Assembly: GCA_964522195.1 (NCBI GenBank)
Contig: CAZFSV010000001.1
Location: forward strand, 44,680-108,679
Direction: 5' to 3'
DNA from: an uncultured Candidatus Saccharibacteria bacterium
Lineage (GTDB): Bacteria > Patescibacteriota > Minisyncoccia > Phycocordibacterales > UBA9973
DNA: 64,000 nucleotides
The notes under the pieces: generated by a model
Databases searched by the model: none
What the model saw: the letters and a program-made list of their open reading frames with translations, nothing else
Told to the model about the DNA's origin: nothing
Shown here: in pieces, positions 1-64,000 of the stretch
How the letters are laid out: every line of letters starts with the position of its first letter
Position numbering within the stretch: position 1 is the first letter of the stretch
Position numbers and translations under genes: made by a program

Positions 1-1066
1 TGGACGTATTTTGCGTATGCATGCAAATGATCGTGAAGAAGTTAAAAAAGTTTTTGCTGGAGAAATCGCAGCAGCAGTAGGGCTTAAAGACACTATTACT
101 TCAGATACTTTGTGTGATGAAAATGCACCAGCAGAATTAAACCGTATTGTATTTCCAGAACCTGTTATCTCTCTTCGTATTGAACCTAAGACAAAAGCGG
201 ATCAAGAAAAAATGGGTATGGCGCTCAATCGTTTAGCGCAAGAAGATCCAACTTTCAAGGTTTCTACTGATCAAGAAACAGGCGAGACTATTATCGCAGG
301 TATGGGAGAATTACACCTTGAAATTATCGTTGATCGTTTAAAAAGAGAATTTTCTGTAGAAGCAAATGTTGGTAAACCTCAAGTTGCATATAGAGAAACT
401 ATTACAGCTACGGCAGACGCTGAAGGTAAATATATTAAGCAATCTGGAGGTCGTGGTAACTACGGTCACGTAAAAATTAAAGTTAAACCAATGGTAGCTA
501 TGACAAAAGAAGAAGCTGCCGATTTACCTAAAAATGTTAAAAGAGATGCAGAGTTTGAATTTGTTAATAATATAAAAGGAGGTGTTATTCCTCAAGAATA
601 TATTACTCCTTGTGAAAAAGGATTTAAAGAAGGCCTTGATCGTGGAGTTCTAGCTGGATTTAAAATGGTAAATGTTTCTGTTGATCTTTGGGATGGAAGT
701 TATCACGAAGTTGACTCAAACGAAATGGCTTTCAAAATTGCAGCTTCTATGGCTGTACAAGATGCATGTAAAACTGCTCGTCCTGTTATTTTGGAACCTA
801 TGATGAAAGTTGAGGTAGTCACACCTGATAAATTTATGGGAGATGTTACAGGTAATCTTTCCTCAAAACGTGGACTTATTGAAGGTATGGAATCTCGTGG
901 TATGAATCAGGTTGTTAAGGCTGTGGTTCCATTATCTGAAATGTTTGGATACATGACAGGTCTTCGTTCTATGACAGAAGGTCGTGCTTCATTCACTATG
1001 GAATTCTTGCGTTACGACATTGTACCTAATTCTGTAGCTGAAGGAATTATTGCTTCAAGAAAATAA
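1..1066 (+). CDS. fusA: Elongation factor G, C-terminal portion (gene starts upstream of window)
   Basis: ORF 11..1066 is open to the window edge; EF-G domain III-V sequence ([39 protein letters not shown]). Confidence 0.9.
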
Positions 1067-1094
1067 TTTTAATTAAAAATATAATTAAATAATA

Positions 1095-1127
1095 AAAAGC
1101 GCGGGCAAAACCCGCGCTTTTTATTAT
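1095..1127 (+). terminator. Rho-independent terminator after fusA
   Basis: GC hairpin aaaaagcgcggg-caaaa-cccgcgcttttt followed by T-run. Confidence 0.7.
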
Positions 1128-1164
1128 TTTAGAATTTTTTTTAATAATGTGTTATATTTAAAAT

Positions 1165-2247
1165 ATGTTTAACCAAGTAGATAATAAAATTGTCTCTATT
1201 TCAACTGGAACTATTTTTAGAACTTTTTTAATTCTTATAGCTTTATTTTTAGTGTGGTTTTTGCAAGATTTAGTTTTAGTTGTTCTAACTTCTATTGTTT
1301 TAGCTTCTTTTGTTGAAGCTTTTATTCCTTATTTTAGAAAAATAGGCATAGGAAGGGTTTTGGGAGTAGTTTTATTTTATATTGTTGGAGCGTTAATTTT
1401 TTCTGGTTTTTTCTATTTATTTGCTCCATTGCTGATCACAGAAATTTATAATTTTGCTAATTTCATTTCAACTTATATTCCAGGAGTGACTTTTCTTGAT
1501 TTTTTTCAAAATGATATTTTTGGAGGAGCTACTGATGTTATTGAAAATTTAGATGGTGATTTATCTCTTGCTTCACTTTTAACTATTTCAAAAACTTTTA
1601 TTGATAATTTATCCGGTGGATTTTTCCAAGTTTTTTCAAATATTTTCGGAGGTATTTTTAATTTTATTTTAATTATAATTATTTCTTTTTATCTTTCAGT
1701 AGAAGAGAAGGGTATTGAAAAATTTTTGAGAATTATTTTACCTATTAAGTATGAAGACTATGTAGTAGATCTTTGGAATCGTTCAAGGAGAAAAATTGCT
1801 TTATGGATGAAGGGCCAAATGTTCTTGGCTTTCTTGATTGCAGTTTTGATATATTTATTGCTCCTTTTAATAGGAATTAAATATGCATTATTACTTGCTT
1901 TGATTGCGGGAATTATGTCTTTCTTGCCTTATGGTTCTATTATTGCTTTAATTCCAGCTATATCTTTTTCTTATCTCTCTGGAGGATGGGAAGACGCAGT
2001 GTTAGTTTTTGCAGTTTATACAATTATACATCAGTTTGAAGTTTTCTTATTTACTCCTTTGATTATAAATAGAGTTGTAGGGCTTTCGCCTTTAATGGTA
2101 ATATTATCTGTTTTGGTTGGTTTTGAATTAGCAGGTTTTTGGGGTATGATACTTGCTATACCTGTATCAGTTTTTATTATGGAATTAATGAATGATGCAG
2201 AAAAGAAAAAAATAATTTTGCGTAATGCTGAAAAAAACAATGACTAA
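1165..2247 (+). CDS. AI-2E/PerM (UPF0118) family integral membrane transporter
   Basis: 360-aa polytopic hydrophobic protein with ~8 predicted TM helices; architecture typical of UPF0118 permeases; family call from memory, not searched. Confidence 0.5.
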   Translation: MFNQVDNKIVSISTGTIFRTFLILIALFLVWFLQDLVLVVLTSIVLASFVEAFIPYFRKIGIGRVLGVVLFYIVGALIFSGFFYLFAPLLITEIYNFANFISTYIPGVTFLDFFQNDIFGGATDVIENLDGDLSLASLLTISKTFIDNLSGGFFQVFSNIFGGIFNFILIIIISFYLSVEEKGIEKFLRIILPIKYEDYVVDLWNRSRRKIALWMKGQMFLAFLIAVLIYLLLLLIGIKYALLLALIAGIMSFLPYGSIIALIPAISFSYLSGGWEDAVLVFAVYTIIHQFEVFLFTPLIINRVVGLSPLMVILSVLVGFELAGFWGMILAIPVSVFIMELMNDAEKKKIILRNAEKNND

Positions 2248-3682
2248 AAAAACATTTTACTTAACAACAACACTTCCTTATGTAAACGCAGAACTTCATA
2301 TGGGTCATGCTTTAGAATTCATTCGAGCTGATGCTATAGCTCGCTACAAAAAACTTCAAGGTTTTGATGTGTTTTTTAATACTGGTACAGATGAGCATGG
2401 TATTAAAATTTTAGAAAAAGCTAGCGAAGAAGGTTTAGAGGTACAAGAATTTGTAAATCAAAATTTTTTAAAGTTTAAAGAGTCTTTATCTTCTTTTGGT
2501 ATGACTTCTGATTTAAATTTTATTCGTACCACTGATGAGAATCATGTTAAATTAGCACAAGAGTTTTGGAATAGGGTTTATGAGAATGGATATATTTATA
2601 AAAAGAATTACGAGGCGAAATATTGCGTAGGTTGTGAAAGTGAAAAAACTGACAGTGAATTAAATGAAAAAGGTTTTTGTCCAGATCATGATGGACGAGA
2701 ATTACAGACTATCAATGAAGAAAACTACTTTTTCAAATACAGTAGCTTTACTGAGAAGCTTTTAAAATTCTATGAAGAGAATCCTAATTTTATAATTCCA
2801 GAATTTAGATTTAATGAAATGAAAATGTTCGTTTCTCGTGGATTGCAAGATTTTTCTATTTCTAGACTAAAGTCTAAGATGCCTTGGGGAATACCAGTAC
2901 CTAATGATTCGGATCATGTGATGTATGTTTGGTTTGATGCCCTTACTAACTATATCAATACTTTAGATTGGCAAAATAATCCAGAGCAATTTAAAAAGTA
3001 TTGGATAGAAGGCAATCCGACTCAATATTGTGGTAAAGACAATACTCGTTTTCAAGGAGCTATGTGGCAAGCTATGCTTATGGCGGCAGACTTTCCGAAT
3101 TCAAGTCAGATAGTGGTGAACGGTTTTATTACTGGGGATGGAGGAGTGAAGATGAGTAAGACTTTAGGAAACGTTGTGAATCCAAGAGAGATAGCGGAGG
3201 AATATGGAACTGATGCATTAAGGTATTTTATGCTTCGTGAAATTTCTAGTTTTGAAGATAGTCCTTTTACTCGTGAGAGATTTCTTGAATCTTACAATTC
3301 AGGTCTTGCGAATGGTCTAGGGAATTTAACTAGTCGTATTTTAACTTTATCTGAAAAGTATTTGGATCAATGCCCAGAAATTTCTACCGAATCTATCCCT
3401 GAAGAATTTTTTGTACATTTGCAAGTTTTTGATATCAAAAGTGCTTGTGATTTTATATGGGAGAGAATAGGGGATTTAGATAAAAAAATTCAAGAGACAG
3501 AGCCATTCAAGGTTGTAAAAGTTGATTTAGAGAAAGGTAAAGAATTAATTTCTGAGATGGTACTCGAACTTTATAAAATAGCGAGGATGTTAAATCCAAT
3601 AATGCCAGAAAAGTCTGCAAAAATAATTGAATTAATAAAGAGTAACAAAAAACCCGAAATACCTCTTTTTTTAAGGAAATAG
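2225..3682 (+). CDS. metG: Methionyl-tRNA synthetase (short form without C-terminal tRNA-binding domain)
   Basis: Class I aaRS HIGH-like motif (YVNAELHMGHA), KMSKS motif (KMSKTLGNVV), VWFDALTNYI motif and zinc-knuckle insertion CVGCESE...CPDHD typical of MetRS. Confidence 0.8.
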   Translation: MLKKTMTKKTFYLTTTLPYVNAELHMGHALEFIRADAIARYKKLQGFDVFFNTGTDEHGIKILEKASEEGLEVQEFVNQNFLKFKESLSSFGMTSDLNFIRTTDENHVKLAQEFWNRVYENGYIYKKNYEAKYCVGCESEKTDSELNEKGFCPDHDGRELQTINEENYFFKYSSFTEKLLKFYEENPNFIIPEFRFNEMKMFVSRGLQDFSISRLKSKMPWGIPVPNDSDHVMYVWFDALTNYINTLDWQNNPEQFKKYWIEGNPTQYCGKDNTRFQGAMWQAMLMAADFPNSSQIVVNGFITGDGGVKMSKTLGNVVNPREIAEEYGTDALRYFMLREISSFEDSPFTRERFLESYNSGLANGLGNLTSRILTLSEKYLDQCPEISTESIPEEFFVHLQVFDIKSACDFIWERIGDLDKKIQETEPFKVVKVDLEKGKELISEMVLELYKIARMLNPIMPEKSAKIIELIKSNKKPEIPLFLRK

Positions 3683-3694
3683 TAATCATTATAT

Positions 3695-4048
3695 ATGAAA
3701 AATAAAACTATCTTGTGGAGTAAAATAATTATTTTCATTGAGTATCTTTTTTTGTTTATTCTTATAATTACACTTGCTAATTTCGAAAACTTAGGAGCTG
3801 TGATTGTTTTTATACCTTGGTTGTTTGTTGTTTCAATTATTATAAGTATAATTGGAATTTTACTAAGTATAAAAATGAAATTAGAAAACTTAGATGAAAA
3901 GATTGATGATTTGGGTCCTTTGGGACCTAAACCTCAGATATTTTATTCTTCTCAAAAACAGTTATTGTTTTATTCAATTTTGTTTTTACTCTTTAGCACT
4001 GCTGGGCTTGTATTAATTATCAATCAGTTCCACTTTAGCTTATTTTAA
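3695..4048 (+). CDS. Small membrane protein, unknown function
   Basis: 117-aa ORF with three hydrophobic helices, tightly packed between metG and tatD. Confidence 0.4.
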   Translation: MKNKTILWSKIIIFIEYLFLFILIITLANFENLGAVIVFIPWLFVVSIIISIIGILLSIKMKLENLDEKIDDLGPLGPKPQIFYSSQKQLLFYSILFLLFSTAGLVLIINQFHFSLF

Positions 4049-4049
4049 T

Positions 4050-4838
4050 ATGCCAAAATACATAGATATACATTCACATATTAATTTAGAGCCTTTGTTT
4101 TCTAATAAAGAAGAAGTTATAGCAAAAATGAAAGAAAACGAAGTAGGAACTATCGTTATAGGGACTGATTTTGAAATATCAGAAAAAGCTATTGAAATAG
4201 CTGAAAAGTATGATTTTATTTATTCTGGAGTAGGGCTTCATCCGAATGATAATTTAAATGAGGAGTTTGATTATGAAAAGTATTTAGCTTTAGCTAAAAA
4301 TGAAAAAGTAGTCTGTATTGGAGAAACCGGACTGGATTATTTTCGGAATGAAGGAGAAGATTTTAAGATTCGTCAAAAAGAAATTTTTAAGCGTCATATA
4401 GAACTAGCTATAGAATTAAACAAACCTCTAATGATTCATGCTCGTCCGAGCAAGGGTAGCATGGATGCATATATCGATGCGCTTGATATTTTAGAAATTT
4501 ATAAAAAAGAAAATCCTGCACTTCACGCGAATTTTCACTTCTTTGTAGGAGATTTGGAAATTGCTAAAAGAATTATAGAAAATAATTGGACTGTGTCTTA
4601 TGATGGTCCTATTACTTTCTCGCATGACTATGATGAGGTTATTAAGTTTTTGCCAATAGAGAATATCATGGCGGAGACTGACGCACCTTTTGCTGCACCT
4701 GTGCCTTACAGAGGCAAGACTTGTGAACCCTTTATGGTTATTGAAGTTATAAATAAAATAGCCGAAATAAAAGGACTGGATTTAGAAATTACTACAACTC
4801 AAATTCGCGAAAATGCGAAAAGAATATTTAAGATTTAA
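4050..4838 (+). CDS. tatD: TatD family metal-dependent hydrolase/DNase
   Basis: TatD motifs IDIHSHINL, GETGLDY, HARPS, ETDAPF. Confidence 0.8.
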   Translation: MPKYIDIHSHINLEPLFSNKEEVIAKMKENEVGTIVIGTDFEISEKAIEIAEKYDFIYSGVGLHPNDNLNEEFDYEKYLALAKNEKVVCIGETGLDYFRNEGEDFKIRQKEIFKRHIELAIELNKPLMIHARPSKGSMDAYIDALDILEIYKKENPALHANFHFFVGDLEIAKRIIENNWTVSYDGPITFSHDYDEVIKFLPIENIMAETDAPFAAPVPYRGKTCEPFMVIEVINKIAEIKGLDLEITTTQIRENAKRIFKI

Positions 4839-7025
4839 TTATTCAAAATGAAAGTGATTTATTTTCTCTTTTATTTTTTGTTTTAAAATAGGATATTTTT
4901 TTAAATCTTGATCTTCTTTAATTATTTTTGTAGCTTCATTACGAGCAGCTTCTACCATTTTGATATTTTTAATTGCTTCCATAGCCATATCACTCACGCC
5001 CCATTGTTTAACTCCTGATAATTCTCCTGCTCCTCTTAAATTTAAATCAAGCTCAGATAATTCAAAACCATTTTTTGCTGTTTTGAGAGCTTGTAATCTG
5101 TCAATGGTTTTTTGGCTTTTTGCATCAGCAAAAATATAACAATAAGCTTGATGGTTTCCACGAATTACTCTACCTCGAAGTTGATGAAGTTGAGAGAGTC
5201 CAAATCTTTCAGCCCCTTCAATTATTATCATAGTAGCGTTAGGAACATTTACCCCAACTTCTATCACAGAAGTAGCAACTAAAATATTTATTTTCCCTTC
5301 ACTAAAATTTCTCATAATTTCTTCTTTTTTTTGCTTAGTCATTTTGGAATGCAAAACCCCAATTTCGTATTTTGGAAAAACATCTTTCTTTAATCTTTTT
5401 GCCTCCGCAATAGTGTTTTTAACATTTAATTTTATTTCCTGTTCTGGATCTGGTTCATCTATACGAGGGCAAATTACATAAAGTTGTCTTCCATTTTGAA
5501 GCTCTTTTCTAATTTCTTCGTAAGTTTGTTCTCTTTTGTTTGGGGTTATTATTTCAGTTATGATCGGTTTTCTACCCGTTGGCATTTCTTTTAAAAGTGA
5601 TAAGTCTAAATCTCCGTAAATTGTTAAAGCTAAAGTTCTTGGTATTGGAGTTGCTGTCATTGAAAGCAGGTGAGGATAAATACTGTCTTTTTTTACTAAT
5701 TCGCTTCTTTGTTTTGTTCCGAATCTGTGTTGTTCGTCTATAATAACTAATGCTAAATGTTTGAATTTTACATTCTTTTGAATTAAAGTATGAGTACCTA
5801 TTAAAATAGGTATTTCTCCATTTACCACCCATTTTAATAATTGAGATCTTGAAATATCTGTCCAGCCTTCAGGATTTATTTTAGAAGGGAACTTTCTGCA
5901 AGTTTTTCCTGTAATTAAACCAATATTAATACCTAAATTTTTAAAATATTTTATAAATGATTCAAAATGTTGGACTGCTAGTATTTCTGTCGGTACCATA
6001 TAGGCAACTTGCAAGTTACCAAAATCTTGTTTTTTATTAAGTTCTATATTAATAGGTTTTTCATTTATTACTGCATAACTAATTGCACCTGCCACTAAAG
6101 TTTTACCTGAGCCCACATCTCCTTCAAGTAGTCTTGTCATAGGATATTCTTTTTTTAAATCTTCTAAAATTGTATTTATAGAATAACTTTGAGAATCTGT
6201 TGGTTTGAAAGGAAAATTATTTAAAAAATTTTTTACTTCTTCTTGATTAATATTTATTTGAAAAGCTTTGTGTTTTTGATATTCTAAGCGAGCTTTTTGT
6301 CTTTCTAATTGTATAAAAAATACTTCTTCAAAAGCAAACCTTTTAAAAGCAATATCTCTGTCTTTTTTATTTTTTGGCATATGTATCCAAATTAAAGCTG
6401 TCTTTAGGCTAGGTAAATTATATTTCTCTAAAATTTCTTTTGGTATATAGTCTACTGCATTATCTAAACTTTTATCTTTAATAATTTTACTAACTGCATG
6501 ATAAAACCATTTTGAAGTTATTCCACGAGTTTCTCTATAAATAGGGTAAGATAGACCATATTCTTGTTTTTGTTCTTGATTAAATAAAGTGTCATGATGA
6601 TCTATTGGTAAATCAATTGTTTTTTCAATTTCAGGATTTACTAAATAAATTCCATTTTTATTTTGCATAATTTTTCCTGTTAATTTAACATTTTGACCTT
6701 CTTTTATCATTTTAGCTAAATAAGGTTGATTAAACCAAATTATTTTAATTTTACCCGTTAAGTCTTCTAGATAACCTTCACCTAGAGGAATATTGCTTTT
6801 GAAAGCTTTTTTGGTTTTTAGTTTTGAAATTTTCCCATAAATGGTTGCATTTTCTCCTCCAGTCAAATCAATAATATTTTTAATTTCACTAATATCGCTA
6901 TAACGTACAGGAAAGTAAAACAATAAGTCACTAATAGTAAAAAGCCCTAGTTTCTTTAGAGCTTTTTTTTGATTATCGTCTAGTCTAAATTTTTTTTCTA
7001 AATTTTCAGCAAGCATTTTAGCCAA
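4839..7025 (-). CDS. recG: ATP-dependent DNA helicase RecG
   Basis: 728 aa; N-terminal wedge domain; helicase motifs LLEGDVGSGKT, DEQHRFG, TATPIPRTL; characteristic RecG C-terminal region. Confidence 0.85.
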   Translation of the reverse strand: MAKMLAENLEKKFRLDDNQKKALKKLGLFTISDLLFYFPVRYSDISEIKNIIDLTGGENATIYGKISKLKTKKAFKSNIPLGEGYLEDLTGKIKIIWFNQPYLAKMIKEGQNVKLTGKIMQNKNGIYLVNPEIEKTIDLPIDHHDTLFNQEQKQEYGLSYPIYRETRGITSKWFYHAVSKIIKDKSLDNAVDYIPKEILEKYNLPSLKTALIWIHMPKNKKDRDIAFKRFAFEEVFFIQLERQKARLEYQKHKAFQININQEEVKNFLNNFPFKPTDSQSYSINTILEDLKKEYPMTRLLEGDVGSGKTLVAGAISYAVINEKPINIELNKKQDFGNLQVAYMVPTEILAVQHFESFIKYFKNLGINIGLITGKTCRKFPSKINPEGWTDISRSQLLKWVVNGEIPILIGTHTLIQKNVKFKHLALVIIDEQHRFGTKQRSELVKKDSIYPHLLSMTATPIPRTLALTIYGDLDLSLLKEMPTGRKPIITEIITPNKREQTYEEIRKELQNGRQLYVICPRIDEPDPEQEIKLNVKNTIAEAKRLKKDVFPKYEIGVLHSKMTKQKKEEIMRNFSEGKINILVATSVIEVGVNVPNATMIIIEGAERFGLSQLHQLRGRVIRGNHQAYCYIFADAKSQKTIDRLQALKTAKNGFELSELDLNLRGAGELSGVKQWGVSDMAMEAIKNIKMVEAARNEATKIIKEDQDLKKYPILKQKIKEKINHFHFE

Positions 7026-7392
7026 TTATAGATTTTATCTTTAGCACAAGTTCATCTAAAGTAAAATTGGATTTAACCATAAATTCGTTAACTCCTATTT
7101 TTTTGGTTTCTTTTATGTATGATTCTTCAGCTAGATTAGAAAAAACTATTATTGGAGTCGAAGAAACTTTTTGATTTTCTTTTATTTTTTTTAAAATATC
7201 AATCCCGCTAGTTCCAGGTAATAATAAATCTAAAAGAATTAAATCAATCTTATTTGCAGAATCTTCTATTTGCTTAAAAGCCATATCACTATTACCTGCA
7301 ACCAAGGTTGCGTAACCTTCTTTTGTTAATTTTTTTGCTTCTAATCCTTGTAAAAATTCATCGTCTTCTATTATTAGTATTGTTTTAGTCAT
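7018..7392 (-). CDS. Single-domain response regulator (CheY-like receiver)
   Basis: 124 aa; receiver fold with conserved D (IIEDDE), phospho-acceptor LLDLLLPG, K-box. Confidence 0.75.
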   Translation of the reverse strand: MTKTILIIEDDEFLQGLEAKKLTKEGYATLVAGNSDMAFKQIEDSANKIDLILLDLLLPGTSGIDILKKIKENQKVSSTPIIVFSNLAEESYIKETKKIGVNEFMVKSNFTLDELVLKIKSIIG

Positions 7393-7401
7393 ATAAATAA
7401 T

Positions 7402-7776
7402 TTATCCTATTAATTTTATTATTTTTTCAGCTAATTCATCTAAAGTAAAATTAGATTTTATTAAAAATTCATTTGCTCCTAAAGTGTTTGCTTTTTTTAT
7501 GTCTTCATCATTAAATAAATTAGAAAAAATGATTATTGGAACCATAGAATATTTTTCATCTTCTCTAATTTGTTTTAAAATTTCAAAACCATTGGTACCG
7601 GGTAATAATAAATCTAAAAGAATTAAATCAATCTGATTTGATCCATCTTTAATAAACTTAAAAGCATTTTCGCTGTTTATTGCAGGTAAAATATTATAAC
7701 CTTTTTCGGTTAATTTTTTACTTTCCATGCTTTGTAGGAATTCATCGTCTTCTATTATTAATATCGTTTTAGTCAT
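7402..7776 (-). CDS. Single-domain response regulator (CheY-like receiver), tandem paralog
   Basis: 124 aa; first 15 residues identical to the neighbouring receiver (MTKTILIIEDDEFLQ); same receiver motifs. Confidence 0.75.
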   Translation of the reverse strand: MTKTILIIEDDEFLQSMESKKLTEKGYNILPAINSENAFKFIKDGSNQIDLILLDLLLPGTNGFEILKQIREDEKYSMVPIIIFSNLFNDEDIKKANTLGANEFLIKSNFTLDELAEKIIKLIG

Positions 7777-7817
7777 TACTTTAATTATAAACTAATAAAA
7801 AAAAATGTAAATTTAAT

Positions 7818-8579
7818 TTATTTATATATAGGTACAGTAAAAAAGAAGGTTGTTCCTTGTTTTTGAGTACTTTCAAACCATATTTCACCACCCATTTTTT
7901 CTATAATTTGCTTAACTGTGTATAAACCAACCCCAGTTCCAGTAACTTCTCTTTTTTGAGCTTCTGTGTCTCGGTAAAATTTTTGAAATATTTTATCTTT
8001 ACCATCTTCTGATATACCTGTACCTGTATCTTTTACAGACATTTGTAAAAATTCACTTTCCTCCTTAATAGTTATAAAAACTTTTCCATTAGGATCGCTG
8101 TATTTAATTGCATTTTCAATAAGATTTTGTAATACTACTCGCATTTTCTCATTATCAACTTTTGCATATCTTATTTTCTGCTGAGGTTTTAAAAATATTA
8201 TTTCAATATTTTTCATATGAGCTTCTCCAGAAAAATCAAAAACAGTATTTTCGGTTAATTCCAGTAAATCAACTTCTTCAAAGTTATATGTTTTTTCTAT
8301 GATGTCTTCTGTTTTATTTGCTAGTAAGAGTTCATTTAAATTATTAATAGCTCTTTCATTTGTTTCATATCCTTTTTTTAATAAGTTTTCTTGTTCTGGA
8401 GTTAATTTACCTAAGTCTCCATCTAAAAACATTTTTATTATCCATTTTAATCCAGATAAAGATGTTTTAACTTGGTGAATTAAAATAGATACAATATCTG
8501 TTTTTTTAGTTATTACTTCTTTTAAACGTTCATTTTCTTTTTTTAATTCTTCAGTTTCCATCCTGTAGTGAATTTTCAA
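7818..8579 (-). CDS. Soluble sensor histidine kinase (HisKA + HATPase_c), no TM segment
   Basis: H-box LIHQVKTSLSGL, N/G boxes (NLIENAIKYS, DTGTGI, GTGVGL); annotated start is TTG, first ATG is 18 nt downstream (METEE...). Confidence 0.7.
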   Translation of the reverse strand: MKIHYRMETEELKKENERLKEVITKKTDIVSILIHQVKTSLSGLKWIIKMFLDGDLGKLTPEQENLLKKGYETNERAINNLNELLLANKTEDIIEKTYNFEEVDLLELTENTVFDFSGEAHMKNIEIIFLKPQQKIRYAKVDNEKMRVVLQNLIENAIKYSDPNGKVFITIKEESEFLQMSVKDTGTGISEDGKDKIFQKFYRDTEAQKREVTGTGVGLYTVKQIIEKMGGEIWFESTQKQGTTFFFTVPIYK

Positions 8580-8694
8580 ATTATTGTTAAAAACTTTATT
8601 TGAAAATATAATTAATTGTTAATAATAAAACTAAACTTGTATTTTATTTAAAACTATTACCCAGTAATTATTTGAAAATCTACTACCGGATCCA
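8553..8694. repeat. Left copy of ~140-bp long-range inverted repeat (promoter region + first 9 codons MKIHYRMET)
   Basis: Reverse complement matches 45375..45524 at ~90% identity (tccatcctgtagtgaattttcaaatt...ctactaccggatcca). Confidence 0.8.
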
Positions 8695-8730
8695 TCTTTT
8701 AATTATATCAATTTAATTATATTTATAAAA

Positions 8731-9621
8731 CTAGTCTAATTTAGTTAATAATTCTTTTAAATCTGTGTATTTATAAACAAATCCTTCTTTTTTAATTTTT
8801 GTATTATCTATGTTTTGTCCACCTATTAAAGCATCTATAAATTCACCATATAAAATATATCCAAAAATTCTAGGGATTCTCCATAAAATAAACCCTCCAT
8901 ATCTTTCTTTGAAAGTTTTCATAAATTCTTTTTGAGTAGGATTCGATGCAGCTGTATTGTAAATTCCGTTTAAATCCTTCTCTATGCTAAAAATATATAA
9001 ATCTACCAAGTCTTCTAAAGATATAAAAGGCATTCTTTGTAGTCCATTACCAAAATATCCTCCAATTTGTTTTTGGAAAAGATTTTTTAAAACTTTAGCT
9101 AAGCCACCTTGACCTATAACATGAGCTGTGCGTAATATTACAACTTTTGTATCTTTGTTTTGAATTTTAAGTGCTTCATTTTCCCAGTCTATGCAAACCT
9201 TAGCTAAGAAATCTTCTCCAGCTGTATTTTCTTCGTTTAATAATTCTTCTTTGCGGTTTCCATAATATCCTATAGCAGAAGCACTTACTAGAAATTTAGG
9301 TTTTTCTATAGTTTCTGAAATTGTTTTTACTATGTTTTTTGTGGTTTCTATTCTGGAATCATAAATTAATTTTTTGTATTTCTTTGTAAATCTTCCAAAT
9401 ATAGGTACACCTGCAAGATTTATAACTGCGTAAGAATTTTCCACAAGAGAATTATCAATTTTTTCACTCATTAAATTTATTTTTTTAAATTCTAAATTTT
9501 CATGAGAAATCGGAGTAGGGGAAATATCTAAAACTAGAACTTTGTAATTTTTTTCTAAAAGTTTTAAAGTTAAAGCTTTACCTACAAAACCCGAACCCCC
9601 TAAAATAATTATTTTTTTCAT
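8731..9621 (-). CDS. NAD-dependent epimerase/dehydratase family protein (YfcH/TIGR01777-like)
   Basis: Rossmann motif MKKIIILGGSGFVGKAL; 296 aa; overall layout of the SDR39U1 'epimerase family protein'. Confidence 0.65.
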   Translation of the reverse strand: MKKIIILGGSGFVGKALTLKLLEKNYKVLVLDISPTPISHENLEFKKINLMSEKIDNSLVENSYAVINLAGVPIFGRFTKKYKKLIYDSRIETTKNIVKTISETIEKPKFLVSASAIGYYGNRKEELLNEENTAGEDFLAKVCIDWENEALKIQNKDTKVVILRTAHVIGQGGLAKVLKNLFQKQIGGYFGNGLQRMPFISLEDLVDLYIFSIEKDLNGIYNTAASNPTQKEFMKTFKERYGGFILWRIPRIFGYILYGEFIDALIGGQNIDNTKIKKEGFVYKYTDLKELLTKLD

Positions 9622-9746
9622 GTATAAATTATATCAGAGAAAATAATTTCTGGCGGTGTATGTGAGTTAAGTACCCACGCTATCAATGTTAATAAGGATA
9701 TTTTAGCATGTTTTTGACTAGGTCACTAAGGCAAGTGAGTCGGTCT

Positions 9747-10283
9747 TCATTTTTTAAAATCCCAGTTGTTTTCGTACTTTTCAGCTAACGGTGTTTTAAT
9801 TTTATACTTTTCTTTACTTACACCTAATCTAAAGTTTCTCATCTCGGTTATTTTAAACTTTTCCTTATTGTTTCTTTTTGTCTTTATCCATAATTCGCGC
9901 TCATCTTTAATATATTTAGCCACAACACTACTTGGCACAATATAAAATTTAAAATTTTCAGTTTTATTAGATATATTCACAAAGCAGTAAAACAAATCAG
10001 GATCTTTTATTGTTTCGTGTTTTTTATGCATTATCCAACCACTAACAGTTTTACCAAAAATTCTTGATTCAGATGTTTGATTTCGGTTATTTTTAAAGTT
10101 AGTTTTTACTTCTAATTTATACATCTTTTTTGTGAATGGATTTGAAACTAAGATGTCTACATTTTTTGTATTACCTAATGTCATATTTGCATCCAACCCT
10201 CGTAGTACAAGTTGTGAAAGCACGGCAAATTCTCCAGCCAGAGAAACAGAATTTCTATTTATTTTTTCTTTATTATTTTCCAT
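9747..10283 (-). CDS. Predicted PD-(D/E)xK nuclease (Hjc/restriction-endonuclease-like fold)
   Basis: N-terminal LAGEFAVLSQLVLRG helix followed by VDILV...YKLEVKT (D...ExK) core; 178 aa. Confidence 0.45.
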   Translation of the reverse strand: MENNKEKINRNSVSLAGEFAVLSQLVLRGLDANMTLGNTKNVDILVSNPFTKKMYKLEVKTNFKNNRNQTSESRIFGKTVSGWIMHKKHETIKDPDLFYCFVNISNKTENFKFYIVPSSVVAKYIKDERELWIKTKRNNKEKFKITEMRNFRLGVSKEKYKIKTPLAEKYENNWDFKK

Positions 10284-10360
10284 ATATAACTACATTTTAA
10301 CACTTTTTATAATAAGTTTAGACCATACCCACATAGACACAATAGACACCTCTTTATAGA

Positions 10361-11419
10361 CTAAGGAAATAATTCTAGATACTTTTCTGGACCCCATGCT
10401 TTCAGTAGTTTTTTGAAGATTTCAATATCTCTATCTTTCAGGGGTTGGTCGTTAAAACCACCATATTGGTTAAGGATGTTTAATTCTCTTTGGGTTTTAT
10501 TTGGATTAGCTTTCCATTCTTTTAATACCCTATAAATCTTTTCGGCTTCAATCTTGGTGTGTTCTTTTAGTTGTTCTTTGATTTGATTTACCTCAATAAG
10601 CATTTGGGCTCCGTTTGGAGTTTCGTATTTATGAAGAAGATTTTCATAAGCATATTTATCCATTTCTTTTGTAGCCACAGGAATTCTTCTTATGTATTTA
10701 CTACTACTGCCATTTGGTAGTAAAAATTCATACTGGCGATATTCGACACCTTCTTCATCTGTGTGAGATGCCCATTCTCTAGCAAAGCCGTTATCTATAT
10801 GATCTTTCATTGCTAGATTTAAGAACTTTTCTTTTCCTTTGGCATCAGAAGCTTCCCAACATTCACAAATTAATTGAGCTCTCATCCAGATAAAGCTCGA
10901 GTGAGCTTTGTTGTCCATTAATAATTCCCAAGCTTTTTTACTTAATTCTTTATCATCACTAATTATTGCCTGTTGAATCATTTTGTATTTATCTTCATAA
11001 GTCATAGCTGAAAACTTTCTGATTGTTTCAATTGCTTTTTCTCCTTCATCTCTAGTTTTCTTTACAAACCTTTCTATCTCAGCAAAAATTCTTTCATTCT
11101 TTTCTTTCTTTTGATCAATTTCAGCTTTTCTATAAAAAATAGTTCCTGTGTCATTAGCTAAATACATCAATGCATCTGGTTTGTAGTCCTTTATTTCTTG
11201 AGCGTAGTATTCACTACCAAAGAAGATGATAATAAATGGATTTATTTCTTCAATTTTAGATTTCCAATTGGTTGGAGTTTGGTTAGAGTAATATACATTT
11301 CCTAAATCATACTTGGAAATTAAATCCTTGTAATAACTATTATCTCTAAGTTCCTTAGCTTTTCTGTTCGCCATTTCAGTCAAAGGAACATATCCTATTA
11401 TTAAAGTATTTATTTCCAT
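10361..11419 (-). CDS. Hypothetical protein (352 aa), middle gene of nuclease cassette
   Basis: Long ORF tightly coupled (2-nt spacer) to upstream gene; no recognisable motif. Confidence 0.45.
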   Translation of the reverse strand: MEINTLIIGYVPLTEMANRKAKELRDNSYYKDLISKYDLGNVYYSNQTPTNWKSKIEEINPFIIIFFGSEYYAQEIKDYKPDALMYLANDTGTIFYRKAEIDQKKEKNERIFAEIERFVKKTRDEGEKAIETIRKFSAMTYEDKYKMIQQAIISDDKELSKKAWELLMDNKAHSSFIWMRAQLICECWEASDAKGKEKFLNLAMKDHIDNGFAREWASHTDEEGVEYRQYEFLLPNGSSSKYIRRIPVATKEMDKYAYENLLHKYETPNGAQMLIEVNQIKEQLKEHTKIEAEKIYRVLKEWKANPNKTQRELNILNQYGGFNDQPLKDRDIEIFKKLLKAWGPEKYLELFP

Positions 11420-11421
11420 AT

Positions 11422-11934
11422 TTATTTAATATCCCATTCAAACAAAATAAAGTTCTCTGGTAGTAAACCTTCTTTCAAAGATTCTTCAAGCCAGAGTATT
11501 TGTGTGTCTTGAATTTTATCTTTCTTTTTTCTTTTGAGTTCTATAAAAAGTATTTGACTATCTTTCCAAACAAGCACATCCCAACAGCCACCAGATTTCC
11601 CAGTTTTCTCTTTTATCTTATTTATCAAATCTTCTTTATCTTTAGGTATTTCTATTGGTTCAACAACTTTAGGTAAACCAATTCTGTATTTTCTTCTGTA
11701 TGAATCCACCCAAACACCGCTCCAACCATTTTCTTCAAAAATACGTAAAACAGCGAGCTCTGCAAAAAGAGGCTCGCTGTTATAATCAATCACGGCTTTA
11801 TTGCCATAAGTATAATCTATGGGTTTTCCTTTCCATTCGTTGAATTCAAAAAAGTATTTCTGAATTGGTATTTGTTTTTTATCTGACAATAAAAATATTT
11901 CATCATCAGTTTGATGTTTTTTAAGAAATTGCAT
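11422..11934 (-). CDS. Predicted VRR-NUC-like PD-(D/E)xK nuclease
   Basis: AELAVLRIFEENGW helix then CWDVLVW...ILFIELKRKK...QDTQILWLEE (D..ExK followed by conserved Q..W), pattern typical of VRR-NUC domains. Confidence 0.4.
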   Translation of the reverse strand: MQFLKKHQTDDEIFLLSDKKQIPIQKYFFEFNEWKGKPIDYTYGNKAVIDYNSEPLFAELAVLRIFEENGWSGVWVDSYRRKYRIGLPKVVEPIEIPKDKEDLINKIKEKTGKSGGCWDVLVWKDSQILFIELKRKKKDKIQDTQILWLEESLKEGLLPENFILFEWDIK

Positions 11935-11936
11935 TG

Positions 11937-12099
11937 CACTCTAGCGGGTTAGTGCAGGCTAGGAACTTTTGTGTATCAAAAGGCTCCCAGCCATTGCGAT
12001 AGACCGAAGTCTACCCGTATAAGTTTCCCTATACGACCCGCTAGAGTGACTCTGACTGGGAGTCCTTTGATCTCTAGCGGGAGATTTGCGACCATGCCT
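11937..12099. other. GC-rich structured repeat element (13-bp inverted repeats cactctagcgggt/acccgctagagtg plus third partial copy)
   Basis: Abrupt GC-rich block in AT-rich DNA. A perfect 13-bp inverted repeat at 11937-11949/12036-12048 encloses ~85 nt with sub-hairpins (tagac-UUCG-gtcta on minus strand, cgtata...tatacg). ctctagcggg recurs at 12071-12082. Confidence 0.4.
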
Positions 12100-12528
12100 C
12101 AAATAAATAAGGTTTAGGTCTTCTATTCAATTGTTAATGAAATTATACCTTATTTTCAAAGGTCCTGCATCTTAGCTTAATCCTTGAGATTTGTGTAGTC
12201 ATTAAAAATCCATCTGTGGATAACTTTTGATTTTTTATTTACACACCTTTTTGTATTAAAACTAGGTCATCTTTCTTAAAAGAAAAATCACAAAAATTCT
12301 ATTTACACTACTGACAGAATTTCTGTGATTTTTTGTTTGCAATAAAAAATATGTGTGTATAAAATACAAATATAACTAAATTGTGAGATTTTAATATCCC
12401 TAAACTGTTTGAGTAAGATCGGTCGATGAAAAGATCAAACTCGGAAGTGGGATATTTTTATTTCAACTTCACTTAATTGAGAACTAAACTGACTACCTAA
12501 ATTGAATTAAAAGCTAATTCAAAATTTT

Positions 12529-13851
12529 ATGAATAAAAATTTAAATATCGTTTATGTTCCAATTAAAAAACTCAAATTATCCGAATACAATCCTCGCAAA
12601 CAAAGCGAAGAGCAAGTAAAAGCTCTCACAGAAAGTATTAGTAGATTTGGTCTTGTCGATCCTGTCGTTTGTAATAGTGCCCCTCAAAGGATGAATGTCC
12701 TAATAGGAGGGCATTTCAGATTGAGGGTTGCTAAAGATCTCGGGTACACAGAAATGCCAGTAGTGTATGTAAATATCTCAGACATTGAAAAGGAAAAGGA
12801 ATTAAATATAAGATTAAATAAAAATGTTGGAGAGTTTGATTATGCTTTGCTTCAAGATTTCAACGAAGAATTCTTGGCAGGGGTAGGTTTTACCAGTGAA
12901 GAATTAGACACTATCTTTGACATAGACCCCAATCCAGAACAATTCAATCTCAAGGAAGAGCTTGAGAAGATGGATATAAAAGTGAAGGTTCAGAAAGGAG
13001 ATATTTATGAGATAGATGGTTCATACCTTATGTGTGGAGATTCAACCATAGAAGCAGATATGCTCAAATTAATGGAAGGTGCTCAAGCAGATATGGTGTG
13101 CACTGACCCGCCATATATTCTTGACTATCTAAAAGGCAAAACCAAACAAAAAGACGGTGTAACTGTCGGCTTTGGTGCCAAGAAGAACAGAAGATATCTT
13201 GAAACCGAATCTTTGCCTGATAACTTTACTGATTTGTGGATGGCGAATGTGCATAAGGTTCAGAAACCTGATTTTTCAATCATCATATTTGAAAATCCAA
13301 AGAACTTACGAATCATTTGGAATGCTCTCGAGAAGTACTGGAAATATCGTAACACGATTGTGTGGCATGTGCCAAACAGAATGCAAGGTTTTTCTGCAAA
13401 GATGAAATTCTTTAACAAGCACGATATAGCATTAGTCGGTAGCACAGATAGCGTGACCATCAACCTCGAGCCAGAAGAAGAGATATTTCAGAATGAATAT
13501 GAGAATGCTCTCTTTGCTTCATCTGGCAAACCACATTGGGAATCTTATGGTAAAGGTAAAAAGATATGCCCAACGGACTTTATCGAACACATCGCCGCTG
13601 ATAAAAAATCCTCAGGACAAGATATTATCTTTGGAACAAAACCACTTGAACTTTTGATTCCATATATCAAGGTTCTAACTACACGAGGTCAATTAGTACT
13701 TGAGCCATTTGGAGGCTCTGGATCTACTCTTATAGCTTCTTTAAAGCTAGGTCGAAAATGCAGAATAATGGAAAAGTCTCCTGTCTATACAGAAGTGATT
13801 ATCAAAAGATGGGAAAAGCACACAGGCAAAAAGGTTACCAAAATTAATTAA
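12529..13851 (+). CDS. ParB-like nuclease domain fused to beta-class N6A/N4C DNA methyltransferase (orphan MTase, phage/plasmid type)
   Basis: N-terminal ParB/Srx-like region (LIGGHFRLRVAKDLG); MTase motif IV DPPY (MVCTDPPYIL) preceding motif I FxGxG (LEPFGGSGSTLIA) = beta permutation. Confidence 0.8.
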   Translation: MNKNLNIVYVPIKKLKLSEYNPRKQSEEQVKALTESISRFGLVDPVVCNSAPQRMNVLIGGHFRLRVAKDLGYTEMPVVYVNISDIEKEKELNIRLNKNVGEFDYALLQDFNEEFLAGVGFTSEELDTIFDIDPNPEQFNLKEELEKMDIKVKVQKGDIYEIDGSYLMCGDSTIEADMLKLMEGAQADMVCTDPPYILDYLKGKTKQKDGVTVGFGAKKNRRYLETESLPDNFTDLWMANVHKVQKPDFSIIIFENPKNLRIIWNALEKYWKYRNTIVWHVPNRMQGFSAKMKFFNKHDIALVGSTDSVTINLEPEEEIFQNEYENALFASSGKPHWESYGKGKKICPTDFIEHIAADKKSSGQDIIFGTKPLELLIPYIKVLTTRGQLVLEPFGGSGSTLIASLKLGRKCRIMEKSPVYTEVIIKRWEKHTGKKVTKIN

Positions 13852-13859
13852 TCATCCAT

Positions 13860-14543
13860 ATGGCTAAAGACAAAACATCAAGACATGAATTGAAACGAAA
13901 CAGAGAACTAAAAGGAAATCTTGAATTAGCCAAGGGTAGTATATCCAGAGAGAGTAAATCTTTCTCTAGGTATGACCCTGATGAATTCATTACTAAAGGT
14001 AAACCAAACATACCCAAAGACATTCCAGAAAAAGAAAGAAAAAGATTAGAAAAACTTGCAGAAGAAACTGAGAAGAATAAAAAAGCTTTGGTATCACAAT
14101 TGCGAAAAACTCCCATAGCTCAGATAGCTTGTGAAAAGACTGGAATAGGCAGATCTACTTATTACAAATGGCGAGCAAATGACTTCATTTTTGCTCGTGT
14201 CGCTGATAAAGCGATGGATGCAGGTAGATTCTTCATCAATGATATGGCTGAATCAAAACTAATCAAACTCATTCAAGATAGTAATATGCAAGCCATTAGT
14301 TTATGGCTAAGACATAACCACCCTAGATACACATCTTTAGGTAGGATTATTAAAGACTTTGAAATTCTAACTGAAACTCTCTCAACAGAAGAGAAGAATG
14401 TTGCAGAACAAATGCTCTCAGAACTGGTGATGAATAAAGCAAAGTTAAACTATTCGAGCAAAGATTTGAAGGAGTATTACAACAAAGAAGAGAGTAAGAA
14501 TCCTGAAGATGAAAAAAGAATGCGGGGGTTTGATGAGGATTAA
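13860..14543 (+). CDS. HTH-domain protein (terminase-small-subunit/transposase-HTH-like), unknown function
   Basis: Basic N-terminus, putative HTH IACEKTGIGRSTYYKWRAND; 9 nt downstream of ParB-MTase. Confidence 0.4.
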   Translation: MAKDKTSRHELKRNRELKGNLELAKGSISRESKSFSRYDPDEFITKGKPNIPKDIPEKERKRLEKLAEETEKNKKALVSQLRKTPIAQIACEKTGIGRSTYYKWRANDFIFARVADKAMDAGRFFINDMAESKLIKLIQDSNMQAISLWLRHNHPRYTSLGRIIKDFEILTETLSTEEKNVAEQMLSELVMNKAKLNYSSKDLKEYYNKEESKNPEDEKRMRGFDED

Positions 14544-14552
14544 TGGTTAACA

Positions 14553-14580
14553 AAAATACCAGCTACGGCTGGTATTTTTT
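14553..14580. terminator. Bidirectional rho-independent terminator between convergent genes
   Basis: aaaaataccagc-tacg-gctggtatttttt perfect hairpin flanked by A-run/T-run. Confidence 0.75.
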
Positions 14581-14595
14581 ATGATGGTTTAGGTT

Positions 14596-17500
14596 TTACC
14601 TTCGATATTTAAGTTTACGGTTGTCAAATGCCGGTAATGTTCCTTCAAGTATATCGACAACGTACTTATTGATTTTTGGATTTTCAATAGAACCCGAATA
14701 AAAATCGAAGTCGTTCTTATTCTTTTTGTCTATGTGTACGTGGATTATCTGTTCCGCGTCTGCCACAACTGCAAGATTTGGGTTGTGGGTGACCATAATA
14801 ATTTGACGACGCTTCTTTGCTTTTTTAAGAAATGTCACAAGGATTTCGTATACACTTTTGTTATCGAGGTTATCTTCCGGTTGGTCTATGACAAGTGGTA
14901 TATCCCGACGATCAAGCATTAGATAGAAGATAAGCAGAAGACCACCCCTTTCGCCCGGCGACAATTCACTAAGGTCTTTCTCATCGACTTTCAGGTCATA
15001 CTTAGTCTCCAAGTAATCGAATCCAAAAATATAATCATATAGATCGACGGGTTCCTTGCCTTGCTTCATCTGCTTGAACACACCACGAGCCTTATTTTCG
15101 TTAGCAGGTAGACCAACTCTTTTATCAGTATCGATATTGGCCGTCACGGAGTCGAGGAAAGACATTACCATTTTCTCATTCTGCCAATTGGTTACTTCCT
15201 CAACAATTCTTTTAAGCACACTTTTACCATCCTCTGTTCCGTAAAAACTACCTTTAACCGCCTGATTAACAAATCTAAAGAATTCATCGAAAAATGTTTT
15301 GTCGAAGCGAAGACTCGCTTCTATAGAGATGTCGTAGTCGCCTAACTCTTCGCTATATTTTTCAATTTCTCCGTCGATTGATTTTTTCACCGAGTCGTAG
15401 AAGGTAGCCAACGTCACCTTCTTGGCGAAGATTTCCTTGCTGACTCTTGTCCGTTCTTCCTTGGCAGTGGTCAGTTCCGCAGGGTAAGTTGATGTAATCG
15501 CAACAAGTTCCTTCGTAAGCCAGTTAAGCGTATCCGCGACTGGGGTTGTATCATCGCCAACCAATTCTTTCAGTTGATTTTCCCACTTTTCCTTATCTTT
15601 CAGATAGGCTTGGTATTCCTGATTCGGTTTATCAAGCCGGTCAACGATTTCTTTTCTCTGTTTAGACAACAGCGCCTGTTTGCAGACTAGGCTTTTTCCC
15701 AACGCAAGTTTCTTGTCAGCATCATTCAGACCTAATGTCTCAATATCGGCTTCAGTTTTGAGGAGTTCATTTATCTCGGCGAGTCGGTCCTCATTGGTTT
15801 TGACAAAATCATCGATTTTTTTGGAATCAAACGATACTGTGACAATGTCATCGAATTTTATGTCTGCAGCCGTAAGTTGCTCTCGGTATTTAGTCTTTAA
15901 ACCCGTAATACCCATGACTTGGCGAGAGATTGCCAGTTTTATTTGTCCAAAGTCCTGAACTTTCTTTGCAACGGACGCCTGCTCCGTCTTAATTGCAGTG
16001 ATTGATGTGGCTAACGTGGTCAATTCAGTTTCTATGGGCGTAATCTCAGACACACCTCCCGTCGCAACCTCAGTGGCTTGTGCTGGTTTTGGGGCGTCTT
16101 TTGGTTTCAGCTTGTTATGGGTATCTACCTCCTCTTCCTTGATCCGCTTCTTTTCCTCAATCGACTTCTTGTAATCAGGCGCGAGTTTTCGTTCAGCGGC
16201 AACAACCTTGTTGTTTGCCTCATGCAATGAGTCCTTAGCTAATTTTATATCCTCCTCTATCTGACTTGAGAGATAGGTGATGAGTTCCTCTAAGGTCGTC
16301 TTTTCAAATCGGTCCTTTTCTTCAACGTACCCAAAAATGACCTCATTTAATTTTCCCCTGAACTCATCATCTTCTATATTCGCACAAATCTTCTCAAGAT
16401 ATTTTTGGGGTAGGTACTCGACCTTTTCAGAAAGGGTTTTGTCGACTTCTGCATCCAGAAGGATTCCGTCCGGCTCTCCCGCATGCCAATGTAATTCACC
16501 AGAAAAATTCGAAGCGCACCGCCCTTTGAGAAATTTGTCTTTATTCAAGAAGGAGAATAATTCTTCGGATCGACCGTTCGTACCGTCATACTTCTGGTTA
16601 TGACTATTGCCAAACAACCCCACTATGTCCGTGACAGCACTTTTACCACTTCCTTTGTTACCAATGATGGCAACAAGTTCGGGATTCAGGTCGATCTTTT
16701 CGTCTTTAAACCATGTGCCGTGTTTTCCGTCGTACCCTTCAATCTGGTCAATATGTAGAGTTTTTATGTACTTAGTCTGATTGGTACGCACGCGATCCAA
16801 AATGCCAGGCTCATCTCCTATGAATATTCGTTCATCAGGTTCATACGTGATGTACTTGAGACCCTCAAACGTTAGGTCCGCCTTAACCCAGGTGATGTCT
16901 CTTTCTATCACGGTCAGATTTTCGGCGTCCGTTTTTATGATCCTTTTGCCAAGCGCATTTTCAAGATCATTAAAAGAGTGAGCGTCACTACCGCATGCGA
17001 CAGGCTTGGGTACCGAACCTTCGTAACGCTCACCGAGAAAGAAATCCTTATCATCAGCACGTCCGAAAAATACTGGGCAAACATCGTCTATAGTTTTCGC
17101 GTACTCCGTGTGTCTGCCCTCATGTTGCGGCGGGCGGATTCCACCGTAACCATTTGCTACACCAAAAACTAGAAAAACATCGCGATTTCCGAATGTCTTC
17201 TTTAGTGAGTTAAGAATTGCATCACTAGTAACAATTGCCTTATCATATCCGATGCGCGCCAAGTCAGTTTGTACGCATTTAGATTTTGAACCGTCTACAT
17301 TAACATTTCTTAGCTCAATACCGCTCAGAAATCTTTCGATTTCCTCTTTTGTTGCCTCATCTGAGAAAACAATGTGAATATTTATGTGATCGTTCTCTTT
17401 ATTTTTATCTTCAAGTCTAAATTCAATATTTGGAAAAAATATTTTCTTTGAATCTGGATATTTTGTCTTAAATTTTTCAATAAAAGTGAAGTAACCATCC

Positions 17501-17688
17501 GCAGAGAAATAATCGGTGATACCAAAGGCATATACATCAGATTCTTCCAACTTTCTACAATATTCATCCCACACGTCTTTACCAGAAGAAACAGCGTACT
17601 GGTCATTTAGTTTTGTGGTTGGTGGATGAATATGAAGATCCCACTTTCTCCATACTGAACCTATTCTAAACTCGTCTTTCTGAACCAT
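14596..17688 (-). CDS. PHP-domain phosphoesterase fused to SMC/RecN-like ABC ATPase with central coiled-coil (PplA-like defence protein)
   Basis: N-terminal PHP motifs (WDLHIHPP HxH, ...ACGSDAHS). Walker A AIIGNKGSGKS. ~450-aa coiled-coil/low-complexity spacer. ABC signature LSPGERGG, Walker B VIDQPEDNLD, H-loop IIMVTHNP. 2-nt spacer to upstream res gene. Confidence 0.7.
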   Translation of the reverse strand: MVQKDEFRIGSVWRKWDLHIHPPTTKLNDQYAVSSGKDVWDEYCRKLEESDVYAFGITDYFSADGYFTFIEKFKTKYPDSKKIFFPNIEFRLEDKNKENDHINIHIVFSDEATKEEIERFLSGIELRNVNVDGSKSKCVQTDLARIGYDKAIVTSDAILNSLKKTFGNRDVFLVFGVANGYGGIRPPQHEGRHTEYAKTIDDVCPVFFGRADDKDFFLGERYEGSVPKPVACGSDAHSFNDLENALGKRIIKTDAENLTVIERDITWVKADLTFEGLKYITYEPDERIFIGDEPGILDRVRTNQTKYIKTLHIDQIEGYDGKHGTWFKDEKIDLNPELVAIIGNKGSGKSAVTDIVGLFGNSHNQKYDGTNGRSEELFSFLNKDKFLKGRCASNFSGELHWHAGEPDGILLDAEVDKTLSEKVEYLPQKYLEKICANIEDDEFRGKLNEVIFGYVEEKDRFEKTTLEELITYLSSQIEEDIKLAKDSLHEANNKVVAAERKLAPDYKKSIEEKKRIKEEEVDTHNKLKPKDAPKPAQATEVATGGVSEITPIETELTTLATSITAIKTEQASVAKKVQDFGQIKLAISRQVMGITGLKTKYREQLTAADIKFDDIVTVSFDSKKIDDFVKTNEDRLAEINELLKTEADIETLGLNDADKKLALGKSLVCKQALLSKQRKEIVDRLDKPNQEYQAYLKDKEKWENQLKELVGDDTTPVADTLNWLTKELVAITSTYPAELTTAKEERTRVSKEIFAKKVTLATFYDSVKKSIDGEIEKYSEELGDYDISIEASLRFDKTFFDEFFRFVNQAVKGSFYGTEDGKSVLKRIVEEVTNWQNEKMVMSFLDSVTANIDTDKRVGLPANENKARGVFKQMKQGKEPVDLYDYIFGFDYLETKYDLKVDEKDLSELSPGERGGLLLIFYLMLDRRDIPLVIDQPEDNLDNKSVYEILVTFLKKAKKRRQIIMVTHNPNLAVVADAEQIIHVHIDKKNKNDFDFYSGSIENPKINKYVVDILEGTLPAFDNRKLKYRR

Positions 17689-17690
17689 GA

Positions 17691-19961
17691 TTATTTCAAT
17701 TCAAAAAATTCCCATCCTTTCATCGACGAGTCGAAAGAATATTTTGCGTTTTTGTTTATCTTCCATCCATTTGGCCCATCTTGGACAGCTATACCACCGG
17801 CAAAACCTTTTTTGCCCTTTAGCCATGCTTGAAGTGCCTCGGCTTTGTACTTTGTATCGTTGCTCTCCGCAGTAATTCCGCCTTTAGTATCAACAATGTA
17901 GAGAGTGTCTTTGGTCTGTACAATCCAGTCGGGATAGAAAAGTTTTTCCTTGTTTTCATCCTGATTGTAGTAAGAGATAGAGAAGTATTCGCTTCCCGAG
18001 TCGCCGTTTTTGTACCACCACACTACGCCCCTAGATGATTCGAGGAATTTTACAAACGCTTCCTCGTTAGTTCGTCCTGCATAATCTTTTTCTATCCAAA
18101 ACGGCTCCATAGCTGACTTCTTAACAGAAAGTGCTTCGTATTGATCAGTGAAGAACAAAGCTTCGCGTGGGATTTCAATATTCTCAACGCGCTTTGCGCG
18201 TGCAGATTTTTTGTTTACTTCTTGTTCACGAACAGGTCGATATTCAAGAAGTGCATCACCAATTACCGGAGCAAGTGCACCAGATGGACTCAAGAGATCG
18301 TTTACGATGATTTTATAGGCATCAATACGCTCCGCCTTAAGCTTATTCATTAGCCAAATATTTAAAGCTGTTTTCAGCTTTCCCCACGAACGCTCAGGAG
18401 CAAATTTTCTGTTCTCGTCTGTCTGTTTTGCAATAATTTTGAAGCAGAGGAGGTTATAGAGTCGCTCGAGATCGTGTCGAGACATTTCCTGCTCATGACT
18501 TCCTCCTTCTGCAAGAAGCTCCTTAGTAAAGTTGTCGTAATCATCAATTTCTACCCCAACGATCAAGCCGTTTGTGACTTTCGGCTTCAAATCCATTTTC
18601 TTTACATCTAGTTTTTTATCCGCAACTTTCTTGAATGTTTCTTGGAATGTATCGCCAAGGTCGTTATAGTCGGCACGAGTCATAAAGACCGATTCAAGCT
18701 TGATCGGCTTTATGTTTTTCTTGCGATAGCTTCCGTTTATTGCAGGGCGGTTTTCTGTCTTTGATTTTGCATACTCGGCAAGTACCTCGTTTCGCTTGTA
18801 GTTTGTATAGAGATAACCCAAATTAAGTTCAGGGTGTGCGAAATGCACGCCAAACGGCATTCGCAAGATGCGCCCTACAGTCTGAATTGCAAAAGTAGGA
18901 TTTTTGATTTCGCGGAACATCACAAGCACGCCCGCGCGCGGACAGTCCCAGCCAGTCGCGGCGGCTTGCTTGAAAAGCAAGAACGAAACCGGAGAATTAC
19001 TCTTTTCCAAGTCTTCAAGATTTTCCTTTTCTTTAGAAAGCCATACTGCAATTTCGTTTCCTTTTACACCCTTACGCTTTAGATATTCCAAAACAATTTG
19101 CTGTTTAGTTGTACCACCTGTTTCTTTTGTTGCTTGGTCGTCATTTGGTAGCTGTATCAGTACAAGCGGATTTACTTCTGCTTTTATTTCTTTATAGAGA
19201 GAAACGAGCTCCTCGCGCTTTGAATACGCAAGCTCTAAAAGCATTTCATCTTGATCAAGTTTCTTGATTGCTTTCTGACCCAAATCTTCCTCAGTTTGAA
19301 AAACAATTTTTTCCTTAATGAGTCCCGCTTCCACAACTTCAGCTCGCTTTACCTCGATATATCCGGCAACATCAGCACGGGTAGGGATGTATTTCGGCGT
19401 AGCCGACACGCGAATAGTGATTTTGGGTTTAACAACCCCATTTATAACTTCGTCCGCAAGTTCTGTATCAGAGCCAATATGCTCCTCGTCAATAATCACG
19501 ACAATTTTTCTTCCGTCCTCGTGGGTTTCGGCGATAAAATTATCAAAAGTTAGTCCTTGTTCATTATCTCGGCGAAGCTTTCGGCTATCTTTCGTCTTAC
19601 CTTTGATTTTTTGCCAGTTTATGAAAAAGACATTGTTCTTCTTTAGCTTTCCGCGCGAAAGATCGTTAAGATCAATCAAATCAAGCTCGGATGCTCCTCC
19701 ATAGTATTCAAAAAGTTTCTTTTTACTTTGTTCGTATGATTCTTCGCTAAACGAGAACCAAACAAATGCCACATCATTTCCCTCAAAACGAGGATCGCTC
19801 ACAATATCGCGTAAAAATTGCGCAAGCATGATTGTCTTACCCGAGCCAGTAGGCGATTTAAAGACGACGGGTGTATTTTCGTTCGGTAATTTCCACAGCG
19901 AAAGAAACTCATTTTTGAGATTCGATACTGCGGTTTCTTGAAATGGTTTTAGTGCAAACAT
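17691..19961 (-). CDS. res: Type III restriction enzyme Res subunit (SF2 helicase + PD-(D/E)xK endonuclease)
   Basis: Helicase motifs I FKSPTGSGKT and II VIIDEEH; C-terminal endonuclease motif YPDWIVQTKDTLYIVDTKGG (PD...DxK). Confidence 0.75.
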   Translation of the reverse strand: MFALKPFQETAVSNLKNEFLSLWKLPNENTPVVFKSPTGSGKTIMLAQFLRDIVSDPRFEGNDVAFVWFSFSEESYEQSKKKLFEYYGGASELDLIDLNDLSRGKLKKNNVFFINWQKIKGKTKDSRKLRRDNEQGLTFDNFIAETHEDGRKIVVIIDEEHIGSDTELADEVINGVVKPKITIRVSATPKYIPTRADVAGYIEVKRAEVVEAGLIKEKIVFQTEEDLGQKAIKKLDQDEMLLELAYSKREELVSLYKEIKAEVNPLVLIQLPNDDQATKETGGTTKQQIVLEYLKRKGVKGNEIAVWLSKEKENLEDLEKSNSPVSFLLFKQAAATGWDCPRAGVLVMFREIKNPTFAIQTVGRILRMPFGVHFAHPELNLGYLYTNYKRNEVLAEYAKSKTENRPAINGSYRKKNIKPIKLESVFMTRADYNDLGDTFQETFKKVADKKLDVKKMDLKPKVTNGLIVGVEIDDYDNFTKELLAEGGSHEQEMSRHDLERLYNLLCFKIIAKQTDENRKFAPERSWGKLKTALNIWLMNKLKAERIDAYKIIVNDLLSPSGALAPVIGDALLEYRPVREQEVNKKSARAKRVENIEIPREALFFTDQYEALSVKKSAMEPFWIEKDYAGRTNEEAFVKFLESSRGVVWWYKNGDSGSEYFSISYYNQDENKEKLFYPDWIVQTKDTLYIVDTKGGITAESNDTKYKAEALQAWLKGKKGFAGGIAVQDGPNGWKINKNAKYSFDSSMKGWEFFELK

Positions 19962-19965
19962 AGTT

Positions 19966-21651
19966 TTATAGGCGATTTATTTCTTTGTATACCTCAAGGA
20001 TCGGCTCGGGAATATCCTCGACTCGGATATGTGCGGATGAATATTCACCCTTGTATTCGTTCTTGCCCCAACTGAAAATATACAGAGCGACAGGTAAACT
20101 TTTCTTTTCAAGTTTTTCAATCAATTCTGCAAGCTTTGATTTGTCCTCCTTGAAATAGATTGCTGTCATTCGTCCGCGACCTTCAAAAATCTGCCACCAT
20201 TCATTTTTTTCAACTTCATTGAGAGTATCTTCACGGACAGCAATCATTTCTCCGGCTTGATAGGTAACACGAATTTTTGCTTCGTCAGGTATCTTCTGAA
20301 GATGTTCAATCTCAACAATATCTGTTTTGTAGTATGCAAGATTTCCTCCAAGCCCTTCAATTTTTTCACCAGTTTTTAAATTTTTATAGCCACTCATTAC
20401 TCGTTTTACGCGTTCGTAAGTCACTTCCTTGCAAATATTGTTTTCATTGTTAGTGCAAAGAATAAATCTACGATGACCACCGTCCTCTTTATTTATCTCG
20501 AGTACAGCATGACCAGTAGTACCAGATCCAGCAAAAAAGTCTACAACAAGAGCGTTGCGCCTATTTTTTGTTGTGGCAATTAAACACTCTTTTGTGTTGT
20601 AAAGTGATTTCGGAAATGGGAATTTTGTATCGATTATTTGATTTACCAAGCTTGAACCATAAGTATTAGAGTTATGTTTTGAATCCACCCATACTGTTTT
20701 GTATCTGTATTGACTCTTATATCTGTTGATTACAAGTTCACCTTTATTTTCTTCACACTTTAGTTCTCCCCAAATATCCTCAACTGTTTGTCTTGCAAAT
20801 CGCCACTTTCTTTCCACACCATTTCCATCAATGGGGTAAATTTCAACATTCCCATCTTTTCTTTTCTCGTTTGCGGATTTCGGATGTATCTCATCTTGAA
20901 GAACATCGCCAAATCCAATAATTTTCTTTGTTTTAGGATCAACAATAATTGAATAGAAACAATTTCGTGCTGTGTTCCTCTTAGATTCATCGCCACCCCA
21001 GTCTCTTAATGGGGTGGGTTTAACATCTTCTCTTTCTACGCGAGAAATATATTCCTTTCCTTTCGGAAAAATGAAATATGCATATTCGTGGGTATATGAG
21101 AAATTATCTCCTTGAATTCCACCTGGATTATGAATGATGGTTACGCAGACCTTTTCATGGGTAGGAAAAATATCCTCGAGCAAGAGACCTAGTGTCTCTT
21201 GCTCGTTGTGATCAATAGCACAAATTAAAATTCCATCTTGATTAAGAAGTTCCCTTGCGAGCTTCAATCTGTGACTCATAAAAGACAACCATTTGCTATG
21301 ACGATATTCGTCTTCCTTGTCTACATAGTCGTTGTTGTATCTCCAGTTTTTCGCTCCTGTGTTGTAGGGTGGATCAATGTAAATAACATCAACCTTCTTT
21401 TTATGAGTATAAACAAGAGCTGAAAGTGCATGATAGTTATCACCCTCAATCAGAAGATTATAGATTTCATTATCTGACTTCTTAACCTTAAGGTTTTTTA
21501 TTTGTCTCAATACAGGTATATTTTTTTGACCATCTACAACGACATCTTCTGGTTTTTCCTCCCAGATTAAGCCGTACTTGCGATCTTTTTTCAGACGTCT
21601 CAGTTCTGATTTCAAATCCGCTATCTCTTTTTGTAAATCTTTTTCAGACAT
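19966..21651 (-). CDS. mod: Type III R-M Mod subunit, N6-adenine DNA methyltransferase (beta class)
   Basis: Motif IV IYIDPPYNTG upstream of motif I VVDFFAGSGTTGHA; central variable TRD; 4 nt upstream of res. Confidence 0.8.
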   Translation of the reverse strand: MSEKDLQKEIADLKSELRRLKKDRKYGLIWEEKPEDVVVDGQKNIPVLRQIKNLKVKKSDNEIYNLLIEGDNYHALSALVYTHKKKVDVIYIDPPYNTGAKNWRYNNDYVDKEDEYRHSKWLSFMSHRLKLARELLNQDGILICAIDHNEQETLGLLLEDIFPTHEKVCVTIIHNPGGIQGDNFSYTHEYAYFIFPKGKEYISRVEREDVKPTPLRDWGGDESKRNTARNCFYSIIVDPKTKKIIGFGDVLQDEIHPKSANEKRKDGNVEIYPIDGNGVERKWRFARQTVEDIWGELKCEENKGELVINRYKSQYRYKTVWVDSKHNSNTYGSSLVNQIIDTKFPFPKSLYNTKECLIATTKNRRNALVVDFFAGSGTTGHAVLEINKEDGGHRRFILCTNNENNICKEVTYERVKRVMSGYKNLKTGEKIEGLGGNLAYYKTDIVEIEHLQKIPDEAKIRVTYQAGEMIAVREDTLNEVEKNEWWQIFEGRGRMTAIYFKEDKSKLAELIEKLEKKSLPVALYIFSWGKNEYKGEYSSAHIRVEDIPEPILEVYKEINRL

Positions 21652-21653
21652 AA

Positions 21654-21980
21654 TTATTTTCTTTTTACTATTTCTTCTCCTAAAGGACCTTCAATAAGTT
21701 TAACAGTTTCCTTTATAAACTGTTCCCATGTATACACTTCTTTGTACCACAATAAAACAACGTCGGTTCGATGCTTTAGAATTCTCAGAAATTTTTGCCA
21801 TGTAAATCCTACCGGTTTTAGTTCATCTTTCCACGCTTCCCATAAATATTTAGGGAGCTGATTTCCGTACCACACATTGAGATTTTCCCATTTAATAGAA
21901 GTATCTTTTGTGGTCATTTTTTCAATTGAACGAATCCAATCTTTTACATGCTGGGGTTCTTTTGGGGTAAAAAGTTTCAT
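21654..21980 (-). CDS. Hypothetical Trp-rich small protein, first gene of mod-res-PHP/ATPase operon
   Basis: 108-aa ORF ending 2 nt before mod start; no recognisable motif. Confidence 0.4.
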   Translation of the reverse strand: MKLFTPKEPQHVKDWIRSIEKMTTKDTSIKWENLNVWYGNQLPKYLWEAWKDELKPVGFTWQKFLRILKHRTDVVLLWYKEVYTWEQFIKETVKLIEGPLGEEIVKRK

Positions 21981-22088
21981 ATCCTAAGTATATGGTATAT
22001 TAAAAGAAAAGTAAAGTAATAAGATTACCAACATCTAGCAAATGAGACGCTCTGGACTCCTTGAGGGATATGCGTCATTCATTAGGGT

Positions 22089-23366
22089 ATGGAAACAGAA
22101 AAAGTAAAATATTGCTTATATGCAAGAAAATCAACTGAATCAGAAGAAAGACAGGTCCTTTCTATAGATTCACAGATTAAAGAGATGCTTCAATTAGCAG
22201 ATAGAGAGGGGTTAGAGATTGTAACGATGAAGCGTGAAAGCCACAGCGCCAAGGAAACAGGTCAAAGACCAGTCTTTAACGAAATAATAGAAGAATTAAG
22301 GGCTGGTAAGTTTAATGGAATACTCACATGGGCACCTGACCGTATTAGTAGAAATGCGGGAGATTTGGGAAAGATAGTGGACCTGATGGATGCAGGAAAA
22401 CTGAAAGAAATACGAACCTTTGGGCAAAAGTTTTCAAACAATCCGAATGAGAAGTTTCTTCTGATGATTTTAGGAAGTCAGGCAAAACTTGAGAATGATA
22501 ATAGGGGTATCAATGTAAAGCGAGGATTACGAACAAGGGTTGAGATGGGTCTCTGGCCAGGAGTGGCACCGCTCGGATATCTTAATCAAAGAGATTTAGA
22601 TAAAAAGTGTCAGCTAGTAGTAGACACACTTCGTGCTCCAATAGTGAAAAAGATATTTGAAAAAGTAGCTTATGAAAAAATGAGTGGTAGGAAAATATAT
22701 AACTGGCTCAGGTTTGAAGCGAATTTCTATACTCGAGGCAATAAACCCTTAACTCTCGCAGGAGTATATAGAATTCTAGAGAGTCCTTTTTATTATGGAA
22801 TGTTTGAATATCCGAAAGATAGCAGTAATTGGTATCAAGGTAAGCATAATCCATTAATTACAAAAGAATTATTTGAACAAGCTCAGGCACAACTGAAGAG
22901 AGATAATATACAAAGAGAGAATAAAGAATTCGCATTTACCAAACTATTTACTTGCGGATATTGTGAAAGTGGAATATCTGCAGAAGAGAAATGGAAACAA
23001 CTAAAAGATGGTACACATACAAAATACATATACTATTCGTGCAGTAGATCCCGAGATAGAAATTGTAAAAATAAATATATTCGTGAAGAGGAACTTATTA
23101 CTGAAATGTTGAATATATTAGATAAAGTAAATATAAATGAGCTTGGTATGAGGCAGAAGCTAGAAGACGAAATTACAAGATTTAATATATTCCAAAGGTC
23201 AGTACTTGGTGCGACAGATAAAATTAAAAACAACACAGAAGCAGATATACGAAACTATGCTAAGTATATTCTAAAAGAAGGGATGGTAAGTGAGAAAAGA
23301 GAATTGTTAGCCAACCTCAGAAGCAGGATTGTATATAAGGATAAGAAGCTAACACTAATAGAATAA
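22089..23366 (+). CDS. Large serine recombinase (resolvase/integrase family)
   Basis: N-terminal catalytic domain YARKSTESEERQ...SIDSQ, recombinase domain, Cys-rich zinc ribbon CGYCESG...YSCSRSRDRNC, C-terminal coiled coil. Confidence 0.85.
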   Translation: METEKVKYCLYARKSTESEERQVLSIDSQIKEMLQLADREGLEIVTMKRESHSAKETGQRPVFNEIIEELRAGKFNGILTWAPDRISRNAGDLGKIVDLMDAGKLKEIRTFGQKFSNNPNEKFLLMILGSQAKLENDNRGINVKRGLRTRVEMGLWPGVAPLGYLNQRDLDKKCQLVVDTLRAPIVKKIFEKVAYEKMSGRKIYNWLRFEANFYTRGNKPLTLAGVYRILESPFYYGMFEYPKDSSNWYQGKHNPLITKELFEQAQAQLKRDNIQRENKEFAFTKLFTCGYCESGISAEEKWKQLKDGTHTKYIYYSCSRSRDRNCKNKYIREEELITEMLNILDKVNINELGMRQKLEDEITRFNIFQRSVLGATDKIKNNTEADIRNYAKYILKEGMVSEKRELLANLRSRIVYKDKKLTLIE

Positions 23367-23373
23367 TTTATTT

Positions 23374-24762
23374 TTACTCATATTGAGAATGAATATTTTT
23401 AACATAGTCATCTGCAATTTGTAGAATTTCACTAAAAGTGAGTATTTCAATATTATGAAGTGAGTTACGAAGTTTCGTAAAGTCTCTCTTGAGACTTTTT
23501 TCTTTTACTTTATTTAATTTACTTTTAGTTAATTTGTGTTCAGAAGAAATAATAATTATTCCTCTTGGATGATAAAGGTTCTCTTCCTCGGTCATGTTAG
23601 TAATCTTATTTTCGTCAGAATTATTTTCAAATCGTTTCTGTACAATAGCATCCATGTAATTCATTGTTTGAATTACTGCTCTACTTAACTCAGAAGAAAA
23701 GCTAAAGTTTTTGTGAGAAGAATCCCAAGTAACAGCATTCTTAAGATGTGTTTTGATTTCGATAATATCAAGACCATTATAATGATTAATACCTATAAAA
23801 TCAGGATACTTTTTGTCACCATCAATATCTTTAAATTCAATTTTTGGATATATCTTTTTATATGAAAATACTAAATACAATAGATACTTTTCAAAGTATT
23901 TTTGCCAAAGATTTTCTAACTGTTTTATATCTGAAGTATCATCTGTGATTTTTGCGATAATTTTTTTAGCTTTCTCGGTGCTCATATCCGTAGAGCCAAG
24001 ATTAAGAATTTCTTTACCAACAGCAATAATGTCTTTGAGCTTTTCTTTTATAAAATACTCATCTAAAGATCTTAAAAAGTCTGGAGTAAATACCTCGTCG
24101 CGTATCAATTTTTCTGTAAAATACTCAAGATTCTTCACATCCTCTGTATCTAAAAAGTTATCGTAGTCTTTCTTTTTATTCTTATTTTTAAGATTGAAAC
24201 GCTCAATCATAAAAGAAAAATCTCCTTTGCCTATAGTTGTAGTTTCTTTTGGTGCTTTATTTGTGTACTTAAGTTTTAATTTATTTATTAAAAAAGTCTC
24301 GATGCGATCTCTACTAGATTTACCTTTTTTAAAAACATCATATGAATCACTTAAGATATCTATTAATACTGACTCTGGTATTTGTATTGTTTTTTCATTA
24401 GCTTTTCTTAAAATCTTTTTACCAGAGTTTAAGATTTTTATCTTAGAAAGAGTATCATCAATACCGAGAATATCTTTTATGTATTGAAACCATGGAATAT
24501 TATAGTCACTACCGTAACGGGTTCGTAGTACATTACTTATGTCTACCTTGTCTGAAATAAGTAATGACTGTTTATTATTTATTTTATCGTAACTATTTTG
24601 CTGTCGATTATAATAATGAAATTCTATGGTTGTGTCTTTTTTATTAAATATCACAACATCACCAGAAGGACAGGATATTTTAGAATCCTCAAAAACCATC
24701 CCTGGCCAGCTTAGGGATTGAAAAAACTCAACAATCTTTTCTTTTTGTGTTTTTTCTTCCAT
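23374..24762 (-). CDS. RecB-family PD-(D/E)xK nuclease-like protein (possibly Shedu/DUF4263-like)
   Basis: C-terminal KYPDFIGIN...GLDIIEIKT (PD, ExK) followed by QTMNY (QxxxY motif of RecB-family nucleases); 462 aa with long unrecognised N-terminal region. Confidence 0.4.
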   Translation of the reverse strand: MEEKTQKEKIVEFFQSLSWPGMVFEDSKISCPSGDVVIFNKKDTTIEFHYYNRQQNSYDKINNKQSLLISDKVDISNVLRTRYGSDYNIPWFQYIKDILGIDDTLSKIKILNSGKKILRKANEKTIQIPESVLIDILSDSYDVFKKGKSSRDRIETFLINKLKLKYTNKAPKETTTIGKGDFSFMIERFNLKNKNKKKDYDNFLDTEDVKNLEYFTEKLIRDEVFTPDFLRSLDEYFIKEKLKDIIAVGKEILNLGSTDMSTEKAKKIIAKITDDTSDIKQLENLWQKYFEKYLLYLVFSYKKIYPKIEFKDIDGDKKYPDFIGINHYNGLDIIEIKTHLKNAVTWDSSHKNFSFSSELSRAVIQTMNYMDAIVQKRFENNSDENKITNMTEEENLYHPRGIIIISSEHKLTKSKLNKVKEKSLKRDFTKLRNSLHNIEILTFSEILQIADDYVKNIHSQYE

Positions 24763-24776
24763 GCTTATATTTTACC

Positions 24777-24806
24777 AAAAAAAAGCAGATTAATCTGCTG
24801 TTTTTT
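24777..24806. terminator. Bidirectional rho-independent terminator
   Basis: aaaaaaaagcagat-taa-tctgctgtttttt perfect hairpin. Confidence 0.7.
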
Positions 24807-24865
24807 GGTACGTGAGTCACACCGCTTGCACGGGCAAGTGGGTTGACTCCGATACTAAATTGTGT

Positions 24866-24955
24866 TGGCGGAGAGAGCGAGATTCGAACTCGCGGTCCTG
24901 TTTAAGGGACGACGGTTTAGTAAACCGTTGATTTAAACCACTCATCCATCTCTCC
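24866..24955 (-). tRNA. Type II (long variable arm) tRNA, Ser-like, apparent anticodon ACU
   Basis: GGAGAGATGGATGAGTGGTTTAAATCAACGGTTTACTAAACCGTCGTCCCTTAAACAGGACCGCGAGTTCGAATCTCGCTCTCTCCGCCA. Acceptor 7 bp, T-arm GCGAG/TTCGAAT/CTCGC, G73, encoded CCA, 3-bp D-stem typical of tRNA-Ser. Anticodon loop TTACTAA reads A34-C35-U36. Confidence 0.65.
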
Positions 24956-25021
24956 ATGAAACACAATTAATAATATAGCATAAAATGGAAAAATAGTAAT
25001 AATATGCTAAAGTATTTCTAT

Positions 25022-25111
25022 GGAGCCGTGGGAGAGTGGTCTAATCTACCTCTTTGCTAAAGAGGCAGGCTGTAAAAGGCCTCGAGGGTTCGAATCCCTC
25101 CGGCTCCGCCA
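25022..25111 (+). tRNA. tRNA-Ser(GCU)
   Basis: GGAGCCGTGGGAGAGTGG...CCTCT-TTGCTAA-AGAGG anticodon arm (GCU), long variable arm, T-arm AGGGTTCGAATCCCT, G73, CCA encoded. Confidence 0.85.
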
Positions 25112-25134
25112 GATTTTAATACTATAATAAACTT

Positions 25135-25530
25135 ATGAATTCATATAATTGGTATAGTACTTTAATCAAGCCTAGTTGGGCTCCGCCTAGTTATCTTTTC
25201 GGTCCAGTTTGGACTGTTTTATATATTTTAATTTTTATTTCTTTTGGAAAAGTTTTTATGCTTTTTTTTGAAAAAAAGATACCTTGGGTGGTGGCTTTAC
25301 CTTTTGTTTTAAATTTATTTTTTAATTTTATTTTTACTTATTTTCAGTTTACTTTAAAAAATAATTTATTAGCTTCCTTAGATATTCTTCTGGTTTTAAT
25401 AACTTTAATTTGGGCTATGTTTGTTATTTATCCTTATGTAAAATGGATTACCTATATTCAAATACCTTATTTACTTTGGGTTTCTTTTGCTACAATATTG
25501 CAATTAACTATTACATATCTAAATAGATAA
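25135..25530 (+). CDS. TspO/MBR family tryptophan-rich membrane protein (short)
   Basis: N-terminal signature [23 protein letters not shown] characteristic of TspO; 131 aa, multiple TM helices. Confidence 0.55.
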
Positions 25531-26691
25531 TTATTTAAATAAAGAAATTTTATTAGCTACAATTTCTACTACTTTTTTATCAAACATAGAAGGGATAATT
25601 TTTTTTGGATTTATGTCTTCTGTCATATCGGCTAAAGCTTCAGCAATAGCTCCAAACATTTCAATTTTAAATTGGGAAATATTATTTTCAAGTATACCTT
25701 TAAATGCTCCAGGAAAAACTAAAGAATTATTGATTTGATTAGGATAATCACTTCGTCCAGTAGCTACTATATATGCTCCAGCAGATATAGCTTCTTCGGG
25801 CATTATTTCAGGGGTAGGGTTTGCGAGAGCAAAAATAATAGGATTTTCTTTCATGGTTTTTATCATATCTTTTGTTAAAGTATTTGGTTTGGAAAGACCA
25901 ATAAATACTTGGGCGTGTATTATTGCATCTTCTAATTTTCCTTCTCCCGTTTTTGTTATACTATTTTCTATTAATTCTATTTTTTCTTTATTTAAATCTT
26001 TTCTTCCTTTATGAATTATTCCTTTACTATCACAATAAATAATATTTTTAAATCCGTAATTATTAAGTAATCTACCAGTTGCAACTCCTGCTGCTCCAAC
26101 TCCACTGATGACTATTTTAAAATTTTCTTTTTTATTTTTAAAATTTATGTCTAATAATTTTAAAGAATTAATTAAAGCAGCAAGAGTAACTGTTGCAGCT
26201 CCCCATTGATCATCGTGCATTACTGGAATATCTAGCTCATTTCGTAATCTTTCTTCAATCTCAAAACATCTAGGAGCCGATATGTCTTCTAAATTAATTC
26301 CACCAAAAACAGGAGATATATTTTTAACTATATTTATTATTTCTTCTGTGTCTTGAGTTTTAAGACAAATTGGAAAAGCATCAACATTTGCAAATTCTTT
26401 AAAAATACAAGCCTTGCCTTCCATTACAGGTATAGCAGCTAAAGCACCTAAATTGCCGAGACCAAGTATTGCTGAACCGTCGCTTATTATAGCGACGGTA
26501 TTTTTTTTCAAGGTATATTTTTTTGCAAAATCAGGGTCACTAGCTATAACTTTTGAAACTTCTGCAACTCCCGGACTGTAAGCTAAAGATAAAATTTCTT
26601 TTGAATCTAATTTTATCTTACTTTTTGTTTCTAATTTACCATTATTATTTTCGTGTAATTCTAAAGATTTTTTATATATATCATTTTCCAT
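25531..26691 (-). CDS. NAD(P)-dependent malic enzyme (short form)
   Basis: LAYSPGVAEV, GLGNLGA, ISGVGAAGVA dinucleotide-binding motif; 386 aa. Confidence 0.8.
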   Translation of the reverse strand: MENDIYKKSLELHENNNGKLETKSKIKLDSKEILSLAYSPGVAEVSKVIASDPDFAKKYTLKKNTVAIISDGSAILGLGNLGALAAIPVMEGKACIFKEFANVDAFPICLKTQDTEEIINIVKNISPVFGGINLEDISAPRCFEIEERLRNELDIPVMHDDQWGAATVTLAALINSLKLLDINFKNKKENFKIVISGVGAAGVATGRLLNNYGFKNIIYCDSKGIIHKGRKDLNKEKIELIENSITKTGEGKLEDAIIHAQVFIGLSKPNTLTKDMIKTMKENPIIFALANPTPEIMPEEAISAGAYIVATGRSDYPNQINNSLVFPGAFKGILENNISQFKIEMFGAIAEALADMTEDINPKKIIPSMFDKKVVEIVANKISLFK

Positions 26692-26726
26692 TTTTACATT
26701 TTACACTTTTTTTAATTTTATTAAAA

Positions 26727-27377
26727 CTAATGAGCTATAGTGAAGGCTATTATTTTATTTGCACCATTTTTCTTTAGTGCTTTTTTTGCTTCTTTGAGAG
26801 TTGCTCCTGTTGTGGTTACATCATCTATTAAAATAATATTTCTATTTTTAATTAAATCTTTATTTCTGATTTCAAAAGTATTTATTAAGTTCTTCAATCT
26901 TTCTTGTTTGTTTTTTATATGAGCTTGATGCTCTGTTTCTTTGTTTTTGTATAAAATATTTTTATTTAAAACAAAGTTTTCTTTTTTGTCTAATTTTTCT
27001 AAATTTTTACCAATAAGTAAACTTTGATTATAACCTCTTTCCTTCAATCTTTTTTTGGAAAGGGGAATTGGTATCAATATTGCTTTATTAAAATTTTGAA
27101 GTAACTTCAATTCTGATAATTCTTCTAAGATTCTAGGATATAAATAATTTGCAAGTATTATAGATAATTGTTTTTTATTTTTATATTTAAGATTCCAGAT
27201 AATTTTTTTCATAATTGGATTCCGGTAATCAAATATGGTATAGATAAAACTTTCTAGTTCTTTTTCGTTTAAATCCAAGCTATTTAAGCAATTCTCACAT
27301 ATTAAAATACTTGCTTTTTGACAATTTAAGCATCTTTCAGGGAATACAAAATCAATAATTGTTTTTAGAAAATTCAT
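26727..27377 (-). CDS. comF: ComF/GntX family phosphoribosyltransferase (competence protein F)
   Basis: N-terminal zinc finger CLNCQK...CENC, C-terminal PRTase motif IILIDDVTTTGATL. Confidence 0.75.
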   Translation of the reverse strand: MNFLKTIIDFVFPERCLNCQKASILICENCLNSLDLNEKELESFIYTIFDYRNPIMKKIIWNLKYKNKKQLSIILANYLYPRILEELSELKLLQNFNKAILIPIPLSKKRLKERGYNQSLLIGKNLEKLDKKENFVLNKNILYKNKETEHQAHIKNKQERLKNLINTFEIRNKDLIKNRNIILIDDVTTTGATLKEAKKALKKNGANKIIAFTIAH

Positions 27378-27401
27378 TTTGTGCTATAATTCTATTATAT
27401 T

Positions 27402-28538
27402 ATGTCAGGAATTTTTTCAAAAATTTTAGATACAGTTAAAGAGATTACAGATAAAAATATTACTGGTGATACTAGCGCTGTTGGTATTGATATTGGTACT
27501 TCTTCTATTAAGGTTGTAGAAATAAAAAAGAAAAACGGCAAAGCTATGCTTGAGACTTACGGATCTATAGCCTTAGGTCCATATGCGGGACTTGATTTGG
27601 GTGCTATAACAAATTTACCTTTAGAAAAAATTACTGAAGCTTTAAGTGAAGTTTTTAAGCAAGCGGGTATTAATTCTAATTCAGTCGCTATTGCTGTTCC
27701 AGTTCAATCCAGTTTAGTTTTTTCTATGCAATTACCACTTCAGGTTAACGAAAAAGACATTTCAAGTATCGTAACTACAGAAGCTCGTAAATATATACCG
27801 ATTCCTATTAATGAAGTTTCGTTAGACTTTTTTGAAATACCAAAGAAGGAACTAAATTTTGAGGAAGCAAATAATCCAGAATTTGTAGCAAATGATGATT
27901 TAAAAAAAGATATGTTGGTTGTTGCAATTCAAAATGATGCAATTGAAAAATTAAAATCAATTACTAATTCTGCAAAATTAAATAGTAGTTTTTTTGAAGT
28001 TGAAATCTTTTCTTCAGTGCGTTCTTGTTTTGAACATGAATTATCTTTAGTTGCGTTAATTGACTTTGGTGCTTCTAGAGTAAAAGTTTCTTTTGTTGAA
28101 TTCGGAATTGTGAAAAATTATCACACAATAGAGAGAGGAAGTTTTGATATTTCTTCTTCTGTTTCAAAATCTTTAAGCATTACTTTTGAAAAAGCAGAAA
28201 ATTTAAAAAAAGAATATGGGATGTATGATAATGACGTAGAGAAAAACTTAAAAGACGTGATTAAAGTTCACACAGACTATATCTTTTCTGAAATAAATAA
28301 TGTATTATTAAGATATGAGAAAACACACAGTAGATCTGTTACTAAAATAATTTTCACAGGCGCTGGATCTTTAATGAAAGGTTTTAAAGAAGAAGCTGAA
28401 AATAATTTTAAAGTAGAGGTAGAAATGGCAACTCCGTTTAAAAAAGTAGGCAGTCCAGCTTTTTTGGAAAAAGTATTAGATGAAATTGGTAGAGAATTTT
28501 CTGTTGCTTTGGGTTTAGCGTTACGTAAATTACAATAA
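27402..28538 (+). CDS. pilM: Type IV pilus assembly protein PilM (actin-like ATPase fold)
   Basis: VGIDIGTSSIKVVEI N-terminal actin-fold motif; 378 aa; first gene of pilMNO-pilB-pilT-pilC cluster. Confidence 0.8.
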   Translation: MSGIFSKILDTVKEITDKNITGDTSAVGIDIGTSSIKVVEIKKKNGKAMLETYGSIALGPYAGLDLGAITNLPLEKITEALSEVFKQAGINSNSVAIAVPVQSSLVFSMQLPLQVNEKDISSIVTTEARKYIPIPINEVSLDFFEIPKKELNFEEANNPEFVANDDLKKDMLVVAIQNDAIEKLKSITNSAKLNSSFFEVEIFSSVRSCFEHELSLVALIDFGASRVKVSFVEFGIVKNYHTIERGSFDISSSVSKSLSITFEKAENLKKEYGMYDNDVEKNLKDVIKVHTDYIFSEINNVLLRYEKTHSRSVTKIIFTGAGSLMKGFKEEAENNFKVEVEMATPFKKVGSPAFLEKVLDEIGREFSVALGLALRKLQ

Positions 28539-28581
28539 AGTATAGTATAATATTACTATAATAATGTGTTAGTATAAAAAT

Positions 28582-29226
28582 ATGGAGCAAAATTTTCAAA
28601 CATCTTTTATCCCTAAAAAACCAATAATAGAAGAAAGTAATGTTAAAGAGAAAAAATCTATGGGTTTTTTCTTGCTTCTTTCTATTATAATCTTTTTATC
28701 AATTAGCTTGTTTTATTTTGCAATATTTTTATACGGAGAAAGCTTAGATTCTAAAATAGTAAAAAATAAAGAATCTATTAAAAGATTTAAAGATAGTTTT
28801 GAAATTTCTGTTATTGAGACATTGGAAGTATTAGATAAAAGATTAATTGCCTCTACTAAGATTCTTGAAAAACATATCACAGTTAGCCCAATTTTTAAAA
28901 TTTTGCAAGAAATTACAATGAAGTCAGTAAGTTATACCAAGTTTTCTTATCAAATATCAGAAAAAGATGAAGTTGTTATAAAAATGAGCGGAAAAGCTGA
29001 AAGTTATAAATCGATTGCTCTGCAGTCTGATTTATTTTCTAATAATAAAAATTTAATAGAGCCAGTTTTTTCAAATTTAACTTTAGATGAAAAGGGGAAT
29101 GTGTTATTTGATTTAGAGTTTAAAGTAGATCCTGTTTTGGTAAATTATAAACATACTTTAGATAAAGAAAGAAATATTGCAGTACCGGTTGAAAATAATA
29201 ACATTATAATTAATAATCCAAATTAA
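28582..29226 (+). CDS. PilN-like bitopic membrane protein
   Basis: Single N-terminal TM after short cytoplasmic segment, position after pilM. Confidence 0.5.
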   Translation: MEQNFQTSFIPKKPIIEESNVKEKKSMGFFLLLSIIIFLSISLFYFAIFLYGESLDSKIVKNKESIKRFKDSFEISVIETLEVLDKRLIASTKILEKHITVSPIFKILQEITMKSVSYTKFSYQISEKDEVVIKMSGKAESYKSIALQSDLFSNNKNLIEPVFSNLTLDEKGNVLFDLEFKVDPVLVNYKHTLDKERNIAVPVENNNIIINNPN

Positions 29227-29227
29227 A

Positions 29228-29809
29228 ATGAAATTTTTAATACCAATTTTATTAATAATAATATCAGGAACAGGTTTTTTTATGCTTGTTAGTCCAAAGT
29301 ATGAAGAAATTAAAATCTTAAAACAAGAAGTTGATGCTTATGATAATGCTTTAGCTAATTCTAAGGTTTTAACTGATGAGAGAGATAAATTAGCAACTAA
29401 ATATAACAATATTAATAAGTCTGACTTAGAAAGACTAAATAAATTATTGCCTGATAATATTGATAATATCAGAATGATTTTAGAAATAGAAAAACTAGCT
29501 CTTTATTATGATATGTATTTAAAAGATATAAAATATGACGACAAGAAAGAAAATGAAGAAAATGTAGAGGTCCAAGCTGGTGTTCAAAATAATAATTTCA
29601 ACAGTGAATATGGTTCATGGGATTTAGAATTTACTACAGAAGGGTCTTATGGTAACTTTATATCTTTATTAAAAGATATAGAAAAAAACTTAAGATTAGT
29701 TGATGTTGTTTCAGTAGACTTTGTTTCTAGTGATTTATCTGGAAGTAAAAAAGATTCTGATAATTATAAATATATTATTAAAATTAGAACCTATTGGTTA
29801 AAAAGATAA
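29228..29809 (+). CDS. PilO-like bitopic membrane protein
   Basis: N-terminal TM then coiled-coil; position in pilus operon. Confidence 0.5.
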   Translation: MKFLIPILLIIISGTGFFMLVSPKYEEIKILKQEVDAYDNALANSKVLTDERDKLATKYNNINKSDLERLNKLLPDNIDNIRMILEIEKLALYYDMYLKDIKYDDKKENEENVEVQAGVQNNNFNSEYGSWDLEFTTEGSYGNFISLLKDIEKNLRLVDVVSVDFVSSDLSGSKKDSDNYKYIIKIRTYWLKR

Positions 29810-29810
29810 T

Positions 29811-30194
29811 ATGAGCAATAAACAAAAATTAATCATTTTAATAGTAATCGGTATAATTTTATCTGTTTTATTTTTTTTGAATAATAAAAAAGAGGAAGAA
29901 GATTTAGCCTTAACCTCTAGTAATGTTATTGTACCTACAAATGTAGAAATTAATAAGATTGAATTCTTAAATGAAGAAGACGCTTTATTGTCTAATAGTG
30001 TATTAAATACCTTGAATAGTTTAGAGAAAATATCTTTAAATACAGATATTTTTGATACATTATCTTTTAAAACTCTTATTGATGGAACTGTTCCTTTAGA
30101 ACAGGATAAAGATATAGGACGTAATAATCCTTTTGCTCCTATCGGTTTAGAAAATATAATTAATAAAATAGAAGAGGAAGAACAAGTAAACTAA
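29811..30194 (+). CDS. Small pilus-operon membrane protein (PilP-like?)
   Basis: 127 aa, N-terminal TM, operon position; no motif. Confidence 0.3.
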   Translation: MSNKQKLIILIVIGIILSVLFFLNNKKEEEDLALTSSNVIVPTNVEINKIEFLNEEDALLSNSVLNTLNSLEKISLNTDIFDTLSFKTLIDGTVPLEQDKDIGRNNPFAPIGLENIINKIEEEEQVN

Positions 30195-30202
30195 ATTTAT
30201 TT

Positions 30203-31963
30203 ATGATTTTTTTAGAAGAATTATTCAAAAGAGGTGTAATTACCCAAAATCAAATTTTAGAGATAAAAAATAGAGCTAATGAAAAATATAGTGGTGATTT
30301 TGAGTCTGCTTTAGAAGAATTTGGTATTACTCAAGATCAATTACTAAATATAAAAGGAGATTATTATAATATTCCAATAAAAAAAATAGTTAAAGAAAAT
30401 ATTTCTTTTGCAATCTTAAAATATATTCCGGAAGAATCTGCTAGGCACTATAATTTCGTGCCTATCGCTTTAAATGAAGGTGTGCTTGAAGTTGGTATTA
30501 TTGACCCCGAAAATGTGCAAGGTATAGATGCGTTGCAGTTTATTTCTACAAAAGGAGGTGTTCCTTTTAAAATTTTTTTAATAACAAAAAATGATTTTAA
30601 TTTAGTGCTTTCCTTATACCAAGGTGCAAATGTGCAAGTAGATCAAGCTCTCGAAGGTATAAATCAAAAAGATCAAGATATTTTTTCTGATAAAGATAAA
30701 GCCACAGAAGATAATTCTTTAAATCAAGAATTTAAAGATCATAAAAACACACAAGAAGCAAAGATAGTGGAAGATGCACCAATTATTAAAATTGTTGCTG
30801 TGATTATAAAAAACGCAATAGAAGGAAATGCTTCTGATATTCATATAGAACACAATGGAGATAAAATAAAAGTTAGATATCGCGTTGATGGAGAATTACA
30901 CACAACCTTAGTTTTACCTGTTAATGTCCACAGCGGAGTAGTTGCTCGTATCAAAATTTTAGCTAAACTTCGTTTAGATGAAAAAAGAAAACCTCAAGAC
31001 GGTTCCTTTAGTACAGATTTTGATGACAGAAAAGTTGATTTCCGTGTTTCCACAATGCCGTCTTATTATGGAGAAAAAGTTGTGATTCGTATTTTGGATT
31101 CTCAAAAAGGCGTAAAACCACTTGAAGCTTTAGGATTATCACCCAGAAATCTTGATTTAATGAAAGAAGCTATTTCAAGACCTTATGGGTTAGTGTTAGT
31201 TACAGGTCCTACTGGTTCTGGTAAATCTACCACACTGTATTCAGTAATGAATGCCTTAGATAAAGAAAAAAGCAATATTATAACTTTAGAAGATCCTGTT
31301 GAGTATCACATGCCTGACATTAATCAATCTCAAGTTTTACCTGAAATAGGTTATACTTTTGCATCAGGTCTTCGTTCTGTTTTAAGACAAGACCCAGATA
31401 TAATAATCGTAGGAGAAATTCGTGATAAAGAAACTGCTCAATTGGCTATTCAAGCAGCTTTAACAGGACACTTGGTTTTTTCAACTTTGCACACCAATAA
31501 TTCCATAGGAGCAATACCTCGTTTAGTTGATATGGGTGTAGATCCTTATTTAATTGCTCCAACTTTAGTCCTTTCTATTGCACAAAGACTTGCTAGGCTG
31601 ACTTGTGTTTCTTCTAGAAAAGAAATTCCTATGGATTCAAGTATTAAAATGCAAATAGAAGATTCTTTTAAAGATTTACCAGAGGAGTATAAAAATCAAA
31701 TTCAATTAAAAAATACCATGATAGACACAGTCCCTTCTTCAGAATGTTCTTCTGGTACACGTGGCCGTATTGCTATTTTTGAAATGTTTAAAATAGATAA
31801 AGAAATTCAAACTATGATCTTAAAAGATCCAACTTATGGTTCTATTTACAAAATCGCTCGCAGAAATGGGATGATTACAATGAAAGAAGATGCAATGCTT
31901 AAAGCAATAGAAGGCATTATTCCTTATACAGATGTTTATAATTTCAGTAATGAAGGAGAATAA
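30203..31963 (+). CDS. pilB: Type IV pilus assembly ATPase PilB/GspE family
   Basis: N-terminal T2SSE_N domain, Walker A LVLVTGPTGSGKSTTL, Asp box, His box, tetracysteine-like CVSS...SSECSSGTRGR. Confidence 0.85.
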   Translation: MIFLEELFKRGVITQNQILEIKNRANEKYSGDFESALEEFGITQDQLLNIKGDYYNIPIKKIVKENISFAILKYIPEESARHYNFVPIALNEGVLEVGIIDPENVQGIDALQFISTKGGVPFKIFLITKNDFNLVLSLYQGANVQVDQALEGINQKDQDIFSDKDKATEDNSLNQEFKDHKNTQEAKIVEDAPIIKIVAVIIKNAIEGNASDIHIEHNGDKIKVRYRVDGELHTTLVLPVNVHSGVVARIKILAKLRLDEKRKPQDGSFSTDFDDRKVDFRVSTMPSYYGEKVVIRILDSQKGVKPLEALGLSPRNLDLMKEAISRPYGLVLVTGPTGSGKSTTLYSVMNALDKEKSNIITLEDPVEYHMPDINQSQVLPEIGYTFASGLRSVLRQDPDIIIVGEIRDKETAQLAIQAALTGHLVFSTLHTNNSIGAIPRLVDMGVDPYLIAPTLVLSIAQRLARLTCVSSRKEIPMDSSIKMQIEDSFKDLPEEYKNQIQLKNTMIDTVPSSECSSGTRGRIAIFEMFKIDKEIQTMILKDPTYGSIYKIARRNGMITMKEDAMLKAIEGIIPYTDVYNFSNEGE

Positions 31964-31997
31964 TGTTTTTTAATTGTTTTTATAATATAATAGATTT

Positions 31998-32411
31998 ATG
32001 TCAGTAGATAAAAATAAAATTTTAATAGTAGATGATGATGGTTTTTTGCTTGATATGTATTCGTTTAAATTTAGCCAAGATAATTTTGAAGTTTTTACAG
32101 CGATCAACGGTGCTTTAGCTTTAGAAAAATTACATGAAGGATTAAAGCCAGACGTTATTTTAATGGATATTATGATGCCTGAAATGAATGGTTTTGAAAC
32201 TTTAGAAAAGATTAATCAAGAAAGCTTGTCTAAAGATTCAGTAAAAATTATATTATCAAACAATAACCAAAAATCTGAAATAGAAAAAGGTCACGCTTTA
32301 GGAATAGATGGTTATATAGTAAAAGCAAATTCAACACCAGCTGAGGTTATAGAAAGAGTTAATGAAATTTTATTAAATAAAAAAATACATTCAAAAGAAA
32401 ATGAATTATAA
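31998..32411 (+). CDS. Single-domain response regulator within pilus operon (PilH/PilG-like)
   Basis: Receiver motifs ILIVDDD, phospho-acceptor ILMDIMMP, conserved K. Confidence 0.7.
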   Translation: MSVDKNKILIVDDDGFLLDMYSFKFSQDNFEVFTAINGALALEKLHEGLKPDVILMDIMMPEMNGFETLEKINQESLSKDSVKIILSNNNQKSEIEKGHALGIDGYIVKANSTPAEVIERVNEILLNKKIHSKENEL

Positions 32412-33459
32412 AGAAACAATTGAAAATTTAATTTTAAATCTTATTAGAGAAAGTGGGTCTGATTTGCATTTAGGAGGAGGTAGGATGCCAGCAATTCGTG
32501 TTTTCGGAGAGTTGATTTTTTTAGTAAAATATCCAGTTTTTACGAAGGAAGACATGGAAGGTATTTTAAAAGAATTAATTGACGCAGAAAGGTTTGAGAA
32601 ATTTAAAATAGAACAAGAATTAGATTTTTCTTATGATTTTAAAGGTGAGGCTAGGTTGCGTTGTAATGCTTTTATACAAAAAGGACTTATTAATCTTGCT
32701 TTTAGATTAATACCACAAGTTAAAGATTTAAAAGAATTAAATCTACCTCCAATCATTGCAGAAATTAGTAGGAAAAAACAAGGGTTTTTCTTGGTTGTGG
32801 GCCCAGTTGGTCAAGGTAAATCAACAACACTTTCTGCTATGGTAAATTTAATAAACAAAGAACAACCTAAACACATCATTACAATAGAAGATCCAATAGA
32901 ATATATTTATACCGCAGATAAATCTATCATTAATCAAAGAGAAGTTAATATTGACACTAATAGTTTTCAAAGTGCTTTAACTTCTGTTTTTCGTGAAGAT
33001 GTGAATGTTATTATGATTGGAGAAATGAGAAGCCCTGAAACTATGTCTACCGCTGTAACTGCGGCGGAAACAGGCCACCTTGTTCTATCAACCCTACATA
33101 CTAATAATGCTTCGCAAACAATAGATAGAATAATAGACTCTTTTCCAAGTCATCAACAGGATCAAATTAGAGTTCAATTGTCTAATTCATTACTGGGTAT
33201 TTTTTCTCAAAGATTAATTCCTCGTATTACAGGAGGCTTAATACCAGCTTTTGAATTACTTTTAAATAATAATGCGGTAGCAAACTTAATTCGTGAGAAA
33301 AGAACTCATGAAATTGATGTTGTTATAGAAACAGGTATGGAACAAGGCATGATTGATCTTAATCACTCTTTGCTTGATTTGGTTCGTCGTGGAGAGATAA
33401 CTATAGAGAATGCTTATCAGTACTCCTTAAATCCAAAAGGACTTGAAAGAATGTTATAA
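32401..33459 (+). CDS. pilT: Twitching motility retraction ATPase PilT
   Basis: Walker A GFFLVVGPVGQGKSTTL, Asp/His boxes, 352 aa typical PilT size. Confidence 0.85.
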   Translation: MNYKETIENLILNLIRESGSDLHLGGGRMPAIRVFGELIFLVKYPVFTKEDMEGILKELIDAERFEKFKIEQELDFSYDFKGEARLRCNAFIQKGLINLAFRLIPQVKDLKELNLPPIIAEISRKKQGFFLVVGPVGQGKSTTLSAMVNLINKEQPKHIITIEDPIEYIYTADKSIINQREVNIDTNSFQSALTSVFREDVNVIMIGEMRSPETMSTAVTAAETGHLVLSTLHTNNASQTIDRIIDSFPSHQQDQIRVQLSNSLLGIFSQRLIPRITGGLIPAFELLLNNNAVANLIREKRTHEIDVVIETGMEQGMIDLNHSLLDLVRRGEITIENAYQYSLNPKGLERML

Positions 33460-33477
33460 ATTTAATTTTTAATTTTT

Positions 33478-34686
33478 ATGTTATTTAAATATAAAGCAGT
33501 AGATGAAAGGGGTATAAAAAAAGAGGGTGAAATAGATGCACCAAATAGAGATTTGGGAATTTCGGCTCTACAAAGAAGAAACTTGATTGTTGTTTCTATT
33601 ATAGAAGCAGAAAAAAAGAAATCTTTTTTAGAAATATCTTTTTTTGAAAAAGCTTCCAATAAAGATGTGGTTATTTTATCTCGTCAAATTGCAACTTTAT
33701 TTGAAGCTCAAGTTTCGGCTCTTAAAGCTTTTTCTATGCTTGCAAGTAATTCCGAAAATAAATTTTTAGCAAAAAGATTAATTATCGTGGGCGAAGATTT
33801 GCAAGCTGGTATGTCTGTATCTGGGGCTTTAAGCAAGCACCCAGAAATATTTTCTCAATTTTATATAAATATGGTTAAAGCAGGAGAAGAAACAGGTAAA
33901 TTAAATCAAACTTTCCTTCATTTAGCAGATTATTTAGATAGGCAATATGCAATAACCTCTAAAACTCGAAATGCTTTGATTTATCCAGCTTTCGTTGTTG
34001 TAACTTTTTTTGTAGTTATGGGACTTATGTTTACTATGGTTATTCCTAGGCTTTCTGGAATTTTAAAAGATTCAGGTCAAGAAATTCCTGTTTTTACTCA
34101 AATTATTCTTTCTTTATCAGAATTTTTCGTGAATTATGGTATAATTTTCTTAATTTTTATAGCATTATTTGGAGTTTGGGTTTTTCAAATGTCTCGAACA
34201 GAATCAGGTAAAAATTTAATAGATAAATACCGTTTATCAATACCCGCAATTGGTAATTTGTATAGAAAACTATATCTTTCTCGTATTTCAGATAACTTAG
34301 ACACTATGCTCGTTTCTGGAATTACGATTATTAAATCTTTAGATATAACTTCTGATGTTGTAAATAGTAATATTTATAAAAGCATCTTAAAAGAAGTTAC
34401 TGTTGATGTAAAAGCGGGACTTTCCTTATCTCAAGCTTTTGAAAAACACCCTGAATATTTACCAGGAATTATGGTTCAAATGGTAAAAGTAGGAGAGGAA
34501 ACAGGGTCTTTAGGGCCAATTTTAAAAACTTTGGGAGATTTTTATAAAAGAGAAGTTGATGATGCTGTAGATACTTTAATAGGACTTATTGAACCTGTTA
34601 TGATCGTGGTTTTAGGTCTTGGGGTGGGAATACTACTTGTAGCTGTTCTTATTCCTATTTATAACATTGCAGGTAATATAGGATAA
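33478..34686 (+). CDS. pilC: Type IV pilus platform protein PilC (two T2SSF domains)
   Basis: 402 aa, duplicated GspF-like domains, three TM segments. Confidence 0.85.
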   Translation: MLFKYKAVDERGIKKEGEIDAPNRDLGISALQRRNLIVVSIIEAEKKKSFLEISFFEKASNKDVVILSRQIATLFEAQVSALKAFSMLASNSENKFLAKRLIIVGEDLQAGMSVSGALSKHPEIFSQFYINMVKAGEETGKLNQTFLHLADYLDRQYAITSKTRNALIYPAFVVVTFFVVMGLMFTMVIPRLSGILKDSGQEIPVFTQIILSLSEFFVNYGIIFLIFIALFGVWVFQMSRTESGKNLIDKYRLSIPAIGNLYRKLYLSRISDNLDTMLVSGITIIKSLDITSDVVNSNIYKSILKEVTVDVKAGLSLSQAFEKHPEYLPGIMVQMVKVGEETGSLGPILKTLGDFYKREVDDAVDTLIGLIEPVMIVVLGLGVGILLVAVLIPIYNIAGNIG

Positions 34687-34879
34687 TGAAGTTGTAAATT
34701 AATAGCTCATAATTTTACATTCGTGAGTTATTTTAAAATACTTTTAACTTTAAAATTTAATTGTGGATAACTAATTTGCAATAGTATTTTAGGATTATGT
34801 TATAATTAATATATAAAAATAAAGTCGAAATTATTTTATTAAATTATTAAAAGTTTTTATTATTAATCAAATATATATT

Positions 34880-35335
34880 ATGAAATTAAATTTCAAAAAA
34901 GGTTTTACATTGATTGAATTATTGGTGGTTGTTGCTATTATAGGTATTTTGGCTTCTGTTGTGTTGACTTCATTAGGATCAGCAAGAAACAAAGCTAAAG
35001 ATTCTTCTGCTATTGCTTCTCTCTCTTCAATGAGAGGTCAAGCAGAATTAGGAGTTTCTACTTCAGGTAATTACCTTAACAACCTTTGTAATGCAACAAC
35101 AGGTTCTGGAGAAATTGGAACTTTGCTAGCTGCTGCTAGAACTCAATTAGGTGGTGTTGCAAACGTTGATTGTTATGACGATGACTCAGATGACGCAACA
35201 GCAACAGTTACTCCAACAGCTTGGAGAGTTGAAGGTGACTTGTTAACAGGTACTTTCTTCTGTGTTGATTCTACTGGTATTGCTACAGAAGTTGCTGTTA
35301 CAAATACTACAGCTACAGACTATACTTGTAATTAG
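34880..35335 (+). CDS. pilA: Type IV pilin (major pilin candidate)
   Basis: Class III signal: KKG|FTLIELLVVVAIIGILA with Glu+5; C-terminal disulfide D-region (C...C); own promoter and terminator. Confidence 0.8.
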   Translation: MKLNFKKGFTLIELLVVVAIIGILASVVLTSLGSARNKAKDSSAIASLSSMRGQAELGVSTSGNYLNNLCNATTGSGEIGTLLAAARTQLGGVANVDCYDDDSDDATATVTPTAWRVEGDLLTGTFFCVDSTGIATEVAVTNTTATDYTCN

Positions 35336-35344
35336 TTTTTATTT

Positions 35345-35370
35345 AAAAAAGCCCCAAATGGGGCTTTTTT
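35345..35370 (+). terminator. Rho-independent terminator after pilin 1
   Basis: aaaaaagcccc-aaat-ggggctttttt. Confidence 0.8.
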
Positions 35371-35427
35371 AAATTTAATAGATTTGTTATAATTTGTATG
35401 TATTTTATTATTAAATATTTATAAAAA

Positions 35428-36024
35428 ATGAAATCATATAATTTTTTCAAAAAAGACTCTGTTGGTATTAATACAAGTAAAACTGTTGCAGGTGGATTTA
35501 CTTTAATTGAGTTGTTGGTGGTTGTTGGAATTATAGGTATTTTAGCCGCTTTGGTTACAGTATCTTTGGGTTCTGGTAAAGACAAAAGTAATGATTCAAA
35601 AAGAGTATCTCAGATAAGCCAAATGGGTTCACAAGCTTTTTTGTTTACTGGTACTTTAGGTACAGCCTATGTTGTTACTACTCCTTATCTTTCTAGTGGG
35701 GGTATAACAGGCGCTGCTATTGGAGGGTCAGTTTTAACCGGTACATTATTTAATGATACTAATTTAGCAAATAACAGTCTTTGGTTGCTAGCTAATACTT
35801 TACCTGCTGGAACTTATATTTATTATGGTTGGAATGGGCAAAATACTGCTACAAATGGTGCTTGGTTCTTTGCTTCTTCTTTAAGTACTGGAGGTTTTTG
35901 TATTGATTCAACTGGTTTTAAGAAAACTTATACTGGTACTCCTTTAGCTGGAACCTTATCAGCTTGGACTGCCGCTGGAGTATTTCCTAACGCAACTGCA
36001 GTAGGAGGATATCGCTGTAATTAA
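35428..36024 (+). CDS. Type IV pilin (second pilin)
   Basis: Prepilin signal AGG|FTLIELLVVVGIIGILAA; C-terminal Cys pair (FCIDSTG...YRCN). Confidence 0.75.
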   Translation: MKSYNFFKKDSVGINTSKTVAGGFTLIELLVVVGIIGILAALVTVSLGSGKDKSNDSKRVSQISQMGSQAFLFTGTLGTAYVVTTPYLSSGGITGAAIGGSVLTGTLFNDTNLANNSLWLLANTLPAGTYIYYGWNGQNTATNGAWFFASSLSTGGFCIDSTGFKKTYTGTPLAGTLSAWTAAGVFPNATAVGGYRCN

Positions 36025-36040
36025 TTTATTTAATTTTTTA

Positions 36041-36065
36041 AAAAAGCCCTTCGGGGCTTTTTTTG
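36041..36065 (+). terminator. Rho-independent terminator after pilin 2
   Basis: aaaaagccc-ttcg-gggcttttttt (UUCG loop). Confidence 0.8.
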
Positions 36066-36092
36066 TTTCAATAATATTGGTATAATATTTGT

Positions 36093-36884
36093 ATGTATAC
36101 GACTTTAGCAATTATTTTTTTCTTATTAGGTATTGTTATTGGTAGCTTTTTAAACGTGGTAATTTTTAGACTTAATACTAATAAATCTTTCGGCGGTAGA
36201 AGTATCTGTTTATCTTGTAGGAACCAAATATGCTGGCATGATCTTATTCCACTATTTTCTTTTTGTTTTTTAGGTGGTAGGTGTCGTCATTGCAAGACAA
36301 GGCTATCCTGGCAATATCCGATAGTAGAATTTATTACTGGTATTGTTTTCCTTTTATTATTTTGGAAATTTTATTATTTATTTGAAATAGTACCAATGAC
36401 TTTTGCTTTTACTTATGGATATTTTGCTGCAATTTTTGCTATTTTAATTATTATTACTTTTTATGATATCCGCCATAAAATTATTCCAGACTCTCTATCT
36501 TTAATTTTCGGTTTACTTTCTTTCTTTAGTGTATTTTTGTTTTCTGATTTTATTTTAAACCTTCATGTGCCTTCCTTAAATGAATTTAGTGGTATTTTAC
36601 TTAGTTTACCTTTTGCTTTTCTTTGGTTTGTTTCTTCTGGTCGCTGGATGGGTTTTGGAGATGCGAAACTAGCTATTGGTATTGGTCTTTTATTGGGTTT
36701 TACAAAAGGATTAACTGCTATTATCTTTGCTTTTTGGATTGGAGCAATTGTAGGGATTTTGTTAATTTTACTTAATAAAATAAAAGGAATGAAAAGTGAA
36801 ATGCCTTTTGCTCCATTTTTAATTTTAGGTACTTTGATAGTTTTTATTTTAGAATTAACTTTATTTAATTTGAATGTATTTTAA
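36093..36884 (+). CDS. pilD: Prepilin peptidase (A24 family) PilD
   Basis: N-terminal Cys-rich region CLSCRNQICWHD...CRHCKTR, multi-TM, Asp-containing C-terminal half. Confidence 0.8.
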   Translation: MYTTLAIIFFLLGIVIGSFLNVVIFRLNTNKSFGGRSICLSCRNQICWHDLIPLFSFCFLGGRCRHCKTRLSWQYPIVEFITGIVFLLLFWKFYYLFEIVPMTFAFTYGYFAAIFAILIIITFYDIRHKIIPDSLSLIFGLLSFFSVFLFSDFILNLHVPSLNEFSGILLSLPFAFLWFVSSGRWMGFGDAKLAIGIGLLLGFTKGLTAIIFAFWIGAIVGILLILLNKIKGMKSEMPFAPFLILGTLIVFILELTLFNLNVF

Positions 36885-37494
36885 ATTTAAAAAATTAAAT
36901 AAAGGTTTTACTTATGTTGAATTAATTGTTGTTCTTGCAATTACCACAATTTTATCTTCAATCTCTTTGTTTAATTATCAGACATTTCAAAATAAAGTAG
37001 ATATGAAAAATTTATCAAATAGTGTCGCCTTAAAAATAACTGAAATGCAAAAATTCGCAATTGCAGGTAAAAGGCCAGTTCATACTATTCCAGTATCAGG
37101 TTGGAAGCCGTCATATGGTATTTATTTTCCAGCAATTACTCCAACTACAAATAAAACTTTTTATTTATTTGCCGATTTACTTTTATTAGGTGCTCAAGAT
37201 AAAAAATTAGGATTAACAACTCCTTGTCCTGGAACAGAATGTATGTCTGTATTTACTATTGGTAAAGGCAATTATATAGAAAAAATTGATATTAAATATC
37301 AAAACGGTACTACTGTAAGTCATACTACTCCTTTACATATAACTTATACTAGACCTAACGTAGGCGCTGCGTTTTGGTCTGATACAAGTCAATTGTCAAA
37401 TGTTGATTATATAGAAGTTAGCTTAAGAAATTCTAATAATTCTGCTTCTGCAAAAATTAATATTTATGCTTCTGGTAGAGTTCAAATAATTTAA
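36874..37494 (+). CDS. Minor pilin/pseudopilin
   Basis: Prepilin N-terminus KG|FTYVELIVVLAITTIL. Confidence 0.6.
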   Translation: MYFKFKKLNKGFTYVELIVVLAITTILSSISLFNYQTFQNKVDMKNLSNSVALKITEMQKFAIAGKRPVHTIPVSGWKPSYGIYFPAITPTTNKTFYLFADLLLLGAQDKKLGLTTPCPGTECMSVFTIGKGNYIEKIDIKYQNGTTVSHTTPLHITYTRPNVGAAFWSDTSQLSNVDYIEVSLRNSNNSASAKINIYASGRVQII

Positions 37495-37498
37495 TATA

Positions 37499-38080
37499 AT
37501 GATAAAAAATAAACTTAAAATTAATTCCGGATATACAATAATTGAAACAATGGTAGCTGTGTCTATTTTTCTTGTTGTTGTATCTATTTCTATGAATTCT
37601 CTACTCAATGCTAATTTGCTTTTAAATAAATCTAAAGATATGCGTTCTGTTATGGATAATCTTTCCTTCATAATGGAAGATATGTCTAGAAATTTAAGAA
37701 CAGGATATGATTATCGTTGCCAAGCTGAAACAACTTATTTAGTGACGCCCTTGAGTTGTATCTCTGGCGGAACTGTTTCTTTTACAGAAGCTATATCTAA
37801 TACAAGATGGGTGTATAAAATTTCTTCAACTGATCTTGTAAATTATAATATTTTTAAATCTGTTGATGGCGGAGCAACTTTTGTTAAATTAAATGATGAT
37901 TTTATTAAAATAAAACCACAATCAGGCTTCTCTGTTTCGGGTGCAGAGTCAATTGCTTCTGGAGACAACAAGCAACCTTTCATTACTATTAAATTAATTG
38001 GAGAAATTCATTATAAAAATATTATTACTCCATTTTCATTACAAACTTCAGTTTCACAAACAAAAATAGATATTTTATGA
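37499..38080 (+). CDS. Minor pilin/pseudopilin
   Basis: Prepilin N-terminus SG|YTIIETMVAVSIFLVVV. Confidence 0.6.
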   Translation: MIKNKLKINSGYTIIETMVAVSIFLVVVSISMNSLLNANLLLNKSKDMRSVMDNLSFIMEDMSRNLRTGYDYRCQAETTYLVTPLSCISGGTVSFTEAISNTRWVYKISSTDLVNYNIFKSVDGGATFVKLNDDFIKIKPQSGFSVSGAESIASGDNKQPFITIKLIGEIHYKNIITPFSLQTSVSQTKIDIL

Positions 38081-38693
38081 TAAAATCAAAAAAACAATTT
38101 AATAAAGCTCCTGCCCGAAATGCTAAGCATAGCTTTGTAGGCGGGTTTACTTTAATAGAATCCATGGTAGCTATATCTATTTTTACTACTTCTGTTTTAG
38201 GTATGCTGACTTTGACTGCAGGGAATATTAGTAATACTAATTATGCTAAGAACAAATTAATGGCTACTTTTTTGGCTCAAGAAGGTTTAGAATATGTGAG
38301 AAATTTAAGAGATGCTTATACTGTGTTTGTCTACAATGGATTTGAAGAATTTCAAACTAAAGTAGTCCCTTGTACTACTCCTAATGGATGCTATTTTAAT
38401 GCTGATTTAGTTGGTCATAATGGAGATATAATTCAAAATATTGTATTAACTGAGTGCTCTTCTGGAGTTTGTCCTTTTTTGCGCTATGATGAAAATAGTT
38501 ATACAAAACAATATAATTACACTACCGGTAATTTAAGTAATTTTTCAAGAAAGCTTAAAATAGAAATTATTTCCACTTCAAATCCTGCACAAAAAGAAGT
38601 TAAGGTAACTTCTATGGTAACTTTTAATTTAAGTGGTAAAAGTCATACAGTATATTTTACGAGTTATTTGAATAATTGGGCTGAATATATATA

Positions 38694-38694
<1 letters not shown>
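38077..38694 (+). CDS. Minor pilin/pseudopilin
   Basis: Prepilin N-terminus GG|FTLIESMVAISIFTT; overlaps neighbours by 4/1 nt. Confidence 0.6.
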
Positions 38695-41271
<2,577 letters not shown>

Positions 41272-41281
41272 GATATTTTGG

Positions 41282-41482
41282 CGGTATGTTCTGGACAAAA
41301 TTCGAACTTTTTTCGAAGAAAATCCAAACGATTAAAACTAATAAAATGGACTCGGCAGGGCGAAACAATTTGTCTGGGGTTTTGGATTCGCCCTGCCTCG
41401 GCTGATTTCCCGCCCGCAGGAGGGGTCTGGGGAGGAATGCGGGCGGGTTTCGGACTGGGGGTTTTCGGAAATTCGGCGGCTA
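41282..41482. repeat. 201-bp GC-rich terminal inverted repeat, copy A1
   Basis: Identical (by eye) to reverse complement of 43090..43290. Contains perfect hairpins ggcagggcgaa...ttcgccctgcc (11 bp) and cccgcccgca...tgcgggcggg (10 bp). Outer end carries tRNA-3'-end-like AGTTCGAATTTTGTCCAGAACATACCGCC. Confidence 0.85.
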
Positions 41483-41489
41483 ACACTAA

Positions 41490-42113
41490 TCAAAAATTGA
41501 CATCTTTTACAAACCAATTTTTGAATCTTTTTAGAAAACTTTTTAAACTCTTAAAACTTCTTTTTATAAATAACCAAATATTTTCAAAAACAGTTTTTTT
41601 ATTTTTATATACCAGAAAGTTTAAAAAGTTTGCAGAATTGATTTCTTTAAGTTTATCTTTTATTTCGTCTTTTTCCCAAAAAGCAGTAAAAGATATTTTC
41701 TTTATAGATTCTGAGCCAAAGTAAAATTCCAGCGAACCACTATCTTCCAATTTATCTTTCGGTATTTCAAAATATAGAATTTCCAAAGTAGTTTCTGGTG
41801 GTAATTTAAAATATTCTTTTGTATATCCATATAGATATGAACCACCACCCAAATTAGAACTTTTGATATAGAAACTACTTTGTTCATCTAATCCTGGTGC
41901 AAAATTTGTTTTTGCTATTCCTACAAAAGCAGAAAACCATACCGTATTTATGAGTGTCTTTTGATTATTTTTTAATAAGACCGAAAAACAAATTTTGTCT
42001 TTATCTTCAGGATTTCTTATAACGAAAAAATACCTCAAATCACTTTTAGTTTCCTTTTCCTTTTCTTTGTTTACATTCAAATTATTATTAACAGTAAAAA
42101 GTGTGGGGTTCAT
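41490..42113 (-). CDS. Hypothetical protein (207 aa) in IR-bounded cassette
   Basis: ORF, last gene of XRE-led minus-strand operon; no motif. Confidence 0.4.
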   Translation of the reverse strand: MNPTLFTVNNNLNVNKEKEKETKSDLRYFFVIRNPEDKDKICFSVLLKNNQKTLINTVWFSAFVGIAKTNFAPGLDEQSSFYIKSSNLGGGSYLYGYTKEYFKLPPETTLEILYFEIPKDKLEDSGSLEFYFGSESIKKISFTAFWEKDEIKDKLKEINSANFLNFLVYKNKKTVFENIWLFIKRSFKSLKSFLKRFKNWFVKDVNF

Positions 42114-42118
42114 ATTTT

Positions 42119-42772
42119 TTAAATAGTTTCTTCCACCTCTTTGTTCAATTCGTTATAGTCCAGTTTAGAAAATTCGGTAAATAACGAATTGGCTAAAATA
42201 TGGATTATTTTTTCGTCTAGAAAGACATCGTTTGCGTATTTATTACTTGAACCATCGCCAGAAAGTATACTTGCAACTTTCATCATAAATCTATTTTTTA
42301 AGGTGTTTTCAAAAAATCTTATCTTAAACTCATCCGTTGCGTTAAAGGTTTGTCTTAATCTAATTTGGAATACATCAAGGATACTATTGCCTTTATACTC
42401 AGATAATTTTTGGTGTGCTTCGGGAGTAAAATTTTCATACATTTCACGAATCATTTTTTTATGTCCCTCAAAATCTTTTTCTTTATCTTTGTGGTCAAGT
42501 AATAAGGAAACTATAAGTATCATGTGTTCATTTAAAGCATCAGAAAATATTTTCTGATCTTCTTTGTCCATGTGTTGTTTAAATTTTTCTCCAACATAAT
42601 AATGTCCAAACATCGCAGCTTCCAAAAGTAAAGTTCCAAATGCAGAAGGGTGGACATTGACATTTTTAAGAACTTTTAATTCATTTCTCCAAGAAGAAAC
42701 GACTTTTTGTGAAATATCCCCAACAAGAGTTGCGACTGTCAAAGCAAGTTTTTCGATATTTTCTTTTTCCAT
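42119..42772 (-). CDS. Hypothetical protein (217 aa) in IR-bounded cassette
   Basis: ORF 12 nt downstream of XRE gene; no motif. Confidence 0.4.
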   Translation of the reverse strand: MEKENIEKLALTVATLVGDISQKVVSSWRNELKVLKNVNVHPSAFGTLLLEAAMFGHYYVGEKFKQHMDKEDQKIFSDALNEHMILIVSLLLDHKDKEKDFEGHKKMIREMYENFTPEAHQKLSEYKGNSILDVFQIRLRQTFNATDEFKIRFFENTLKNRFMMKVASILSGDGSSNKYANDVFLDEKIIHILANSLFTEFSKLDYNELNKEVEETI

Positions 42773-42784
42773 AATATTAGTTAA

Positions 42785-42991
42785 TTATTTTAATAAATCC
42801 TCCATAGGAACGCCTAACGACTTGGCGATTTTTTGGATTGTTTGAACACTTGGTTTTGTGACAACACCACCCTCAATTTTTGTAAGAGTAGAGTATTTGA
42901 TGTCCGCTTTCTTTGCCAAGTCGTCTTGCGTCAATCCTTGTTTTGTTCGTATTCGTTTTATGTTTTGTGATATAGTTGCCATAGTATCCAA
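42785..42991 (-). CDS. XRE-family helix-turn-helix transcriptional regulator
   Basis: 68 aa; HTH_3 signature QNIKRIRTKQGLTQDDLAKKADIKYSTLTKIEGG. Confidence 0.75.
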   Translation of the reverse strand: MDTMATISQNIKRIRTKQGLTQDDLAKKADIKYSTLTKIEGGVVTKPSVQTIQKIAKSLGVPMEDLLK

Positions 42992-43089
42992 ACTTTGATA
43001 GTATTATCTTATGAGTAGATTCTTTCTTTGCTCACAAAACAATGATAGCAAAAATTATGGATTTTATCAATCTGTATTTTCTAATTTTG

Positions 43090-43290
43090 TAGCCGCCGAA
43101 TTTCCGAAAACCCCCAGTCCGAAACCCGCCCGCATTCCTCCCCAGACCCCTCCTGCGGGCGGGAAATCAGCCGAGGCAGGGCGAATCCAAAACCCCAGAC
43201 AAATTGTTTCGCCCTGCCGAGTCCATTTTATTAGTTTTAATCGTTTGGATTTTCTTCGAAAAAAGTTCGAATTTTGTCCAGAACATACCG
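43090..43290. repeat. 201-bp GC-rich terminal inverted repeat, copy A2
   Basis: Reverse complement of 41282..41482. Confidence 0.85.
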
Positions 43291-43407
43291 CAACAAATCG
43301 GAATTCAAATTTCCGCAAAAAATATGGTCGGCACGAAGTGCCGTCTGTTCTGAATTCCCCCCAAAAAATCCTGAATCTGAAAGGGTTCGCCACGCAGAGC
43401 GTGGCTC
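43287..43407. repeat. 121-bp inverted repeat, copy B1, abutting A2 at shared CCGC
   Basis: Matches reverse complement of 44821..44940; begins CCGCAACAAATCGGAATTCAAATTTCCGCAA (degenerate tRNA T-arm/3' end). Confidence 0.85.
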
Positions 43408-43428
43408 CTCGTTAGCCAATACAACAAT

Positions 43429-44973
43429 ATGAATAATCAAACTAGAAAATTTTTTATATATACTCGCAAATCTACCGACACCGAAGATCGGCAAGTTAGA
43501 AGCATTTCGGATCAACTGGCCGAATTAAAAGAATTGGCGGTAAAAGAACAAATTGAGGTTATAGATATTTTTGTGGAAAAACAAACTGCTAAAGCTCCGG
43601 GTCGGCCAGTATTTAATGAAATGCTTCTCCGTATCGAAGCAAATGAGGCAAATGGAATTTTAGCGTGGCATCCCGATAGATTGGCTAGAAATAGTGTTGA
43701 TGGTGGTAAAATAATATATTTGCTCGATACAGGGAAAATTACCGAGCTAAAGTTTCCAACTTTCTGGTGTGATACAACTCCGCAAGGTAAGTTCATGCTT
43801 TCTATTGCATTTTCACAATCCAAGTATTATGTGGACAACCTAAGTGAGAATATTAAACGAGGTCATCGTAACAAAGTGAAAGAAGGAATATGGCCTCAAA
43901 TGTCGCCGATTGGATATGTAAATGTGAAAGGTGCTGGAATTGTACCCGACGAGAATATTGCCCCTTTAATCAAGAAAATATTTGAGGCCTATGCAACTGG
44001 AAATTTCACTTTGCGACAACTTCACGATAAGTTTAATGCTCTTGGATTGAGTAGAAAGAATAGAAAGGTGCTTTCCGTTTCCAACTACCAACAAATTTTG
44101 AGAAATCCGATATTCACTGGCTTAATGAGATATGGTGGTGAAATCTATGAAGGAAAGCACAAACCGATTATCACAAAGAAACTTTTTGATTCCGTTCAAG
44201 AAGTGATGAGCCGAAAATCTAAACCGCATAGCAAAGGACTAAAGTCATTTTTGTATAGAGGATTTTTCCGTTGCGGAGAATGCGGCTGTTTCATTACTAC
44301 CGAAACACAAAAAGGTCATAACTATTTACGATGTACTAAACGGAAAAATCCTTGTGAACAAAAATATGTCCGCGAGGAACTCATCACTTCTCAAATTAAG
44401 GAAGAAATCAAAAAAGTTTCTTTACCACTCGATTGGGCAAATTGGATGATTGTCGAAAACGAAAAAGACCGACAATCAGAAAATCAATCGAGTGAGATTT
44501 TTTCTCAAAAAACAAAAGATGAAATTTCTCTTTTGGATTCAAAAGTTGAAAAGTTGATGAACTTATATTTAGAAAATGTTTTGTCTTTAGAAGAATATCG
44601 AGATTCTAAAAATAAGTTAGTTAATCAAAAACAACTTTTAAAAGAGAAATTATCAGCTTTTGAGAAAAAATCTCATAATCGGTTCGAACTTACCGAAAAT
44701 TTTCTAAAAGCTAATATTCATATCGTGGAATTGGCTAACGAGAAAACAAATGAAGAAAATCTTCATTTGTTTAAAAAAGTCGGTTCGAACTTTTTAATTA
44801 AAGATCGAACCGTACTTTTTGAGCCACGCTCTGCGTGGCGAACCCTTTCAGATTCAGGATTTTTTGGGGGGAATTCAGAACAGACGGCACTTCGTGCCGA
44901 CCATATTTTTTGCGGAAATTTGAATTCCGATTTGTTGCGGAGGGTGGGAGATTCGAACTCCCGATGCCCGTGA
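43429..44973 (+). CDS. Large serine recombinase, paralog of 22089..23366 (C-terminal ~50 codons read through repeat B2/tRNA; true C-terminus uncertain)
   Basis: YTRKSTDTEDRQ...SISDQ catalytic domain, recombinase domain, zinc ribbon CGECGC...LRCTKRKNPC, coiled coil; ~45% identical by eye to first recombinase in N-terminal 100 aa. Confidence 0.8.
   Translation: MNNQTRKFFIYTRKSTDTEDRQVRSISDQLAELKELAVKEQIEVIDIFVEKQTAKAPGRPVFNEMLLRIEANEANGILAWHPDRLARNSVDGGKIIYLLDTGKITELKFPTFWCDTTPQGKFMLSIAFSQSKYYVDNLSENIKRGHRNKVKEGIWPQMSPIGYVNVKGAGIVPDENIAPLIKKIFEAYATGNFTLRQLHDKFNALGLSRKNRKVLSVSNYQQILRNPIFTGLMRYGGEIYEGKHKPIITKKLFDSVQEVMSRKSKPHSKGLKSFLYRGFFRCGECGCFITTETQKGHNYLRCTKRKNPCEQKYVREELITSQIKEEIKKVSLPLDWANWMIVENEKDRQSENQSSEIFSQKTKDEISLLDSKVEKLMNLYLENVLSLEEYRDSKNKLVNQKQLLKEKLSAFEKKSHNRFELTENFLKANIHIVELANEKTNEENLHLFKKVGSNFLIKDRTVLFEPRSAWRTLSDSGFFGGNSEQTALRADHIFCGNLNSDLLRRVGDSNSRCP
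44821..44940. repeat. 121-bp inverted repeat, copy B2, ending at tRNA-Ser(GGA) 3' end
   Basis: Reverse complement of 43287..43407; terminal ...TTGTTGCGG overlaps tRNA discriminator. Confidence 0.85.
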
Positions 44974-45024
44974 AGACATACAGACTTTCCAGGTCTGCGC
45001 ACTAGACCACTATGCGAACCCTCC
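44938..45024 (-). tRNA. tRNA-Ser(GGA), CCA not encoded
   Basis: GGAGGGTTCGCATAGTGGTCTAGTGCGCAGACCTGGAAAGTCTG...CGGGAGTTCGAATCTCCCACCCTCCG. Anticodon loop CTGGAAA (GGA), long variable arm, 3-bp D-stem, G73. Confidence 0.8.
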
Positions 45025-45270
45025 AAAATAATTTTTTAATTTGTTTTTTAAAACTTCTCTACCGTGACCAGTTTTGAAATATTTTTCTGCTTCTTGTGCA
45101 TCTTTTTTGTTTAAATAAGCTTCATAAAATATAAGATCAAAATCCCCATTTCTTGAAGTAAAATCAGAATTATGAGATTTGTGTTCTTTAATCCTTCTTT
45201 TTAAATCACTGGTAAATCCATAATACAGTTTACCATTTTTATGAAATTTTAATACATAAAAATAATACAT
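45010..45270 (-). CDS. GIY-YIG nuclease superfamily protein (UPF0213/YhbQ-like); start taken at MYYFYVLKF, not the TTG of the 45010..45330 ORF
   Basis: YYFYVLKF...NGKLYYGFTSDLKRRIKEH = GIY-YIG motif; last 4 codons plus stop lie inside tRNA-Ser(GGA) 5' end. Confidence 0.7.
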   Translation of the reverse strand: MYYFYVLKFHKNGKLYYGFTSDLKRRIKEHKSHNSDFTSRNGDFDLIFYEAYLNKKDAQEAEKYFKTGHGREVLKNKLKNYFGGFA

Positions 45271-45374
45271 ATTTGACCACTTCCGCCTCTTCGGCGGATG
45301 CGCCGTTGAGGCGCAATGCGAACCCTCCAATATATTAAATTTACACTATTTTAATAAAAAAGAAAGAAATGGTA

Positions 45375-45524
45375 TAATATAGGTATGGATCCGGTAGTAG
45401 ATTTTCAAATCATTACTGGGTAATAGTTTAGAGTAAAATATAAGTTTAGTTTTATTATTAATTTTAATTATATTTTCAAATAAAGTTTAAAAACAATTTG
45501 AAAATTCACTACAGGATGGAAACT
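45375..45524. repeat. Right copy of ~140-bp long-range inverted repeat (promoter + first 9 codons MKIHYRMET)
   Basis: Reverse complement matches 8553..8694. Coordinates approximate (+/-10 nt): one printed line (45481) holds fewer bases than its label implies. Confidence 0.75.
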
Positions 45525-45770
45525 TTAATAAAAGCAGATATATTCTTTTTTATAGCAAGTATTGGTTTTATTATTATAACCTTTTTGTTTATTATTGCTC
45601 TTTATCATTTAATTAAAATCTTAAAAGATTTTGAATTCATTTCAGATAAATTACAAAAAGGTGTGAATTTCGCTTCTTCTAATTTAGAAGATTTAGCAAA
45701 GAATGTTAATGAAAGTTCAATTTTTCAAACTATCTTTGGTAAAAAAAGAAAAACAAAAAGTAAAAAATAA
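45498..45770 (+). CDS. Small membrane protein (DUF948-like?), shares promoter and first 9 codons with histidine kinase gene
   Basis: 90 aa, one TM then coiled-coil; TTG annotated start, ATG 18 nt downstream. Confidence 0.4.
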   Translation: MKIHYRMETLIKADIFFFIASIGFIIITFLFIIALYHLIKILKDFEFISDKLQKGVNFASSNLEDLAKNVNESSIFQTIFGKKRKTKSKK

Positions 45771-45798
45771 TTATTATTAATTAAAAATATTTAATACA

Positions 45799-46206
45799 AT
45801 GAAAAAACAAAAAAAGGGTAGTAGTACATTAAAAAAAGGTGTAGTGGTAGGCGCTCTAGGGGCTTTGGCTTATGAATTTATGGGTCCAGATGGTAAGAAG
45901 AATAGAGCTAAAGTTATGAAACTTGGTAAAGAATTAAAAGAAGAAGCATTTGATATGATTAAAGATGTAAAAGAGGTGGTAGGTCCTACTTATAAAAAAG
46001 TTAAAAAAGAAATTCAAAAAATAGACCAGAAGGAAGTAAAGAGAGATGTAAAGAAAAAGATTGTAGAAGCAAAGAAAGATGTGAAAGCTGTAGTAAAAAA
46101 TATTAAAAAAAATGCAAAAAGTACAGCAAAAAATATAAAACAAGATACTAAGAAAATCGTAAAGACCGTAAAGAAAAATGCAAAAAAAGTTTTATCTAGT
46201 AAATAA
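45799..46206 (+). CDS. Lysine-rich YtxH-like protein
   Basis: N-terminal GVVVGALGALAYEFMGPDGKK (YtxH-like) followed by K-rich repeats. Confidence 0.4.
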   Translation: MKKQKKGSSTLKKGVVVGALGALAYEFMGPDGKKNRAKVMKLGKELKEEAFDMIKDVKEVVGPTYKKVKKEIQKIDQKEVKRDVKKKIVEAKKDVKAVVKNIKKNAKSTAKNIKQDTKKIVKTVKKNAKKVLSSK

Positions 46207-46993
46207 AAAAGAAGGCGAAACACCTCTGGAATCTCTAGAGGTGTTTCGTATTAAGAATAAGATTCCTTTTGATATACCTATGACTTATGCGGGGAGACTC
46301 GATCCGTTGGCTTCTGGGCTATTGATTATTCTCTCGGGTGAAGAATGTAAAAACAAAGAAAAGTATTTAAACCTGGACAAAGAATATGAGTTCTCAGTTT
46401 TATTTGGCTTCAAAACTGACACATATGATATTTTAGGAAAAGTTATAGAGATAACACCTAAAGCCCTGTCTGGAAATCTTGCAAATGTTTTACCTTTGCA
46501 AGACACAAAGAGTAACCCTTTGCAGAAAGAAGAATTAGAATTGGAGAAATTGATTAAGAAAAATTTAAAATATTTTAAAGGAAAAATAATTCAAAAATAT
46601 CCTATGTATTCTTCCAAAACCATCGACGGGAAGCCATTATTTGCTTATGCTCGGGAGAATAAAGAGGTTGATATTCCTGAGAGAGAAGTATGGGTTAAGA
46701 GTCTAAAATATTTAAATCTTAAAAAAGTATCTTCTAAAAATCTTTTACAAAAAATAGAGAAAAGAATAAATAAAGTAGGTGGTGATTTTCGTCAAAAAGA
46801 AATATTAAAGATTTGGGAAAAAGAGCTTAACAATGAAAAAATGCCAAAGCGTTTTTTCATCGCGTTTTTCAAAACTCGGGTAAGCTCTGGGACTTATATA
46901 CGCTCTATAGCAAATATGCTAGGCGAGAAAATATCTATACCAAGCCTAACTTTTTCTATTAAAAGAACCAAAGTAGGTAAATATAGTATTTAG
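46178..46993 (+). CDS. truB: tRNA pseudouridine synthase TruB family
   Basis: Catalytic motif YAGRLDPLASGLLIIL (TruB GxLDPxAxG with catalytic Asp). Confidence 0.65.
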   Translation: MQKKFYLVNKKEGETPLESLEVFRIKNKIPFDIPMTYAGRLDPLASGLLIILSGEECKNKEKYLNLDKEYEFSVLFGFKTDTYDILGKVIEITPKALSGNLANVLPLQDTKSNPLQKEELELEKLIKKNLKYFKGKIIQKYPMYSSKTIDGKPLFAYARENKEVDIPEREVWVKSLKYLNLKKVSSKNLLQKIEKRINKVGGDFRQKEILKIWEKELNNEKMPKRFFIAFFKTRVSSGTYIRSIANMLGEKISIPSLTFSIKRTKVGKYSI

Positions 46994-47007
46994 GTTATAA
47001 TATTAAT

Positions 47008-49995
47008 ATGTCTTTATTTGATCTAGAATATAAAAAACTAAATTCAAAGCAAAAAGAAGCCGTAGATACTATAGAAGGCCCCGTTATGGTGGTAGCAGGT
47101 CCGGGTACAGGTAAAACTCAGATTTTAACGCTCCGTATTGGAAATATTTTAAGAAAAACTGATACAAGCCCTGATTCAATCCTTTGTTTAACTTTTACTC
47201 GTTCGGGAGTTCGTGCAATGAAAAATCGCCTTTTAGAATACATAGGTACAGACGCTAATAAGGTAAATATTTCTACTTTTCATTCTTTTGCTATAAAAAT
47301 AGTAGAAGAGAATTATGATTTACTTGATTTTGATCAAATACCAAAAATTCTCGAAGAAGACGAAGTAGTTTTTTTGATTGATGATATTTTACAAAATTAT
47401 GATTGGCAATATCTCCGTCCTCGCAACAACCCTCAAATGTATTTTAATGATTTAAAATCTTTGTTTTCTATTTTAAAAAGAGAAAATATTACTGTAGAAG
47501 AATTTTTCTCTCAGGTAGAGCGCGATATAGAGAATTTAAAAAATGACCCTGATAGTATCTCTTCGAGAGGAGAGAGTAAAGGGAAACTTAAAAAAGAAAT
47601 TGAGAAAAAAATAGAAGGTTTAAATAAAACCTTAGAAGTTGTAGAGTTTTATAAAATATATGAAGAGAAAAAGAAAGAGTTTGCTTTGATGGATTATGAT
47701 GATGCCCTAGAGTATGCTCTAGAGATTGTAGAGAATTCTTCTGATGTTAAATCTTCTATTTTTGAAAATTTCCTTTATGTTTTAGTAGATGAGCATCAAG
47801 ACTCAAGTGGTATTCAAAATAAATTCTTAAAAGCAGTTTGGGGTGGAATTGAAAATCCAAATATTTTTGTGGTGGGTGATGATAGGCAACTTATCTATGC
47901 TTTTTCTGGAGCGAATTTGTCTTATTTTGAAGATTTTAAAAATTATTTTGGAAAAGCACATTTGATAACTTTAGTTGAAAATTATCGTTCTACAGAAAGG
48001 ATTTTGAATCTAGCTCATGATTTACTTAAAAGCTCTATTTCACCTGAAAAGTTAAAAAGTAATAAAAAAGAAGATGAAAATATTTATTTAAAAGAATACG
48101 ATTATCCTCGTGATGAAATACTTGGCGCTGCTCTTTATTTTAAAAATCTGATTGATAAGGGGGAGAAGGCAGAAGAGATGGCTATTTTGGTTCCTAAGAA
48201 TTACCATGTCAGAAACGCAACTTCTTTATTGCGTAATATGAATTTACCAGTAGACAATGATAAAAATTTATCTTTATTCTCTTTAAATAAAACTGAATCT
48301 TTTCTTAAAATTTTAAATATTATAGATAATCCTTTTGATAATGTAGCTTTAGGTGAACTTATTTTAGATAAAGTAAGCAATATAGAAATTCTCGAAGCTC
48401 ATAAATTTCTGCGTTCTAAAAAGAAAGAAGAAATTGGGCTTCCCGATTTAATAAATCATACAAATGAGGTAGGTTTATTTGCAGGAGAAAATAATATTTC
48501 TGTGTTTGGCAAATTACTTAAAGTCTTTTTAGATAAAAAAGACGAAAAATTAACAAACCTTTTAAGTGAAATAGGTAATACTTTTTTTATAGATAAATCA
48601 GAAAACCATAAAGAGCTTTTAGAAAATGTTGAATTCGTTAGGACTTTTATTCATTTAGGGAATTTATTTGAGCAAAAGCATTTAAATCCAAAAATTAAAG
48701 ATTTCTTAAAATATATAGGTCGTCTGAAAGAATATGGCAATCATATTGATGTAGCTGTTTTAGGTAAAGAGTCAGGTATAGAAGTTATGACACTACACAA
48801 ATCCAAAGGTCTTGAATATAAATACGTTTGGATTGCTCATATGAATGAAGAAGTTTTAATGTCTCAAAAAAGAATGCCTTTTACTTTACCTGAATATGTA
48901 AAAAATCGCTTAGCGAAAAGAGACATAGAAGACGTTAAAAGAGAGCTTTATGTAGCGATAACTCGGGCAAGAGAATTTTGTACTATATCTTATGCAAATC
49001 AAAATTATACAGGAGGGGAACTTACTTTATCTTCTATTTTAAATGAGCTTGATCAACTTCATTTTGAGAAAAAAAATAGTGAAGAAAATGAGCATGAGCT
49101 TTTAGAAAACAATATTAACGGAGCGAAAATTTTTGCTACTAATTTTGTAGCTCAATTAGAAGACAAGTCTTCTTTAGAAGAAGTGAAATTTTTTGTAAAA
49201 GAAAATTATAAAGACTCGGTGATTTCGGTATCTTTGCTTAATAACTTTTTTGAATGTCCTTGGAAATGGTATTTTAGAAATTTCTTGAAAGTTCCGGAAG
49301 TAAAAAGCATTTCACTTGCTTTAGGTTCGGCAGTTCACAATACCATAGAACATATATTAAAAAATAATAAAATTCCAAAAGAAAAAGAATTATCACATTT
49401 TATTTCAAAAGAACTTCTAAAAGAAGGGGTAGATGATGAAAAAGAGCTTATTCGTTTAGAAAAACAAGCTTTAAATATTATTTTAGATTGGCTAAACTCT
49501 TTTTATAAAAATTTAGAAAGAGAATACAAATCAGAACGATCAGTTTCTTTTAAAGATAAAGATTTAGATATTTCTATTTATGGTAAACTCGACCTTACTG
49601 AATGGCGAGAAGATAAAGCCATAATTATTACTGATTTTAAAACAGGTAAACCAAAGACAAAAAACGAAATAGAAAAAATAGATGAAGAGGGTAGACTTTC
49701 TTCTTATGTGCGCCAACTCGCTATGTATGCGTATTTAGTTTATGAAACCAGTGAGAAATATCCTGAAATTTGCAAATTGCTTTTCTTGGAAGCTGACAAA
49801 GATGATAAAAATAAGATTTATGCTACGAGTATTAATACCGAACAAATTGATTTACTTAAAAAAGATATAAAAGAATATGTTTTAAGTTTAGAAAATGCTA
49901 ATTGGGTAGAAAGAAAATGTAATTTTAAACCTTTTGGCGGCAAAAATGAATCTTGCCCAAATTGCACTCTTGCCCAAAAAATCTTTTTGAAATAA
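47008..49995 (+). CDS. UvrD/PcrA-like SF1 helicase fused to C-terminal RecB/AddB-type PD-(D/E)xK nuclease with Cys cluster
   Basis: Motif I VVAGPGTGKTQIL, II LVDEHQDS, VI VAITRARE. C-terminal nuclease region with KLDLTE..., QLAMYAYL (QxxxY) and Cys cluster CNFKPF...CPNC. Confidence 0.8.
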   Translation: MSLFDLEYKKLNSKQKEAVDTIEGPVMVVAGPGTGKTQILTLRIGNILRKTDTSPDSILCLTFTRSGVRAMKNRLLEYIGTDANKVNISTFHSFAIKIVEENYDLLDFDQIPKILEEDEVVFLIDDILQNYDWQYLRPRNNPQMYFNDLKSLFSILKRENITVEEFFSQVERDIENLKNDPDSISSRGESKGKLKKEIEKKIEGLNKTLEVVEFYKIYEEKKKEFALMDYDDALEYALEIVENSSDVKSSIFENFLYVLVDEHQDSSGIQNKFLKAVWGGIENPNIFVVGDDRQLIYAFSGANLSYFEDFKNYFGKAHLITLVENYRSTERILNLAHDLLKSSISPEKLKSNKKEDENIYLKEYDYPRDEILGAALYFKNLIDKGEKAEEMAILVPKNYHVRNATSLLRNMNLPVDNDKNLSLFSLNKTESFLKILNIIDNPFDNVALGELILDKVSNIEILEAHKFLRSKKKEEIGLPDLINHTNEVGLFAGENNISVFGKLLKVFLDKKDEKLTNLLSEIGNTFFIDKSENHKELLENVEFVRTFIHLGNLFEQKHLNPKIKDFLKYIGRLKEYGNHIDVAVLGKESGIEVMTLHKSKGLEYKYVWIAHMNEEVLMSQKRMPFTLPEYVKNRLAKRDIEDVKRELYVAITRAREFCTISYANQNYTGGELTLSSILNELDQLHFEKKNSEENEHELLENNINGAKIFATNFVAQLEDKSSLEEVKFFVKENYKDSVISVSLLNNFFECPWKWYFRNFLKVPEVKSISLALGSAVHNTIEHILKNNKIPKEKELSHFISKELLKEGVDDEKELIRLEKQALNIILDWLNSFYKNLEREYKSERSVSFKDKDLDISIYGKLDLTEWREDKAIIITDFKTGKPKTKNEIEKIDEEGRLSSYVRQLAMYAYLVYETSEKYPEICKLLFLEADKDDKNKIYATSINTEQIDLLKKDIKEYVLSLENANWVERKCNFKPFGGKNESCPNCTLAQKIFLK

Positions 49996-50000
49996 AAAAA

Positions 50001-50040
50001 GCAGCTTGTTATTAGCAACAAACTGCTCTGTTCTTTTGTT
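50001..50040 (+). terminator. Terminator hairpin after helicase-nuclease gene
   Basis: gcagcttgtt-attagc-aacaaactgc (9/10 bp) followed by T-rich tract. Confidence 0.55.
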
Positions 50041-50195
50041 TCTGAGTACTTAGATGTTTCATTTCCCCAGACGCTAGAGAATCTAGAGGTTAGCGGTCGC
50101 TTGCACCTACCAATAGCTTATCGTAGCTTGCCACGCTCATTATCGCTTTACACTTCCGCACGTATCATTGCATATTTGAAGTGTGTATATAAAAG
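50040..50195 (-). rRNA. Orphan 23S rRNA 5'-domain fragment (~160 nt; pseudogene or 5.8S-like piece)
   Basis: Minus strand reads ...GTGCGGAAGTGTAAAGCGATAATGAGCGTGGCAAGCTACGATAAGC...GGGGAAATGAAACATCTAAGTAC. This aligns to conserved bacterial 23S positions ~30-200 (GGTGGATGCC..GGCGATGAAGGACGTG..CTGCGATAAGC....GAACTGAAACATCTAAGTA). Similarity decays on both sides. Confidence 0.5.
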
Positions 50196-50347
50196 AACTA
50201 AAAATAATTTTAACTTGCATCAAGCATTTGATGCTAAGTTTATCAAAGAACTTTTTGTCTTTATCAAGAGAAAAGACAAGAAAACTACAAATTTAGTTAT
50301 TTCAACTTTTTCTTTTAAAAGAATCAATAACTTGTTTTAGTGTAGCG

Positions 50348-51439
50348 TTGTTTTATATGTTAGTCAATTTCTTGCAAAAAGGCTCTTTTGAGAGTATATT
50401 TTATATATTAAAAAATTTTATGCATAAGAAAGTTAATACTAAATCTAAAGAAGAACTTTTGCGAGATATTGAAAATGAGGATTTTGCTCGTAAGACTTTA
50501 TCTTTTTATAAATACGTCAAAATAGAAAATCCAAAAGATATGAGAGATTTTCTATTTGATAAATTCTCTGAACTTAAGTGTTTAGGTAGAATTTATGTAG
50601 CTCACGAAGGAATAAACGCTCAGATGAATGTGCCTGAACATAATTGGGAAAAGTTTGATTCTTTCATTCAAAATATTCCTGAGTTTAAAGGAGCACCTTA
50701 TAAGGTGGCAGTAGAAGAAGTTGGTAAATCAAGTTTCTTGAAACTTATAGTTAAAGTCCGCCCAAAAATAGTAGCTGATGGACTTGATGATTCTACTTTT
50801 GATCCTGCTAATACTGGGGAATATGCGACGGCTGAAGATGTAAATAATATGATAGATCGTGGAGTTACTGTGATAGATATGCGCAATATTTACGAAGCAG
50901 CTATTGGGCATTTTGAAAATGCTAAATTGATGAATGTAGATACTTTTAGAGAGCAGCTCAAAAAAGTAACGGATATGTTTAAAGACAAAAAAGATGAAGA
51001 AGTCTTGCTTTATTGTACTGGAGGTATTCGTTGCGAGAAAGCTTCGGCTTGGATGAAGCATAATGGTTTTAAAAATGTTAAGCATATAAAAGGAGGTATA
51101 ATTGATTACGCTCATCAAGTAAAAGAAAAAGGATTACAAAACAAATTCAAAGGTAAGAATTTTGTTTTTGATGAAAGAATGGGGGAGAGAATAGGGGATG
51201 AAATTATCTCTTATTGTCAGGCTTGCGAGAAAGCTAAATCCGACGATTATATTCACTGTAGAAACACTTCTTGCCATGTTTTGTTTATTTGTTGCAAGAA
51301 TTGCGAGACTAAGCTTTCTGGATATTGTAGTAAAATTTGCCATATTTGTGATAAATTCCCTAAAAAGGTTAATCAATTGATAGTAGGTAAAAATAGGCAA
51401 AAGCATAAAAATCAATTTAAGAAAAATTATAAAAGATAA
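50348..51439 (+). CDS. trhO: Rhodanese-domain protein TrhO/YceA family (tRNA U34 hydroxylase); true start may be internal Met (MHKKVN)
   Basis: Rhodanese active-site loop YCTGGIRCEKASAWM; C-terminal Cys-rich tail typical of YceA. Confidence 0.7.
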   Translation: MFYMLVNFLQKGSFESIFYILKNFMHKKVNTKSKEELLRDIENEDFARKTLSFYKYVKIENPKDMRDFLFDKFSELKCLGRIYVAHEGINAQMNVPEHNWEKFDSFIQNIPEFKGAPYKVAVEEVGKSSFLKLIVKVRPKIVADGLDDSTFDPANTGEYATAEDVNNMIDRGVTVIDMRNIYEAAIGHFENAKLMNVDTFREQLKKVTDMFKDKKDEEVLLYCTGGIRCEKASAWMKHNGFKNVKHIKGGIIDYAHQVKEKGLQNKFKGKNFVFDERMGERIGDEIISYCQACEKAKSDDYIHCRNTSCHVLFICCKNCETKLSGYCSKICHICDKFPKKVNQLIVGKNRQKHKNQFKKNYKR

Positions 51440-51440
51440 A

Positions 51441-51466
51441 CAAAAATCCCTTAAAAGGGATTTTTG
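51441..51466. terminator. Bidirectional terminator between trhO and pheS
   Basis: caaaaatccctt-aaaa-gggatttttg. Confidence 0.75.
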
Positions 51467-51467
51467 T

Positions 51468-52604
51468 TTATCTTACTTGAGCATTAAATTTTAGAGTTGT
51501 TTCTTCTTCTAGTTTTTTGTGAAGAATATCTATTTCTTCACTAGTTAAGGTTCTCTCTATTGAGCGGTAAACGATATGGAAAGCATAACTCATTTTATCA
51601 GAACCGAATTTAGTGTCGTTTTCATATTTATCAAGTAAACTAATTTCTTCTACTAAATCTCCTGCAATTTCGCGGGCCAAATCAAAGTAATCATTAGGTA
51701 CGAAAGTCTTAGGAACTATAAAAGATATATCTCGTGCAATAGGAGGGAATTTTGAAACCTCGTTGAATTTTTGACCTAGATTAAGTTGCTTGGTAACTCT
51801 CTCATCGTTACTCCAAAGTAAGCGTATATCAGGCAAATCCATACTTATAATAGCAAGACGTTCAAGCCCAAAACCAAAAGCCCAATTACTCCATTTTTCT
51901 GGATCAAGTCCTAGATTCTTAATAATTGTATCAGTCATAATTCCGCAACCTAAAACTTCAACCCACCTGTCTCCAATTAGAACTTCCATCTCAAGTGACG
52001 GATCAGTATAAGGAAAAGTATCTTTATTAAAACGATATTGTATATTTTCTCCAAAAACAGCTTTTGCAATATCAGATAAAACATTTTGTAAATCCTCTAT
52101 AGTAATTTCTTTTTTACTTTTTGGAATTAAAAATCCTCCATCCATTTGATGAAAAACATTCATATGGTTTCTATCAATTTCATCTTTACGATAAACTTTA
52201 CCAAAAGAGAAAAATCCTAAAGTTTCTTCATTTACTATTTTCTTTTTAATTTCTTCTTGGGTTAAATAGTAATACCACATTACAGTAGTATGAGGACGAA
52301 GTATATATTTATCATCCAAGAAATAAGTATCTGAACGAGAGCGAGCAGGGTGATCTGGAGCGAAATTATATAAATCAAAAGTCACATCAGTAGGTACCAT
52401 TTCGGGAGCTTTAATAATATCAAAATTCTTAAATTCTTCTATGTTTAATATTCGTTTTACTATTTCATTTATCGGTGAACCAACCTTTCTAGACAAATCA
52501 TCCATAGAAAGATATCTTTGCATTCGGAGTGCTTCAGTGTCTTTTCTTTGATTTAAATTAGCTTTTAATTCTTCTTGATTGTTAAGTTTAATATTGTATT
52601 CCAT
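51468..52604 (-). CDS. pheS: Phenylalanyl-tRNA synthetase alpha subunit
   Basis: HPARSRSDTYF motif; class II motif 2 FSFGKVYRKDEIDRNHMNVFHQMDG; motif 3 region; no pheT adjacent. Confidence 0.85.
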   Translation of the reverse strand: MEYNIKLNNQEELKANLNQRKDTEALRMQRYLSMDDLSRKVGSPINEIVKRILNIEEFKNFDIIKAPEMVPTDVTFDLYNFAPDHPARSRSDTYFLDDKYILRPHTTVMWYYYLTQEEIKKKIVNEETLGFFSFGKVYRKDEIDRNHMNVFHQMDGGFLIPKSKKEITIEDLQNVLSDIAKAVFGENIQYRFNKDTFPYTDPSLEMEVLIGDRWVEVLGCGIMTDTIIKNLGLDPEKWSNWAFGFGLERLAIISMDLPDIRLLWSNDERVTKQLNLGQKFNEVSKFPPIARDISFIVPKTFVPNDYFDLAREIAGDLVEEISLLDKYENDTKFGSDKMSYAFHIVYRSIERTLTSEEIDILHKKLEEETTLKFNAQVR

Positions 52605-52640
52605 CTTTTAAATATAATGAAAAATTAAGGAAAAGTAAAC

Positions 52641-52677
52641 CCCGCACGAAAAAATTCTAGGAATTTTTTCGTGCGGG
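52641..52677 (-). promoter_or_regulatory. Perfect 16-bp-stem hairpin in pheS 5' leader (candidate attenuator/regulatory structure)
   Basis: cccgcacgaaaaaatt-ctagg-aattttttcgtgcggg, 36-72 nt upstream of pheS start, in divergent intergenic region. Confidence 0.4.
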
Positions 52678-52775
52678 TCAAAGTTGGTTTTGTATTATAT
52701 TTTTGTTATAATAACCTTAAATCTGATTTGAGAAATTAGATTATTTATGTAAATTAGTTTTTGTAACATTTTACA

Positions 52776-53780
52776 ATGTTTAAAAAAAATAAGTTAAAAA
52801 TAGATAAATTTAAAAAATATTTTTTTTCCGACAGAATTATTTATATTTTTATTATACTAATATTAGTCTGTTTAATTATTTTTAATAAACCCGAAGATAG
52901 AAATAAATTTTTAATTTCTCACGATAAATCAACTCAATATCAATTTACCAATCCTATACTTGATTGTGAATTCGAGATAGAGAATTCTGCTTTGTTTTTG
53001 GAAGATATCAATAAAGAAACAAATAAATTAAAAACTAAATATAGTTTAGACTCTTTTTCTTTTTATTACAGAGAGCTAAATAATGGAGTTTGGTTTGGTA
53101 TTAATGAAAAAGAATATTTTTCACCAGCCAGTTTATTGAAAGTGCCTATACTAGTTGGATTTTTAAAAAATGTTGAAAAAGATAATTCATTATTAAATAA
53201 AAAAGTGATAGTTCAAGAACAAGATTTTGTAGAGAATGTTAATTCTAATATTGTTTCATATAACTTGCTTGAAAGAAATAGAGAATATTCATTACTTGAA
53301 GTTGCAGAACATTTAATTCAAAAATCTGACAATACCGCTATACCTATTTTATTTGAAAATATTTCAGAAGATTACCTTGAAGAAGTTTTTAAAGCAGTTG
53401 GTTTGAATGCTATAGATGGAGAACATGACACTGAGATTCGCGTGAAAGATTATGCAGGTCTTTTTAGAGTTTTGTTTAACTCTTCTTATTTGGGTAGAGA
53501 TATGTCTGAATTAGCATTAAATATCTTATCAAGCACTGAGTTTGATCAAGGTATTGTAGCTGGTCTTCCAAAAAACATTAAAGTTTCTCATAAATTCGGA
53601 GAAAGAAAAATTGATAATTTGAAAAATAATACTCAATTGCATGATTGTGGAATAGTTTATTATCCTGACAATCCTTATATTTTTTGTGTTATGACAAGAG
53701 GTGATGATTTTAATAATCAAGCTAATTTTATTAGAGATTTATCTGAATTTATTTTTAGTCAAGTAGATAAAAATAAATAA
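52776..53780 (+). CDS. Class A beta-lactamase-like serine hydrolase with N-terminal membrane anchor
   Basis: S-x-x-K motif FSPASLLKVP, N-terminal TM; 334 aa. Confidence 0.45.
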   Translation: MFKKNKLKIDKFKKYFFSDRIIYIFIILILVCLIIFNKPEDRNKFLISHDKSTQYQFTNPILDCEFEIENSALFLEDINKETNKLKTKYSLDSFSFYYRELNNGVWFGINEKEYFSPASLLKVPILVGFLKNVEKDNSLLNKKVIVQEQDFVENVNSNIVSYNLLERNREYSLLEVAEHLIQKSDNTAIPILFENISEDYLEEVFKAVGLNAIDGEHDTEIRVKDYAGLFRVLFNSSYLGRDMSELALNILSSTEFDQGIVAGLPKNIKVSHKFGERKIDNLKNNTQLHDCGIVYYPDNPYIFCVMTRGDDFNNQANFIRDLSEFIFSQVDKNK

Positions 53781-53846
53781 TAAAACAAGCTAATTTTTAT
53801 TTAAATAAGCTGGTTTTTAGTATTTTTTTTGCTATAATATATTAAT

Positions 53847-55922
53847 ATGGCAAAAGACAAAGAAACTAAAAAAGGTAGCTATGGAGCGGATCAAATATCT
53901 GTTCTTGAAGGTTTAGAACCAGTTCGTAAGCGTCCGGGTATGTATATCGGAACTACAGGTCCTGATGGTATGCATCACTTAATTTGGGAAATTTTTGATA
54001 ACTCTCGTGATGAGGCTATGGGTGGTTATGCAAACGATATTGAAATAGTACTTCTACCGGGAAACACAATTCGTGTAGCTGATAATGGTCGTGGTATTCC
54101 TGTTGATGTTCATAGTAAAACAAAAGTTTCTGCCTTAGAAACAGTTATGACTACTTTGCATGCTGGAGGTAAATTTGGAGGAGAAGGTTCAGGTTATAAA
54201 GTCTCTGGAGGACTTCACGGCGTAGGTGCTTCTGTTGTAAATGCTTTGTCTATTTATTGTAAAGCTATTGTTCATCGTGACGGAGGTAAACACTGTCAAG
54301 AATATTCCCAAGGTAAGAAAAAAGGTCCTGTAAAAAAAGTAGGTAGTTCAAAGAATAACGGAACTATTGTTACTTTTACTCCGGATGAAGAGATTTTTGG
54401 TAAAATTTTATTTGATTGGAATACTGTTGTGAATCATGTTCGTCAGCAAGCTTATTTAGTTAAAGGTTTACGTATTTCTGTTATTGATGCTCGTGATATG
54501 GATGCAGAAGCATTAGTCTATTCTAAAAAAGAAAAATTAGACCCAGACGAAGTTCATTACTTTAGAGAATTAGGTCTTGAGGTTCCTTCTATTACTTATT
54601 ATTTTGAAGGAGGTTTAATTTCTTTGGTTAAGTATTATAATAAATTCCAAAAAGCGGTTCAAAATAATATTTTTTATATTGAAAAAGAATTAGATGGAGT
54701 TCAGGTTGAAATTGCTTTGCAATATGTAGACGATATTGCTGATCGTATTGTAGCTTTTGCTAACAATATCTATACACCTCAAGGCGGTACTCATGTTACC
54801 GGTTTTAAAACAGCATTAACTCGTACATTAAATACATACTGCAAGAAAAATGAAATGCTTAAAGAATCCGAAGGAGGATTTACTGGGGAAGACGTGCTCG
54901 AAGGTTTGACTGTTGTGGTTTCTGTGAAATTACCTGAAATTCAATTTGAAGGTCAAACAAAAGCAAAGCTTGGTTCTATGGAAGCTCAAGGAGCAACTGC
55001 AACAGTTTTTGGTGAAGCTTTTGCTGCCTTCCTTGAAGAAAATCCTGATGATGCAAAAGTAATAATCAATAAATCAATTCTTGCATTAAAGGCTCGTAAA
55101 GCAGCAAAAGCTGCGAAAGATTCAGTATTGCGTAAAGGAGCACTCGAAGGTATGACTTTACCTGGAAAACTTGCAGACTGTCAAACAAAATCAGCGGAAG
55201 AATCAGAATTATTCATAGTAGAGGGAGACTCTGCGGGAGGTTCAGCTAAGCAAGGTCGGGATAGAAGAACTCAAGCAATTCTTCCACTTCGTGGAAAAAT
55301 CTTAAACGTAGAAAGAGCTCGTATTGATAAAATGCTCGCTTCGAAAGAGGTTCGGGCTTTAGTTATTGCTATGGGTGCATCAATAGGAGACACTTTTGAT
55401 TTAGAGAAAATGCGTTATCATAAAATAATTATTGCAACTGATGCCGACGTTGACGGTTCTCATATTCGTACTTTGCTTTTAACTTTATTCTACAGATATT
55501 TCAGGCCAATTATTGATGCAGGATATATTTATATAGCTCAACCACCTTTATATAAACTTAAAAAAGGAAAAGAAATTCATTATGCTTATACTGATGAAGA
55601 AAGAAATAAAATTGTTGGTAAAGAAGTTGATATCGCTGAAATTGTAAATGCTGAAGATGAAGTAAAGGAAGAAGAAACCGAAGAAGAAGTAAAAGTAAAA
55701 TCAGGTAAATTTCATATTCAAAGATACAAAGGTCTCGGAGAAATGAACCCTGAAGAGCTTTGGGAAACAACTATGGATCCTAAAAACAGAGTCTTAAAAA
55801 GAGTAGATATTACAGACGCCGAAGAAGCCAATAAAGTATTTGATATATTGATGGGCTCCGAAGTTCCACCAAGAAAATCCTTTATTCAGTCTAACGCTAA
55901 AATGGCTGAGATTGATATATAA
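53847..55922 (+). CDS. gyrB: DNA gyrase subunit B
   Basis: GHKL ATPase (EIFDNSRDEA, LHAGGKFGG..GYKVSGGLHGVGASVVNALS), TOPRIM (EGDSAGGSA), GyrB C-terminal tail. Confidence 0.9.
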   Translation: MAKDKETKKGSYGADQISVLEGLEPVRKRPGMYIGTTGPDGMHHLIWEIFDNSRDEAMGGYANDIEIVLLPGNTIRVADNGRGIPVDVHSKTKVSALETVMTTLHAGGKFGGEGSGYKVSGGLHGVGASVVNALSIYCKAIVHRDGGKHCQEYSQGKKKGPVKKVGSSKNNGTIVTFTPDEEIFGKILFDWNTVVNHVRQQAYLVKGLRISVIDARDMDAEALVYSKKEKLDPDEVHYFRELGLEVPSITYYFEGGLISLVKYYNKFQKAVQNNIFYIEKELDGVQVEIALQYVDDIADRIVAFANNIYTPQGGTHVTGFKTALTRTLNTYCKKNEMLKESEGGFTGEDVLEGLTVVVSVKLPEIQFEGQTKAKLGSMEAQGATATVFGEAFAAFLEENPDDAKVIINKSILALKARKAAKAAKDSVLRKGALEGMTLPGKLADCQTKSAEESELFIVEGDSAGGSAKQGRDRRTQAILPLRGKILNVERARIDKMLASKEVRALVIAMGASIGDTFDLEKMRYHKIIIATDADVDGSHIRTLLLTLFYRYFRPIIDAGYIYIAQPPLYKLKKGKEIHYAYTDEERNKIVGKEVDIAEIVNAEDEVKEEETEEEVKVKSGKFHIQRYKGLGEMNPEELWETTMDPKNRVLKRVDITDAEEANKVFDILMGSEVPPRKSFIQSNAKMAEIDI

Positions 55923-55934
55923 AACTTAAAACAA

Positions 55935-55960
55935 AAACCTCTCCATTGAGAGGTTTTTTA
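55935..55960. terminator. Bidirectional terminator between gyrB and thrS
   Basis: aaacctctc-cattg-agaggtttttt. Confidence 0.75.
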
Positions 55961-57709
55961 TTAATTCAAACTTTTATTTTTGATTTCTTCTTTTAATTTT
56001 AGAATAAAATTCTCTAGAGTTATTTCTTGTTTGTCGGTACGACTTTCTACTGTTAGGTTACCACTTTCGAGTTCTTTATCACCCAAGACTATTACGTATG
56101 GGACTTTTTGAGCTTTAGCGTGATTGATTCTTTTACCTAAGGAATTATTGTCGTCTTCTAATTCTACGCGTATGCCTTCCTTTTTTAAAGCTTCATAGAT
56201 TTCTCTAGCTTTATCATTATGATTCTCTCTGACCGGTACGATAGAGACTTGGACAGGGGAAAGCCAGGTAGGGAAAGCGCCTTCAAAATGTTCGATTAAA
56301 AAACCAATAAATCTTTCATGTGTACCTAAAGGGGCACGATGAATAACAGCAGGAATTTTTTTTGTCCCATCTTGGTCTGTATATTCTAAGTTAAAAGCTT
56401 TACCCATATATAAATCAAGTTGATTTGTTGAAGCAGTAAAAGCTCTACCTGTTGATGAAAATATTTGAAAATCCATTTTTGGTCCATAAAAAGCGGCACC
56501 TTCATTAACTACAGTAAATGGCACTTTAGATTTTTCCATAGCCTCTTTTGTCATATTTTCAGCTTCTTTCCAGTCTTTCTCATTGCCATGATATTTATCC
56601 ATATTGTTAGGGTCTCTCAGCGCTAATTCCATTTGGTAATTATTTATACCAAGAATTTTATAATAATATTCATGTAATTTGATTACGTTAACAAATTCAT
56701 CTACCGCTTTTTCTTTTTGTATATAAATATGAGCATCATTCATCTGCATTCCTCTTACACGCATAAGTCCAAATAAGCTTCCTGAGTCCTCATATCTATG
56801 GCACCAGCCATATTCTGCAAATCTTACAGGTAAATCCCTATAACTTTTAGGTCTAGCTGCATAAGTTTTGTGATGAAAAGGACAGTTCATTGGTTTGATG
56901 TAGTAATTTTCATTTTCTATTTCTATAGGAGCATACATACTTTGTTTATATAAAGGTAAATGGCCTGATGTATAAAAAAGATTCTCTTTTGTGATAATAG
57001 GAGTAGTAACTCTTTGATATCCCCATTTTTCTTCTGTTTCTTTTGCCCAATTTTCTAATTCTTCTTTGATTATGTTACCTTTAGGTAGCCAAATTGGTAA
57101 ACCTTTACCTATTGATTCATCAAAATAAAATAAATCTAATTTTTCTCCTAATGTTCTATGATCTCTTCTTAAAGCTTCTTCTCTTTGCGAAATATAATTT
57201 TCTAATTCTTCTTTTGTGTCAAAAGCGAGTCCATAAATACGAGTTAGCATTTTATTTTTTTCATCTCCTCGCCAATACGCTCCCGCGACCCGGTCGAGTT
57301 TAAATGAATCAATATTTATTTCTTTGCTAGGGTTCTCAGAATGTCCTCCACGGCAAAGATCAGTAAAATCTTCACAAGTATAGAAAGTTATTTTTTCACC
57401 TTTTTCGGCTATTTCATTTATGAGTTCTAATTTGTAAGGATTATTTTTAAAGTTTTCTTTTGCTTCTTCTTTAGTCTTTTCTTGGTGAGTAAAAATTTCC
57501 CAATTCTTCAAAGACTTTTTCATTTCTTTTTCTATTTTTACTAAATCGTTTTCTGAAAAAGGATTTGTGAATTCAAAGTCGTAATAAAAGCCGTTTTCAA
57601 TAGCAGGCCCTATTGTGTTTTTAGTATCTGGATAAAGTTTTAATACTGCATCTGCAAGCAGGTGAGCGAGTGTGTGTCTTTTGTTTTCTAAATTTTTATT
57701 GTTTTCCAT
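55961..57709 (-). CDS. thrS: Threonyl-tRNA synthetase (lacks N-terminal TGS domain)
   Basis: Editing-domain motif HTLAHLLADAV, class II motif KSYRDLPVRFAEYGWCHRYE, anticodon-binding C-terminal domain. Confidence 0.85.
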   Translation of the reverse strand: MENNKNLENKRHTLAHLLADAVLKLYPDTKNTIGPAIENGFYYDFEFTNPFSENDLVKIEKEMKKSLKNWEIFTHQEKTKEEAKENFKNNPYKLELINEIAEKGEKITFYTCEDFTDLCRGGHSENPSKEINIDSFKLDRVAGAYWRGDEKNKMLTRIYGLAFDTKEELENYISQREEALRRDHRTLGEKLDLFYFDESIGKGLPIWLPKGNIIKEELENWAKETEEKWGYQRVTTPIITKENLFYTSGHLPLYKQSMYAPIEIENENYYIKPMNCPFHHKTYAARPKSYRDLPVRFAEYGWCHRYEDSGSLFGLMRVRGMQMNDAHIYIQKEKAVDEFVNVIKLHEYYYKILGINNYQMELALRDPNNMDKYHGNEKDWKEAENMTKEAMEKSKVPFTVVNEGAAFYGPKMDFQIFSSTGRAFTASTNQLDLYMGKAFNLEYTDQDGTKKIPAVIHRAPLGTHERFIGFLIEHFEGAFPTWLSPVQVSIVPVRENHNDKAREIYEALKKEGIRVELEDDNNSLGKRINHAKAQKVPYVIVLGDKELESGNLTVESRTDKQEITLENFILKLKEEIKNKSLN

Positions 57710-57872
57710 CTCAGTCTTAAAATTTAATTTTTAATGTTATTTTTTATTGCCTGTGATTAAAATTTTAATACAGGACAAGTAATATCTCTAAATAATAGCA
57801 AAAAATAAAGACTTTTCATATACTTGACTTTTAATTTTTATGTGATAATATATTTTTGATACAAAGTTCGTT

Positions 57873-58502
57873 GTGATCTTTGAAATTTTTTTTAATTTCC
57901 AAAAACAGTTTGTAATGGAAAATAATGTTTTAACAAAATCCCAATTTGAGGAAACCTTCAATTTTCTGAAAACTATGGGTTATTCAGAAATCCGTTTCCC
58001 GGGTGGAACAGATAAAAACTACGATCATTTTTCTGGAGTGATAATTTATCAATACAACTCAGAAAAAAAGAAAGTGTTTTTTTTGGTTGTACCTTACAAC
58101 TCAGACTTTTTTAAAAGTCACGAGGAAGACAGAAGTAGAAAACCACAAAAAGAAACTTATAAAAAAACTGCAGTTCGAGAGGTCTATGAAGAAACAGGCC
58201 TTATTGTTTCTCAAGACCATTTAATTGAACTCCCCGAAGCTCGTTTTGTGGCGAAGAAAAATGTTGGTACTGGAACCCATACCAAAAATTGGTTTATTAC
58301 TAACAATTTTTCAGGTCATCCAGCTAAATTCGAAGCTGGAAATCTTATTGAGGCTGAGACCGCCTCGCCGATGTGGGTAGAGGGAACAATATTAAAAGAA
58401 TTTCTTTCAAGAAAGCACAAAATTGCTTTCGAGAAAGGTGTCAATTATCTGGCAAGCAAAGATAGAGAACTTTGCATGGCCATGATGGATTATCTTGATT
58501 AA
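57873..58502 (+). CDS. NUDIX hydrolase (start possibly at internal MENNVL)
   Basis: Nudix box AVREVYEETGL. Confidence 0.7.
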   Translation: MIFEIFFNFQKQFVMENNVLTKSQFEETFNFLKTMGYSEIRFPGGTDKNYDHFSGVIIYQYNSEKKKVFFLVVPYNSDFFKSHEEDRSRKPQKETYKKTAVREVYEETGLIVSQDHLIELPEARFVAKKNVGTGTHTKNWFITNNFSGHPAKFEAGNLIEAETASPMWVEGTILKEFLSRKHKIAFEKGVNYLASKDRELCMAMMDYLD

Positions 58503-58607
58503 TTAAAAAAAGTTAATTCATTAAAAAAGTAAAGCCGGTTTGTTAATAAAATAACACCCGGCTTTTTTATTTTGCATTTTTGTAGATATGTGCTAATATA
58601 GAGAAAT

Positions 58608-58826
58608 ATGGTTATAAGAATGAGACATACAAAAGGGCATACAGGAAACAGGCGTTCCCACCATGCTCTTAAAAATAGAACTTTAGCAATTGATCCTGAA
58701 ACAGGAACAAAGCATTTAAGACACCGTGTTAATCCTACTACAGGAATGTATAAAGGAAGACAAGTTTTAAATATTGTTAAAAAAGTAGAAAAGAAACAAA
58801 AAAAAGCTAAAGCTAAGACTGCTTAA
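58608..58826 (+). CDS. rpmF: 50S ribosomal protein bL32
   Basis: RRSHHAL...KHLRHRV...G.YKGRQVL pattern characteristic of L32. Confidence 0.7.
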   Translation: MVIRMRHTKGHTGNRRSHHALKNRTLAIDPETGTKHLRHRVNPTTGMYKGRQVLNIVKKVEKKQKKAKAKTA

Positions 58827-58868
58827 TTTTTAGCTTTTTTATTTTGTGTTTTTTATATTAAATCAATT

Positions 58869-59795
58869 ATGGCAAACAGGCACCTTTCAAGATCAATAGT
58901 TCTTCAGACTCTCTTTGAGTGGGATTTTATGACGTCTAAAGAAAATCCTAAAGATTTCAATAAAGAAGATATTGAAAATTCTTTAAAAAGAAATTTAGAA
59001 GAATTTGCTCCTGGACTAGAAGACGATAAATTTGTTTTTGGTTTGATAGATTCTATTCTAAAAAAGAAAGCTATTATTGATGAAATAATTACTAAAGCAG
59101 CTCCTGATTGGCCTATTGATAAAATTTCTGTTGTAGACAGAAATATTTTGCGTATTGGTTTAACTGAACTTTTATTTGGAGATAGGCGAGATGTACCTCC
59201 AAAAGTTGCTATAAATGAAGCAATTGAACTTGCAAAAACTTTTGGTGGAGAAAACTCTTCTAAATTTATTAACGGAGTTTTAGGTGCAGTTTATAAAGAA
59301 ATAGGGGAACCAGGCAAAGAAGAAATAAGTAGAAAGAAAAAAATAGAAGAACCAGTAGATATTACTAAATTACCTAAAGAAAAATTAGGTGGAGCTTTAG
59401 TTTTTGCTTATAAAGACAATAATTTGTATTTTGCTTTAGTGCATGATGTGTTTGGTTATTGGACTTTATCTAAAGGTAAAATTGAAGAAAACGAAGATTT
59501 AGAACAAGGAACTAAAAGAGAAATTAAGGAAGAAATTGGACTTGATATAAAAATCATAACTAAATTAGGCGAGAATGAATATGTAGCTAGTCATCCAGAA
59601 AAAGGTAAAAAAGTTAAGAATGTTTCTTATTTTTTAGCTGAATCAGAATATAAAGAACTTAATTTAGAAGTTTCAGGTGGCTTAGATCAAGCCCGTTGGT
59701 TTTCTCTTAAAGAATTACCAGAACTAAAAATTTATAATGATATAGTTCCTCTGATTGCCCGTGCTGTTGAAATTATTTCTAATAATAAAAAATAA
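58869..59795 (+). CDS. nusB: NusB antitermination factor fused to C-terminal NUDIX hydrolase domain
   Basis: N-terminal NusB ([17 protein letters not shown]...[26 protein letters not shown]) ~140 aa, then Nudix box [12 protein letters not shown]. Confidence 0.7.
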
Positions 59796-60492
59796 AATGA
59801 TTGATTTTAGTGATTTTGAAGAAAAAACAAAAATATTTTTTAAAAATAAAGATTTATTAAAACAAGCGTTTATTCATCGTTCATATATAAATGAAAATCC
59901 TCAAATAGGTCTTGCTCACAACGAAAGGCTAGAATTTTTAGGAGATGCTGTTTTAGAGTTAGTAGTGACAGATTTTTTATATTCAAAATATCCTAATTAC
60001 ACAGAAGGAGAATTAACAGCAATTCGGAGCGCTTTAGTGAATGCAATTATTATATCTGATGTTGCCTTTAAATTAGAAATGAATGAGTATTTATTACTTT
60101 CTAAAGGAGAGTCCAAAGATAAAGGTAAGGCTCGTCAATATATTTTAGCCAATACTTATGAGGCTTATGTTGGTGCAGTTTATTTAGATCAAGGTTATGA
60201 AATTGCAAAAGTTTTTATTGATCATACTTTGTTAATACATACAGAAACAATTGTGAAAAATAAATTATGGAGAGATGCAAAAAGTTTAGTTCAAGAAAAA
60301 GCTCAAGAGCATGTTGGAGTTACTCCTTCTTATAAAGTTTTAAATGAATCTGGTCCAGATCATGATAAGTATTTTACTGTTGGAATTTATTTTGGTTCTA
60401 ATTTGATAGGTCAAGGTAAAGGTCATTCAAAACAAGAAGCAGAACAACAAGCAGCACTCAATGCATTAAAAATAAATAATTGGATTGATTAA
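59794..60492 (+). CDS. rnc: Ribonuclease III (start chosen at MIDFSDFEE; ORF track begins 59755)
   Basis: RNase III signature ERLEFLGDAVLELVV, catalytic E in YEAYVGAVYLDQG, C-terminal dsRBD. Confidence 0.85.
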   Translation, partial: KMIDFSDFEEKTKIFFKNKDLLKQAFIHRSYINENPQIGLAHNERLEFLGDAVLELVVTDFLYSKYPNYTEGELTAIRSALVNAIIISDVAFKLEMNEYLLLSKGESKDKGKARQYILANTYEAYVGAVYLDQGYEIAKVFIDHTLLIHTETIVKNKLWRDAKSLVQEKAQEHVGVTPSYKVLNESGPDHDKYFTVGIYFGSNLIGQGKGHSKQEAEQQAALNALKINNWID

Positions 60493-62713
60493 TATGAGAT
60501 TACTTGATTTAGAAGTAAATGGTTTTAAATCTTTCGCAAAAAAAACAAATTTAGAATTTAATACAAGAATTGTTGCTATTGTTGGCCCAAATGGTTCTGG
60601 TAAATCAAATGTGGTTGAAGCGTTTCGTTTTGTTTTAGGTGAACAGTCTATGAAATCTATGCGCGGTCGCGGAGGTGCAGATCTTATTTTTAAAGGTTCA
60701 AAAGATTTACCAAAAGGAACAAAGGCTAGTGCTACTATTTATTTTAATAATTCTGACAGAGTTTTTAAATTATCTTCTGATAATGGGGAAGAAATGAATT
60801 TAAATTTTGATACTATTTCAATTACTCGCGAAGTTTATATAGATGGTTTAAATAAATATATTTTAAATGGAAGTGAAGTTCGCTTGAAAGATATTCACAA
60901 TCTACTTGCTTCTTTAAATATTGGTTCTTCTGGGCACCATATCATTTCTCAAGGAGAAGCTGATAGGATACTTAATGCAAATGCAAAAGAAAAAAGAGAA
61001 ATGATAGAGGACGCTTTAGGTCTTAAAGTTTTTCAATATAAAATAAAAGAATCTACTCGTAAGCTTGAAAGATCTAATGAAAATTTAAAAGAAGTTATTT
61101 TACTTAAAAGAGAAAATGCTCCACATTTAGCTTATTTAAAAAAACAAATTGAAAAATTTGAAAAAATTAAAGAATTAAAAGAAGAGTTAATAAATCTGTA
61201 TAATGAATTCCTGTCTAAGGAAAGTGTTTATATACAAAAGCAAAAAATTTCTTTAAATCAAGAAAAAGAAATTTTAAAAAAAGAAGTTCACGAAACTAGT
61301 CTTTTGATTAATCAAATTTCTATTGGAGAAAATATAGAAAATCCAAAATTAGAAGAATTAAAAAAAATAGAAAATGACTTGAATTCTTTGCGTAGGGTAA
61401 AAAGTGAAATTGAGCGCAAATTAGGAAGAATGGAAGGCATGATTGAATCTCGAAAATGGAAGCAAGATGAAGTAAAAAATGTAAAAGTTTTTAATCAAGA
61501 TGAAATTCAAAATATTATTTTTGAAGTTGATTCTTATATTAATGAAGCTTTAAATCAGGATGATTTAAATAATATTAAAAATATTTTAAGAAATATCAAA
61601 AATATTTTTATAAAATTAAATAAAGAAGAAAATAATACCATAAATCATGATTTGGAAATTAAAGAATTAGAAAATGATTATAAACAAGTTCTCTCTGAAT
61701 TAGAATTTATTAAAAAAGACGAAGAAGAAAAATCTAAAATTATTCTTTCCTTAAAAGAAGATATTAACAAAGAAATGGAAGCTGGTATAGACAAAGAAAG
61801 AGAGCGTTTTGCTCTTAAGGTTAAATATCAAGAATTAAATTCAAAACTTTCTTTATGTGAAGTTAGATTAGAAAATCTGGCTCGCGAAATAGAACAATTT
61901 GAGAATGAAATTCGTGAAGGTGAAGTATTGATAGGTAATGATATTTATAAATTTAAAGATTTTAATATTGGTGGTGAAATAGATAAATCTATTCAAGATG
62001 ATTTAAAGAGAAGAATTGAGAGAATAAAAATTAAAATTGAAGACAGTGGACTAGGTAATTTAGATGAAACTTTAAAAGAATACAATACAGTAAATGAAAG
62101 AGATGTTTTCTTAATAAAAGAGATAGAAGATTTAACATCAAGTATATATTCTTTAGAGCAATTAATTTTAGATCTTAAAAATAAAATTGATATTGAGTTT
62201 AAAAATGGCATTAATAAAATTAATATTTATTTTAAAGAATTTTTTTCGCTTATGTTTGGAGGAGGAGATGCAAAAATAATCATTAGTCAAATTTCAAAAA
62301 AGAAAAAAGATATAGAAGAAGGGGATGAAATCATAGAAATTGAAGAAGAAGAAAAAGAAGAAGGAATAGAGATTGATGTATCTCTTCCTCATAAAAAAGT
62401 AAAAGAATTACATTCCCTTTCAGGAGGAGAAAGATCTCTTACTTCTATCGCACTTCTTTTTGCTATGTCATCTGTTAATCCACCACCTTTCTTAATCTTA
62501 GATGAAACCGACGCAGCCTTAGATGAAGCGAATTCTCGTCGCTACGGAGATATGCTTGAGAGATTAGGTAAAGGATCGCAACTAATCGTAGTTACTCACA
62601 ATAGAGAGACTATGTCGAGAGCAAATATTCTTTATGGAGTAACGGTTTCTTCCCAAGGAGCGTCTCAATTACTTTCTGTAAAATTTGACGAAGCTTCCGC
62701 TCTCGCAAAATAA
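60485..62713 (+). CDS. smc: SMC-family chromosome-condensation ATPase, unusually short (742 aa)
   Basis: N-terminal LEVNGFKSFAKKT...VGPNGSGKSNVVEAFRFVLGEQS; C-terminal LSGGERSLTSIALLFAM, LILDETDAALD; long coiled coil, no obvious hinge. Confidence 0.6.
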   Translation: MINMRLLDLEVNGFKSFAKKTNLEFNTRIVAIVGPNGSGKSNVVEAFRFVLGEQSMKSMRGRGGADLIFKGSKDLPKGTKASATIYFNNSDRVFKLSSDNGEEMNLNFDTISITREVYIDGLNKYILNGSEVRLKDIHNLLASLNIGSSGHHIISQGEADRILNANAKEKREMIEDALGLKVFQYKIKESTRKLERSNENLKEVILLKRENAPHLAYLKKQIEKFEKIKELKEELINLYNEFLSKESVYIQKQKISLNQEKEILKKEVHETSLLINQISIGENIENPKLEELKKIENDLNSLRRVKSEIERKLGRMEGMIESRKWKQDEVKNVKVFNQDEIQNIIFEVDSYINEALNQDDLNNIKNILRNIKNIFIKLNKEENNTINHDLEIKELENDYKQVLSELEFIKKDEEEKSKIILSLKEDINKEMEAGIDKERERFALKVKYQELNSKLSLCEVRLENLAREIEQFENEIREGEVLIGNDIYKFKDFNIGGEIDKSIQDDLKRRIERIKIKIEDSGLGNLDETLKEYNTVNERDVFLIKEIEDLTSSIYSLEQLILDLKNKIDIEFKNGINKINIYFKEFFSLMFGGGDAKIIISQISKKKKDIEEGDEIIEIEEEEKEEGIEIDVSLPHKKVKELHSLSGGERSLTSIALLFAMSSVNPPPFLILDETDAALDEANSRRYGDMLERLGKGSQLIVVTHNRETMSRANILYGVTVSSQGASQLLSVKFDEASALAK

Positions 62714-62727
62714 AATTTAAAAATAAA

Positions 62728-62762
62728 AAACCTGCAATTAAAAAATTAATTTGCAGGTTTTT
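62728..62762. terminator. Bidirectional terminator between smc and capA-like gene
   Basis: aacctgcaa-ttaaaaaattaat-ttgcaggttttttt. Confidence 0.7.
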
Positions 62763-63825
62763 TTCTTAGGTCTATTTTTTCTTCTTTGCCCTGAATTATT
62801 TTATCTGGTTGGAATAATTTATTTAATTTAACAGTATTCTTTTTATAATCAATACTACCATCACGCCAAAGTTTTAAATCAAGTAGCATTCCTTGCATAG
62901 TGTTTTCTGAAAAACCTTGATCAAAAATAAAATTACCTAAAGAATAAATTATTAAACTATCTTTATAAATCTCTGTATTTTGAATTACATGAGGGTGATG
63001 ACCTATGACTAACTTTGCCCCAGCGTCGACTGCTTTTTTTGCTAAAGTTTCTTGTCTTTTATTGTTTTTCGTTTTGTATTCGTCTCCCCAGTGAATAGAC
63101 ACTACTAGATAATCAACTTGAGCTTTTGCTTTTTTAATTATTTCTTCAAAGCGGGGATTGTTTGCAAGAAGTATTCCAACTTGATCTACTTTAGGCGTTA
63201 ACCCGTTTGGTCCAACATCAGAGAAAGCCAAGAATCCAATCCTCATATCGTATTTTTCTATTATTGTAGGGTTTTCTATATTGCTTGATAAACCAGCCCC
63301 AGCGTATAGAATTTCATTTTCGGTTAGTCTATCCATGGTATCTGATAAAGCTTCTCGTCCCCAATCCCCAGCATGATTATTAGCTAAAGATAGAATACTA
63401 AAATTTGCTCCCTTTAGAGCAGGGATAGTATCAGGATTCATTCTGAAAGAGTATAAGTTTTTTAAGTCGCGACCCTTATCCGAAGCTGGTCCTTCTAAGT
63501 TTCCAAATACAATATCTGATTTTTGTAGAACTTCTAAGTTAGTAAATAGCTTAGAATAATCTCCTAAAAAATTTTTATTAACAGAACTTCTAACTCCACG
63601 ATCAAGCATTATATCTCCCACAAAAGAAAAAGTTATATAATCAGGGTCTTTTATGCTCGGTATATTTAATTTTTCTTTTATCCAGTCTGCATAAGCATCA
63701 CTTTCACCCCCATAATAAACATTTTTATTTAAATATTTTAAAATATTTTCTACGTCACGAACACGATCATTTGAACGAAGTAAAACGATACCAATAGGGC
63801 GAGTTCCTTCTTTCCCTAATGGCAA
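62746..63825 (-). CDS. CapA/PgsA-family metallophosphoesterase (poly-gamma-glutamate capsule synthesis-like)
   Basis: Metallophosphatase motifs FVGDIM, GNLEGP, ANNHAGDWG, IGHHPHVIQ...YSLGNFIFDQ. Confidence 0.65.
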   Translation of the reverse strand: MPLGKEGTRPIGIVLLRSNDRVRDVENILKYLNKNVYYGGESDAYADWIKEKLNIPSIKDPDYITFSFVGDIMLDRGVRSSVNKNFLGDYSKLFTNLEVLQKSDIVFGNLEGPASDKGRDLKNLYSFRMNPDTIPALKGANFSILSLANNHAGDWGREALSDTMDRLTENEILYAGAGLSSNIENPTIIEKYDMRIGFLAFSDVGPNGLTPKVDQVGILLANNPRFEEIIKKAKAQVDYLVVSIHWGDEYKTKNNKRQETLAKKAVDAGAKLVIGHHPHVIQNTEIYKDSLIIYSLGNFIFDQGFSENTMQGMLLDLKLWRDGSIDYKKNTVKLNKLFQPDKIIQGKEEKIDLRKKPAN

Positions 63826-64000
63826 ATTAAATACTGAGATTACTGTTTGTTTTGCTGGATTAGTAAAACCACTTTTACCACCAATGTATTCTTTTTTATG
63901 TAAAAATTGATTTGTGCTAAACCAGTTATGATTTTTAATATTATAACTTCTCTTGCGACTTATTTCTAAAATATTTGATTTTTTCTGATATAAATATCCA

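Follow-up and report, generated by a model that had tools for sequence, protein, structure and literature searches.

A TrlF-family PHP-ATPase gene at the end of a Type III restriction operon on a mobile cassette

The window analyzed here, a stretch of 64,000 nucleotides, contains four closely packed minus-strand genes: a short open reading frame (orf108), the mod and res genes of a Type III restriction-modification system, and a gene for a protein of 1030 residues in which a PHP domain and an ABC-type ATPase are joined. This arrangement raises the question of what the last protein is, and whether its place behind the restriction genes reflects a shared function or merely shared transport.

Operon layout and the mobile cassette

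The open reading frames orf108, mod, res and trlF are separated by intergenic gaps of 2, 4 and 2 nt. The features of the locus are as follows.

21654-21980, minus strand: orf108, 108 aa; Trp-rich, all-helical leader gene
19966-21651, minus strand: mod, 561 aa; Type III beta-class N6-adenine DNA methyltransferase
17691-19961, minus strand: res, 756 aa; short Type III-like restriction subunit
14596-17688, minus strand: trlF, 1030 aa; TrlF-family fusion of PHP phosphoesterase and Rad50/SMC-like ABC ATPase
21987-22015, minus strand: promoter-like site TTTACT-17-TATACT; 9/12 matches, consensus match only
14551-14580, minus strand: hairpin ATACCAGC-CGTA-GCTGGTAT with an A-run and a T-run on its flanks; direct sequence reading
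22089-23366, plus strand: large serine recombinase, divergent from orf108; Resolvase, Recombinase and Zn_ribbon_recom domains
12529-14543, plus strand: ParB_N + N6_N4 methyltransferase (440 aa) and terS-like/HTH gene (227 aa), convergent with trlF
24866-24955, minus strand, and 25022-25111, plus strand: tRNA-Ser genes

The promoter-like site lies 7 nt 5' of the orf108 start codon; orf108 and the recombinase gene diverge from the 108-nt spacer that contains it. The hairpin, found 16 nt past the trlF stop codon by direct reading and absent from the pattern-scan output, is terminator-like and bidirectional, being common to trlF and the convergent 227-aa gene. The ORF coordinates and gaps agree with these two signals in supporting a single orf108-mod-res-trlF operon, as an earlier note on this DNA had proposed. 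The same note had placed the genes in a GC-rich tRNA-Ser island, in agreement with a GC content of 0.39-0.44 at 15-19 kb against about 0.24-0.33 across most of the window, and with the two tRNA-Ser genes 2.9 kb from orf108.

The operon is carried on a GC-richer, roughly 13-kb serine-recombinase cassette that adjoins the tRNA-Ser genes. The recombinase travels with the operon, the same arrangement being present in a second locus (L082) that shares a 13-kb block with the window (10334-23370) at 92.5% nucleotide identity. The ParB_N-methyltransferase and terS-like/HTH pair is also found near trlF in L082, L084 and L088. In L092 an orf108-mod-res operon carries an unrelated 1003-aa protein where TrlF would be, which fits a swappable cargo slot as well as a specific partnership; L083 has trlF with only the 3' end of res, mod and orf108 being absent from the recovered sequence. 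A Shedu gene adjoins the cassette, as is typical for defense islands.

The restriction subunits and the TrlF protein

Mod displays the motif order of the beta class, with DPPY at residue 93 followed by FAGSG at 373, and matches Pfam N6_N4_Mtase (7.9e-25), PADLOC MTase_III (1.5e-73) and the characterized Type III Mods in the PDB (Mbo45V, 1.9e-44; 6k0w, 2e-31; EcoP15I Mod, 6.5e-25). Res, encoded 4 nt from mod, has the SF2 ATPase motifs GSGKT 39, DEEH 158, SATP 186 and QTVGRILR 360 and a C-terminal PD...DxK nuclease motif (YPDW 676 ... VDTKG 690; D678, D691-T-K693), all of them kept in much more diverged Res homologs. Pfam ResIII (2.3e-15) and Helicase_C (2.4e-4) and PADLOC REase_III (2.5e-18) match this subunit; only such generic ResIII and PADLOC profiles do so, with no PDB chain at E<=0.01 and no NCBIfam model. 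The earlier assignment of both subunits to Type III, made from the same motifs, is supported by these profiles, with Res best described as Type III-like. Type III systems hemimethylate an asymmetric site and need ATP and two inversely oriented sites for cleavage, which falls about 25-27 bp away. As in the classical systems EcoP15I and EcoP1I, mod precedes res within a single operon and Res combines an SF2 ATPase with a C-terminal PD-(D/E)xK motif; Mod is a homolog of EcoP15I Mod. In contrast to those systems, the 756-aa Res is short and finds no solved Res chain in sequence searches, and the operon includes two additional cistrons, orf108 and trlF.

The 1030-aa protein is, by its sequence, a member of the TrlF family, which is already named and catalogued. 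Its score against NCBIfam NF045780 ('TrlF family AAA-like ATPase') is 650.9 bits (E 5.4e-195), the curated threshold being 350 bits; residues 10-1029 align end to end on model positions 2-944 of 944, and the protein has both the N-terminal PHP ligands and the split ABC head. The family comprises more than 2249 homologs (clusters at 90% identity) from many phyla, among which the metal ligands and ABC motifs are invariant. In the window protein the motifs are HIH 19, GSDAH 233, GNKGSGKS 343, LSPGER 909, DQPEDNLD 935 and IIMVTHNP 963, distributed over the following regions.

16819-17661, minus strand: residues ~10-290, PHP domain; HxH 19-21, D59, E89, H105, D235-x-H237
16279-16713, minus strand: residues ~326-470, N-terminal half of the ABC ATPase head; Walker A GNKGSGKS 343-350; boundaries approximate
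15109-16278, minus strand: residues ~471-860, helix-rich insert between the ATPase halves, from the composition profile; boundaries approximate
14599-15108, minus strand: residues ~861-1030, C-terminal half of the ABC head; LSPGER 909, DQPEDNLD 935, THNP 967-970

The N-terminal ABC half is matched by Pfam SMC_N (328-987) and by the PADLOC mad3, AriA and PtuA N-terminal profiles, and the C-terminal half by Pfam AAA_21 (850-972) and PADLOC Ppl (862-1024, 7.6e-16). The heads also find SMC, Rad50 and ABC proteins in the PDB, the Rad50/SMC matches (E 0.002-0.1) being confined to the ~80 residues of the signature and Walker B. The PHP plus ABC-ATPase fusion that had been read from the motifs is thus supported, and with it the PHP fold. 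Between the two halves, Walker A and the ABC signature are about 560 residues apart, and in residues ~450-800 helix formers are frequent and Pro and Gly scarce. A conserved Pro-rich break at about 529-546, with P529 and P535 invariant, interrupts this stretch. What the earlier note had called a ~450-aa coiled-coil spacer is a long helix-rich insert, which we presume from its composition to be a coiled coil.

The likeness to Ppl (PplA) that had been suggested extends to architecture and not to identity. As in Ppl of E. coli (Gao et al. 2020; Xu et al., Mol Cell 2026), an N-terminal PHP domain and an NTPase are found in one polypeptide in a defense-island context, and homology is detectable in the C-terminal ATPase half (NCBIfam Ppl, 4.8e-24). 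Ppl was rejected as the identity of the window protein, which scores 84.4 bits against a cut-off of 1000 for NCBIfam NF042955, with its best stretch on model positions 472-878, and matches the PADLOC model (PDLC02208) over positions 727-888 of 894 only. The similarity is weak and lies mostly in the C-terminal ATPase half, and TrlF, curated as a family of its own, is only distantly related to Ppl. Ppl is also a lone gene, whereas trlF of the window is the fourth cistron of a restriction operon. As summarized in PMC12904381 and PMC13434339, NTPs bound to the PHP domain and to the NTPase domain inhibit Ppl, whereas a drop in NTPs together with 3'-OH ends activates it (Xu et al., Mol Cell 2026); NTP-inhibited ssDNA 3'-5' exonuclease activity, end sensing and single-gene phage protection are known for E. 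coli Ppl only.

TrlF in restriction operons of other genomes

We surveyed the neighborhoods of 69 full-length genomic TrlF loci, comparing 105 operon-chain genes with 457 other genes of the same loci. An N6/N4 methyltransferase motif was present in 16/105 operon-chain genes and 14/457 others (OR 5.7, p=1e-5), and in at least 15 of the 69 loci TrlF lies within a restriction-modification operon of Type I, IIG or III. Pfam counts of the neighbors include HsdM, HsdS, HsdR, MmeI, Eco57I and ResIII. Verified gene orders include hsdM-hsdS-trlF-trlG-like-hsdR (L030), mod-res-124aa-trlF (L023), res-mod-trlF (L018) and MmeI-like-helicase-403aa-trlF (L059), and TrlF lies between hsdS and hsdR in three Type I operons (L030, L033, L058). 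Type III genes with TrlF are seen in three gene orders. Where orf108 leads a Type III operon, TrlF comes after res in the window and L082, between mod and res in L114, L117, L125 and L148, and directly 3' of orf108, before a methyltransferase, in L153 and L156. Among the nearest relatives (62-92% identity), trlF closes a Type III, Type I or methyltransferase operon in five of the seven examined, with a switch of restriction type from one to another and gaps mostly of about 2-4 nt. Restriction-linked TrlFs are dispersed over the family tree, and the family as a whole has a patchy, horizontal distribution over recombinase cassettes and restriction operons in many phyla.

Co-location with restriction-modification genes is thus recurrent, and since TrlF relatives return again and again to restriction operons, the pairing looks functional. 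The coupling to Type III that the earlier note had singled out does recur, but Type I and IIG systems are coupled to TrlF as well. About three quarters of TrlF loci have no methyltransferase in the operon chain, and most TrlFs stand alone; cooperation with restriction is therefore not obligatory. Our literature searches returned no earlier account of TrlF as a restriction-linked accessory gene, while the coupling of restriction systems to accessory effector genes such as PrrC and PARIS is a described phenomenon (review PMC12707154). The configuration once taken as undescribed accordingly shrinks to the use of TrlF as the accessory gene, which is a variation on a known theme.

The family takes its name from the temperature restriction locus of Photorhabdus (PMC7554251). 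The trlR-trlF-trlG operon of Photorhabdus laumondii was investigated in connection with growth arrest at 36 C, and mutations were found only in trlG; in this only study of the name-giving locus, TrlF is dispensable for the phenotype (PMC7554251). The window protein belongs to the same family over its full length, but the Photorhabdus operon has no restriction genes, whereas that of the window lacks trlG and trlR and has orf108, mod and res as partners. Proteins of the TrlG type (AlbA_2 + HATPase_c_4) also occur beside or in place of TrlF in restriction operons (L030, L120). ABC-type ATPase modules are likewise used in defense by OLD-family proteins, GajA, AriA and MAD3, and MADS and PARIS have a functional tie to methylation or restriction. 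These systems (OLD, Gabija, PARIS, MADS) differ in having TOPRIM or separate effectors and no PHP domain, and the weak PADLOC matches of TrlF to mad3 (1.9e-12), AriA (1.8e-08) and GajA are confined to the ATPase.

Possible roles of TrlF and orf108

The explanation we favor, with moderate confidence, is that the operon is a horizontally mobile, co-transcribed two-layer DNA defense made up of Type III restriction and TrlF. Mod would methylate host sites, and Mod-Res would find unmethylated sites by means of its SF2 ATPase, the cut being made by the C-terminal PD...DxK nuclease. TrlF, on the model of Ppl and Mre11-Rad50/SbcCD, would most likely dimerize through ATP-bound heads, sense DNA ends or breaks, and degrade DNA at the PHP site under nucleotide control. 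Self-sufficient in most genomes, it is repeatedly recruited to restriction operons, in which it would be co-expressed with the restriction subunit and share the invader as target, and may either finish off restriction-made DNA ends or deal with phages that restriction misses. That such ends are simply handed over cannot be taken for granted, since the short overhangs left by EcoP15I and other Type III enzymes are 5', and Ppl reportedly senses 3'-OH overhangs.

It is unlikely that TrlF is only a fellow passenger, an autonomous single-gene defense that has a promoter in common with the restriction system, without mechanistic interplay, because defense genes hitch-hike in compact mobile cassettes. 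Such transport would suit the modular cassette with its conserved block in L082, the replacement of trlF in L092, the 3' end of res beside trlF in L083, the mostly solitary TrlFs and the defense-island setting marked by the Shedu gene. However, the comparison that gave the methyltransferase enrichment already used the remaining genes of those defense-rich loci, and TrlF is found inside operons, between subunits of a single enzyme, in several gene orders and independent lineages, which exceeds the usual neighborhood clustering.

We also regard as unlikely a guardian role on the logic of PrrC, under which TrlF would be kept inactive by binding Mod-Res (HsdMS/R in other operons) until a phage anti-restriction protein disabled the enzyme and freed TrlF for indiscriminate DNA degradation, resulting in abortive infection. 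PrrC and RloC are also ABC-ATPase-nuclease fusions encoded inside or beside restriction-modification loci, RloC with a Rad50-like coiled coil (PMC2610378, PMC3458546), and 'RM guardian' systems are a recognized class (PMC12707154). TrlF occupies the PrrC slot between hsdS and hsdR in the three Type I operons and lies between mod and res in L114, L117 and L148, and the 2-4 nt gaps suit stoichiometric co-production. Silencing by EcoprrI is demonstrated for PrrC and is not known for TrlF; the effector of PrrC and RloC is a C-terminal tRNA anticodon nuclease rather than an N-terminal PHP domain, and their sequence relationship to TrlF is limited to the ABC fold. As most TrlFs have no restriction partner and Ppl works alone, TrlF control in general cannot consist in silencing by a restriction enzyme, and the partners that do occur (Type I, IIG, III) are structurally unrelated, which makes one conserved inhibitory interface unlikely.

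TrlF resembles SbcCD/Mre11-Rad50 in its ABC head split by a long helical insert, and Rad50/SMC heads are among its best PDB matches; the phosphoesterase nuclease of those complexes is metal-dependent and acts on DNA ends. It differs in that its nuclease is a PHP domain within the same chain, whereas Mre11/SbcD is a separate calcineurin-fold protein, and in that its gene is mobile and not housekeeping; the translated sequence shows no CxxC zinc hook, its conserved mid-insert feature being the Pro-rich break. A housekeeping role, with TrlF as a nuclease-bearing repair ATPase of the SbcC/Rad50/RecN type and a chance neighbor of the restriction genes, is highly improbable, since the SMC_N match (below the Pfam cut-off), the Rad50-/SMC-like head motifs and the helical insert stand against the absence of SbcC, RecN and Rad50 models from the 25 best NCBIfam matches (TrlF itself scoring 651 bits), the patchy horizontal distribution, and a GC content foreign to the host. 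The outcomes that the earlier note had named as refuting its reading, a housekeeping identity or homologs never located with restriction genes among them, were thus not observed.

The leader gene orf108, previously described as an uncharacterized component, belongs to a rare but conserved family, with 94 homologs and 172 clusters at 50% identity among 1.84 billion representatives, and has no match in Pfam, NCBIfam, PADLOC or PHROG. Residues E8, W37, P43, L46, W47, W50, L54, G58, W61, Q62, K63, F64, W85 and G101 are invariant, and the AF2 model (pLDDT 83.7) has 5-6 helices, with no convincing match in fold comparison. A restriction controller (C) protein was considered and rejected, an Xre-type helix-turn-helix domain being absent. 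The gene comes first in many unrelated defense operons of at least eight kinds: Type III with or without TrlF, DUF4011-helicase-nuclease, WYL-helicase, SNF2/DrmD-like, Eco57I-like, Hsp70-like, and one in which the homolog is fused to a TPR-PIN protein (TPR/PIN-TPR-GreABC), as is sometimes the case. It is probably a separate leader module with a regulatory or sensory role.

A wider reading, which we put forward tentatively and consider doubtful, is that TrlF is a dedicated add-on effector that plugs physically or functionally into Type I, IIG and III complexes, with orf108 as a new sensor or regulator module. As a booster, TrlF would destroy restricted DNA; as a guardian, it would be triggered by anti-restriction.

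Without interplay, the locus would be a compact defense cassette made of ordinary parts. If, as in the two-layer defense we favor, TrlF cooperates with restriction, it would be a DNA-targeting counterpart of PrrC; restriction operons would then have recruited two unrelated families of ABC-ATPase-nucleases, and an end-sensing nuclease would stand behind cheap sequence-specific restriction. The orf108 family gives access to the question of how very different defense operons might have one upstream control or sensing element in common. The TrlF family is large, widespread and known by a curated name, and a functional assignment would annotate thousands of genes.

Organization of the operon and its cassette

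The six-frame ORF list returned the four closely spaced minus-strand genes that the earlier note had read from the sequence, with intergenic gaps of 2, 4 and 2 nt:

21654-21980, minus strand: orf108, 108 aa
19966-21651, minus strand: mod, 561 aa
17691-19961, minus strand: res, 756 aa
14596-17688, minus strand: trlF, 1030 aa

A promoter-like TTTACT-17-TATACT element ends 7 nt ahead of the orf108 start codon, and an 8-bp GC-containing hairpin with an A-run and a T-run on its sides lies 16 nt past the trlF stop; the hairpin was found by direct reading of the sequence and is absent from the pattern-scan list. With these signals at either end and such short gaps, the four genes appear to be transcribed as a single unit. 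The GC fraction is 0.39-0.44 at 15-19 kb against ~0.24-0.33 over most of the window, and a divergent pair of tRNA-Ser genes lies 2.9 kb past orf108, in agreement with the GC-richness and tRNA proximity described earlier; every motif quoted in that description was found at its place. The tRNA-Ser genes (24866-24955, minus strand; 25022-25111, plus strand) are 66 nt apart and both encode CCA; the anticodon predicted for one of them is the unusual ACT. Comparison showed them to be distinct genes, not mutual duplicates.

The cassette bearing the operon is ordered serine recombinase, orf108, mod, res, trlF, a 227-aa gene and a ParB-methyltransferase gene. The same cassette and operon are present as a 92%-identical copy in L082, a related locus, with nucleotide identity of 92.5% over window positions 10334-23370. 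At 12529-14543 (plus strand) a ParB_N and N6_N4 methyltransferase fusion (phrog_498, 8.7e-81) is followed by the 227-aa HTH_Tnp_1_2/small-terminase-like gene, and the same two genes are found with the trlF cassettes of L082, L084 and L088; combined with the serine recombinase, the pair suggests that the operon is carried by a phage-derived or satellite-like mobile element. A search for direct or inverted attachment-site repeats at 9-26 kb gave only short, low-identity, chance-like matches. Rfam LOOT RNA (RF03000; 76.6 bits, gathering score 46.4) was matched at 11998-12120 (minus strand), within the 13-kb cassette that L082 also carries and immediately upstream of the ParB-methyltransferase gene. 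Between the cassette recombinase and the tRNA-Ser pair lies a Shedu-type gene (SduA_C, 3.8e-18; 23374-24762, minus strand), replaced in L082 by a 1250-aa protein, which places the cassette boundary near 23370.

A perfect 120-nt inverted repeat surrounds another recombinase gene of the window:

43288-43407 and 44821-44940: arms of the inverted repeat
43429-44973, plus strand: large serine recombinase, 514 aa, flanked by the repeat
44937-45024: tRNA-Ser(GGA), abutted by the right arm

A 97.8%-identical stretch of about 135 nt that includes this repeat lies at L083:49-183, adjoining a 3' res remnant upstream of an 88%-identical trlF; past the repeat the contig has no orf108, mod or 5' res. Its position beside the res remnant makes the repeat seem a recombination or insertion boundary.

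In five of the seven closest relatives, trlF closes a restriction operon, and the restriction type varies. Besides L082, the arrangements are as follows:

TrlF 81% identity: split mod-res-trlF
TrlF 71% identity: two N6_N4 methyltransferases, two genes without assigned function, trlF
TrlF 68% identity: hsdM-DUF2130-hsdS-474aa-hsdR-trlF
TrlF 62% identity: hsdMS-hsdR-YgjP-like-trlF

The two other close relatives are without a complete restriction system, one of which (88% identity) keeps just the res 3' end.

Identity of TrlF, Mod and Res

The 1030-aa protein had been likened to Ppl for its PHP and ABC-ATPase architecture; the architecture stands and the family does not. In NCBIfam the protein matches NF045780, 'TrlF family AAA-like ATPase', end to end (650.9 bits; cut-off 350), and scores far under the cut-offs of the models for two related families, Spaf_1101 (120 bits; 475) and Ppl (84 bits; 1000). 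The PADLOC Ppl profile aligns with the last ~160 residues only, and the Pfam PHP model gave no match to the N-terminal 321 residues even at E<=10, so that the HMM searches proposed in the earlier note gave a partial match for Ppl and none for Pfam PHP. As this model was silent, the PHP domain was examined by structure prediction. The ABC motifs and residues H19, H21, D59, E89, H105, D235 and H237 are invariant among 22 TrlF homologs (52-81% identity); these metal ligands and motifs uphold the inferred architecture, and the PHP site and ABC head of TrlF are intact. PDB sequence searches for a solved Ppl or TrlF, using TrlF and a 22-sequence profile, returned ABC, SMC and Rad50 heads only. A housekeeping SbcC/RecN identity was rejected, there being no SbcC, RecN or Rad50 model among the NCBIfam matches listed.

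The TrlF family is already catalogued. Its name derives from the Photorhabdus laumondii temperature restriction locus (trlR-trlF-trlG), whose authors annotated TrlF as a histidinol phosphatase but were unable to give it a role (PMC7554251); literature searches for TrlF with ATPase or restriction returned this paper alone. The nearest characterised relative is Ppl, whose function in defence has been validated and whose mechanism has been published.

The Pfam and PADLOC matches and the motifs bear out a Type III-like mod and res pair. Mod matches Pfam N6_N4_Mtase (7.9e-25), PADLOC MTase_III (1.5e-73) and the solved Type III Mods Mbo45V (1.9e-44), 6k0w (2e-31) and EcoP15I Mod (6.5e-25), and its DPPY (93) precedes FAGSG (373), the beta-class order. 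Res matches ResIII (2.3e-15) and PADLOC REase_III (2.5e-18), and its GSGKT, DEEH, SATP and QTVGRILR motifs and C-terminal D678...D691-T-K693 are kept in far more diverged homologs. These gene-level features are those of a putative Type III enzyme; Res is short and without an NCBIfam or PDB sequence match, and is for that reason called Type III-like.

Genomic neighbourhoods of TrlF and orf108

The TrlF family comprises more than 2249 clusters (90% identity) at E<=1e-10, and scanning a single genome for each species confirmed at least 355 trlF loci in many phyla, 80 of which were fetched as a neighbourhood sample. Homologs of the window res and orf108 were found in 0 of these 80 loci. The loci also revealed no universal partner, and the small ORFs frequent upstream of trlF showed no relationship among themselves or with orf108, with none conserved; in essence, then, TrlF is autonomous.

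Restriction genes recur among its operon-like neighbours (same strand, gap <=150 nt). Upstream, the Pfam counts were N6_Mtase 10, Methylase_S 8, Eco57I 6, HsdM_N 5, MmeI 4, ResIII 4, N6_N4_Mtase 3 and C5 methylase 2, along with HaeIII, NgoPII and BsuBI endonucleases; downstream they were HsdR domains 4, ResIII 4 and TrlG-type AlbA_2/HATPase_c_4 3. With [DNS]PP[YFW] as a marker for N6/N4 methyltransferases, 16/105 operon-chain genes (>=200 aa) were positive versus 14/457 other genes in the same loci (odds ratio 5.7, p=1e-5). Marker-positive chains occurred in 15 of 69 full-length loci, so the proposed juxtaposition of PHP-ATPase homologs with restriction-modification genes is recurrent; it spans Types I, IIG and III, and a pairing specific to Type III was not borne out, as HsdM/HsdS/HsdR, MmeI and Eco57I are neighbours too. 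Four loci were verified directly:

L030, Salinimicrobium marinum: hsdM-hsdS-trlF-trlG-like-hsdR
L023: mod-res(ResIII+RE_endonuc)-124aa-trlF
L018: res-mod-trlF
L059, Lapidilactobacillus: MmeI-like-helicase-403aa-trlF

The restriction-linked TrlFs are spread over at least eight places in a neighbour-joining tree, which indicates repeated recruitment into restriction operons. The TrlG type (AlbA_2/Schlafen + HATPase_c_4), TrlF's partner in the Photorhabdus locus, also occupies restriction-operon slots: at L120:3053-4588 between mod and res of an orf108-led Type III operon, and at L030:12311-13531 adjoining TrlF between hsdS and hsdR.

The orf108 product, noted earlier as an uncharacterised Trp-rich component, belongs to a conserved but rare family (94 close homologs; 172 clusters at 50% identity among 1.84 billion representatives). 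Its homologs are mostly free-standing, ~100-120 aa long and have invariant tryptophans; structure prediction gives a helical bundle with good confidence (pLDDT 83.7), and the family has no annotation and no convincing structural or profile match. In 80 metagenomic loci (L092-L171) they are nearly always the operon's first gene, with a following gap of ~-47 to +50 nt, and lead at least eight kinds of defence-type operon.

Genes following orf108 homologs
mod-res
mod-trlF-res (four loci; NF045780 469-588 bits where the gene is complete)
trlF, then methyltransferase (two loci)
mod-TrlG-like-res
1566-aa DUF4011/AAA_11/AAA_12/MTES_1575 helicase-nuclease with Cas4-like gene
WYL-helicase
SNF2/DrmD-like helicases
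Eco57I-like enzyme
Hsp70-like protein

In five loci orf108 is fused to the N-terminus of ~1420-1510-aa proteins, and the one of these scanned (L136, 1440 aa) has TPR repeats and a PIN-TPR-GreABC domain. A role as restriction controller (C) protein was rejected, since orf108 has no HTH and heads non-restriction operons too. In L092, orf108-mod-res (78% nucleotide identity to the window) is followed 4 nt after res by an unrelated protein of at least 1003 aa (9010-12020, reaching the contig end), which had no match in Pfam, NCBIfam or PHROG. Its presence in TrlF's place suggests that the position after res is an accessory slot whose occupant can be exchanged.

TrlF as a possible accessory to restriction

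The idea that restriction loci harbour accessory effectors is well established (PrrC, RloC, PARIS), and to that extent the configuration is less new than the earlier note had supposed; the literature searched contained no description of the four-gene arrangement orf108-mod-res-trlF, of the orf108 leader family, or of the repeated presence of TrlF in Type I, IIG and III operons. The Ppl protein of E. coli reportedly degrades ssDNA as a 3'-5' exonuclease; NTPs bound at both its PHP and its NTPase domain inhibit it, and the loss of NTPs together with 3'-OH ends made by phage homing endonucleases activates it (Xu et al. 2026, as summarised in PMC12904381 and PMC13434339). Coiled-coil-split ABC heads (Rad50/SbcC, RloC) sense DNA ends or breaks (PMC3458546). 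From this homology and analogy we propose that TrlF may be an end- or break-sensing, nucleotide-gated DNA nuclease, and that in this operon its target would be the invading DNA on which the restriction enzyme also acts. A caveat is that the ends made by Type III enzymes carry short 5' overhangs, whereas Ppl is said to respond to 3' overhangs.

The pairing of Type III genes with TrlF recurs in three gene orders, which argues for functional linkage, and the slot downstream of res accepts other cargo, which argues for modularity. We consider it unlikely that TrlF merely travels with the restriction system. That it guards the restriction enzyme, as PrrC guards EcoprrI (PMC12707154), is about as unlikely. 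A combined reading, with TrlF a dedicated restriction add-on and orf108 a sensor or regulator shared by many defence operons, is doubtful, and we advance it tentatively. Taken together, these results show that TrlF is recurrently coupled to restriction genes and that the operon is mobile; with modest confidence we favor a two-layer model, in which TrlF would boost restriction and would also cover phages that escape it.

Follow-up and report, generated by a model that had tools for sequence, protein, structure and literature searches.

A 3.7-kb segment at a tRNA-Ser gene of a Candidatus Saccharibacteria bacterium probably represents a family of serine-recombinase integrative elements distributed across Patescibacteria

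The window analysed (64,000 nucleotides of contig CAZFSV010000001.1, from an uncultured Candidatus Saccharibacteria bacterium) carried, between ligA on the left and the ORF of a large serine recombinase (LSR) on the right, the cassette with GC-rich inverted repeats that a preliminary description of the sequence had located there (Table 1). The two repeats, originally delimited at 41282-41482 and 43090-43290, were real and somewhat longer than described, about 204-205 nt with 100% complementarity (a repeat-finding tool returned 207 nt at 99%, which runs 6 nt beyond the true end); they are called A' (outer copy) and A (internal copy) below. With a GC content of 0.51 the arms stood out from the window (0.31) and from the interior (0.29), and both hairpins attributed to each arm were present (GGCAGGGCGAA pairing with TTCGCCCTGCC, and CCCGCCCGCA with TGCGGGCGGG). 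The outer ends of the arms, reading ...AGTTCGAATTTTGTCCAGAACATACCGC and previously noted as tRNA-like, were tRNA-derived mimicry, with a mimic of the T-loop in the outer arm of A. In A', the outer ~45 nt corresponded to a P arm with this mimic, followed by the invariant hairpins 2 and 1 and by ~35 nt of variable inner sequence.

Two further features had been missed: a tRNA-Ser(GGA) gene and a second perfect inverted repeat (B and B', 120 nt), which brackets the recombinase and overlaps A by a 4-nt core. The internal B ended 21 nt upstream of the LSR start codon, the internal A.B unit was situated between the divergent XRE and LSR genes, and B' was at the same time the 3' coding sequence of the LSR. 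The complete order was A'-[XRE+217+207]-A.B-[LSR]-B', as one insertion, with GCGG as its 4-bp core, at the G/CCA end of the tRNA (a slash within a sequence marks the crossover).

Table 1. Features of the ligA/tRNA-Ser region, in window coordinates.
Feature	Position	Strand	Remarks
ligA	39256..41271	+	Host flank, attR side; stop 6-7 nt from the original tRNA 3' end
Left junction core GCGG (attR crossover)	41281..41284	.	Host ...GATATTTTG G/CGG TATGTTC... element
Repeat A' (outer copy)	41281..41485	-	100% complementary to 43087-43291
Cargo gene 3, 207 aa	41490..42113	-	Predicted disordered N-terminus, beta-sandwich, long C-terminal helix
Cargo gene 2, 217 aa	42119..42772	-	All-helical
XRE-family HTH regulator, 68 aa	42785..42991	-	HTH_3, E 9e-17; first gene of the cargo operon
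Promoter-like site TTGATA-17-TATCAT, TG-extended	43042..43070	-	Consensus match only
Repeat A (internal copy)	43087..43291	+	Inverted partner of A'
Repeat B (internal copy)	43288..43407	+	With A forms an intact attP-like unit, ..ACATACCG/CAACAAATCGG..
LSR ORF, 514 codons	43429..44973	+	Resolvase, Recombinase and Zn_ribbon_recom domains
Repeat B' (outer copy)	44821..44940	-	100% complementary to 43288-43407; P' arm, joined to the tRNA (attL)
tRNA-Ser(GGA)	44937..45024	-	ARAGORN and Rfam; integration target, attB B arm

The interior contained the three minus-strand ORFs already reported, for an XRE helix-turn-helix protein and for proteins of 217 and 207 aa. The XRE protein matched the PADLOC HTH_VI and the R-M “Control_protein” models, and the promoter-like site upstream of its gene was located within the unique 95-nt spacer that separates A from XRE at 42992-43086. 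The other two proteins had no match in Pfam, PHROGs, PADLOC or NCBIfam, and the structural neighbours of their predicted folds were generic only. Thirteen homologues of the 217-aa protein were found. None had a name beyond “hypothetical”, and every one came from an uncultured sample, a Candidatus Paceibacterota MAG being the only source with a name; both genomic contexts looked up (n=2) were mobile-element-like. The 207-aa protein had only 9 representatives among 1.8 billion clusters.

The LSR belonged to a recombinase family with thousands of members and showed the expected domains (PF00239, 7e-21; PF07508, 1.5e-14; PF13408, 1.5e-08), a match to the phrog_95 integrase (E 3e-75) and a YTRKST motif visible near the N-terminus of the translation. 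Its conserved core extended to 44820, the C-terminal tail was encoded from B' onwards, and the last 11 codons were tRNA antisense.

A relative with a LigA 93% identical and the same pilus-ligA synteny (L120) provided the empty site, ...GATATTTGG/CGGAGGGTGGG..., that is, ligA-TAA GATATTTGG/CGGAGGG..tRNA-Ser(GGA), with 6 nt between the ligA stop and a tRNA identical to that of the window. Between these flanks the window had 3,656 bp inserted, with GCGG at both joints; the left junction core was placed by comparison with this empty site and with the internal A/B joint. The tRNA of the window was intact up to the discriminator base, the CCA encoded at the empty site being changed to CAA, and the element was also absent from a relative at 77%. 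Cassette and recombinase thus entered as one block, and the cassette can no longer be regarded as a stand-alone unit with terminal inverted repeats (TIRs): the left “TIR” corresponds to one half of the element's attachment region, attR, and the right one is part of the intact, inverted second copy, A.B. The cassette is very probably the cargo half of a 3.7-kb mobile element inserted by the LSR into the tRNA-Ser gene, with 41282-44936 as a single 3.66-kb integrative element whose family is spread through the Patescibacteria (CPR).

The double-inverted-repeat design recurred in well over 100 genomes of ultra-small CPR/Patescibacteria (at least 117 stretches in a hairpin pattern scan), with at least 150 conserved copies of A across the phylum. 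The full order, A'-cargo-A.B-LSR-B'-tRNA-Ser, was found at three other loci (L011, L019, L045); A.B-LSR-B'-tRNA-Ser was seen at L030, L037 and L040, and its mirror image, tRNA-Ser-B-LSR-B'-A', at L050, the second A copy of these four lying beyond the DNA fetched. About 12 further loci had a partial layout. The target tRNA-Ser genes of the relatives had the anticodons GGA, TGA and GCT, and diverged LSR subfamilies were located at tRNA-Ala and tRNA-Gln. Homologues of the LSR abutted A in more than 25 loci, and in 12 out of 12 cases the recombinase gene and the tRNA gene faced each other; the XRE gene adjoined the internal arm, divergent from the recombinase, in all 19 loci where the recombinase side was known. 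Architecture was not uniform: L085 and L102 had A'-cargo-A cassettes with no LSR within the DNA fetched, and L128 had an LSR with an inverted repeat but without hairpin core, cargo or tRNA. True tandem arrays of elements were present at L129, L130 and L007. The feature was not one of phages, as the hairpin pattern matched only once in the viral contigs scanned. A flank motif recurrent on the attR side of nine related loci had no Rfam family. No published description of the element was found in the searchable literature, which does not reach subscription-only papers.

Comparison of the A copies showed where the attachment site ends and what it varies with. Conservation stopped exactly at ..CACCG/C in ~90 copies. 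The outer arm co-varied with the LSR subfamily and the target, in three types, and the core of ~110 nt, made of two 10-11-bp GC hairpins with CCCCAGAC common to both loops, was near-invariant across LSR subfamilies only 41-52% identical to each other. A and A' were identical at 14 of 25 loci, and copies from different loci were ~86% alike. Mobility, previously deduced from the identity of the arms, was upheld in the form of mobile DNA tied to a serine recombinase; the identity itself is a trait of the family.

The cargo slot was occupied in sister elements by R-M systems, a ThsB TIR-like protein, an AAA_15/21 ATPase and also ordinary metabolic genes. XRE was a fixed component of the family: its gene was present in 33 of 36 A-pairs, where in every case it read inward and stood at a distance of 66-201 nt from one of the arms. 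Since it is retained even with metabolic cargo, XRE appears to belong to the element and not to the cargo. Its gene diverged from that of the LSR in every case, the internal A.B lying between the two, and the protein is most likely the regulator of the element. In relatives bearing R-M genes, such as L003, L029 and L078, whose REase and MTase genes form an operon behind a small XRE/C-protein gene, it is most likely the controller protein.

In the proposed mechanism, the LSR would recombine attP (the A/B joint, ..ACCG/C..) with attB (the 3' end of tRNA-Ser(GGA), ..CCCTCCG/CCA..). The unintegrated element, presumably a circle, would consist of a cargo arc (XRE plus variable genes) and a recombinase arc, separated by two inverted A.B copies of ~325 bp. 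Integration would split one of these: its B half would come to lie beside the tRNA (attL), and its A half beside the host sequence that follows the tRNA, in this case the end of ligA (attR). The other would remain whole in the middle of the element, which would account for the inverted A copies around the cargo and the inverted B copies around the recombinase. The last ~45 nt of A would serve as a recombinase-specific P arm mimicking the T-loop and acceptor end of the tRNA. B and the outer arm of A together encode the C-terminal tail of the LSR, so that the gene spans attP.

The comparison of the P and B arms agreed with known serine integrases. In each adjoining tRNA 14 nt separated the end of the T-loop 7-mer from the crossover; for the T-loop-like 7-mer of A this distance was 19 nt in 68 of 70 aligned copies. 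This displacement of the mimic by 5 bp is the known attP/attB offset of these enzymes: in the LI integrase the zinc-ribbon motif is shifted by 5 bp, further from the crossover in the attP arm than in attB (PMC3783163). The P' and B' arms showed no clear symmetry, and symmetry around the crossover, sought by eye, was not convincing. LSR-B'.A' joints were encountered in two metagenome contigs (L126 and L127); these could stem from a free circle or be fragments of tandem arrays, as L129 and L130 give the identical joint. A folded single-strand dumbbell rebuilding attP was also considered as integration substrate and rejected by reasoning: strand exchange would leave hairpin-capped chromosome ends.

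In all 12 elements compared, which represent three subfamilies, the LSR reading frame crossed B' and extended beyond the crossover, and the tail motif EPRxAWRxL was retained across subfamilies despite differing B DNA. Where B' was joined to A', the LSR ended in the conserved peptide C[LV]L[DN]KVR[NT][YF]F.QNP..; among the closest 120 LSR cluster representatives, this A'-encoded peptide was present in 17, and a D[SL]N tail (antisense T-loop) in 68. As the frame crosses the crossover, integration replaces the conserved last 17 residues with tRNA-antisense residues. The ratio of synonymous to non-synonymous changes in the A'-encoded tail was only ~5:11 (including a hand count); coding constraint on it is no more than suggestive, and is confounded with a constraint acting on the DNA site.

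Two identical attP copies predict at least two integration isomers, and only one was seen; a single isomer needs an extra assumption, either that selection acts or that the truncated LSR is no longer active. No candidate recombination directionality factor was recognised among the three small genes of the element, these factors having no common signature. Tentatively, and we consider it rather unlikely as a whole, the element might govern its own recombinase without such a factor, by a switch of the tail. Since attP lies inside the recombinase gene, full-length LSR (ending C-L-L-D-K-V-R-N-Y-F-E-Q-N-P-N-D) would be made only when B' is joined to an A' arm, as in the free element or in the upstream member of an array. 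Integration would truncate the tail and replace it, leaving the gene antisense to a strongly transcribed tRNA, and the enzyme would be turned off or its direction changed. If true, this would explain the single isomer, and the second, inverted and intact attP copy would be an internal regulatory or decoy site. On the same reading the two-hairpin core, present once per orientation on either strand, would be a single-strand signal read by the host, which could serve priming, uptake or processing, whichever strand enters naturally competent cells.

The best surviving alternative, although improbable, gives repeat A a primary role as (part of) a structured nucleic acid, whether in an ncRNA, in the pairing of a 5' or 3' UTR or as a signal in single-stranded DNA; its inverted duplication would serve this role, and attachment would be secondary. 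The near-invariance of the core across such diverged recombinases speaks for it, as do compensatory changes in hairpin 1 in two lineages (L104 and L060), B hairpin copies of L127 that differ in a compensatory way, and an A.B fold more stable than shuffles (z = -4.2). However, Rfam had nothing in A or B over 41200-45400, at the gathering score or even at E < 5, and ARAGORN and Rfam recognised the true tRNA-Ser only, with no cloverleaf or covariance-model match in A or B. RNAalifold on 70 A copies found no covariation (term ~0), the stems being invariant and hairpin 2 being the pattern used for the search, so that its apparent invariance is biased; L128, moreover, is a family member without the core. 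The structured RNA suggested in the preliminary description was thus not borne out.

Less likely still is a phase-variable cassette, in which the recombinase or homologous recombination would flip the 1.6-kb interior between the inverted A copies and switch expression. Long perfect inverted repeats with a serine recombinase next door, and arm identity maintained within loci as expected of recombining arms, are compatible with it, and one short metagenome contig (L126) had XRE beside the copy that follows the LSR 3' end, the opposite cargo orientation; this contig, however, is only 1.2 kb and may derive from an array or be mis-threaded. The constant orientations at the 19 independent XRE loci and the 12 LSR loci, on the other hand, tell against the freely invertible segment envisaged earlier. 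The arms end exactly at the integration crossover common to the tRNA, and promoter and operon are entirely within the segment, so flipping would alter nothing obvious. Nor did the locus resemble a Hin/Gin-type switch: the enzyme is of the large integrase type (464+ aa) and the repeats are 120-205 bp, compared with ~26 bp.

Slightly less probable again is that A'-cargo-A is a TIR element, autonomous or mobilised in trans (MITE or composite-transposon-like), that landed beside an unrelated recombinase element. The LSR-free cassettes of L085 and L102, the highly variable cargo between arms of identical type and the many A copies at contig ends, as with repeated mobile DNA, would fit. Yet cassette and LSR are absent together from the empty site, joints occur only at the outer A' and outer B' ends, and neither a target-site duplication (41275-41280 vs. 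43292-43297, next to 41281 and 43291) nor a transposase ORF is present; the repeated contact of LSR homologues with A, and the co-variation of its outer arm with the LSR subfamily, also oppose it. The same features separate the cassette from transposons, IS and MITEs in general, and an integron cassette does not fit either: the sole recombinase is a serine enzyme, and a regulator and a promoter-like site come with the cassette itself. That the repeats are an artefact of assembly, for example of a contig that is chimeric or collapsed, can be dismissed: although both repeat pairs are perfect and placed back-to-back, which is suspicious in metagenome-derived sequence, the independent Logan assembly of SRR13355620 gave the graph expected of a true inverted repeat (the interior as a separate 1,667-nt unitig, 1,607 nt plus 30 nt of repeat per end, and a ligA contig ending 30 nt inside the repeat), the geometry recurs in dozens of MAGs that are unrelated and stem from many different studies and assemblers, and loci with non-identical arms have the same layout.

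As an integrative element, the segment shares its enzyme architecture with the serine-integrase prophages and elements (phiC31, Bxb1, A118/LI, TP901-1 and streptococcal IMEs), together with insertion at only a few bp of core identity and an integrase gene adjoining the attachment site. It differs from them in being tiny (3.7 kb for one regulator, two cargo genes and an integrase), in its two inverted copies of the ~325-bp attP region, in an attP within the integrase reading frame, in the tRNA 3' end as target and in having no evident directionality factor. The tycheposons of Prochlorococcus are reportedly also compact integrative elements at tRNA genes, with variable cargo and tandem arrays at the same tRNA; in contrast to the present family, they leave direct partial-tRNA repeats and are not known to have the double inverted-repeat layout, the fixed XRE gene or the invariant hairpin core. 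In the yeast 2-micron plasmid, and in plastids, a pair of inverted repeats likewise divides a circle into two unique arcs, one of which encodes a site-specific recombinase. The analogy is structural only: FLP is a tyrosine recombinase, and inversion between the 2-micron repeats amplifies copy number, whereas the integrated copies described here are fixed and have no replication gene. In cluster G/P mycobacteriophages (BPs), attP is inside a gene and integration alters the C-terminus of the product (PMC4557955). The present attP is likewise inside a gene with a changed C-terminus, but the phages combine a repressor gene with a tyrosine integrase, and here it is the serine recombinase itself whose tail is exchanged. 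The small XRE/C-protein gene leading an REase/MTase operon in sister elements resembles C-protein-controlled type II R-M cassettes, although the cargo of the window has no recognisable R-M genes.

A large part of bacterial diversity falls within the Patescibacteria (CPR), whose genomes are tiny and whose genetic manipulation is difficult; little is known of their gene exchange. The many A copies at contig ends suggest that this family may be one cause of the breaks in CPR metagenome assemblies. The ready-made attP/attB pairs (tRNA-Ser, tRNA-Ala and tRNA-Gln ends) could be tried as integration vectors for CPR. Mechanistic questions on the directionality of serine integrases are raised by the duplicated, inverted attP region, by the position of attP within the integrase gene and by the invariant 110-nt hairpin core. 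For the bacteria themselves, the element family seems to serve commonly as a compact vehicle, bringing R-M, defence and metabolic cassettes to tRNA genes across many CPR lineages.

The inverted arms bracketing the XRE, 217-aa and 207-aa genes (A', outer, and A, internal) were perfectly complementary over about 204-205 nt and had a GC content of 0.51, against 0.31 in the window and 0.29 in the cassette interior; both carried the 11-bp and the 10-bp hairpin and ended in ...AGTTCGAATTTTGTCCAGAACATACCGC. The perfect GC-rich arms, the two hairpins per arm and the three-gene minus-strand interior of the preliminary description were thus confirmed, but it had overlooked a second inverted repeat (B/B'), bracketing the large serine recombinase (LSR) gene, and an adjoining tRNA-Ser(GGA) gene (see table). 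The first four bases of B (CCGC) were common to the end of A. Read on the tRNA strand, the order was tRNA-Ser, B, recombinase (antisense), B inverted, A inverted, XRE, 217, 207, A and the ligA end, and the same B sequence followed the real tRNA end (..CCCTCCG/C; slash, crossover) and the pseudo-tRNA end of A (..ACATACCG/C). An assembly artefact, considered earlier as the source of repeat A, was ruled out by an independent Logan assembly, in which the cassette interior formed a 1,667-nt unitig (1,607 nt plus two 30-nt repeat overlaps) and the ligA contig ended 30 nt inside repeat A, as fits a real repeat.

Features in the window and in loci (L numbers) fetched from other genomes and metagenomes
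Feature	Position	Strand	Remarks
Repeat A', outer	41281-41485
Repeat A, internal	43087-43291
XRE regulator, 68 aa		-	HTH_3, E 9e-17
217-aa and 207-aa cargo proteins		-	Cassette interior
Repeats B / B'	43288-43407 / 44821-44940		Second perfect inverted repeat, 120 nt
B hairpin	43329-43343 / 44885-44899		CGGCACGAAGTGCCG; scored as bidirectional terminator-like site
92-codon ORF	43237-43515	-	Opposite recombinase 5' end
tRNA-Ser(GGA)	44937-45024	-
GIY-YIG nuclease gene, 86 aa	45010-45330	-	PF01541, 6e-15; directly upstream of tRNA-Ser
Divergent tRNA-Ser genes	24866-24955; 25022-25111	-; +
LOOT RNA (RF03000) match	11998-12120	-	76.6 bits, E 1e-12
High-GC stretch	~14850-20100		GC 0.46-0.59 vs. 31% in window
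L127 (flipped), B copies	70-174 / 1574-1679		Compensatory hairpin changes
L129, tandem array	1-8071		Two different elements in series
L130, tandem array	3164-7623		Third A' copy only 84% like other two
L007, array-like	534-4486		Similar to L129 and L130
L128, recombinase in inverted repeat	5787-7575		On 257-kb contig
L085, cassette	2438-4855
L102, cassette	4330-7183		Between tRNA-Ser(GCT) and tRNA-Ser with anticodon ACT

The closest LigA relative (P0002, 93% identity) lay on a contig with the same pilus-ligA synteny as the window, and at the empty site (...GATGATAGACTAA GATATTTGG/CGGAGGGTGGGAGATTCGAACTCCC...) the ligA stop and six bases were followed by a tRNA-Ser(GGA) identical to that of the window, with CCA encoded. 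The left joint of the window was ..GATATTTTGG/CGGTATGTTC.. and the right joint ..ATTTGTTG/CGGAGGGTGGG.., GCGG being the sole sequence common to both. Set against these joints, the empty site proved, at the level of sequence, that the whole A'-cargo-A.B-recombinase-B' block (3,656 bp) entered as one insertion at the tRNA G/CCA; recombinase and cargo belong together, and the cassette described earlier is not a unit of its own. A 77% relative also had tRNA-Ser after ligA, without any element.

A scan of a species-representative genome collection for the 11-bp hairpin with a variable loop gave at least 117 matching stretches, nearly all of those listed being from Patescibacteria MAGs of many lineages (Saccharibacteria, Nomura-, Kaiser-, Morani-, Uhr-, Wolfe-, Jackson-, Peri-, Doudna- and Azambacteria, and Paceibacterota). 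In the loci from this listing, nhmmer found at least 153 copies of A, and at least 36 pairs lay 1.5-5.5 kb apart, the left copy always reversed and the right forward, as in the window. More than 20 loci had a homologue of the window recombinase (~80% identical) that abutted A and was bracketed by B/B'. L011, L019 and L045 showed the complete order up to a tRNA-Ser (GGA, TGA or GCT), and L030, L037, L040 and L050 showed the same order, with the second A copy beyond the DNA fetched. More distant recombinases (41-52% identity) had B variants of their own and were located at tRNA-Ala and tRNA-Gln; the recombinase family is very large (at least 7,490 proteins at E <= 1e-60). A recurrent motif, CAnnAAGAAnnTAGTATCGGnnTGACCCGA, followed the attR joint within the first ~35-75 nt past the outer A arm in nine unrelated loci (L019, L022, L029, L074, L098, L100, L105, L110 and L113) and had no Rfam match.

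In all 19 loci with a known recombinase side, XRE was the first cargo gene, divergent from the recombinase and separated from the internal A arm by 66-201 nt. The recombinase converged on the tRNA in 12 of 12 elements. Just one conceivable integration isomer was therefore found, and this fixed orientation argues against free inversion, which the preliminary description had held possible. Arm identity within a locus was complete for A in 14 of 25 loci and for B in 6 of 10, whereas copies from different loci were 86% (A) and 92% (B) alike, so identity would be maintained by gene conversion or reflect recent arrival. It was not obligatory: B copies were 83-93% identical in L030, L040 and L127. 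The B hairpin stems of L127 (GTCGCGCC/GGCGCGAC vs. GTCGGCAC/GTGCCGAC) showed compensatory changes, which suggests selection for the stem.

Repeat A had three parts: an almost invariant core (central ~110 nt) in all subfamilies, consisting of H1 (CCCGCCCGCA-loop-TGCGGGCGGG), a linker, H2 (GGCAGGGCGAA-loop-TTCGCCCTGCC) and GAGTCC, with CCCCAGAC in both hairpin loops; a variable inner end (~35 nt); and an outer arm (~45 nt) of three types, which follow the subfamily of the recombinase and the tRNA that it targets. Conservation broke off precisely at ..CACCG/C in ~90 copies. The tRNA-like outer ends noted earlier were borne out by a T-loop-like 7-mer ending 19 nt before the crossover in 68 of 70 aligned copies; the genuine T-loop ended 14 nt before it in every adjoining tRNA. 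In the Listeria integrase, the zinc-ribbon-domain motif is shifted 5 bp outward in attP relative to attB (PMC3783163). Given this rule and the two spacings, the "degenerate tRNA end" is best read as a putative P arm of attP (the A.B joint) mimicking the B arm of attB (the tRNA-Ser 3' end).

The LSR frame passed through B' (35-44 codons) in all 12 tRNA-adjoining elements, from three subfamilies, and reached a stop after just 3-22 codons of antisense tRNA. A B'-encoded motif was kept between subfamilies (EPRxAWRILAE, KNPWRILAET and KTPWNFLAET), with no detectable similarity among them in B DNA. With an A' arm attached to B', the frame ran on for 17-20 codons to a conserved stop, ending in RCLLDKVRNYFEQNPND (main type), RYVLDKIRTFFEENPND (window's arm), LCLLNKIRTFFQQNPDSEF (second type) or WCLFEKVRTHFAENPEN (third type). 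Among the matches listed, this A'-encoded peptide was the C-terminus of 17 of the 120 closest recombinase cluster representatives, and 68 had a tail with D[SL]N, the antisense T-loop. Since the frame crosses the site and the tail differs when B' joins A', integration exchanges a conserved LSR C-terminus, a swap that may have a functional effect. The nearest precedent is the integration-dependent immunity of mycobacteriophages, in which the repressor gene contains attP (PMC4557955), rather than the recombinase gene as here. Because the 92-codon ORF crosses the internal B.A copy, its C-terminus is again the tail peptide (..EPRSAWRTL...RYVLDKIRTFFEENPND); this ORF probably arose as a side effect of the duplication.

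Metagenomes scanned for B' and then A' behind the recombinase 3' end yielded two short contigs. L127 had the order A.B-recombinase (516 aa, full tail)-B'.A'-convergent C5-methylase-like ORF, and its joint was genuine because SNPs told its two B copies apart; L126, only 1.2 kb, had its cargo oriented opposite to other loci. The joint was also present in true tandem arrays of different family elements (cargo-A.B-LSR-B'.A'-cargo-A.B-LSR), where the upstream recombinase retained its full-length tail because its B' joined the A' of the next element. The free circular form is one that we infer, because tandem arrays give the same joint. Variant loci included L128, a same-family recombinase flanked by a 195-nt inverted repeat (95% identical) that combines B with no more than the outer 65 nt of A, without hairpin core, XRE, cargo or tRNA, and two A'-XRE/cargo-A cassettes (L085, L102) without recombinase or B in the fetched flanks.

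Cargo of sister elements comprised AccI, HincII and EcoRI-like restriction enzymes with their methylases, a D12 methylase, a ThsB TIR-like protein, an AAA_15/21 ATPase, an LD-carboxypeptidase with a phosphoesterase, a methyltransferase with a Vut_1 transporter, an aminotransferase and a DHH phosphoesterase. The 217-aa and 207-aa proteins had 13 and 9 detectable relatives respectively and matched no family; an all-helical bundle was predicted for the former and, for the latter, a beta-sandwich plus a long C-terminal helix, both folds having only generic structural neighbours.

Other features of the window were also recorded. Ahead of the GIY-YIG gene lay two GC hairpins and, at -304, 13 nt repeating the tRNA 5' end (GGAGGGTTCGCAT). 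The gene was absent from relatives L121 and L122 (the contig with the empty site, L120, ends at the tRNA 5' end); L011 and L014 had homologues beside the tRNA or the element, and the gene may be a separate homing-type insertion. The divergent tRNA-Ser genes, one with the unusual anticodon ACT and the other with GCT (ARAGORN), might serve this recombinase family as secondary targets. The high-GC stretch, with zero Rfam matches at gathering thresholds, may be foreign or unusually constrained DNA. A LOOT RNA match was also found.

The element did not qualify as a Hin/Gin switch, a TIR transposon, an integron cassette or a member of a known RNA family, and the structured-RNA-bearing element envisaged earlier found no counterpart among known RNA families. 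Its enzyme, core-only joints, empty site and 5-bp motif shift place it among the large-serine-recombinase integrative elements, from whose known members it differs in its inverted pair of ~325-bp attP regions, an integrase gene spanning attP, a fixed XRE gene, an invariant hairpin core, and a distribution largely confined to CPR bacteria. No prior description was found in the literature searched for the element specifically.

What the first reader, a model, noticed from the sequence alone, without database searches (positions are those of the whole stretch)
43287..45024. Second large serine recombinase flanked by 121-bp inverted repeats that start with tRNA-3'-end-like sequence and end in the real tRNA-Ser(GGA) 3' terminus
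Seen in sequence: B1 (43287-43407) and B2 (44821-44940) are inverted copies. B1 abuts the A2 repeat at a shared CCGC. B2 ends ...TTGTTGCGG exactly at the discriminator of tRNA-Ser(GGA). The repeat termini (CCGCAACAAATCGGAATTCAAATTTCCGCAA) look like decayed copies of the tRNA T-arm/3' end (ATCGGGAGTTCGAATCTCCC...CCGCAA). The same TTGCGG/CCGCAA core recurs at the outer ends of the A repeats. This looks like serial serine-recombinase-mediated insertions at one tRNA-Ser. The inverted rather than direct arrangement also allows recombinase-driven inversion. The recombinase reading frame runs through B2 and into the tRNA, so its true C-terminus and any overlap with its own att site are uncertain.
Basis: partly seen in the sequence, partly recalled or inferred. 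Interest (0 to 1): 0.7.

Follow-up and report, generated by a model that had tools for sequence, protein, structure and literature searches.

The report
Two-cassette serine-recombinase element in tRNA-Ser
The repeats are real and mark a 3.7-kb mobile element that a large serine recombinase inserted at the end of a tRNA-Ser gene; it belongs to a widespread, apparently undescribed family in ultra-small (CPR) bacteria, built from two repeat-bounded modules.

Summary
Two 120-nt arms (43288-43407 and 44821-44940) are 100% complementary and flank a large serine recombinase (LSR) gene. They share a CCGC core with a second pair of arms (about 202 nt) that flanks a three-gene cargo.

The closest relative found (L093, LigA 93% identical) has ligA directly abutting the same tRNA-Ser(GGA). 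Deleting window 41285-44940 (3,656 bp) recreates that empty site.

The layout [A-cargo-A'][B-recombinase-B']|tRNA-Ser recurs in dozens of independent CPR/Patescibacteria assemblies. In those, any tRNA-Ser isoacceptor can be the target.

The A and B modules are one composite element, not serial insertions. B1 is always next to an A' arm, or next to the tRNA with A on the other side. The A end never touches a tRNA.

The internal A'|B junction is an inverted, intact copy of the site the excised circle would carry. Between genomes, either module occurs flipped, and in two cases the recombinase module sits between two tRNA(-like) genes.

The recombinase reading frame crosses the crossover core, so its tail depends on DNA context.

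This is a new variant of a known kind. What the long repeats do remains inferred.

The parts
41285..44940 (.). The whole inserted element, 3,656 bp (equivalently 41281-44936, because the 4-nt core is present at both ends)
   Evidence: Removing this stretch reconstitutes the ligA|tRNA-Ser(GGA) junction of relative L093. Identity is 94.6% over 2.1 kb and the tRNA is 100% identical.
41281..41284 (.). Core copy 1 (GCGG) at the distal junction X: chromosome flank | A arm (attL-like)
   Evidence: Identity with the other junctions starts exactly here.
41281..41482 (+). A1 arm, left inverted repeat of the cargo cassette. It holds the conserved end motif GCGG-TATGTTCTGGACAAAATTCGAA and two GC-rich hairpins
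   Evidence: 202 nt, 100% complementary to 43090-43291. The end motif is conserved in all 76 A ends. The hairpins covary across loci.
41490..42113 (-). Cargo gene, 207 aa, function unknown
   Evidence: No match in Pfam, PADLOC or NCBIfam.
42119..42772 (-). Cargo gene, 217 aa, function unknown
   Evidence: No match in Pfam, PADLOC or NCBIfam.
42785..42991 (-). Small XRE-type HTH gene (65-68 aa), first gene of the cargo operon. It is a backbone gene of the family
   Evidence: HTH_3, E=8.6e-17. A small XRE-type HTH gene sits next to an A arm in 16 of the 18 elements listed; 12 of them match the window's protein by BLASTP.
43090..43291 (-). A2 arm, right inverted repeat of the cargo cassette
43288..43291 (.). 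Core copy 2 (CCGC, inverted) at the internal junction Y: A'|B1. Read on the other strand this is B-end + GCGG + A-end, the junction an excised circle would carry (attP-like)
   Evidence: Read directly. The same arrangement is seen in all family loci.
43288..43407 (+). B1 arm, left inverted repeat of the recombinase cassette
   Evidence: 120 nt, 100% complementary to B2. Arm length of 120/121 nt is conserved in the family. Two hairpins have compensatory changes and look terminator-like in both directions.
43429..44973 (+). Large serine recombinase ORF, 514 aa. Residues 1-464 are the conserved protein, 465-504 are encoded by B2, and 505-514 by the core and the antisense of the tRNA
   Evidence: Pfam Resolvase, Recombinase and Zn_ribbon_recom. 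Family tails are compared.
44821..44940 (-). B2 arm, right inverted repeat of the recombinase cassette
44937..44940 (.). Core copy 3 (GCGG) at the proximal junction Z: B2 | tRNA (attR-like)
44938..45024 (-). tRNA-Ser(GGA), the integration target. Its encoded CCA (present in the empty site) is replaced by CAA from the B arm
   Evidence: ARAGORN and Rfam. The empty site in L093 reads ...CCTCCGCCAAATATC.

Best explanation
Window 41285-44940 is an integrated 3.66-kb mobile element of a large family found in CPR/Patescibacteria.

Integration. Its large serine recombinase inserted it by conservative site-specific recombination. The crossover lay in the 4-nt core CCGC, which is the last two acceptor-stem bases, the discriminator and the first C of CCA of tRNA-Ser(GGA).

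Structure. The element is one unit made of two cassettes, each bounded by near-perfect inverted repeats:
- a cargo cassette, A arm - variable genes headed by a small HTH regulator - A' arm;
- a recombinase cassette, B arm - recombinase - B' arm.
Because of these repeats, the internal junction A'|B is an inverted, intact copy of the junction (B|A) that joins the ends in the excised circle, i.e. of attP. The predicted circle therefore has two 318-bp inverted repeats, each with an att core, separating two unique segments of 1,607 and 1,413 bp.

Polarity. Integration is polar: the B arm always ends up next to the tRNA and the A arm always distal. The core at the internal junction is inverted relative to the two outer cores. 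Recombination between it and an outer core, or homologous recombination between arms, therefore flips a cassette and does not delete it. Recombination between the internal junction and another tRNA-Ser gene rearranges the chromosome.

The reading frame. The recombinase frame is kept open across the B arm and the core. Its last residues are therefore set by whatever lies beyond: the tRNA antisense when integrated, or the A arm in the circle or after a flip.

Shown: the repeats, the precise insertion, the family architecture, the polarity and the natural isomers.
Inferred: that the LSR (rather than RecA) drives the flips, the exact crossover dinucleotide (CC favoured because polarity needs a non-palindromic one), and what the long arms are for.
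For: - Empty site: L093 (LigA 93% identical, same pilin-ligA synteny) reads ligA-TAA-GATATTTGGCGG-tRNA-Ser(GGA). Deleting 41285-44940 from the window reproduces it.
- Recombinase identity: LSR domains are present. More than 7,000 homologues exist, the top 120 at 78-94% identity, and every one named by a source is Patescibacteria. 206 relatives occur among the species-representative genomes.
- Architecture: arms of 120/121 nt flank the recombinase in about 40 loci. Arms of 190-418 nt flank a variable cargo directly upstream, sharing CCGC, in about 25 loci.
- Target: a tRNA abuts B2 in 55 of 65 loci with enough downstream sequence. 54 are tRNA-Ser, covering five anticodons. The near-identical element type of the window sits at tRNA-Ser(CGA) in L005.
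- Polarity and composite nature: all 76 A ends adjoin either a B end or a non-tRNA flank. There were 0 metagenome hits for a tRNA|A junction.
- Isomers: the recombinase cassette is flipped in L012 and L015, where the order is tRNA|B-rec-B'|A. The cargo cassette is flipped in L037, whose HTH is 98% identical to the window's.
- Activity of the internal junction: in L026 and L087 the recombinase cassette lies between two tRNA(-like) genes. The same B type pairs with different A types, so modules reassort at the core.
- Open frame: the recombinase frame stays open through B in nearly all members, across about 10 B subtypes.
- Age of the design: a 37%-identical LSR in L029 and a second LSR type in L091 have the same cassette layout.
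Against: - No read-level evidence of inversion or excision in any one population. All isomers are comparisons between genomes.
- Orientations are strongly skewed: about 90% have the recombinase pointing at the tRNA. Flipping is therefore rare or selected against.
- Near-100% identity of the arms within each element needs gene conversion, which site-specific crossover at the core does not provide. Homologous recombination must therefore act on the arms and could by itself explain the flips.
- Canonical LSRs recombine only attP with attB unless a directionality factor is present. An attP-like site recombining with attL- or attR-like sites would be unusual.
- No circular form was detected. Short reads could not tell its junction from the internal one.
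- The function of the two window cargo proteins is unknown.
Confidence: 0.7

Rival explanations
1. Serial independent insertions. A non-autonomous cargo cassette with 200-nt terminal inverted repeats inserted first at tRNA-Ser. An autonomous, IS-like recombinase cassette with 120-nt terminal inverted repeats then inserted between it and the tRNA. Each moves on its own as a circle with a palindromic junction, and the crossover dinucleotide is palindromic (CG or GC).
For: - Each cassette looks like a transposon with terminal inverted repeats.
- CCGC contains two palindromic dinucleotides.
- A and B types reassort.
- Arrays of three or four cassettes exist: L029 and L091.
- Different LSR elements do accumulate next to tRNA-Ser: the flank motif of L053, L054 and L072 matches the end of the window's first LSR island.
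Against: - The A end is never next to a tRNA: 0 of 76 in genome loci and 0 hits in 241 million metagenome records.
- No solo B cassette with an ordinary left flank was seen. B1's neighbour is always A', or the tRNA.
- The strict polarity argues for a non-palindromic crossover and for integration as one unit.
- L091's array sits on two adjacent tRNA(-like) targets and is not a re-insertion into a used site.
Confidence: 0.1
2. The long inverted repeats are kept identical purely by homologous recombination and gene conversion. The internal junction is an inert relic of an old inverted duplication of the att region and the recombinase 3' end. The recombinase only integrates and excises through the outer sites, and the flips are RecA accidents.
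For: - Arms are about 100% identical within elements but 75-99% identical between elements. This is a signature of gene conversion.
- The B arms are mosaic between elements.
- Flipped forms are rare.
- A conserved 13-nt extension of the repeat, with a 78-nt gap, looks like an old duplication of the gene's 3' end.
Against: - Arm length of 120/121 nt and the outer boundary at CCGC are conserved across LSRs as far apart as 37% identity. That is unlikely for a relic in streamlined genomes.
- In L026 and L087 a tRNA is joined to B1 exactly at the core. This needs site-specific, not homologous, exchange at the internal junction.
- Reassortment breakpoints lie at the core.
Confidence: 0.17
3. A Hin/Gin-like phase-variation switch. 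The recombinase flips its own segment and the cargo segment to turn genes on or off.
For: - The recombinase gene lies inside a segment bounded by inverted crossover sites, as hin does.
- Both orientations are seen among genomes.
Against: - The arms are identical, so the sequence context up to 120-200 nt on each side does not change on flipping.
- The arms carry terminator-like hairpins facing both ways, which would insulate the cassettes.
- The cargo operon has its own promoter-like site inside the unique part.
- Cargo is unrelated from element to element.
- The enzyme is an LSR, not a small invertase with a C-terminal HTH.
Confidence: 0.03

Closest known systems
Serine integrases / large serine recombinases of phages and integrative elements (phiC31, Bxb1, A118, TP901-1; TnpX/TndX; CcrAB; XisF)
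   Same: - Same domain set: Resolvase, Recombinase and zinc ribbon.
- Conservative insertion with only a few shared bases at the crossover and no target duplication.
- The recombinase gene sits next to the att site.
- Best NCBIfam hits are CcrB and XisF, both far below cut-off.
   Different: - The integrated element keeps an intact, inverted second copy of the attP-type junction.
- Both modules are bounded by perfect inverted repeats of 120-400 bp. Known LSR att sites are about 40-50 bp with imperfect dyads.
- The ORF reads across the crossover core.
- No closely related solved structure: the only PDB sequence hit is an N-terminal catalytic domain, 3g13, E=4e-6.
tRNA-targeting genomic islands, including tycheposons of Prochlorococcus (bioRxiv 10.1101/2020.12.28.424599)
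   Same: - Small cargo-carrying elements that integrate at the 3' end of tRNA genes.
- Variable cargo, partly defence or restriction-modification genes.
- Several elements can pile up at one tRNA.
   Different: - Most such islands use tyrosine integrases and restore the tRNA with a long direct repeat. Here the overlap is 4 nt.
- The enzyme is an LSR.
- The element has the double inverted-repeat cassette layout.
Yeast 2-micron plasmid with FLP/FRT (comparison from general knowledge)
   Same: The predicted excised circle has two unique segments separated by two inverted repeats, each carrying a recombination site. One segment encodes the recombinase. Flipping gives isomers.
   Different: - FLP is a tyrosine recombinase.
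- 2-micron is a replicon that uses inversion for copy-number amplification.
- No replication gene was found here, and no circle has been observed.
Hin/Gin/Cin/Pin DNA invertases and multiple-inversion systems (Min, shufflons) (comparison from general knowledge)
   Same: - Serine-recombinase chemistry.
- Segments bounded by inverted crossover sites.
- The recombinase gene lies inside its own invertible segment, as with hin.
- Adjacent segments share a site, as in Min.
   Different: - Small invertases have a C-terminal HTH, 26-34-bp sites, and an enhancer with Fis.
- Their inversion changes gene expression or the C-termini of target proteins.
- None of this is seen here.
Tn3-family res site between divergent tnpA and tnpR (comparison from general knowledge)
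   Same: A recombination site of about 120 bp lies between two divergently transcribed units (HTH-cargo operon and recombinase). It could double as an operator.
   Different: - Resolvase acts on directly repeated res sites to resolve cointegrates.
- Here the copies are inverted and the enzyme is an LSR.
- The operator role is untested.

Membership tests
Large serine recombinase (serine integrase) family | N-terminal resolvase-type catalytic domain with the serine nucleophile motif | tested here: met
   PF00239, E=7e-21, residues 9-154. The motif Y11-T-R-K-S15-T is read. Assigning S15 as the nucleophile is an inference from the motif.
Large serine recombinase (serine integrase) family | C-terminal Recombinase domain plus zinc-ribbon domain | tested here: met
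   PF07508, E=1.5e-14, and PF13408, E=1.5e-8.
Large serine recombinase (serine integrase) family | Conservative insertion at a short common core without target duplication | tested here: met
   The window and the empty site L093 differ by exactly 3,656 bp, with only GCGG shared at both ends. Resolution is 4 nt. The 2-bp crossover itself could not be located.
Large serine recombinase (serine integrase) family | Strict attP x attB directionality, with excision needing a directionality factor | not testable with these tools
   A small HTH gene is conserved in the element, but its role is unknown.
tRNA-gene integrative genomic island | Inserted at the 3' end of a tRNA gene, with an empty site in relatives | tested here: met
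tRNA-gene integrative genomic island | The element restores the tRNA 3' part, leaving a displaced tRNA fragment as a long direct repeat at the far end | tested here: not met
   Only 4 nt (up to about 6) are repeated. In the window, the encoded CCA becomes CAA.
Hin/Gin-type DNA invertase switch | Small serine recombinase (about 190 aa) with a C-terminal HTH | tested here: not met
   514-aa LSR domain architecture.
Hin/Gin-type DNA invertase switch | Segment bounded by inverted crossover sites and found in both orientations | tested here: inconclusive
   Both orientations occur between genomes (L012, L015, L037). No within-population data.
IS607-type serine transposase insertion sequence | N-terminal HTH followed by the catalytic domain; no terminal inverted repeats | tested here: not met
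   The NCBIfam IS607 model scores 24 bits against a cut-off of 110. The domain order is that of an LSR.
2-micron-like inverted-repeat circle | An autonomous circular replicon carrying two inverted recombination-site repeats | tested here: inconclusive
   The repeat geometry fits the predicted circle (derived). No replication gene was found in the cargo of 18 elements, and no circular contig was found.

The most novel reading that the evidence does not exclude
The inverted-repeat design makes the att sites self-regenerating. Every junction would have one variable T-rich half (B end or tRNA trailer) and one strong TTCGAA-bearing half (A end or tRNA T-arm). Each exchange would then recreate competent sites instead of locked attL and attR.

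One LSR, without a separate directionality factor, could in that case integrate, excise, flip and reshuffle cargo and recombinase cassettes. The DNA state could be reported back through the alternative C-terminal tails of the recombinase.

This would be an LSR-based cassette-shuffling system, a functional analogue of integrons or shufflons, spreading defence and other genes among CPR bacteria.
Probability: 0.15. Interest if true: 0.85.

Novelty: new variant of a known kind. Interest (0 to 1): 0.68.

Why it matters
CPR/Patescibacteria make up a large share of bacterial diversity, and almost nothing is known about how genes move between them.

This element family has recombinases 78-97% identical across lineages that the records label as different candidate phyla. 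It targets every tRNA-Ser isoacceptor. It carries interchangeable cargo, including restriction-modification systems, SIR2/HerA-like and Abi-like genes, and transporters.

That makes it a concrete, testable vehicle for gene flow in these organisms.

For recombinase biology, it offers a natural LSR system with an intact inverted attP-type site inside the integrated element. It also has an ORF that spans its own crossover point. Either feature may bear on how directionality is controlled, a property that matters for the use of serine integrases as genome-engineering tools.

On a practical level, the long inverted repeats break short-read assemblies. 42 of 80 contigs start within 600 nt upstream of the gene or inside it. 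These elements are therefore probably under-reported.

Tried and rejected
- Exact-protein look-up of the recombinase and of the GIY-YIG protein: not on record.
- Look-up of the window's own LigA: gave only a contig of the same strain that ends inside A1, so it was uninformative about the empty site.
- Exact scan of JGI metagenomes for my predicted empty attB: 0 hits. The real empty site, later found through LigA homologues, has one T fewer and comes from a Logan assembly.
- Rfam on the region and on the whole window: nothing in the arms.
- PADLOC, NCBIfam and Pfam on the two window cargo proteins: nothing.
- IMG/VR viral contigs: only a 26%-identical relative, so there is no sign the element is phage-borne.
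- PDB by sequence: only an N-terminal domain hit.
- L091 as a tandem integration into a used B|tRNA junction: I first read it this way. The sequence shows a 165-nt tRNA-like gene between the two elements, so the claim was withdrawn.
- The window's ligA flank as a product of inversion of the block [tRNA + element]: L093 shows that the tRNA was already inverted before this insertion.
- ORFs running through the A arms (41278-41724 and 43067-43393): no family hits, and the amino-acid composition is unlike a protein.
- Assembly artefact: rejected because of the many independent assemblies.
- Literature: five full-text searches and two papers read found no description of this architecture.
Full report
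OBSERVATION. The repeat pair is real. Arms 43288-43407 and 44821-44940 are 120 nt and 100% complementary, with 1,413 nt between them. A second pair, 41276-41482 and 43090-43296, is 207 nt at 99%; its exact part is 202 nt, 41281-41482 and 43090-43291. This pair flanks three minus-strand genes. The two pairs meet at 43288-43296.

Reading the three junctions side by side gives:
- X: ...ACTAAGATATTTTG GCGG TATGTTCTGGAC...
- Y, on the reverse strand: ...GAATTCCGATTTGTT GCGG TATGTTCTGGAC...
- Z: ...GAATTCCGATTTGTT GCGG AGGGTGGGAGATTCGAAC...

Only GCGG/CCGC is common to all three. tRNA-Ser(GGA) lies at 44937/8-45024 on the minus strand. CCGC therefore corresponds to its last two acceptor-stem bases, the discriminator G and one more C. 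The ORF 43429-44973 has Resolvase, Recombinase and Zn_ribbon_recom domains. It reads through B2 and 33 nt into the antisense of the tRNA.

THE JUNCTION LOGIC. X has the form flank|A. Z has the form B|tRNA. Y, read on the other strand, has the form B|A. X and Z thus look like attL and attR. Y is an intact, inverted copy of the junction that joining the two element ends would make (attP). Joining the outer flanks predicts an empty site, ligA-stop...TTTTGGCGG-AGGGTGGG..., in which the tRNA would end CCTCC-G-CCA.

EMPTY SITE. LigA homologues were collected and their contigs fetched.
- L093 has a LigA 93% identical and the same upstream pilin gene order. It reads ...ATGATAGACTAAGATATTTGGCGGAGGGTGGGAGATTCGAACTCCC..., so ligA directly abuts the same tRNA-Ser(GGA) on the minus strand.
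- Deleting window 41285-44940 (3,656 bp) reproduces L093. Identity is 94.6% over 2.1 kb, the tRNA is 100% identical, and the only local difference is one T in a T-run.

The insertion is therefore precise, with only the 4-nt core present at both ends. That is the outcome expected of conservative recombination by a serine recombinase. In the window, the encoded CCA of the empty site is replaced by CAA from the B arm.

A FAMILY, NOT A ONE-OFF.
- The recombinase has more than 7,000 homologues at E<=1e-10. The best 120 are 78-94% identical, and every one named by a source is Patescibacteria.
- Among one-genome-per-species contigs, 206 stretches encode a relative. 80 of these were fetched.
- In about 40 of the 50 loci with sequence on both sides, the gene is flanked by inverted arms of 120/121 nt, mostly 96-100% identical.
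- In about 25 loci with enough upstream sequence, a second pair of arms (190-418 nt, about 100% identical) flanks a variable segment of 1.4-6.3 kb directly upstream. It meets the B arm at CCGC.
- A tRNA abuts B2, 3' end first, in 55 of 65 loci with at least 230 nt downstream. 54 are tRNA-Ser: GGA 20, TGA 14, GCT 11, CGA 6, ACT 3. One is tRNA-Asp.
- The element type of the window (same A and B ends, recombinase 95% identical) sits at tRNA-Ser(CGA) in L005.
- LSRs only 37-62% identical (L029 second gene, L077, L091 second gene) have the same cassette layout. The design is therefore older than this recombinase clade.
- Many contigs end inside the longer A arms. This is expected for repeats longer than the assembler's k-mer and is not in itself evidence of heterogeneity.

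ONE COMPOSITE ELEMENT WITH FIXED POLARITY.
- The A end is strongly conserved, with the form GCGG-N(8-12)-[GTA]A[CA][AG]A..TTCG[AG]A.
- All 76 A ends found in the window and the 80 loci adjoin either a B end (Y type) or a non-tRNA flank (X type). None adjoins a tRNA.
- A pattern scan of 241 million metagenome records for a tRNA T-loop joined to an A end at the canonical distance found nothing.
- Conversely, B1's outer neighbour is always an A' arm or, in six loci, the tRNA.
- No B cassette or A cassette was seen alone at a tRNA.

So the A and B modules integrate together as B|A x flank|tRNA, always with B next to the tRNA. Such polarity needs a non-palindromic crossover dinucleotide. Within CCGC only CC qualifies. 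This last point is an inference.

The bases left of X are TG (giving CCGCCA) in 9 of 20 loci, against about 1 expected by chance. This fits the X flank being a former tRNA trailer with an encoded CCA.

NATURAL ISOMERS AND ACTIVITY OF THE INTERNAL JUNCTION.
- In L012 and L015 the order is tRNA-Ser(+)|B-rec-B'|A. The recombinase cassette is flipped, and the ORF then ends in the A arm (...RYVLDK(I/V)RTFFE...). This is exactly what translating the window's Y junction predicts.
- In L037 the cargo operon, whose HTH is 98% identical to the window's, runs towards the recombinase instead of away from it. The cargo cassette is flipped.
- In L026 the recombinase cassette lies between tRNA-Ser(GGA) and tRNA-Ser(GCT), which face each other. 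In L087 it lies between tRNA-Ser(CGA) and a tRNA-like gene. Both are joined exactly at the core. This is what recombination between Y and a second tRNA-Ser site would give.
- The same B type occurs with different A types: L020 versus L021, and L066 versus L039. Modules therefore reassort at the core.

All of this is evidence between genomes. No within-population data are available here.

WHAT THE ARMS CONTAIN.
- B arms: the outer 30 nt vary between subtypes and the inner 90 nt are well conserved. Two hairpins are kept by compensatory changes: 6 of 14 pairs have changes on both sides, and 0 of 500 shuffles reach that value. The first hairpin scores as terminator-like in both directions.
- A arms: two GC-rich hairpins with covarying stems and conserved CCCCAGA-containing loops.
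- Arms are about 100% identical within an element but only 75-99% identical between elements. Gene conversion must therefore act on them.
- The conserved recombinase sequence ends at ...KVGSNFxIKDRTVLF (residue 464), exactly where B2 begins. The next 40 codons, encoded by B, stay open in nearly all members across about ten B subtypes. The stop lies beyond the core.
- The T-arm likeness of the B terminus is significant in the window (p=0.002) and in a few others, but not family-wide.

CARGO. Sixteen of the eighteen complete cargo cassettes listed carry a 65-73-aa XRE-type HTH gene next to an A arm; 12 of these proteins match the window's by BLASTP. In most it sits at the arm facing the recombinase and is transcribed away from it, followed by one to five unrelated genes.

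The cargo includes HpaII and EcoRI restriction-modification systems, a type IIG/I-like system, SIR2 and HerA-like genes, AAA_15/AbiEii-like genes, RadC, transporters, D-Ala-D-Ala ligase and others. No replication gene was seen. The window's two cargo proteins match nothing. A promoter-like site lies just upstream of the window's HTH gene, in the unique part, although such sites are not enriched overall.

MECHANISM.
- Shown: a precise LSR-type insertion at tRNA-Ser; the composite two-cassette structure; an inverted attP-type junction retained inside; fixed polarity; flipped and rearranged natural variants.
- Inferred: the LSR performs B|A x attB integration. The excised form would be a 3,656-bp circle with two 318-bp inverted repeats. 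The inner core is inverted relative to the outer ones, so exchanges flip cassettes rather than delete them. The inner junction can attack other tRNA-Ser genes. The recombinase tail reports DNA context.
- Not resolved: whether flips are catalysed by the LSR or by homologous recombination; what the long arms are for (insulation by terminators, regulation, accessory binding sites); and whether the HTH protein controls direction.

COMPARISON AND NOVELTY. By domain content and insertion chemistry the enzyme is a member of the large serine recombinases. The element works like a tRNA-targeting genomic island or a tycheposon. The retained inverted attP copy and the perfect cassette-bounding repeats have their nearest analogues elsewhere: the 2-micron/FLP geometry and the Hin or Min inversion systems. 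The element fails the membership tests of those families.

Five full-text literature searches and two papers read found no description of this architecture. I rate it a new variant of a known kind.

LIMITS. There is no read-level, transcript or biochemical evidence. The 80 comparison loci were chosen by the presence of the recombinase.

Noticed in passing
window 44938-45024 versus L094 10139-10226, L095, L003, L052, L071, L009, L045: In seven relatives the order is pilins -> ligA -> tRNA-Ser(GGA), all on one strand. L094 and L095 are empty; the others are occupied. In the window and in L093, the tRNA gene alone is inverted and converges on ligA. The inverted unit runs from G1-G2 to the CC of CCA. 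In the window it is flanked by TATTTTGG (41274-41281) and CCAAAATA (45023-45030). This may be a footprint of an earlier element-mediated inversion followed by excision.
   Followed up: partly
window 45010-45330: A small GIY-YIG ORF sits between the 5' end of tRNA-Ser(GGA) and an exact 14-nt duplicate of that 5' end (TGCGAACCCTCCAA at 45013-45026 and 45317-45330). The upstream copy is followed by two GC hairpins (z=-3.1). A GIY-YIG gene also lies 5' of tRNA-Ser in L002 and L011. It looks like a second, unrelated small mobile insertion at the other end of the same tRNA.
   Followed up: partly
window 12500-24865: The 'first' large serine recombinase is 22089-23366 (425 aa, 36% identical to the one studied, no inverted arms). 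It lies in a GC-richer block with DNA methylases, a Shedu SduA_C protein (23374-24762) and large ORFs, and the block abuts tRNA-Ser(ACT). The tRNA-proximal end motif of this block, GTGGGTTGACTCCGATACTAA, recurs immediately left of the composite element in L053, L054 and L072. Different LSR elements therefore stack at tRNA-Ser genes.
   Followed up: partly
window 24866-24955 (minus strand) and 25022-25111 (plus strand): A tRNA-Ser with anticodon ACT lies beside tRNA-Ser(GCT). The same pair occurs in L018, L019, L055, L058, L060 and L062. An A34 serine tRNA is unusual.
   Followed up: no
window 43408-43420 and 44730-44742: The 13 nt just inside B1 (CTCGTTAGCCAAT, in the recombinase 5' leader) are perfectly complementary to ATTGGCTAACGAG, which lies 78 nt upstream of B2 and encodes ELANE. 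A 12- or 13-nt perfect match at this position was found in 11 of the 15 family members tested. It may be an old extension of the repeat, or a 5'-3' pairing in the mRNA.
   Followed up: partly
L091 4160-4325: A 165-nt tRNA-like sequence has a 7-bp acceptor-type pairing and two T-arm-like motifs, but ARAGORN does not call it. It serves as the target of one composite element and lies next to tRNA-Ser(CGA), which carries a second composite with a different LSR. The same sequence flanks the identical recombinase in L087.
   Followed up: partly
L003 7666-7866 versus the other A arms (alignment A3, columns 55-73): The loop of the first A-arm hairpin is present as its reverse complement in L003. This is a small hairpin-mediated inversion. 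Both A-arm hairpin loops contain CCCCAGA.
   Followed up: no
window 11998-12120 (minus strand): A LOOT RNA (Rfam RF03000, 76.6 bits) lies at the left edge of the GC-richer island.
   Followed up: no
loci L007, L008, L017, L022, L024, L027, L029, L046, L047, L049, L078: Contigs carrying this CPR-type element are filed in MAGs labelled Bacteroidota, Lentisphaerae, Bdellovibrionales or Gammaproteobacteria. These are probably mis-binned or mislabelled. One is a 950-kb contig, the size of a CPR genome.
   Followed up: no

Follow-up and report, generated by a model that had tools for sequence, protein, structure and literature searches.

Several described systems involve an RNA that resembles part of the large ribosomal RNA. 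Ribosomal-protein operons carry autoregulatory leaders (among them the L1 site of the L11 operon mRNA, which resembles H77-78, and the L20 and L10 leaders; RF00558) that copy a local 23S structure outside the ribosome and, like the element described here, have covarying stems and fixed contacts. These are 5′ leaders that act in cis with a minimal binding site, whereas our element stands alone, with an rrn-type promoter-like site and a terminator, and appears to be a true descendant of 23S domain I, not a product of convergence. Truncated rRNA genes and pseudogenes share with it partial duplication of an rRNA gene together with promoter and leader, a variable extent and frequent loss. In contrast to them, the element persists between genomes whose synonymous identity is about random, retains H11, H5-H7 or a closed sub-domain, has covarying helices and keeps its leader. 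The pieces of fragmented 23S rRNA (5.8S-like pieces, helix 9 excision, organellar pieces) are likewise short RNAs of the 23S 5′ part, but they are excised from the sole 23S or take the place of the matching part, with all universal nucleotides retained, whereas the element has lost the 5′ strands of H1-H4, is variable and is optional. Finally, decoy or sponge RNAs (6S RNA, which resembles an open promoter, and CsrB/RsmZ, which resemble CsrA sites) follow the logic proposed below, that of a trans RNA titrating a factor, although the element has neither a sequence or structural relation to them nor their repeated binding sites.

To our knowledge, all described cases of rRNA mimicry are short sites that act in cis within ribosomal-protein mRNAs, and a literature search for orphan, truncated or split 23S rRNA in CPR and for trans-encoded mimics of rRNA domains found no description. 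The locus analysed here lies in a 64-kb stretch of DNA, referred to as the window, and apparently represents an undescribed family of 23S domain-I-derived RNA elements in Paceibacteria/Nomurabacteria (Patescibacteria/CPR). It is not a ribosomal-protein leader, because it does not lie in the 5′ UTR of a ribosomal-protein gene: its flanks are a helicase gene and a TrhO-like gene, with no ribosomal-protein gene, and the L20_leader model scores 18.9 bits against a cut-off of 58.7.

The orphan fragment and its surroundings

On the minus strand of the window (G+C about 30%), 50153..50001 resembles LSU rRNA positions ~50-244, with H5-H7 and H11 kept and H8-H10 gone. The covariance-model check proposed in an earlier note on this DNA gave a local alignment: cmscan of window positions 49600-50700 matched 50139..50001 (-) to positions 53-244 of LSU_rRNA_archaea (clan CL00112) with 41.0 bits and an E-value of 3.1e-10, about 41 model positions (H8-H10) being missing from the alignment. 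Because this score lies below the Rfam gathering score for LSU of 50, the fragment is recovered by local search only and is reported neither at the gathering threshold nor in evalue mode over the whole window, where the filters remove it. A profile built from 15 full-length 23S genes matched 50153..50042 to its positions 49-216 (E 1.2e-5), and the H11-loop 16-mer TGAAACATCTAAGTAC occurs once in the window (50061..50046, -), where 0.06 occurrences are expected even at 2 mismatches. Read directly, minus-strand positions 50195..49990 give GCGUGGCAAGCUACGAUAAGC, a hairpin, CUGGGGAAAUGAAACAUCUAAGUACUCAG and then a GC-containing hairpin with a U-run. The apparent LSU alignment past about position 225 is really this terminator hairpin (50029..49998), and on the 5′ side a weak similarity, corresponding to decayed 23S positions ~15-45, reaches to about 50185.

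The earlier note had placed an orphan piece of the 23S 5′ domain on this strand at 50040-50195, running into the terminator of the helicase gene and with the rest of the 23S gene not adjoining. The cmscan and profile matches bear this out, the coordinates agree with the reach of the weak similarity, and an intrinsic terminator common to both strands was found. No second LSU or SSU rRNA sequence was detected in the 64-kb window by Rfam, the 23S profile or conserved 23S motifs. A bacterial 23S gene is rejected because the score is below the cut-off and the match does not continue into the remaining gene: domains II-VI are absent, and the terminator and the convergent helicase gene follow directly. 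An identical copy of the fragment is present in an independent assembly (Logan SRR13355622 contig, L001), and the fragment is therefore not an assembly artefact. Table 1 lists the parts of the element and the flanking genes.

Table 1. Features of the element and its neighbours, in window coordinates
Feature	Position	Strand	Basis
Promoter-like site TTGACT, 17 nt, TACACT	50339..50367	-	Consensus scan
Leader hairpin, boxB-like, CUUGUCUUUUCUCUUGAUAAAGACAAAAAG	50255..50279	-	MFE and centroid folds
boxA-like GTTCTTTGA	50243..50251	-	Motif resembling rRNA operon antitermination box
Second leader hairpin CUUAGCAUCAAAUGCUUGAUGCAAG	50212..50240	-	MFE and centroid folds
Decayed counterpart of 23S ~1-45, AUACGUGCGGAAGUG versus universal ACGGUGGAUGCC	50140..50195	-	Direct reading
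Putative H5-H7 mimic, GCGUGGCAAGCUACGAUAAGC and H7 hairpin	50075..50139	-	cmscan alignment
Putative H11 mimic UCUGGGGAAAUGAAACAUCUAAGUACUCAGAA, invariant core of the family	50040..50071	-	cmscan and 16-mer count
Short linker ACAAAAGAAC, homologous to 23S GGAAAAGAAA	50030..50039	-	cmscan alignment, folds
Intrinsic terminator, 14-bp stem then U-run, bidirectional with helicase gene end	49989..50029	-	1 site versus 0.2 expected
UvrD-type helicase fused to PD-(D/E)XK nuclease, convergent	47008..49995	+	PF00580, PF13361, PF12705 (identical protein)
UPF0176/rhodanese (TrhO-like), divergent	50421..51439	+	PF17773, PF00581, PF12368

The element spans about 345 nt between promoter and terminator, a compact unit that neither opposes nor precedes a gene on either strand. 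The -35 box of the promoter-like site, the sequence upstream of it (TTTTTGCAA.AAA) and the -10 box (TACACT/TAGACT) are conserved with locus L006 and partly with L003; as promoter calls these are weak consensus matches, with 5 found against 3.2 expected in the region. Part of the promoter region (TTGCAA on the plus strand) probably also serves the divergent TrhO-like gene, whose start codon was set at MHKKVNT by comparison with L002 and L003. The hairpin followed by GUUCUUUGA resembles the boxB/boxA antitermination leader of rRNA operons. A sigma-70-type promoter-like site, a hairpin and a boxA-like motif, together a candidate rrn-type leader, are conserved with L006; the L006 hairpin stands at the matching place and differs in sequence from the boxB-like hairpin of the window. 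The 9-mer GTTCTTTGA also precedes the rRNA-like part in L006, L010, L019, L080 and L158, so that among the elements of the helicase-locus relatives only those of L003 and L004 are without it upstream, and taken alone it is about as frequent in the window as chance predicts, with 2 occurrences where 1.29 are expected. At the other end, modelled folds suggest that the linker ACAAAAGAAC may pair with the upstream GUUCUUUU or with the boxA-like motif and close the RNA, an arrangement that some of the short forms do not share.

On the opposite strand, the element is overlapped by an ORF of 79 aa that starts with TTG (window 50101-50340, +). Gene calling on the identical contig L001 omits this ORF, which is probably spurious, although the L158 fragment (1915-2322) likewise has a called ORF opposite it.

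Homologues at the helicase site, the uvrB site and elsewhere

The 80 helicase homologues collected come from Candidatus Nomurabacteria, Paceibacterota and Patescibacteria MAGs, and in 76 of these loci the sequence continues for 400 nt or more beyond the helicase gene. An rRNA-like element directly follows the helicase gene on the opposite strand in five of the 76 (L003, L004, L006, L010, L019) and is absent from the other 71, among them L002, whose helicase is the most similar to that of the window (70% identity) and in which TrhO abuts the helicase gene. L080 carries an element elsewhere, 8.5 kb away and convergent with gyrB. Since many relatives are without it, the element is accessory and any function it has is dispensable. 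The extent retained differs: L003 and L004 (98.9% identical to each other, and therefore too close to be informative on selection) have the architecture of the window, with H5-H7, no H8-H10, and H11; L010 keeps part of H6-H7 and H11; L006 and L080 keep H11 only; and L019 has a 361-nt match to LSU_rRNA_bacteria positions 37-483 with 223 bits.

None of the 80 helicase loci holds a true 23S 5′ domain. Three loci, L042:1-116, L043:1-897 and L064:1-906 (+), have a real 23S 3′ end and/or a 5S gene at a contig end. These genes share the strand of the helicase cluster and precede it by a few kb, and nothing of 23S beyond the 3′ end is present. In L042 and L064 no orphan fragment was found in the sequence after the helicase gene, and L043 ends at that gene. 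In L043 (93-451, +) the 23S 3′ region is interrupted between profile positions 2634 and 2635 by some 357 inserted nt, as would fit the introns or insertion sequences that CPR rRNA genes are known to carry. A match in L077 at 15285 lies inside a coding gene and is irrelevant. When spurious ORFs antisense to domain I were used as queries, the matches were confined to short rRNA contigs and two rrn loci from outside the CPR.

Window-type fragments were also collected by scanning metagenomes for the pattern CGATAAG-N40-70-TGAAACATCTAAGTAC. Complete 23S genes with short H8-H10 accounted for 65 of the 66 matches; the only orphan, L136, lies between a DUF1653 gene and uvrB and covers LSU positions 37-482 (162 bits). 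Relatives of this second site were picked by UvrB identity. Three lineages carry elements between DUF1653 and uvrB: L136; L158 (UvrB 88%), a long form covering LSU 37-483 with 174 bits; and L148/L149 (UvrB 89%), strongly diverged, in which essentially H11 alone is still rRNA-like (in L148 the rest of the element is no longer alignable). In four lineages, of nine in all for the uvrB site, with UvrB identities of 93, 92, 90 and 85%, DUF1653 abuts uvrB and no element is present. At this site the element is co-directional with uvrB and directly upstream of it, with a terminator in between. Flanking genes at the loci other than the window include a small membrane ORF, gyrB, DUF1653 and uvrB. Over about 1.7 Mb of loci, the 23S profile found orphans from domain I only, plus a single L1-stalk piece in L158, and no scatter of rRNA debris from other regions.

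The three long forms (L019, L136, L158) share their boundaries, LSU 37-482/483, and each is closed by a different helix of 10-14 bp (AAUUCAAAAG/CUUCUGAAUU, AAAAAUUCUUUGUA/UACAAAGAAUUUUU and GGUUUUCUUUUUUA/UAAAAAAGAAAAACC). They fold into the domain-I helices, with compensatory changes in 26 of 71 consensus pairs, and have in common reductions of H12 and H16-H21 that are absent from real 23S. Positions 1-36 are unrecognisable in all three; in the window the corresponding region, 50140..50195, lies outside the covariance-model match. No element retains block 15-36, which is universally conserved in 23S, and no block but H11 is present in all nine. L158 has mutations in the H13 loop, which is also universally conserved. 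Within the comparison set, the genuine 23S closest to the L019 fragment is that of L135, and its domain I is complete.

Directly after its domain-I orphan, L158 carries a second unit (2625-2935, +) with its own promoter (TTGACA-17-TAGACT) and terminator. It comprises a match to LSU positions 2126-2215 (L1 stalk, H76-78; 50.2 bits) and the tRNA T-arm-like GGTTCGAATCC, and no other copy occurs among the loci examined. An isolated H11-like hairpin, GGCUUCGGAGAACUGAAACAUCUAAGUACCCGGGGCC, followed by a U-run, is present on a viral contig of 60 kb and 31% GC (L160:9010-9075, +; IMGVR_UViG_3300050014_001170), between an SPFH/flotillin-like gene and a GIY-YIG endonuclease gene. Its loop is the H11 loop of the elements, on an 8-bp stem. 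This hairpin would fit an autonomous H11 module; it is a single case and possibly a recent capture.

Selection and covariation

Identity at four-fold degenerate sites, in the helicase gene and at the second site in UvrB, served as the neutral baseline. For the helicase gene it is 0.47 between the window and L003 and 0.34-0.42 between the window and L006, L010 and L019 (0.39 for L006), where 0.38 is expected at random; between the UvrB lineages it is 0.33-0.51 (0.44 for L148), where 0.27 is expected. These sites are at or near random, and neutral DNA should therefore be essentially randomised between the carrier genomes. Against the four-fold identity of 0.47, the cores of the window and L003 elements are 78-81% identical over 103-119 nt, and the window and L006 share the promoter, a leader hairpin and the boxA-like sequence despite their random four-fold identity.

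The pattern of changes follows the rRNA fold. Across the nine elements H11 has 18 invariant loop positions, while double changes occur in five of the five outer-stem pairs; pairing holds in 88.9% of cells, and the observed score was reached by none of 500 shuffles. H5-H7, in six elements, has 95% of cells paired and changes on both sides in 11 of 15 pairs, again with no shuffle in 500 reaching the score. Simple neutral survival of an rRNA pseudogene is excluded by this combination of core identity far above the four-fold sites, shuffle results and an H11 loop invariant in nine elements. Part of the covariation could stem from the genuine 23S gene of each lineage or be refreshed by gene conversion, and a widely varying extent is also what is expected of a decaying relic.

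Interpretation and other RNAs in the window

We favour the reading that the element is a selectively maintained, independently transcribed, trans-acting RNA derived from 23S domain I, a mimic of H11 with or without H5-H7, and judge from the sequence comparisons that the chances of this being right are about even. Features of a trans-acting structured small RNA are present, namely a promoter-like site and a terminator, covarying structure and conservation across species, and transcription is predicted. In the proposed history, the 5′ end of a 23S rRNA gene, comprising promoter, boxB/boxA-type leader and domain I, would have been duplicated and become a small RNA gene. Long members would have kept a self-contained, helix-closed copy of 23S 37-483, and reduced members, that of the window included, H5-H7 and H11 or H11 alone, directly before an intrinsic terminator. 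The RNA would be transcribed from its rrn-like promoter, terminated as a small RNA and folded like the matching part of 23S. It could then act in trans as a mimic or decoy of whatever recognises H11 (and H5-H7), titrating or buffering its partner by binding; candidate partners include ribosomal proteins of domain I and, in nascent 23S, the H37 region, which docks on H11 in 50S assembly. The protein bL28, which cross-links near 23S positions 195-242, is at most a lead to the partner. Assembly of the 50S subunit begins with domain I, which folds autonomously and binds uL22, uL24 and uL29, and its H11 docks on H37 of domain II (PMC9935924). The presence of a defined K+ site in H11 (PMC6555806) is in keeping with an autonomous motif.

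The explanation that survives best beside a maintained RNA is a non-functional relic. Here a duplication or relocation of 23S would have left promoter, leader and 5′ domain behind, deletion would be slow, and the apparent conservation would come from gene conversion or from the terminator and promoter of the neighbours. Its distribution is patchy and its extents very unequal; decay is visible in the degenerate counterpart of 23S 1-45 in the window, the mutated H13 loop of L158 and the almost wholly diverged L148; the terminator is common to the element and the helicase gene, and the promoter region overlaps the TrhO promoter. The rrn genes upstream of the helicase cluster in L042, L043 and L064 fit a history of rrn rearrangement in the neighbourhood. 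On the other hand, with neutral sites at or near saturation, an unselected stretch of 150-400 nt should be unrecognisable or deleted, and the leader 5′ of the rRNA-like part is conserved too. Retention is moreover selective, in that H11 is always kept, block 15-36 is always lost, and the long forms end at a common 37-483 boundary, where each has evolved a new closing helix. Gene conversion does not sit easily with forms that keep H11 only, whose homology of about 36 nt would be too little for it, or with the shared deletions, which persist, so that no conversion tract can have spanned them. We regard a relic as possible but rather unlikely. The earlier note's suggestion of a remnant of a disrupted rrn operon, taken as a neutral relic, does not fit homologues at two sites among genomes whose four-fold sites are about random, an invariant H11 loop, covarying stems and a conserved promoter and leader.

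A cis-acting element of the neighbouring genes is improbable. It might be an attenuator or leader of uvrB, or an antisense, insulator or bidirectional-terminator module at the helicase end, with only an incidental resemblance to rRNA. The arrangement directly 5′ of uvrB, co-directional and with a terminator between, would suit this, as would the terminator of the window, which serves both strands, and the nature of both main contexts as DNA-repair helicase genes. However, no gene lies downstream on the strand of the element in the window, L003, L006, L010, L019 or L080, the sole part kept universally is an exact rRNA hairpin and not the terminator or gene-proximal sequence, and in relatives without the element the flanking genes directly abut. 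The earlier note had also listed a regulatory element that mimics 23S; the mimic is what we favour, as a stand-alone RNA instead of a cis-regulator.

Least probable of the fuller alternatives, and in our estimate very unlikely indeed, is a ribosomal component, a split 23S in which this RNA supplies part of domain I in trans in the manner of 5.8S or of fragmented organellar rRNAs. The long forms make a neat helix-closed sub-domain, 37-483, behind an rrn-type leader, domain I is the autonomous first nucleus of assembly (PMC9935924), and L158 has a separate L1-stalk-like piece. Yet the extent differs by lineage (37-483, ~50-225, H11 only), and every main 23S would then need to have lost the corresponding stretch; universal nucleotides are mutated (the H13 loop of L158, positions 15-45 in the window), the partner strands of H1-H4 are gone, and most relatives have no element at the locus. 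The intact domain I of L135 counts against a split 23S, as does the description of CPR 23S rRNAs as about 2.8 kb long and without only H9, H63, H78 and H98 (PMC9297842). The 5.8S-like piece raised in the earlier note is thus disfavoured by the variable extent, the decayed H1-H4 5′ strands, the mutated H13 loop of one long form and the lack of the element in most close relatives. As for the remaining candidates, a split by inversion inside 23S is rejected with no 23S within 10 kb upstream in the fragment-bearing loci, and an att remnant of a mobile element with flanks that are housekeeping genes and no integrase seen. The remnant of a homing-endonuclease target, considered for the GIY-YIG gene by the phage hairpin, is set aside for the elements and may apply to that hairpin only: in the accessible part of one report, introns of CPR 23S genes lie preferentially in the 3′ half, with no site mentioned in domain I (PMC11270868).

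In its widest form, the reading of the element as a trans-acting RNA would hold that Paceibacteria and at least one phage encode undescribed trans-acting RNAs, offshoots of 23S domain I with an indispensable exact copy of H11, whose binding to a ribosomal protein, or to the partner that H11 has in the pre-50S particle, adjusts ribosome assembly or the level of free ribosomal proteins. On the present comparisons we advance this only tentatively, as a proposal that may well prove wrong. If it is true, a stand-alone descendant of a whole rRNA folding domain, equipped with an rRNA-type promoter and whittled down to one invariant hairpin, would be a different kind of mimic, H11 would be an autonomous recognition module, and the family would show the birth of new non-coding RNAs from rRNA genes, a route from rRNA to regulatory RNA. 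It would also give a handle on ribosome assembly or homeostasis in the CPR, a group with unusually reduced ribosomes and biogenesis factors. The L1-stalk-derived RNA, found in one genome, hints that modular 'rRNA decoys' might be a wider strategy in reduced genomes. Orphans of this kind are likely annotated as "partial 23S rRNA" and could mislead estimates of rRNA copy number, binning checks and probe design.

Other structured RNAs were found elsewhere in the window. A LOOT RNA (RF03000) lies at 11998-12120 (-) with 76.6 bits and an E-value of 1.2e-12. A tRNA-Ser with anticodon ACU (A at position 34, loop UUACUAA), at 24866-24955 (-), is unusual as a serine tRNA with A34; it is divergent from a tRNA-Ser(GCU) at 25022-25111 (+), and a third, tRNA-Ser(GGA), lies at 44937-45024 (-).
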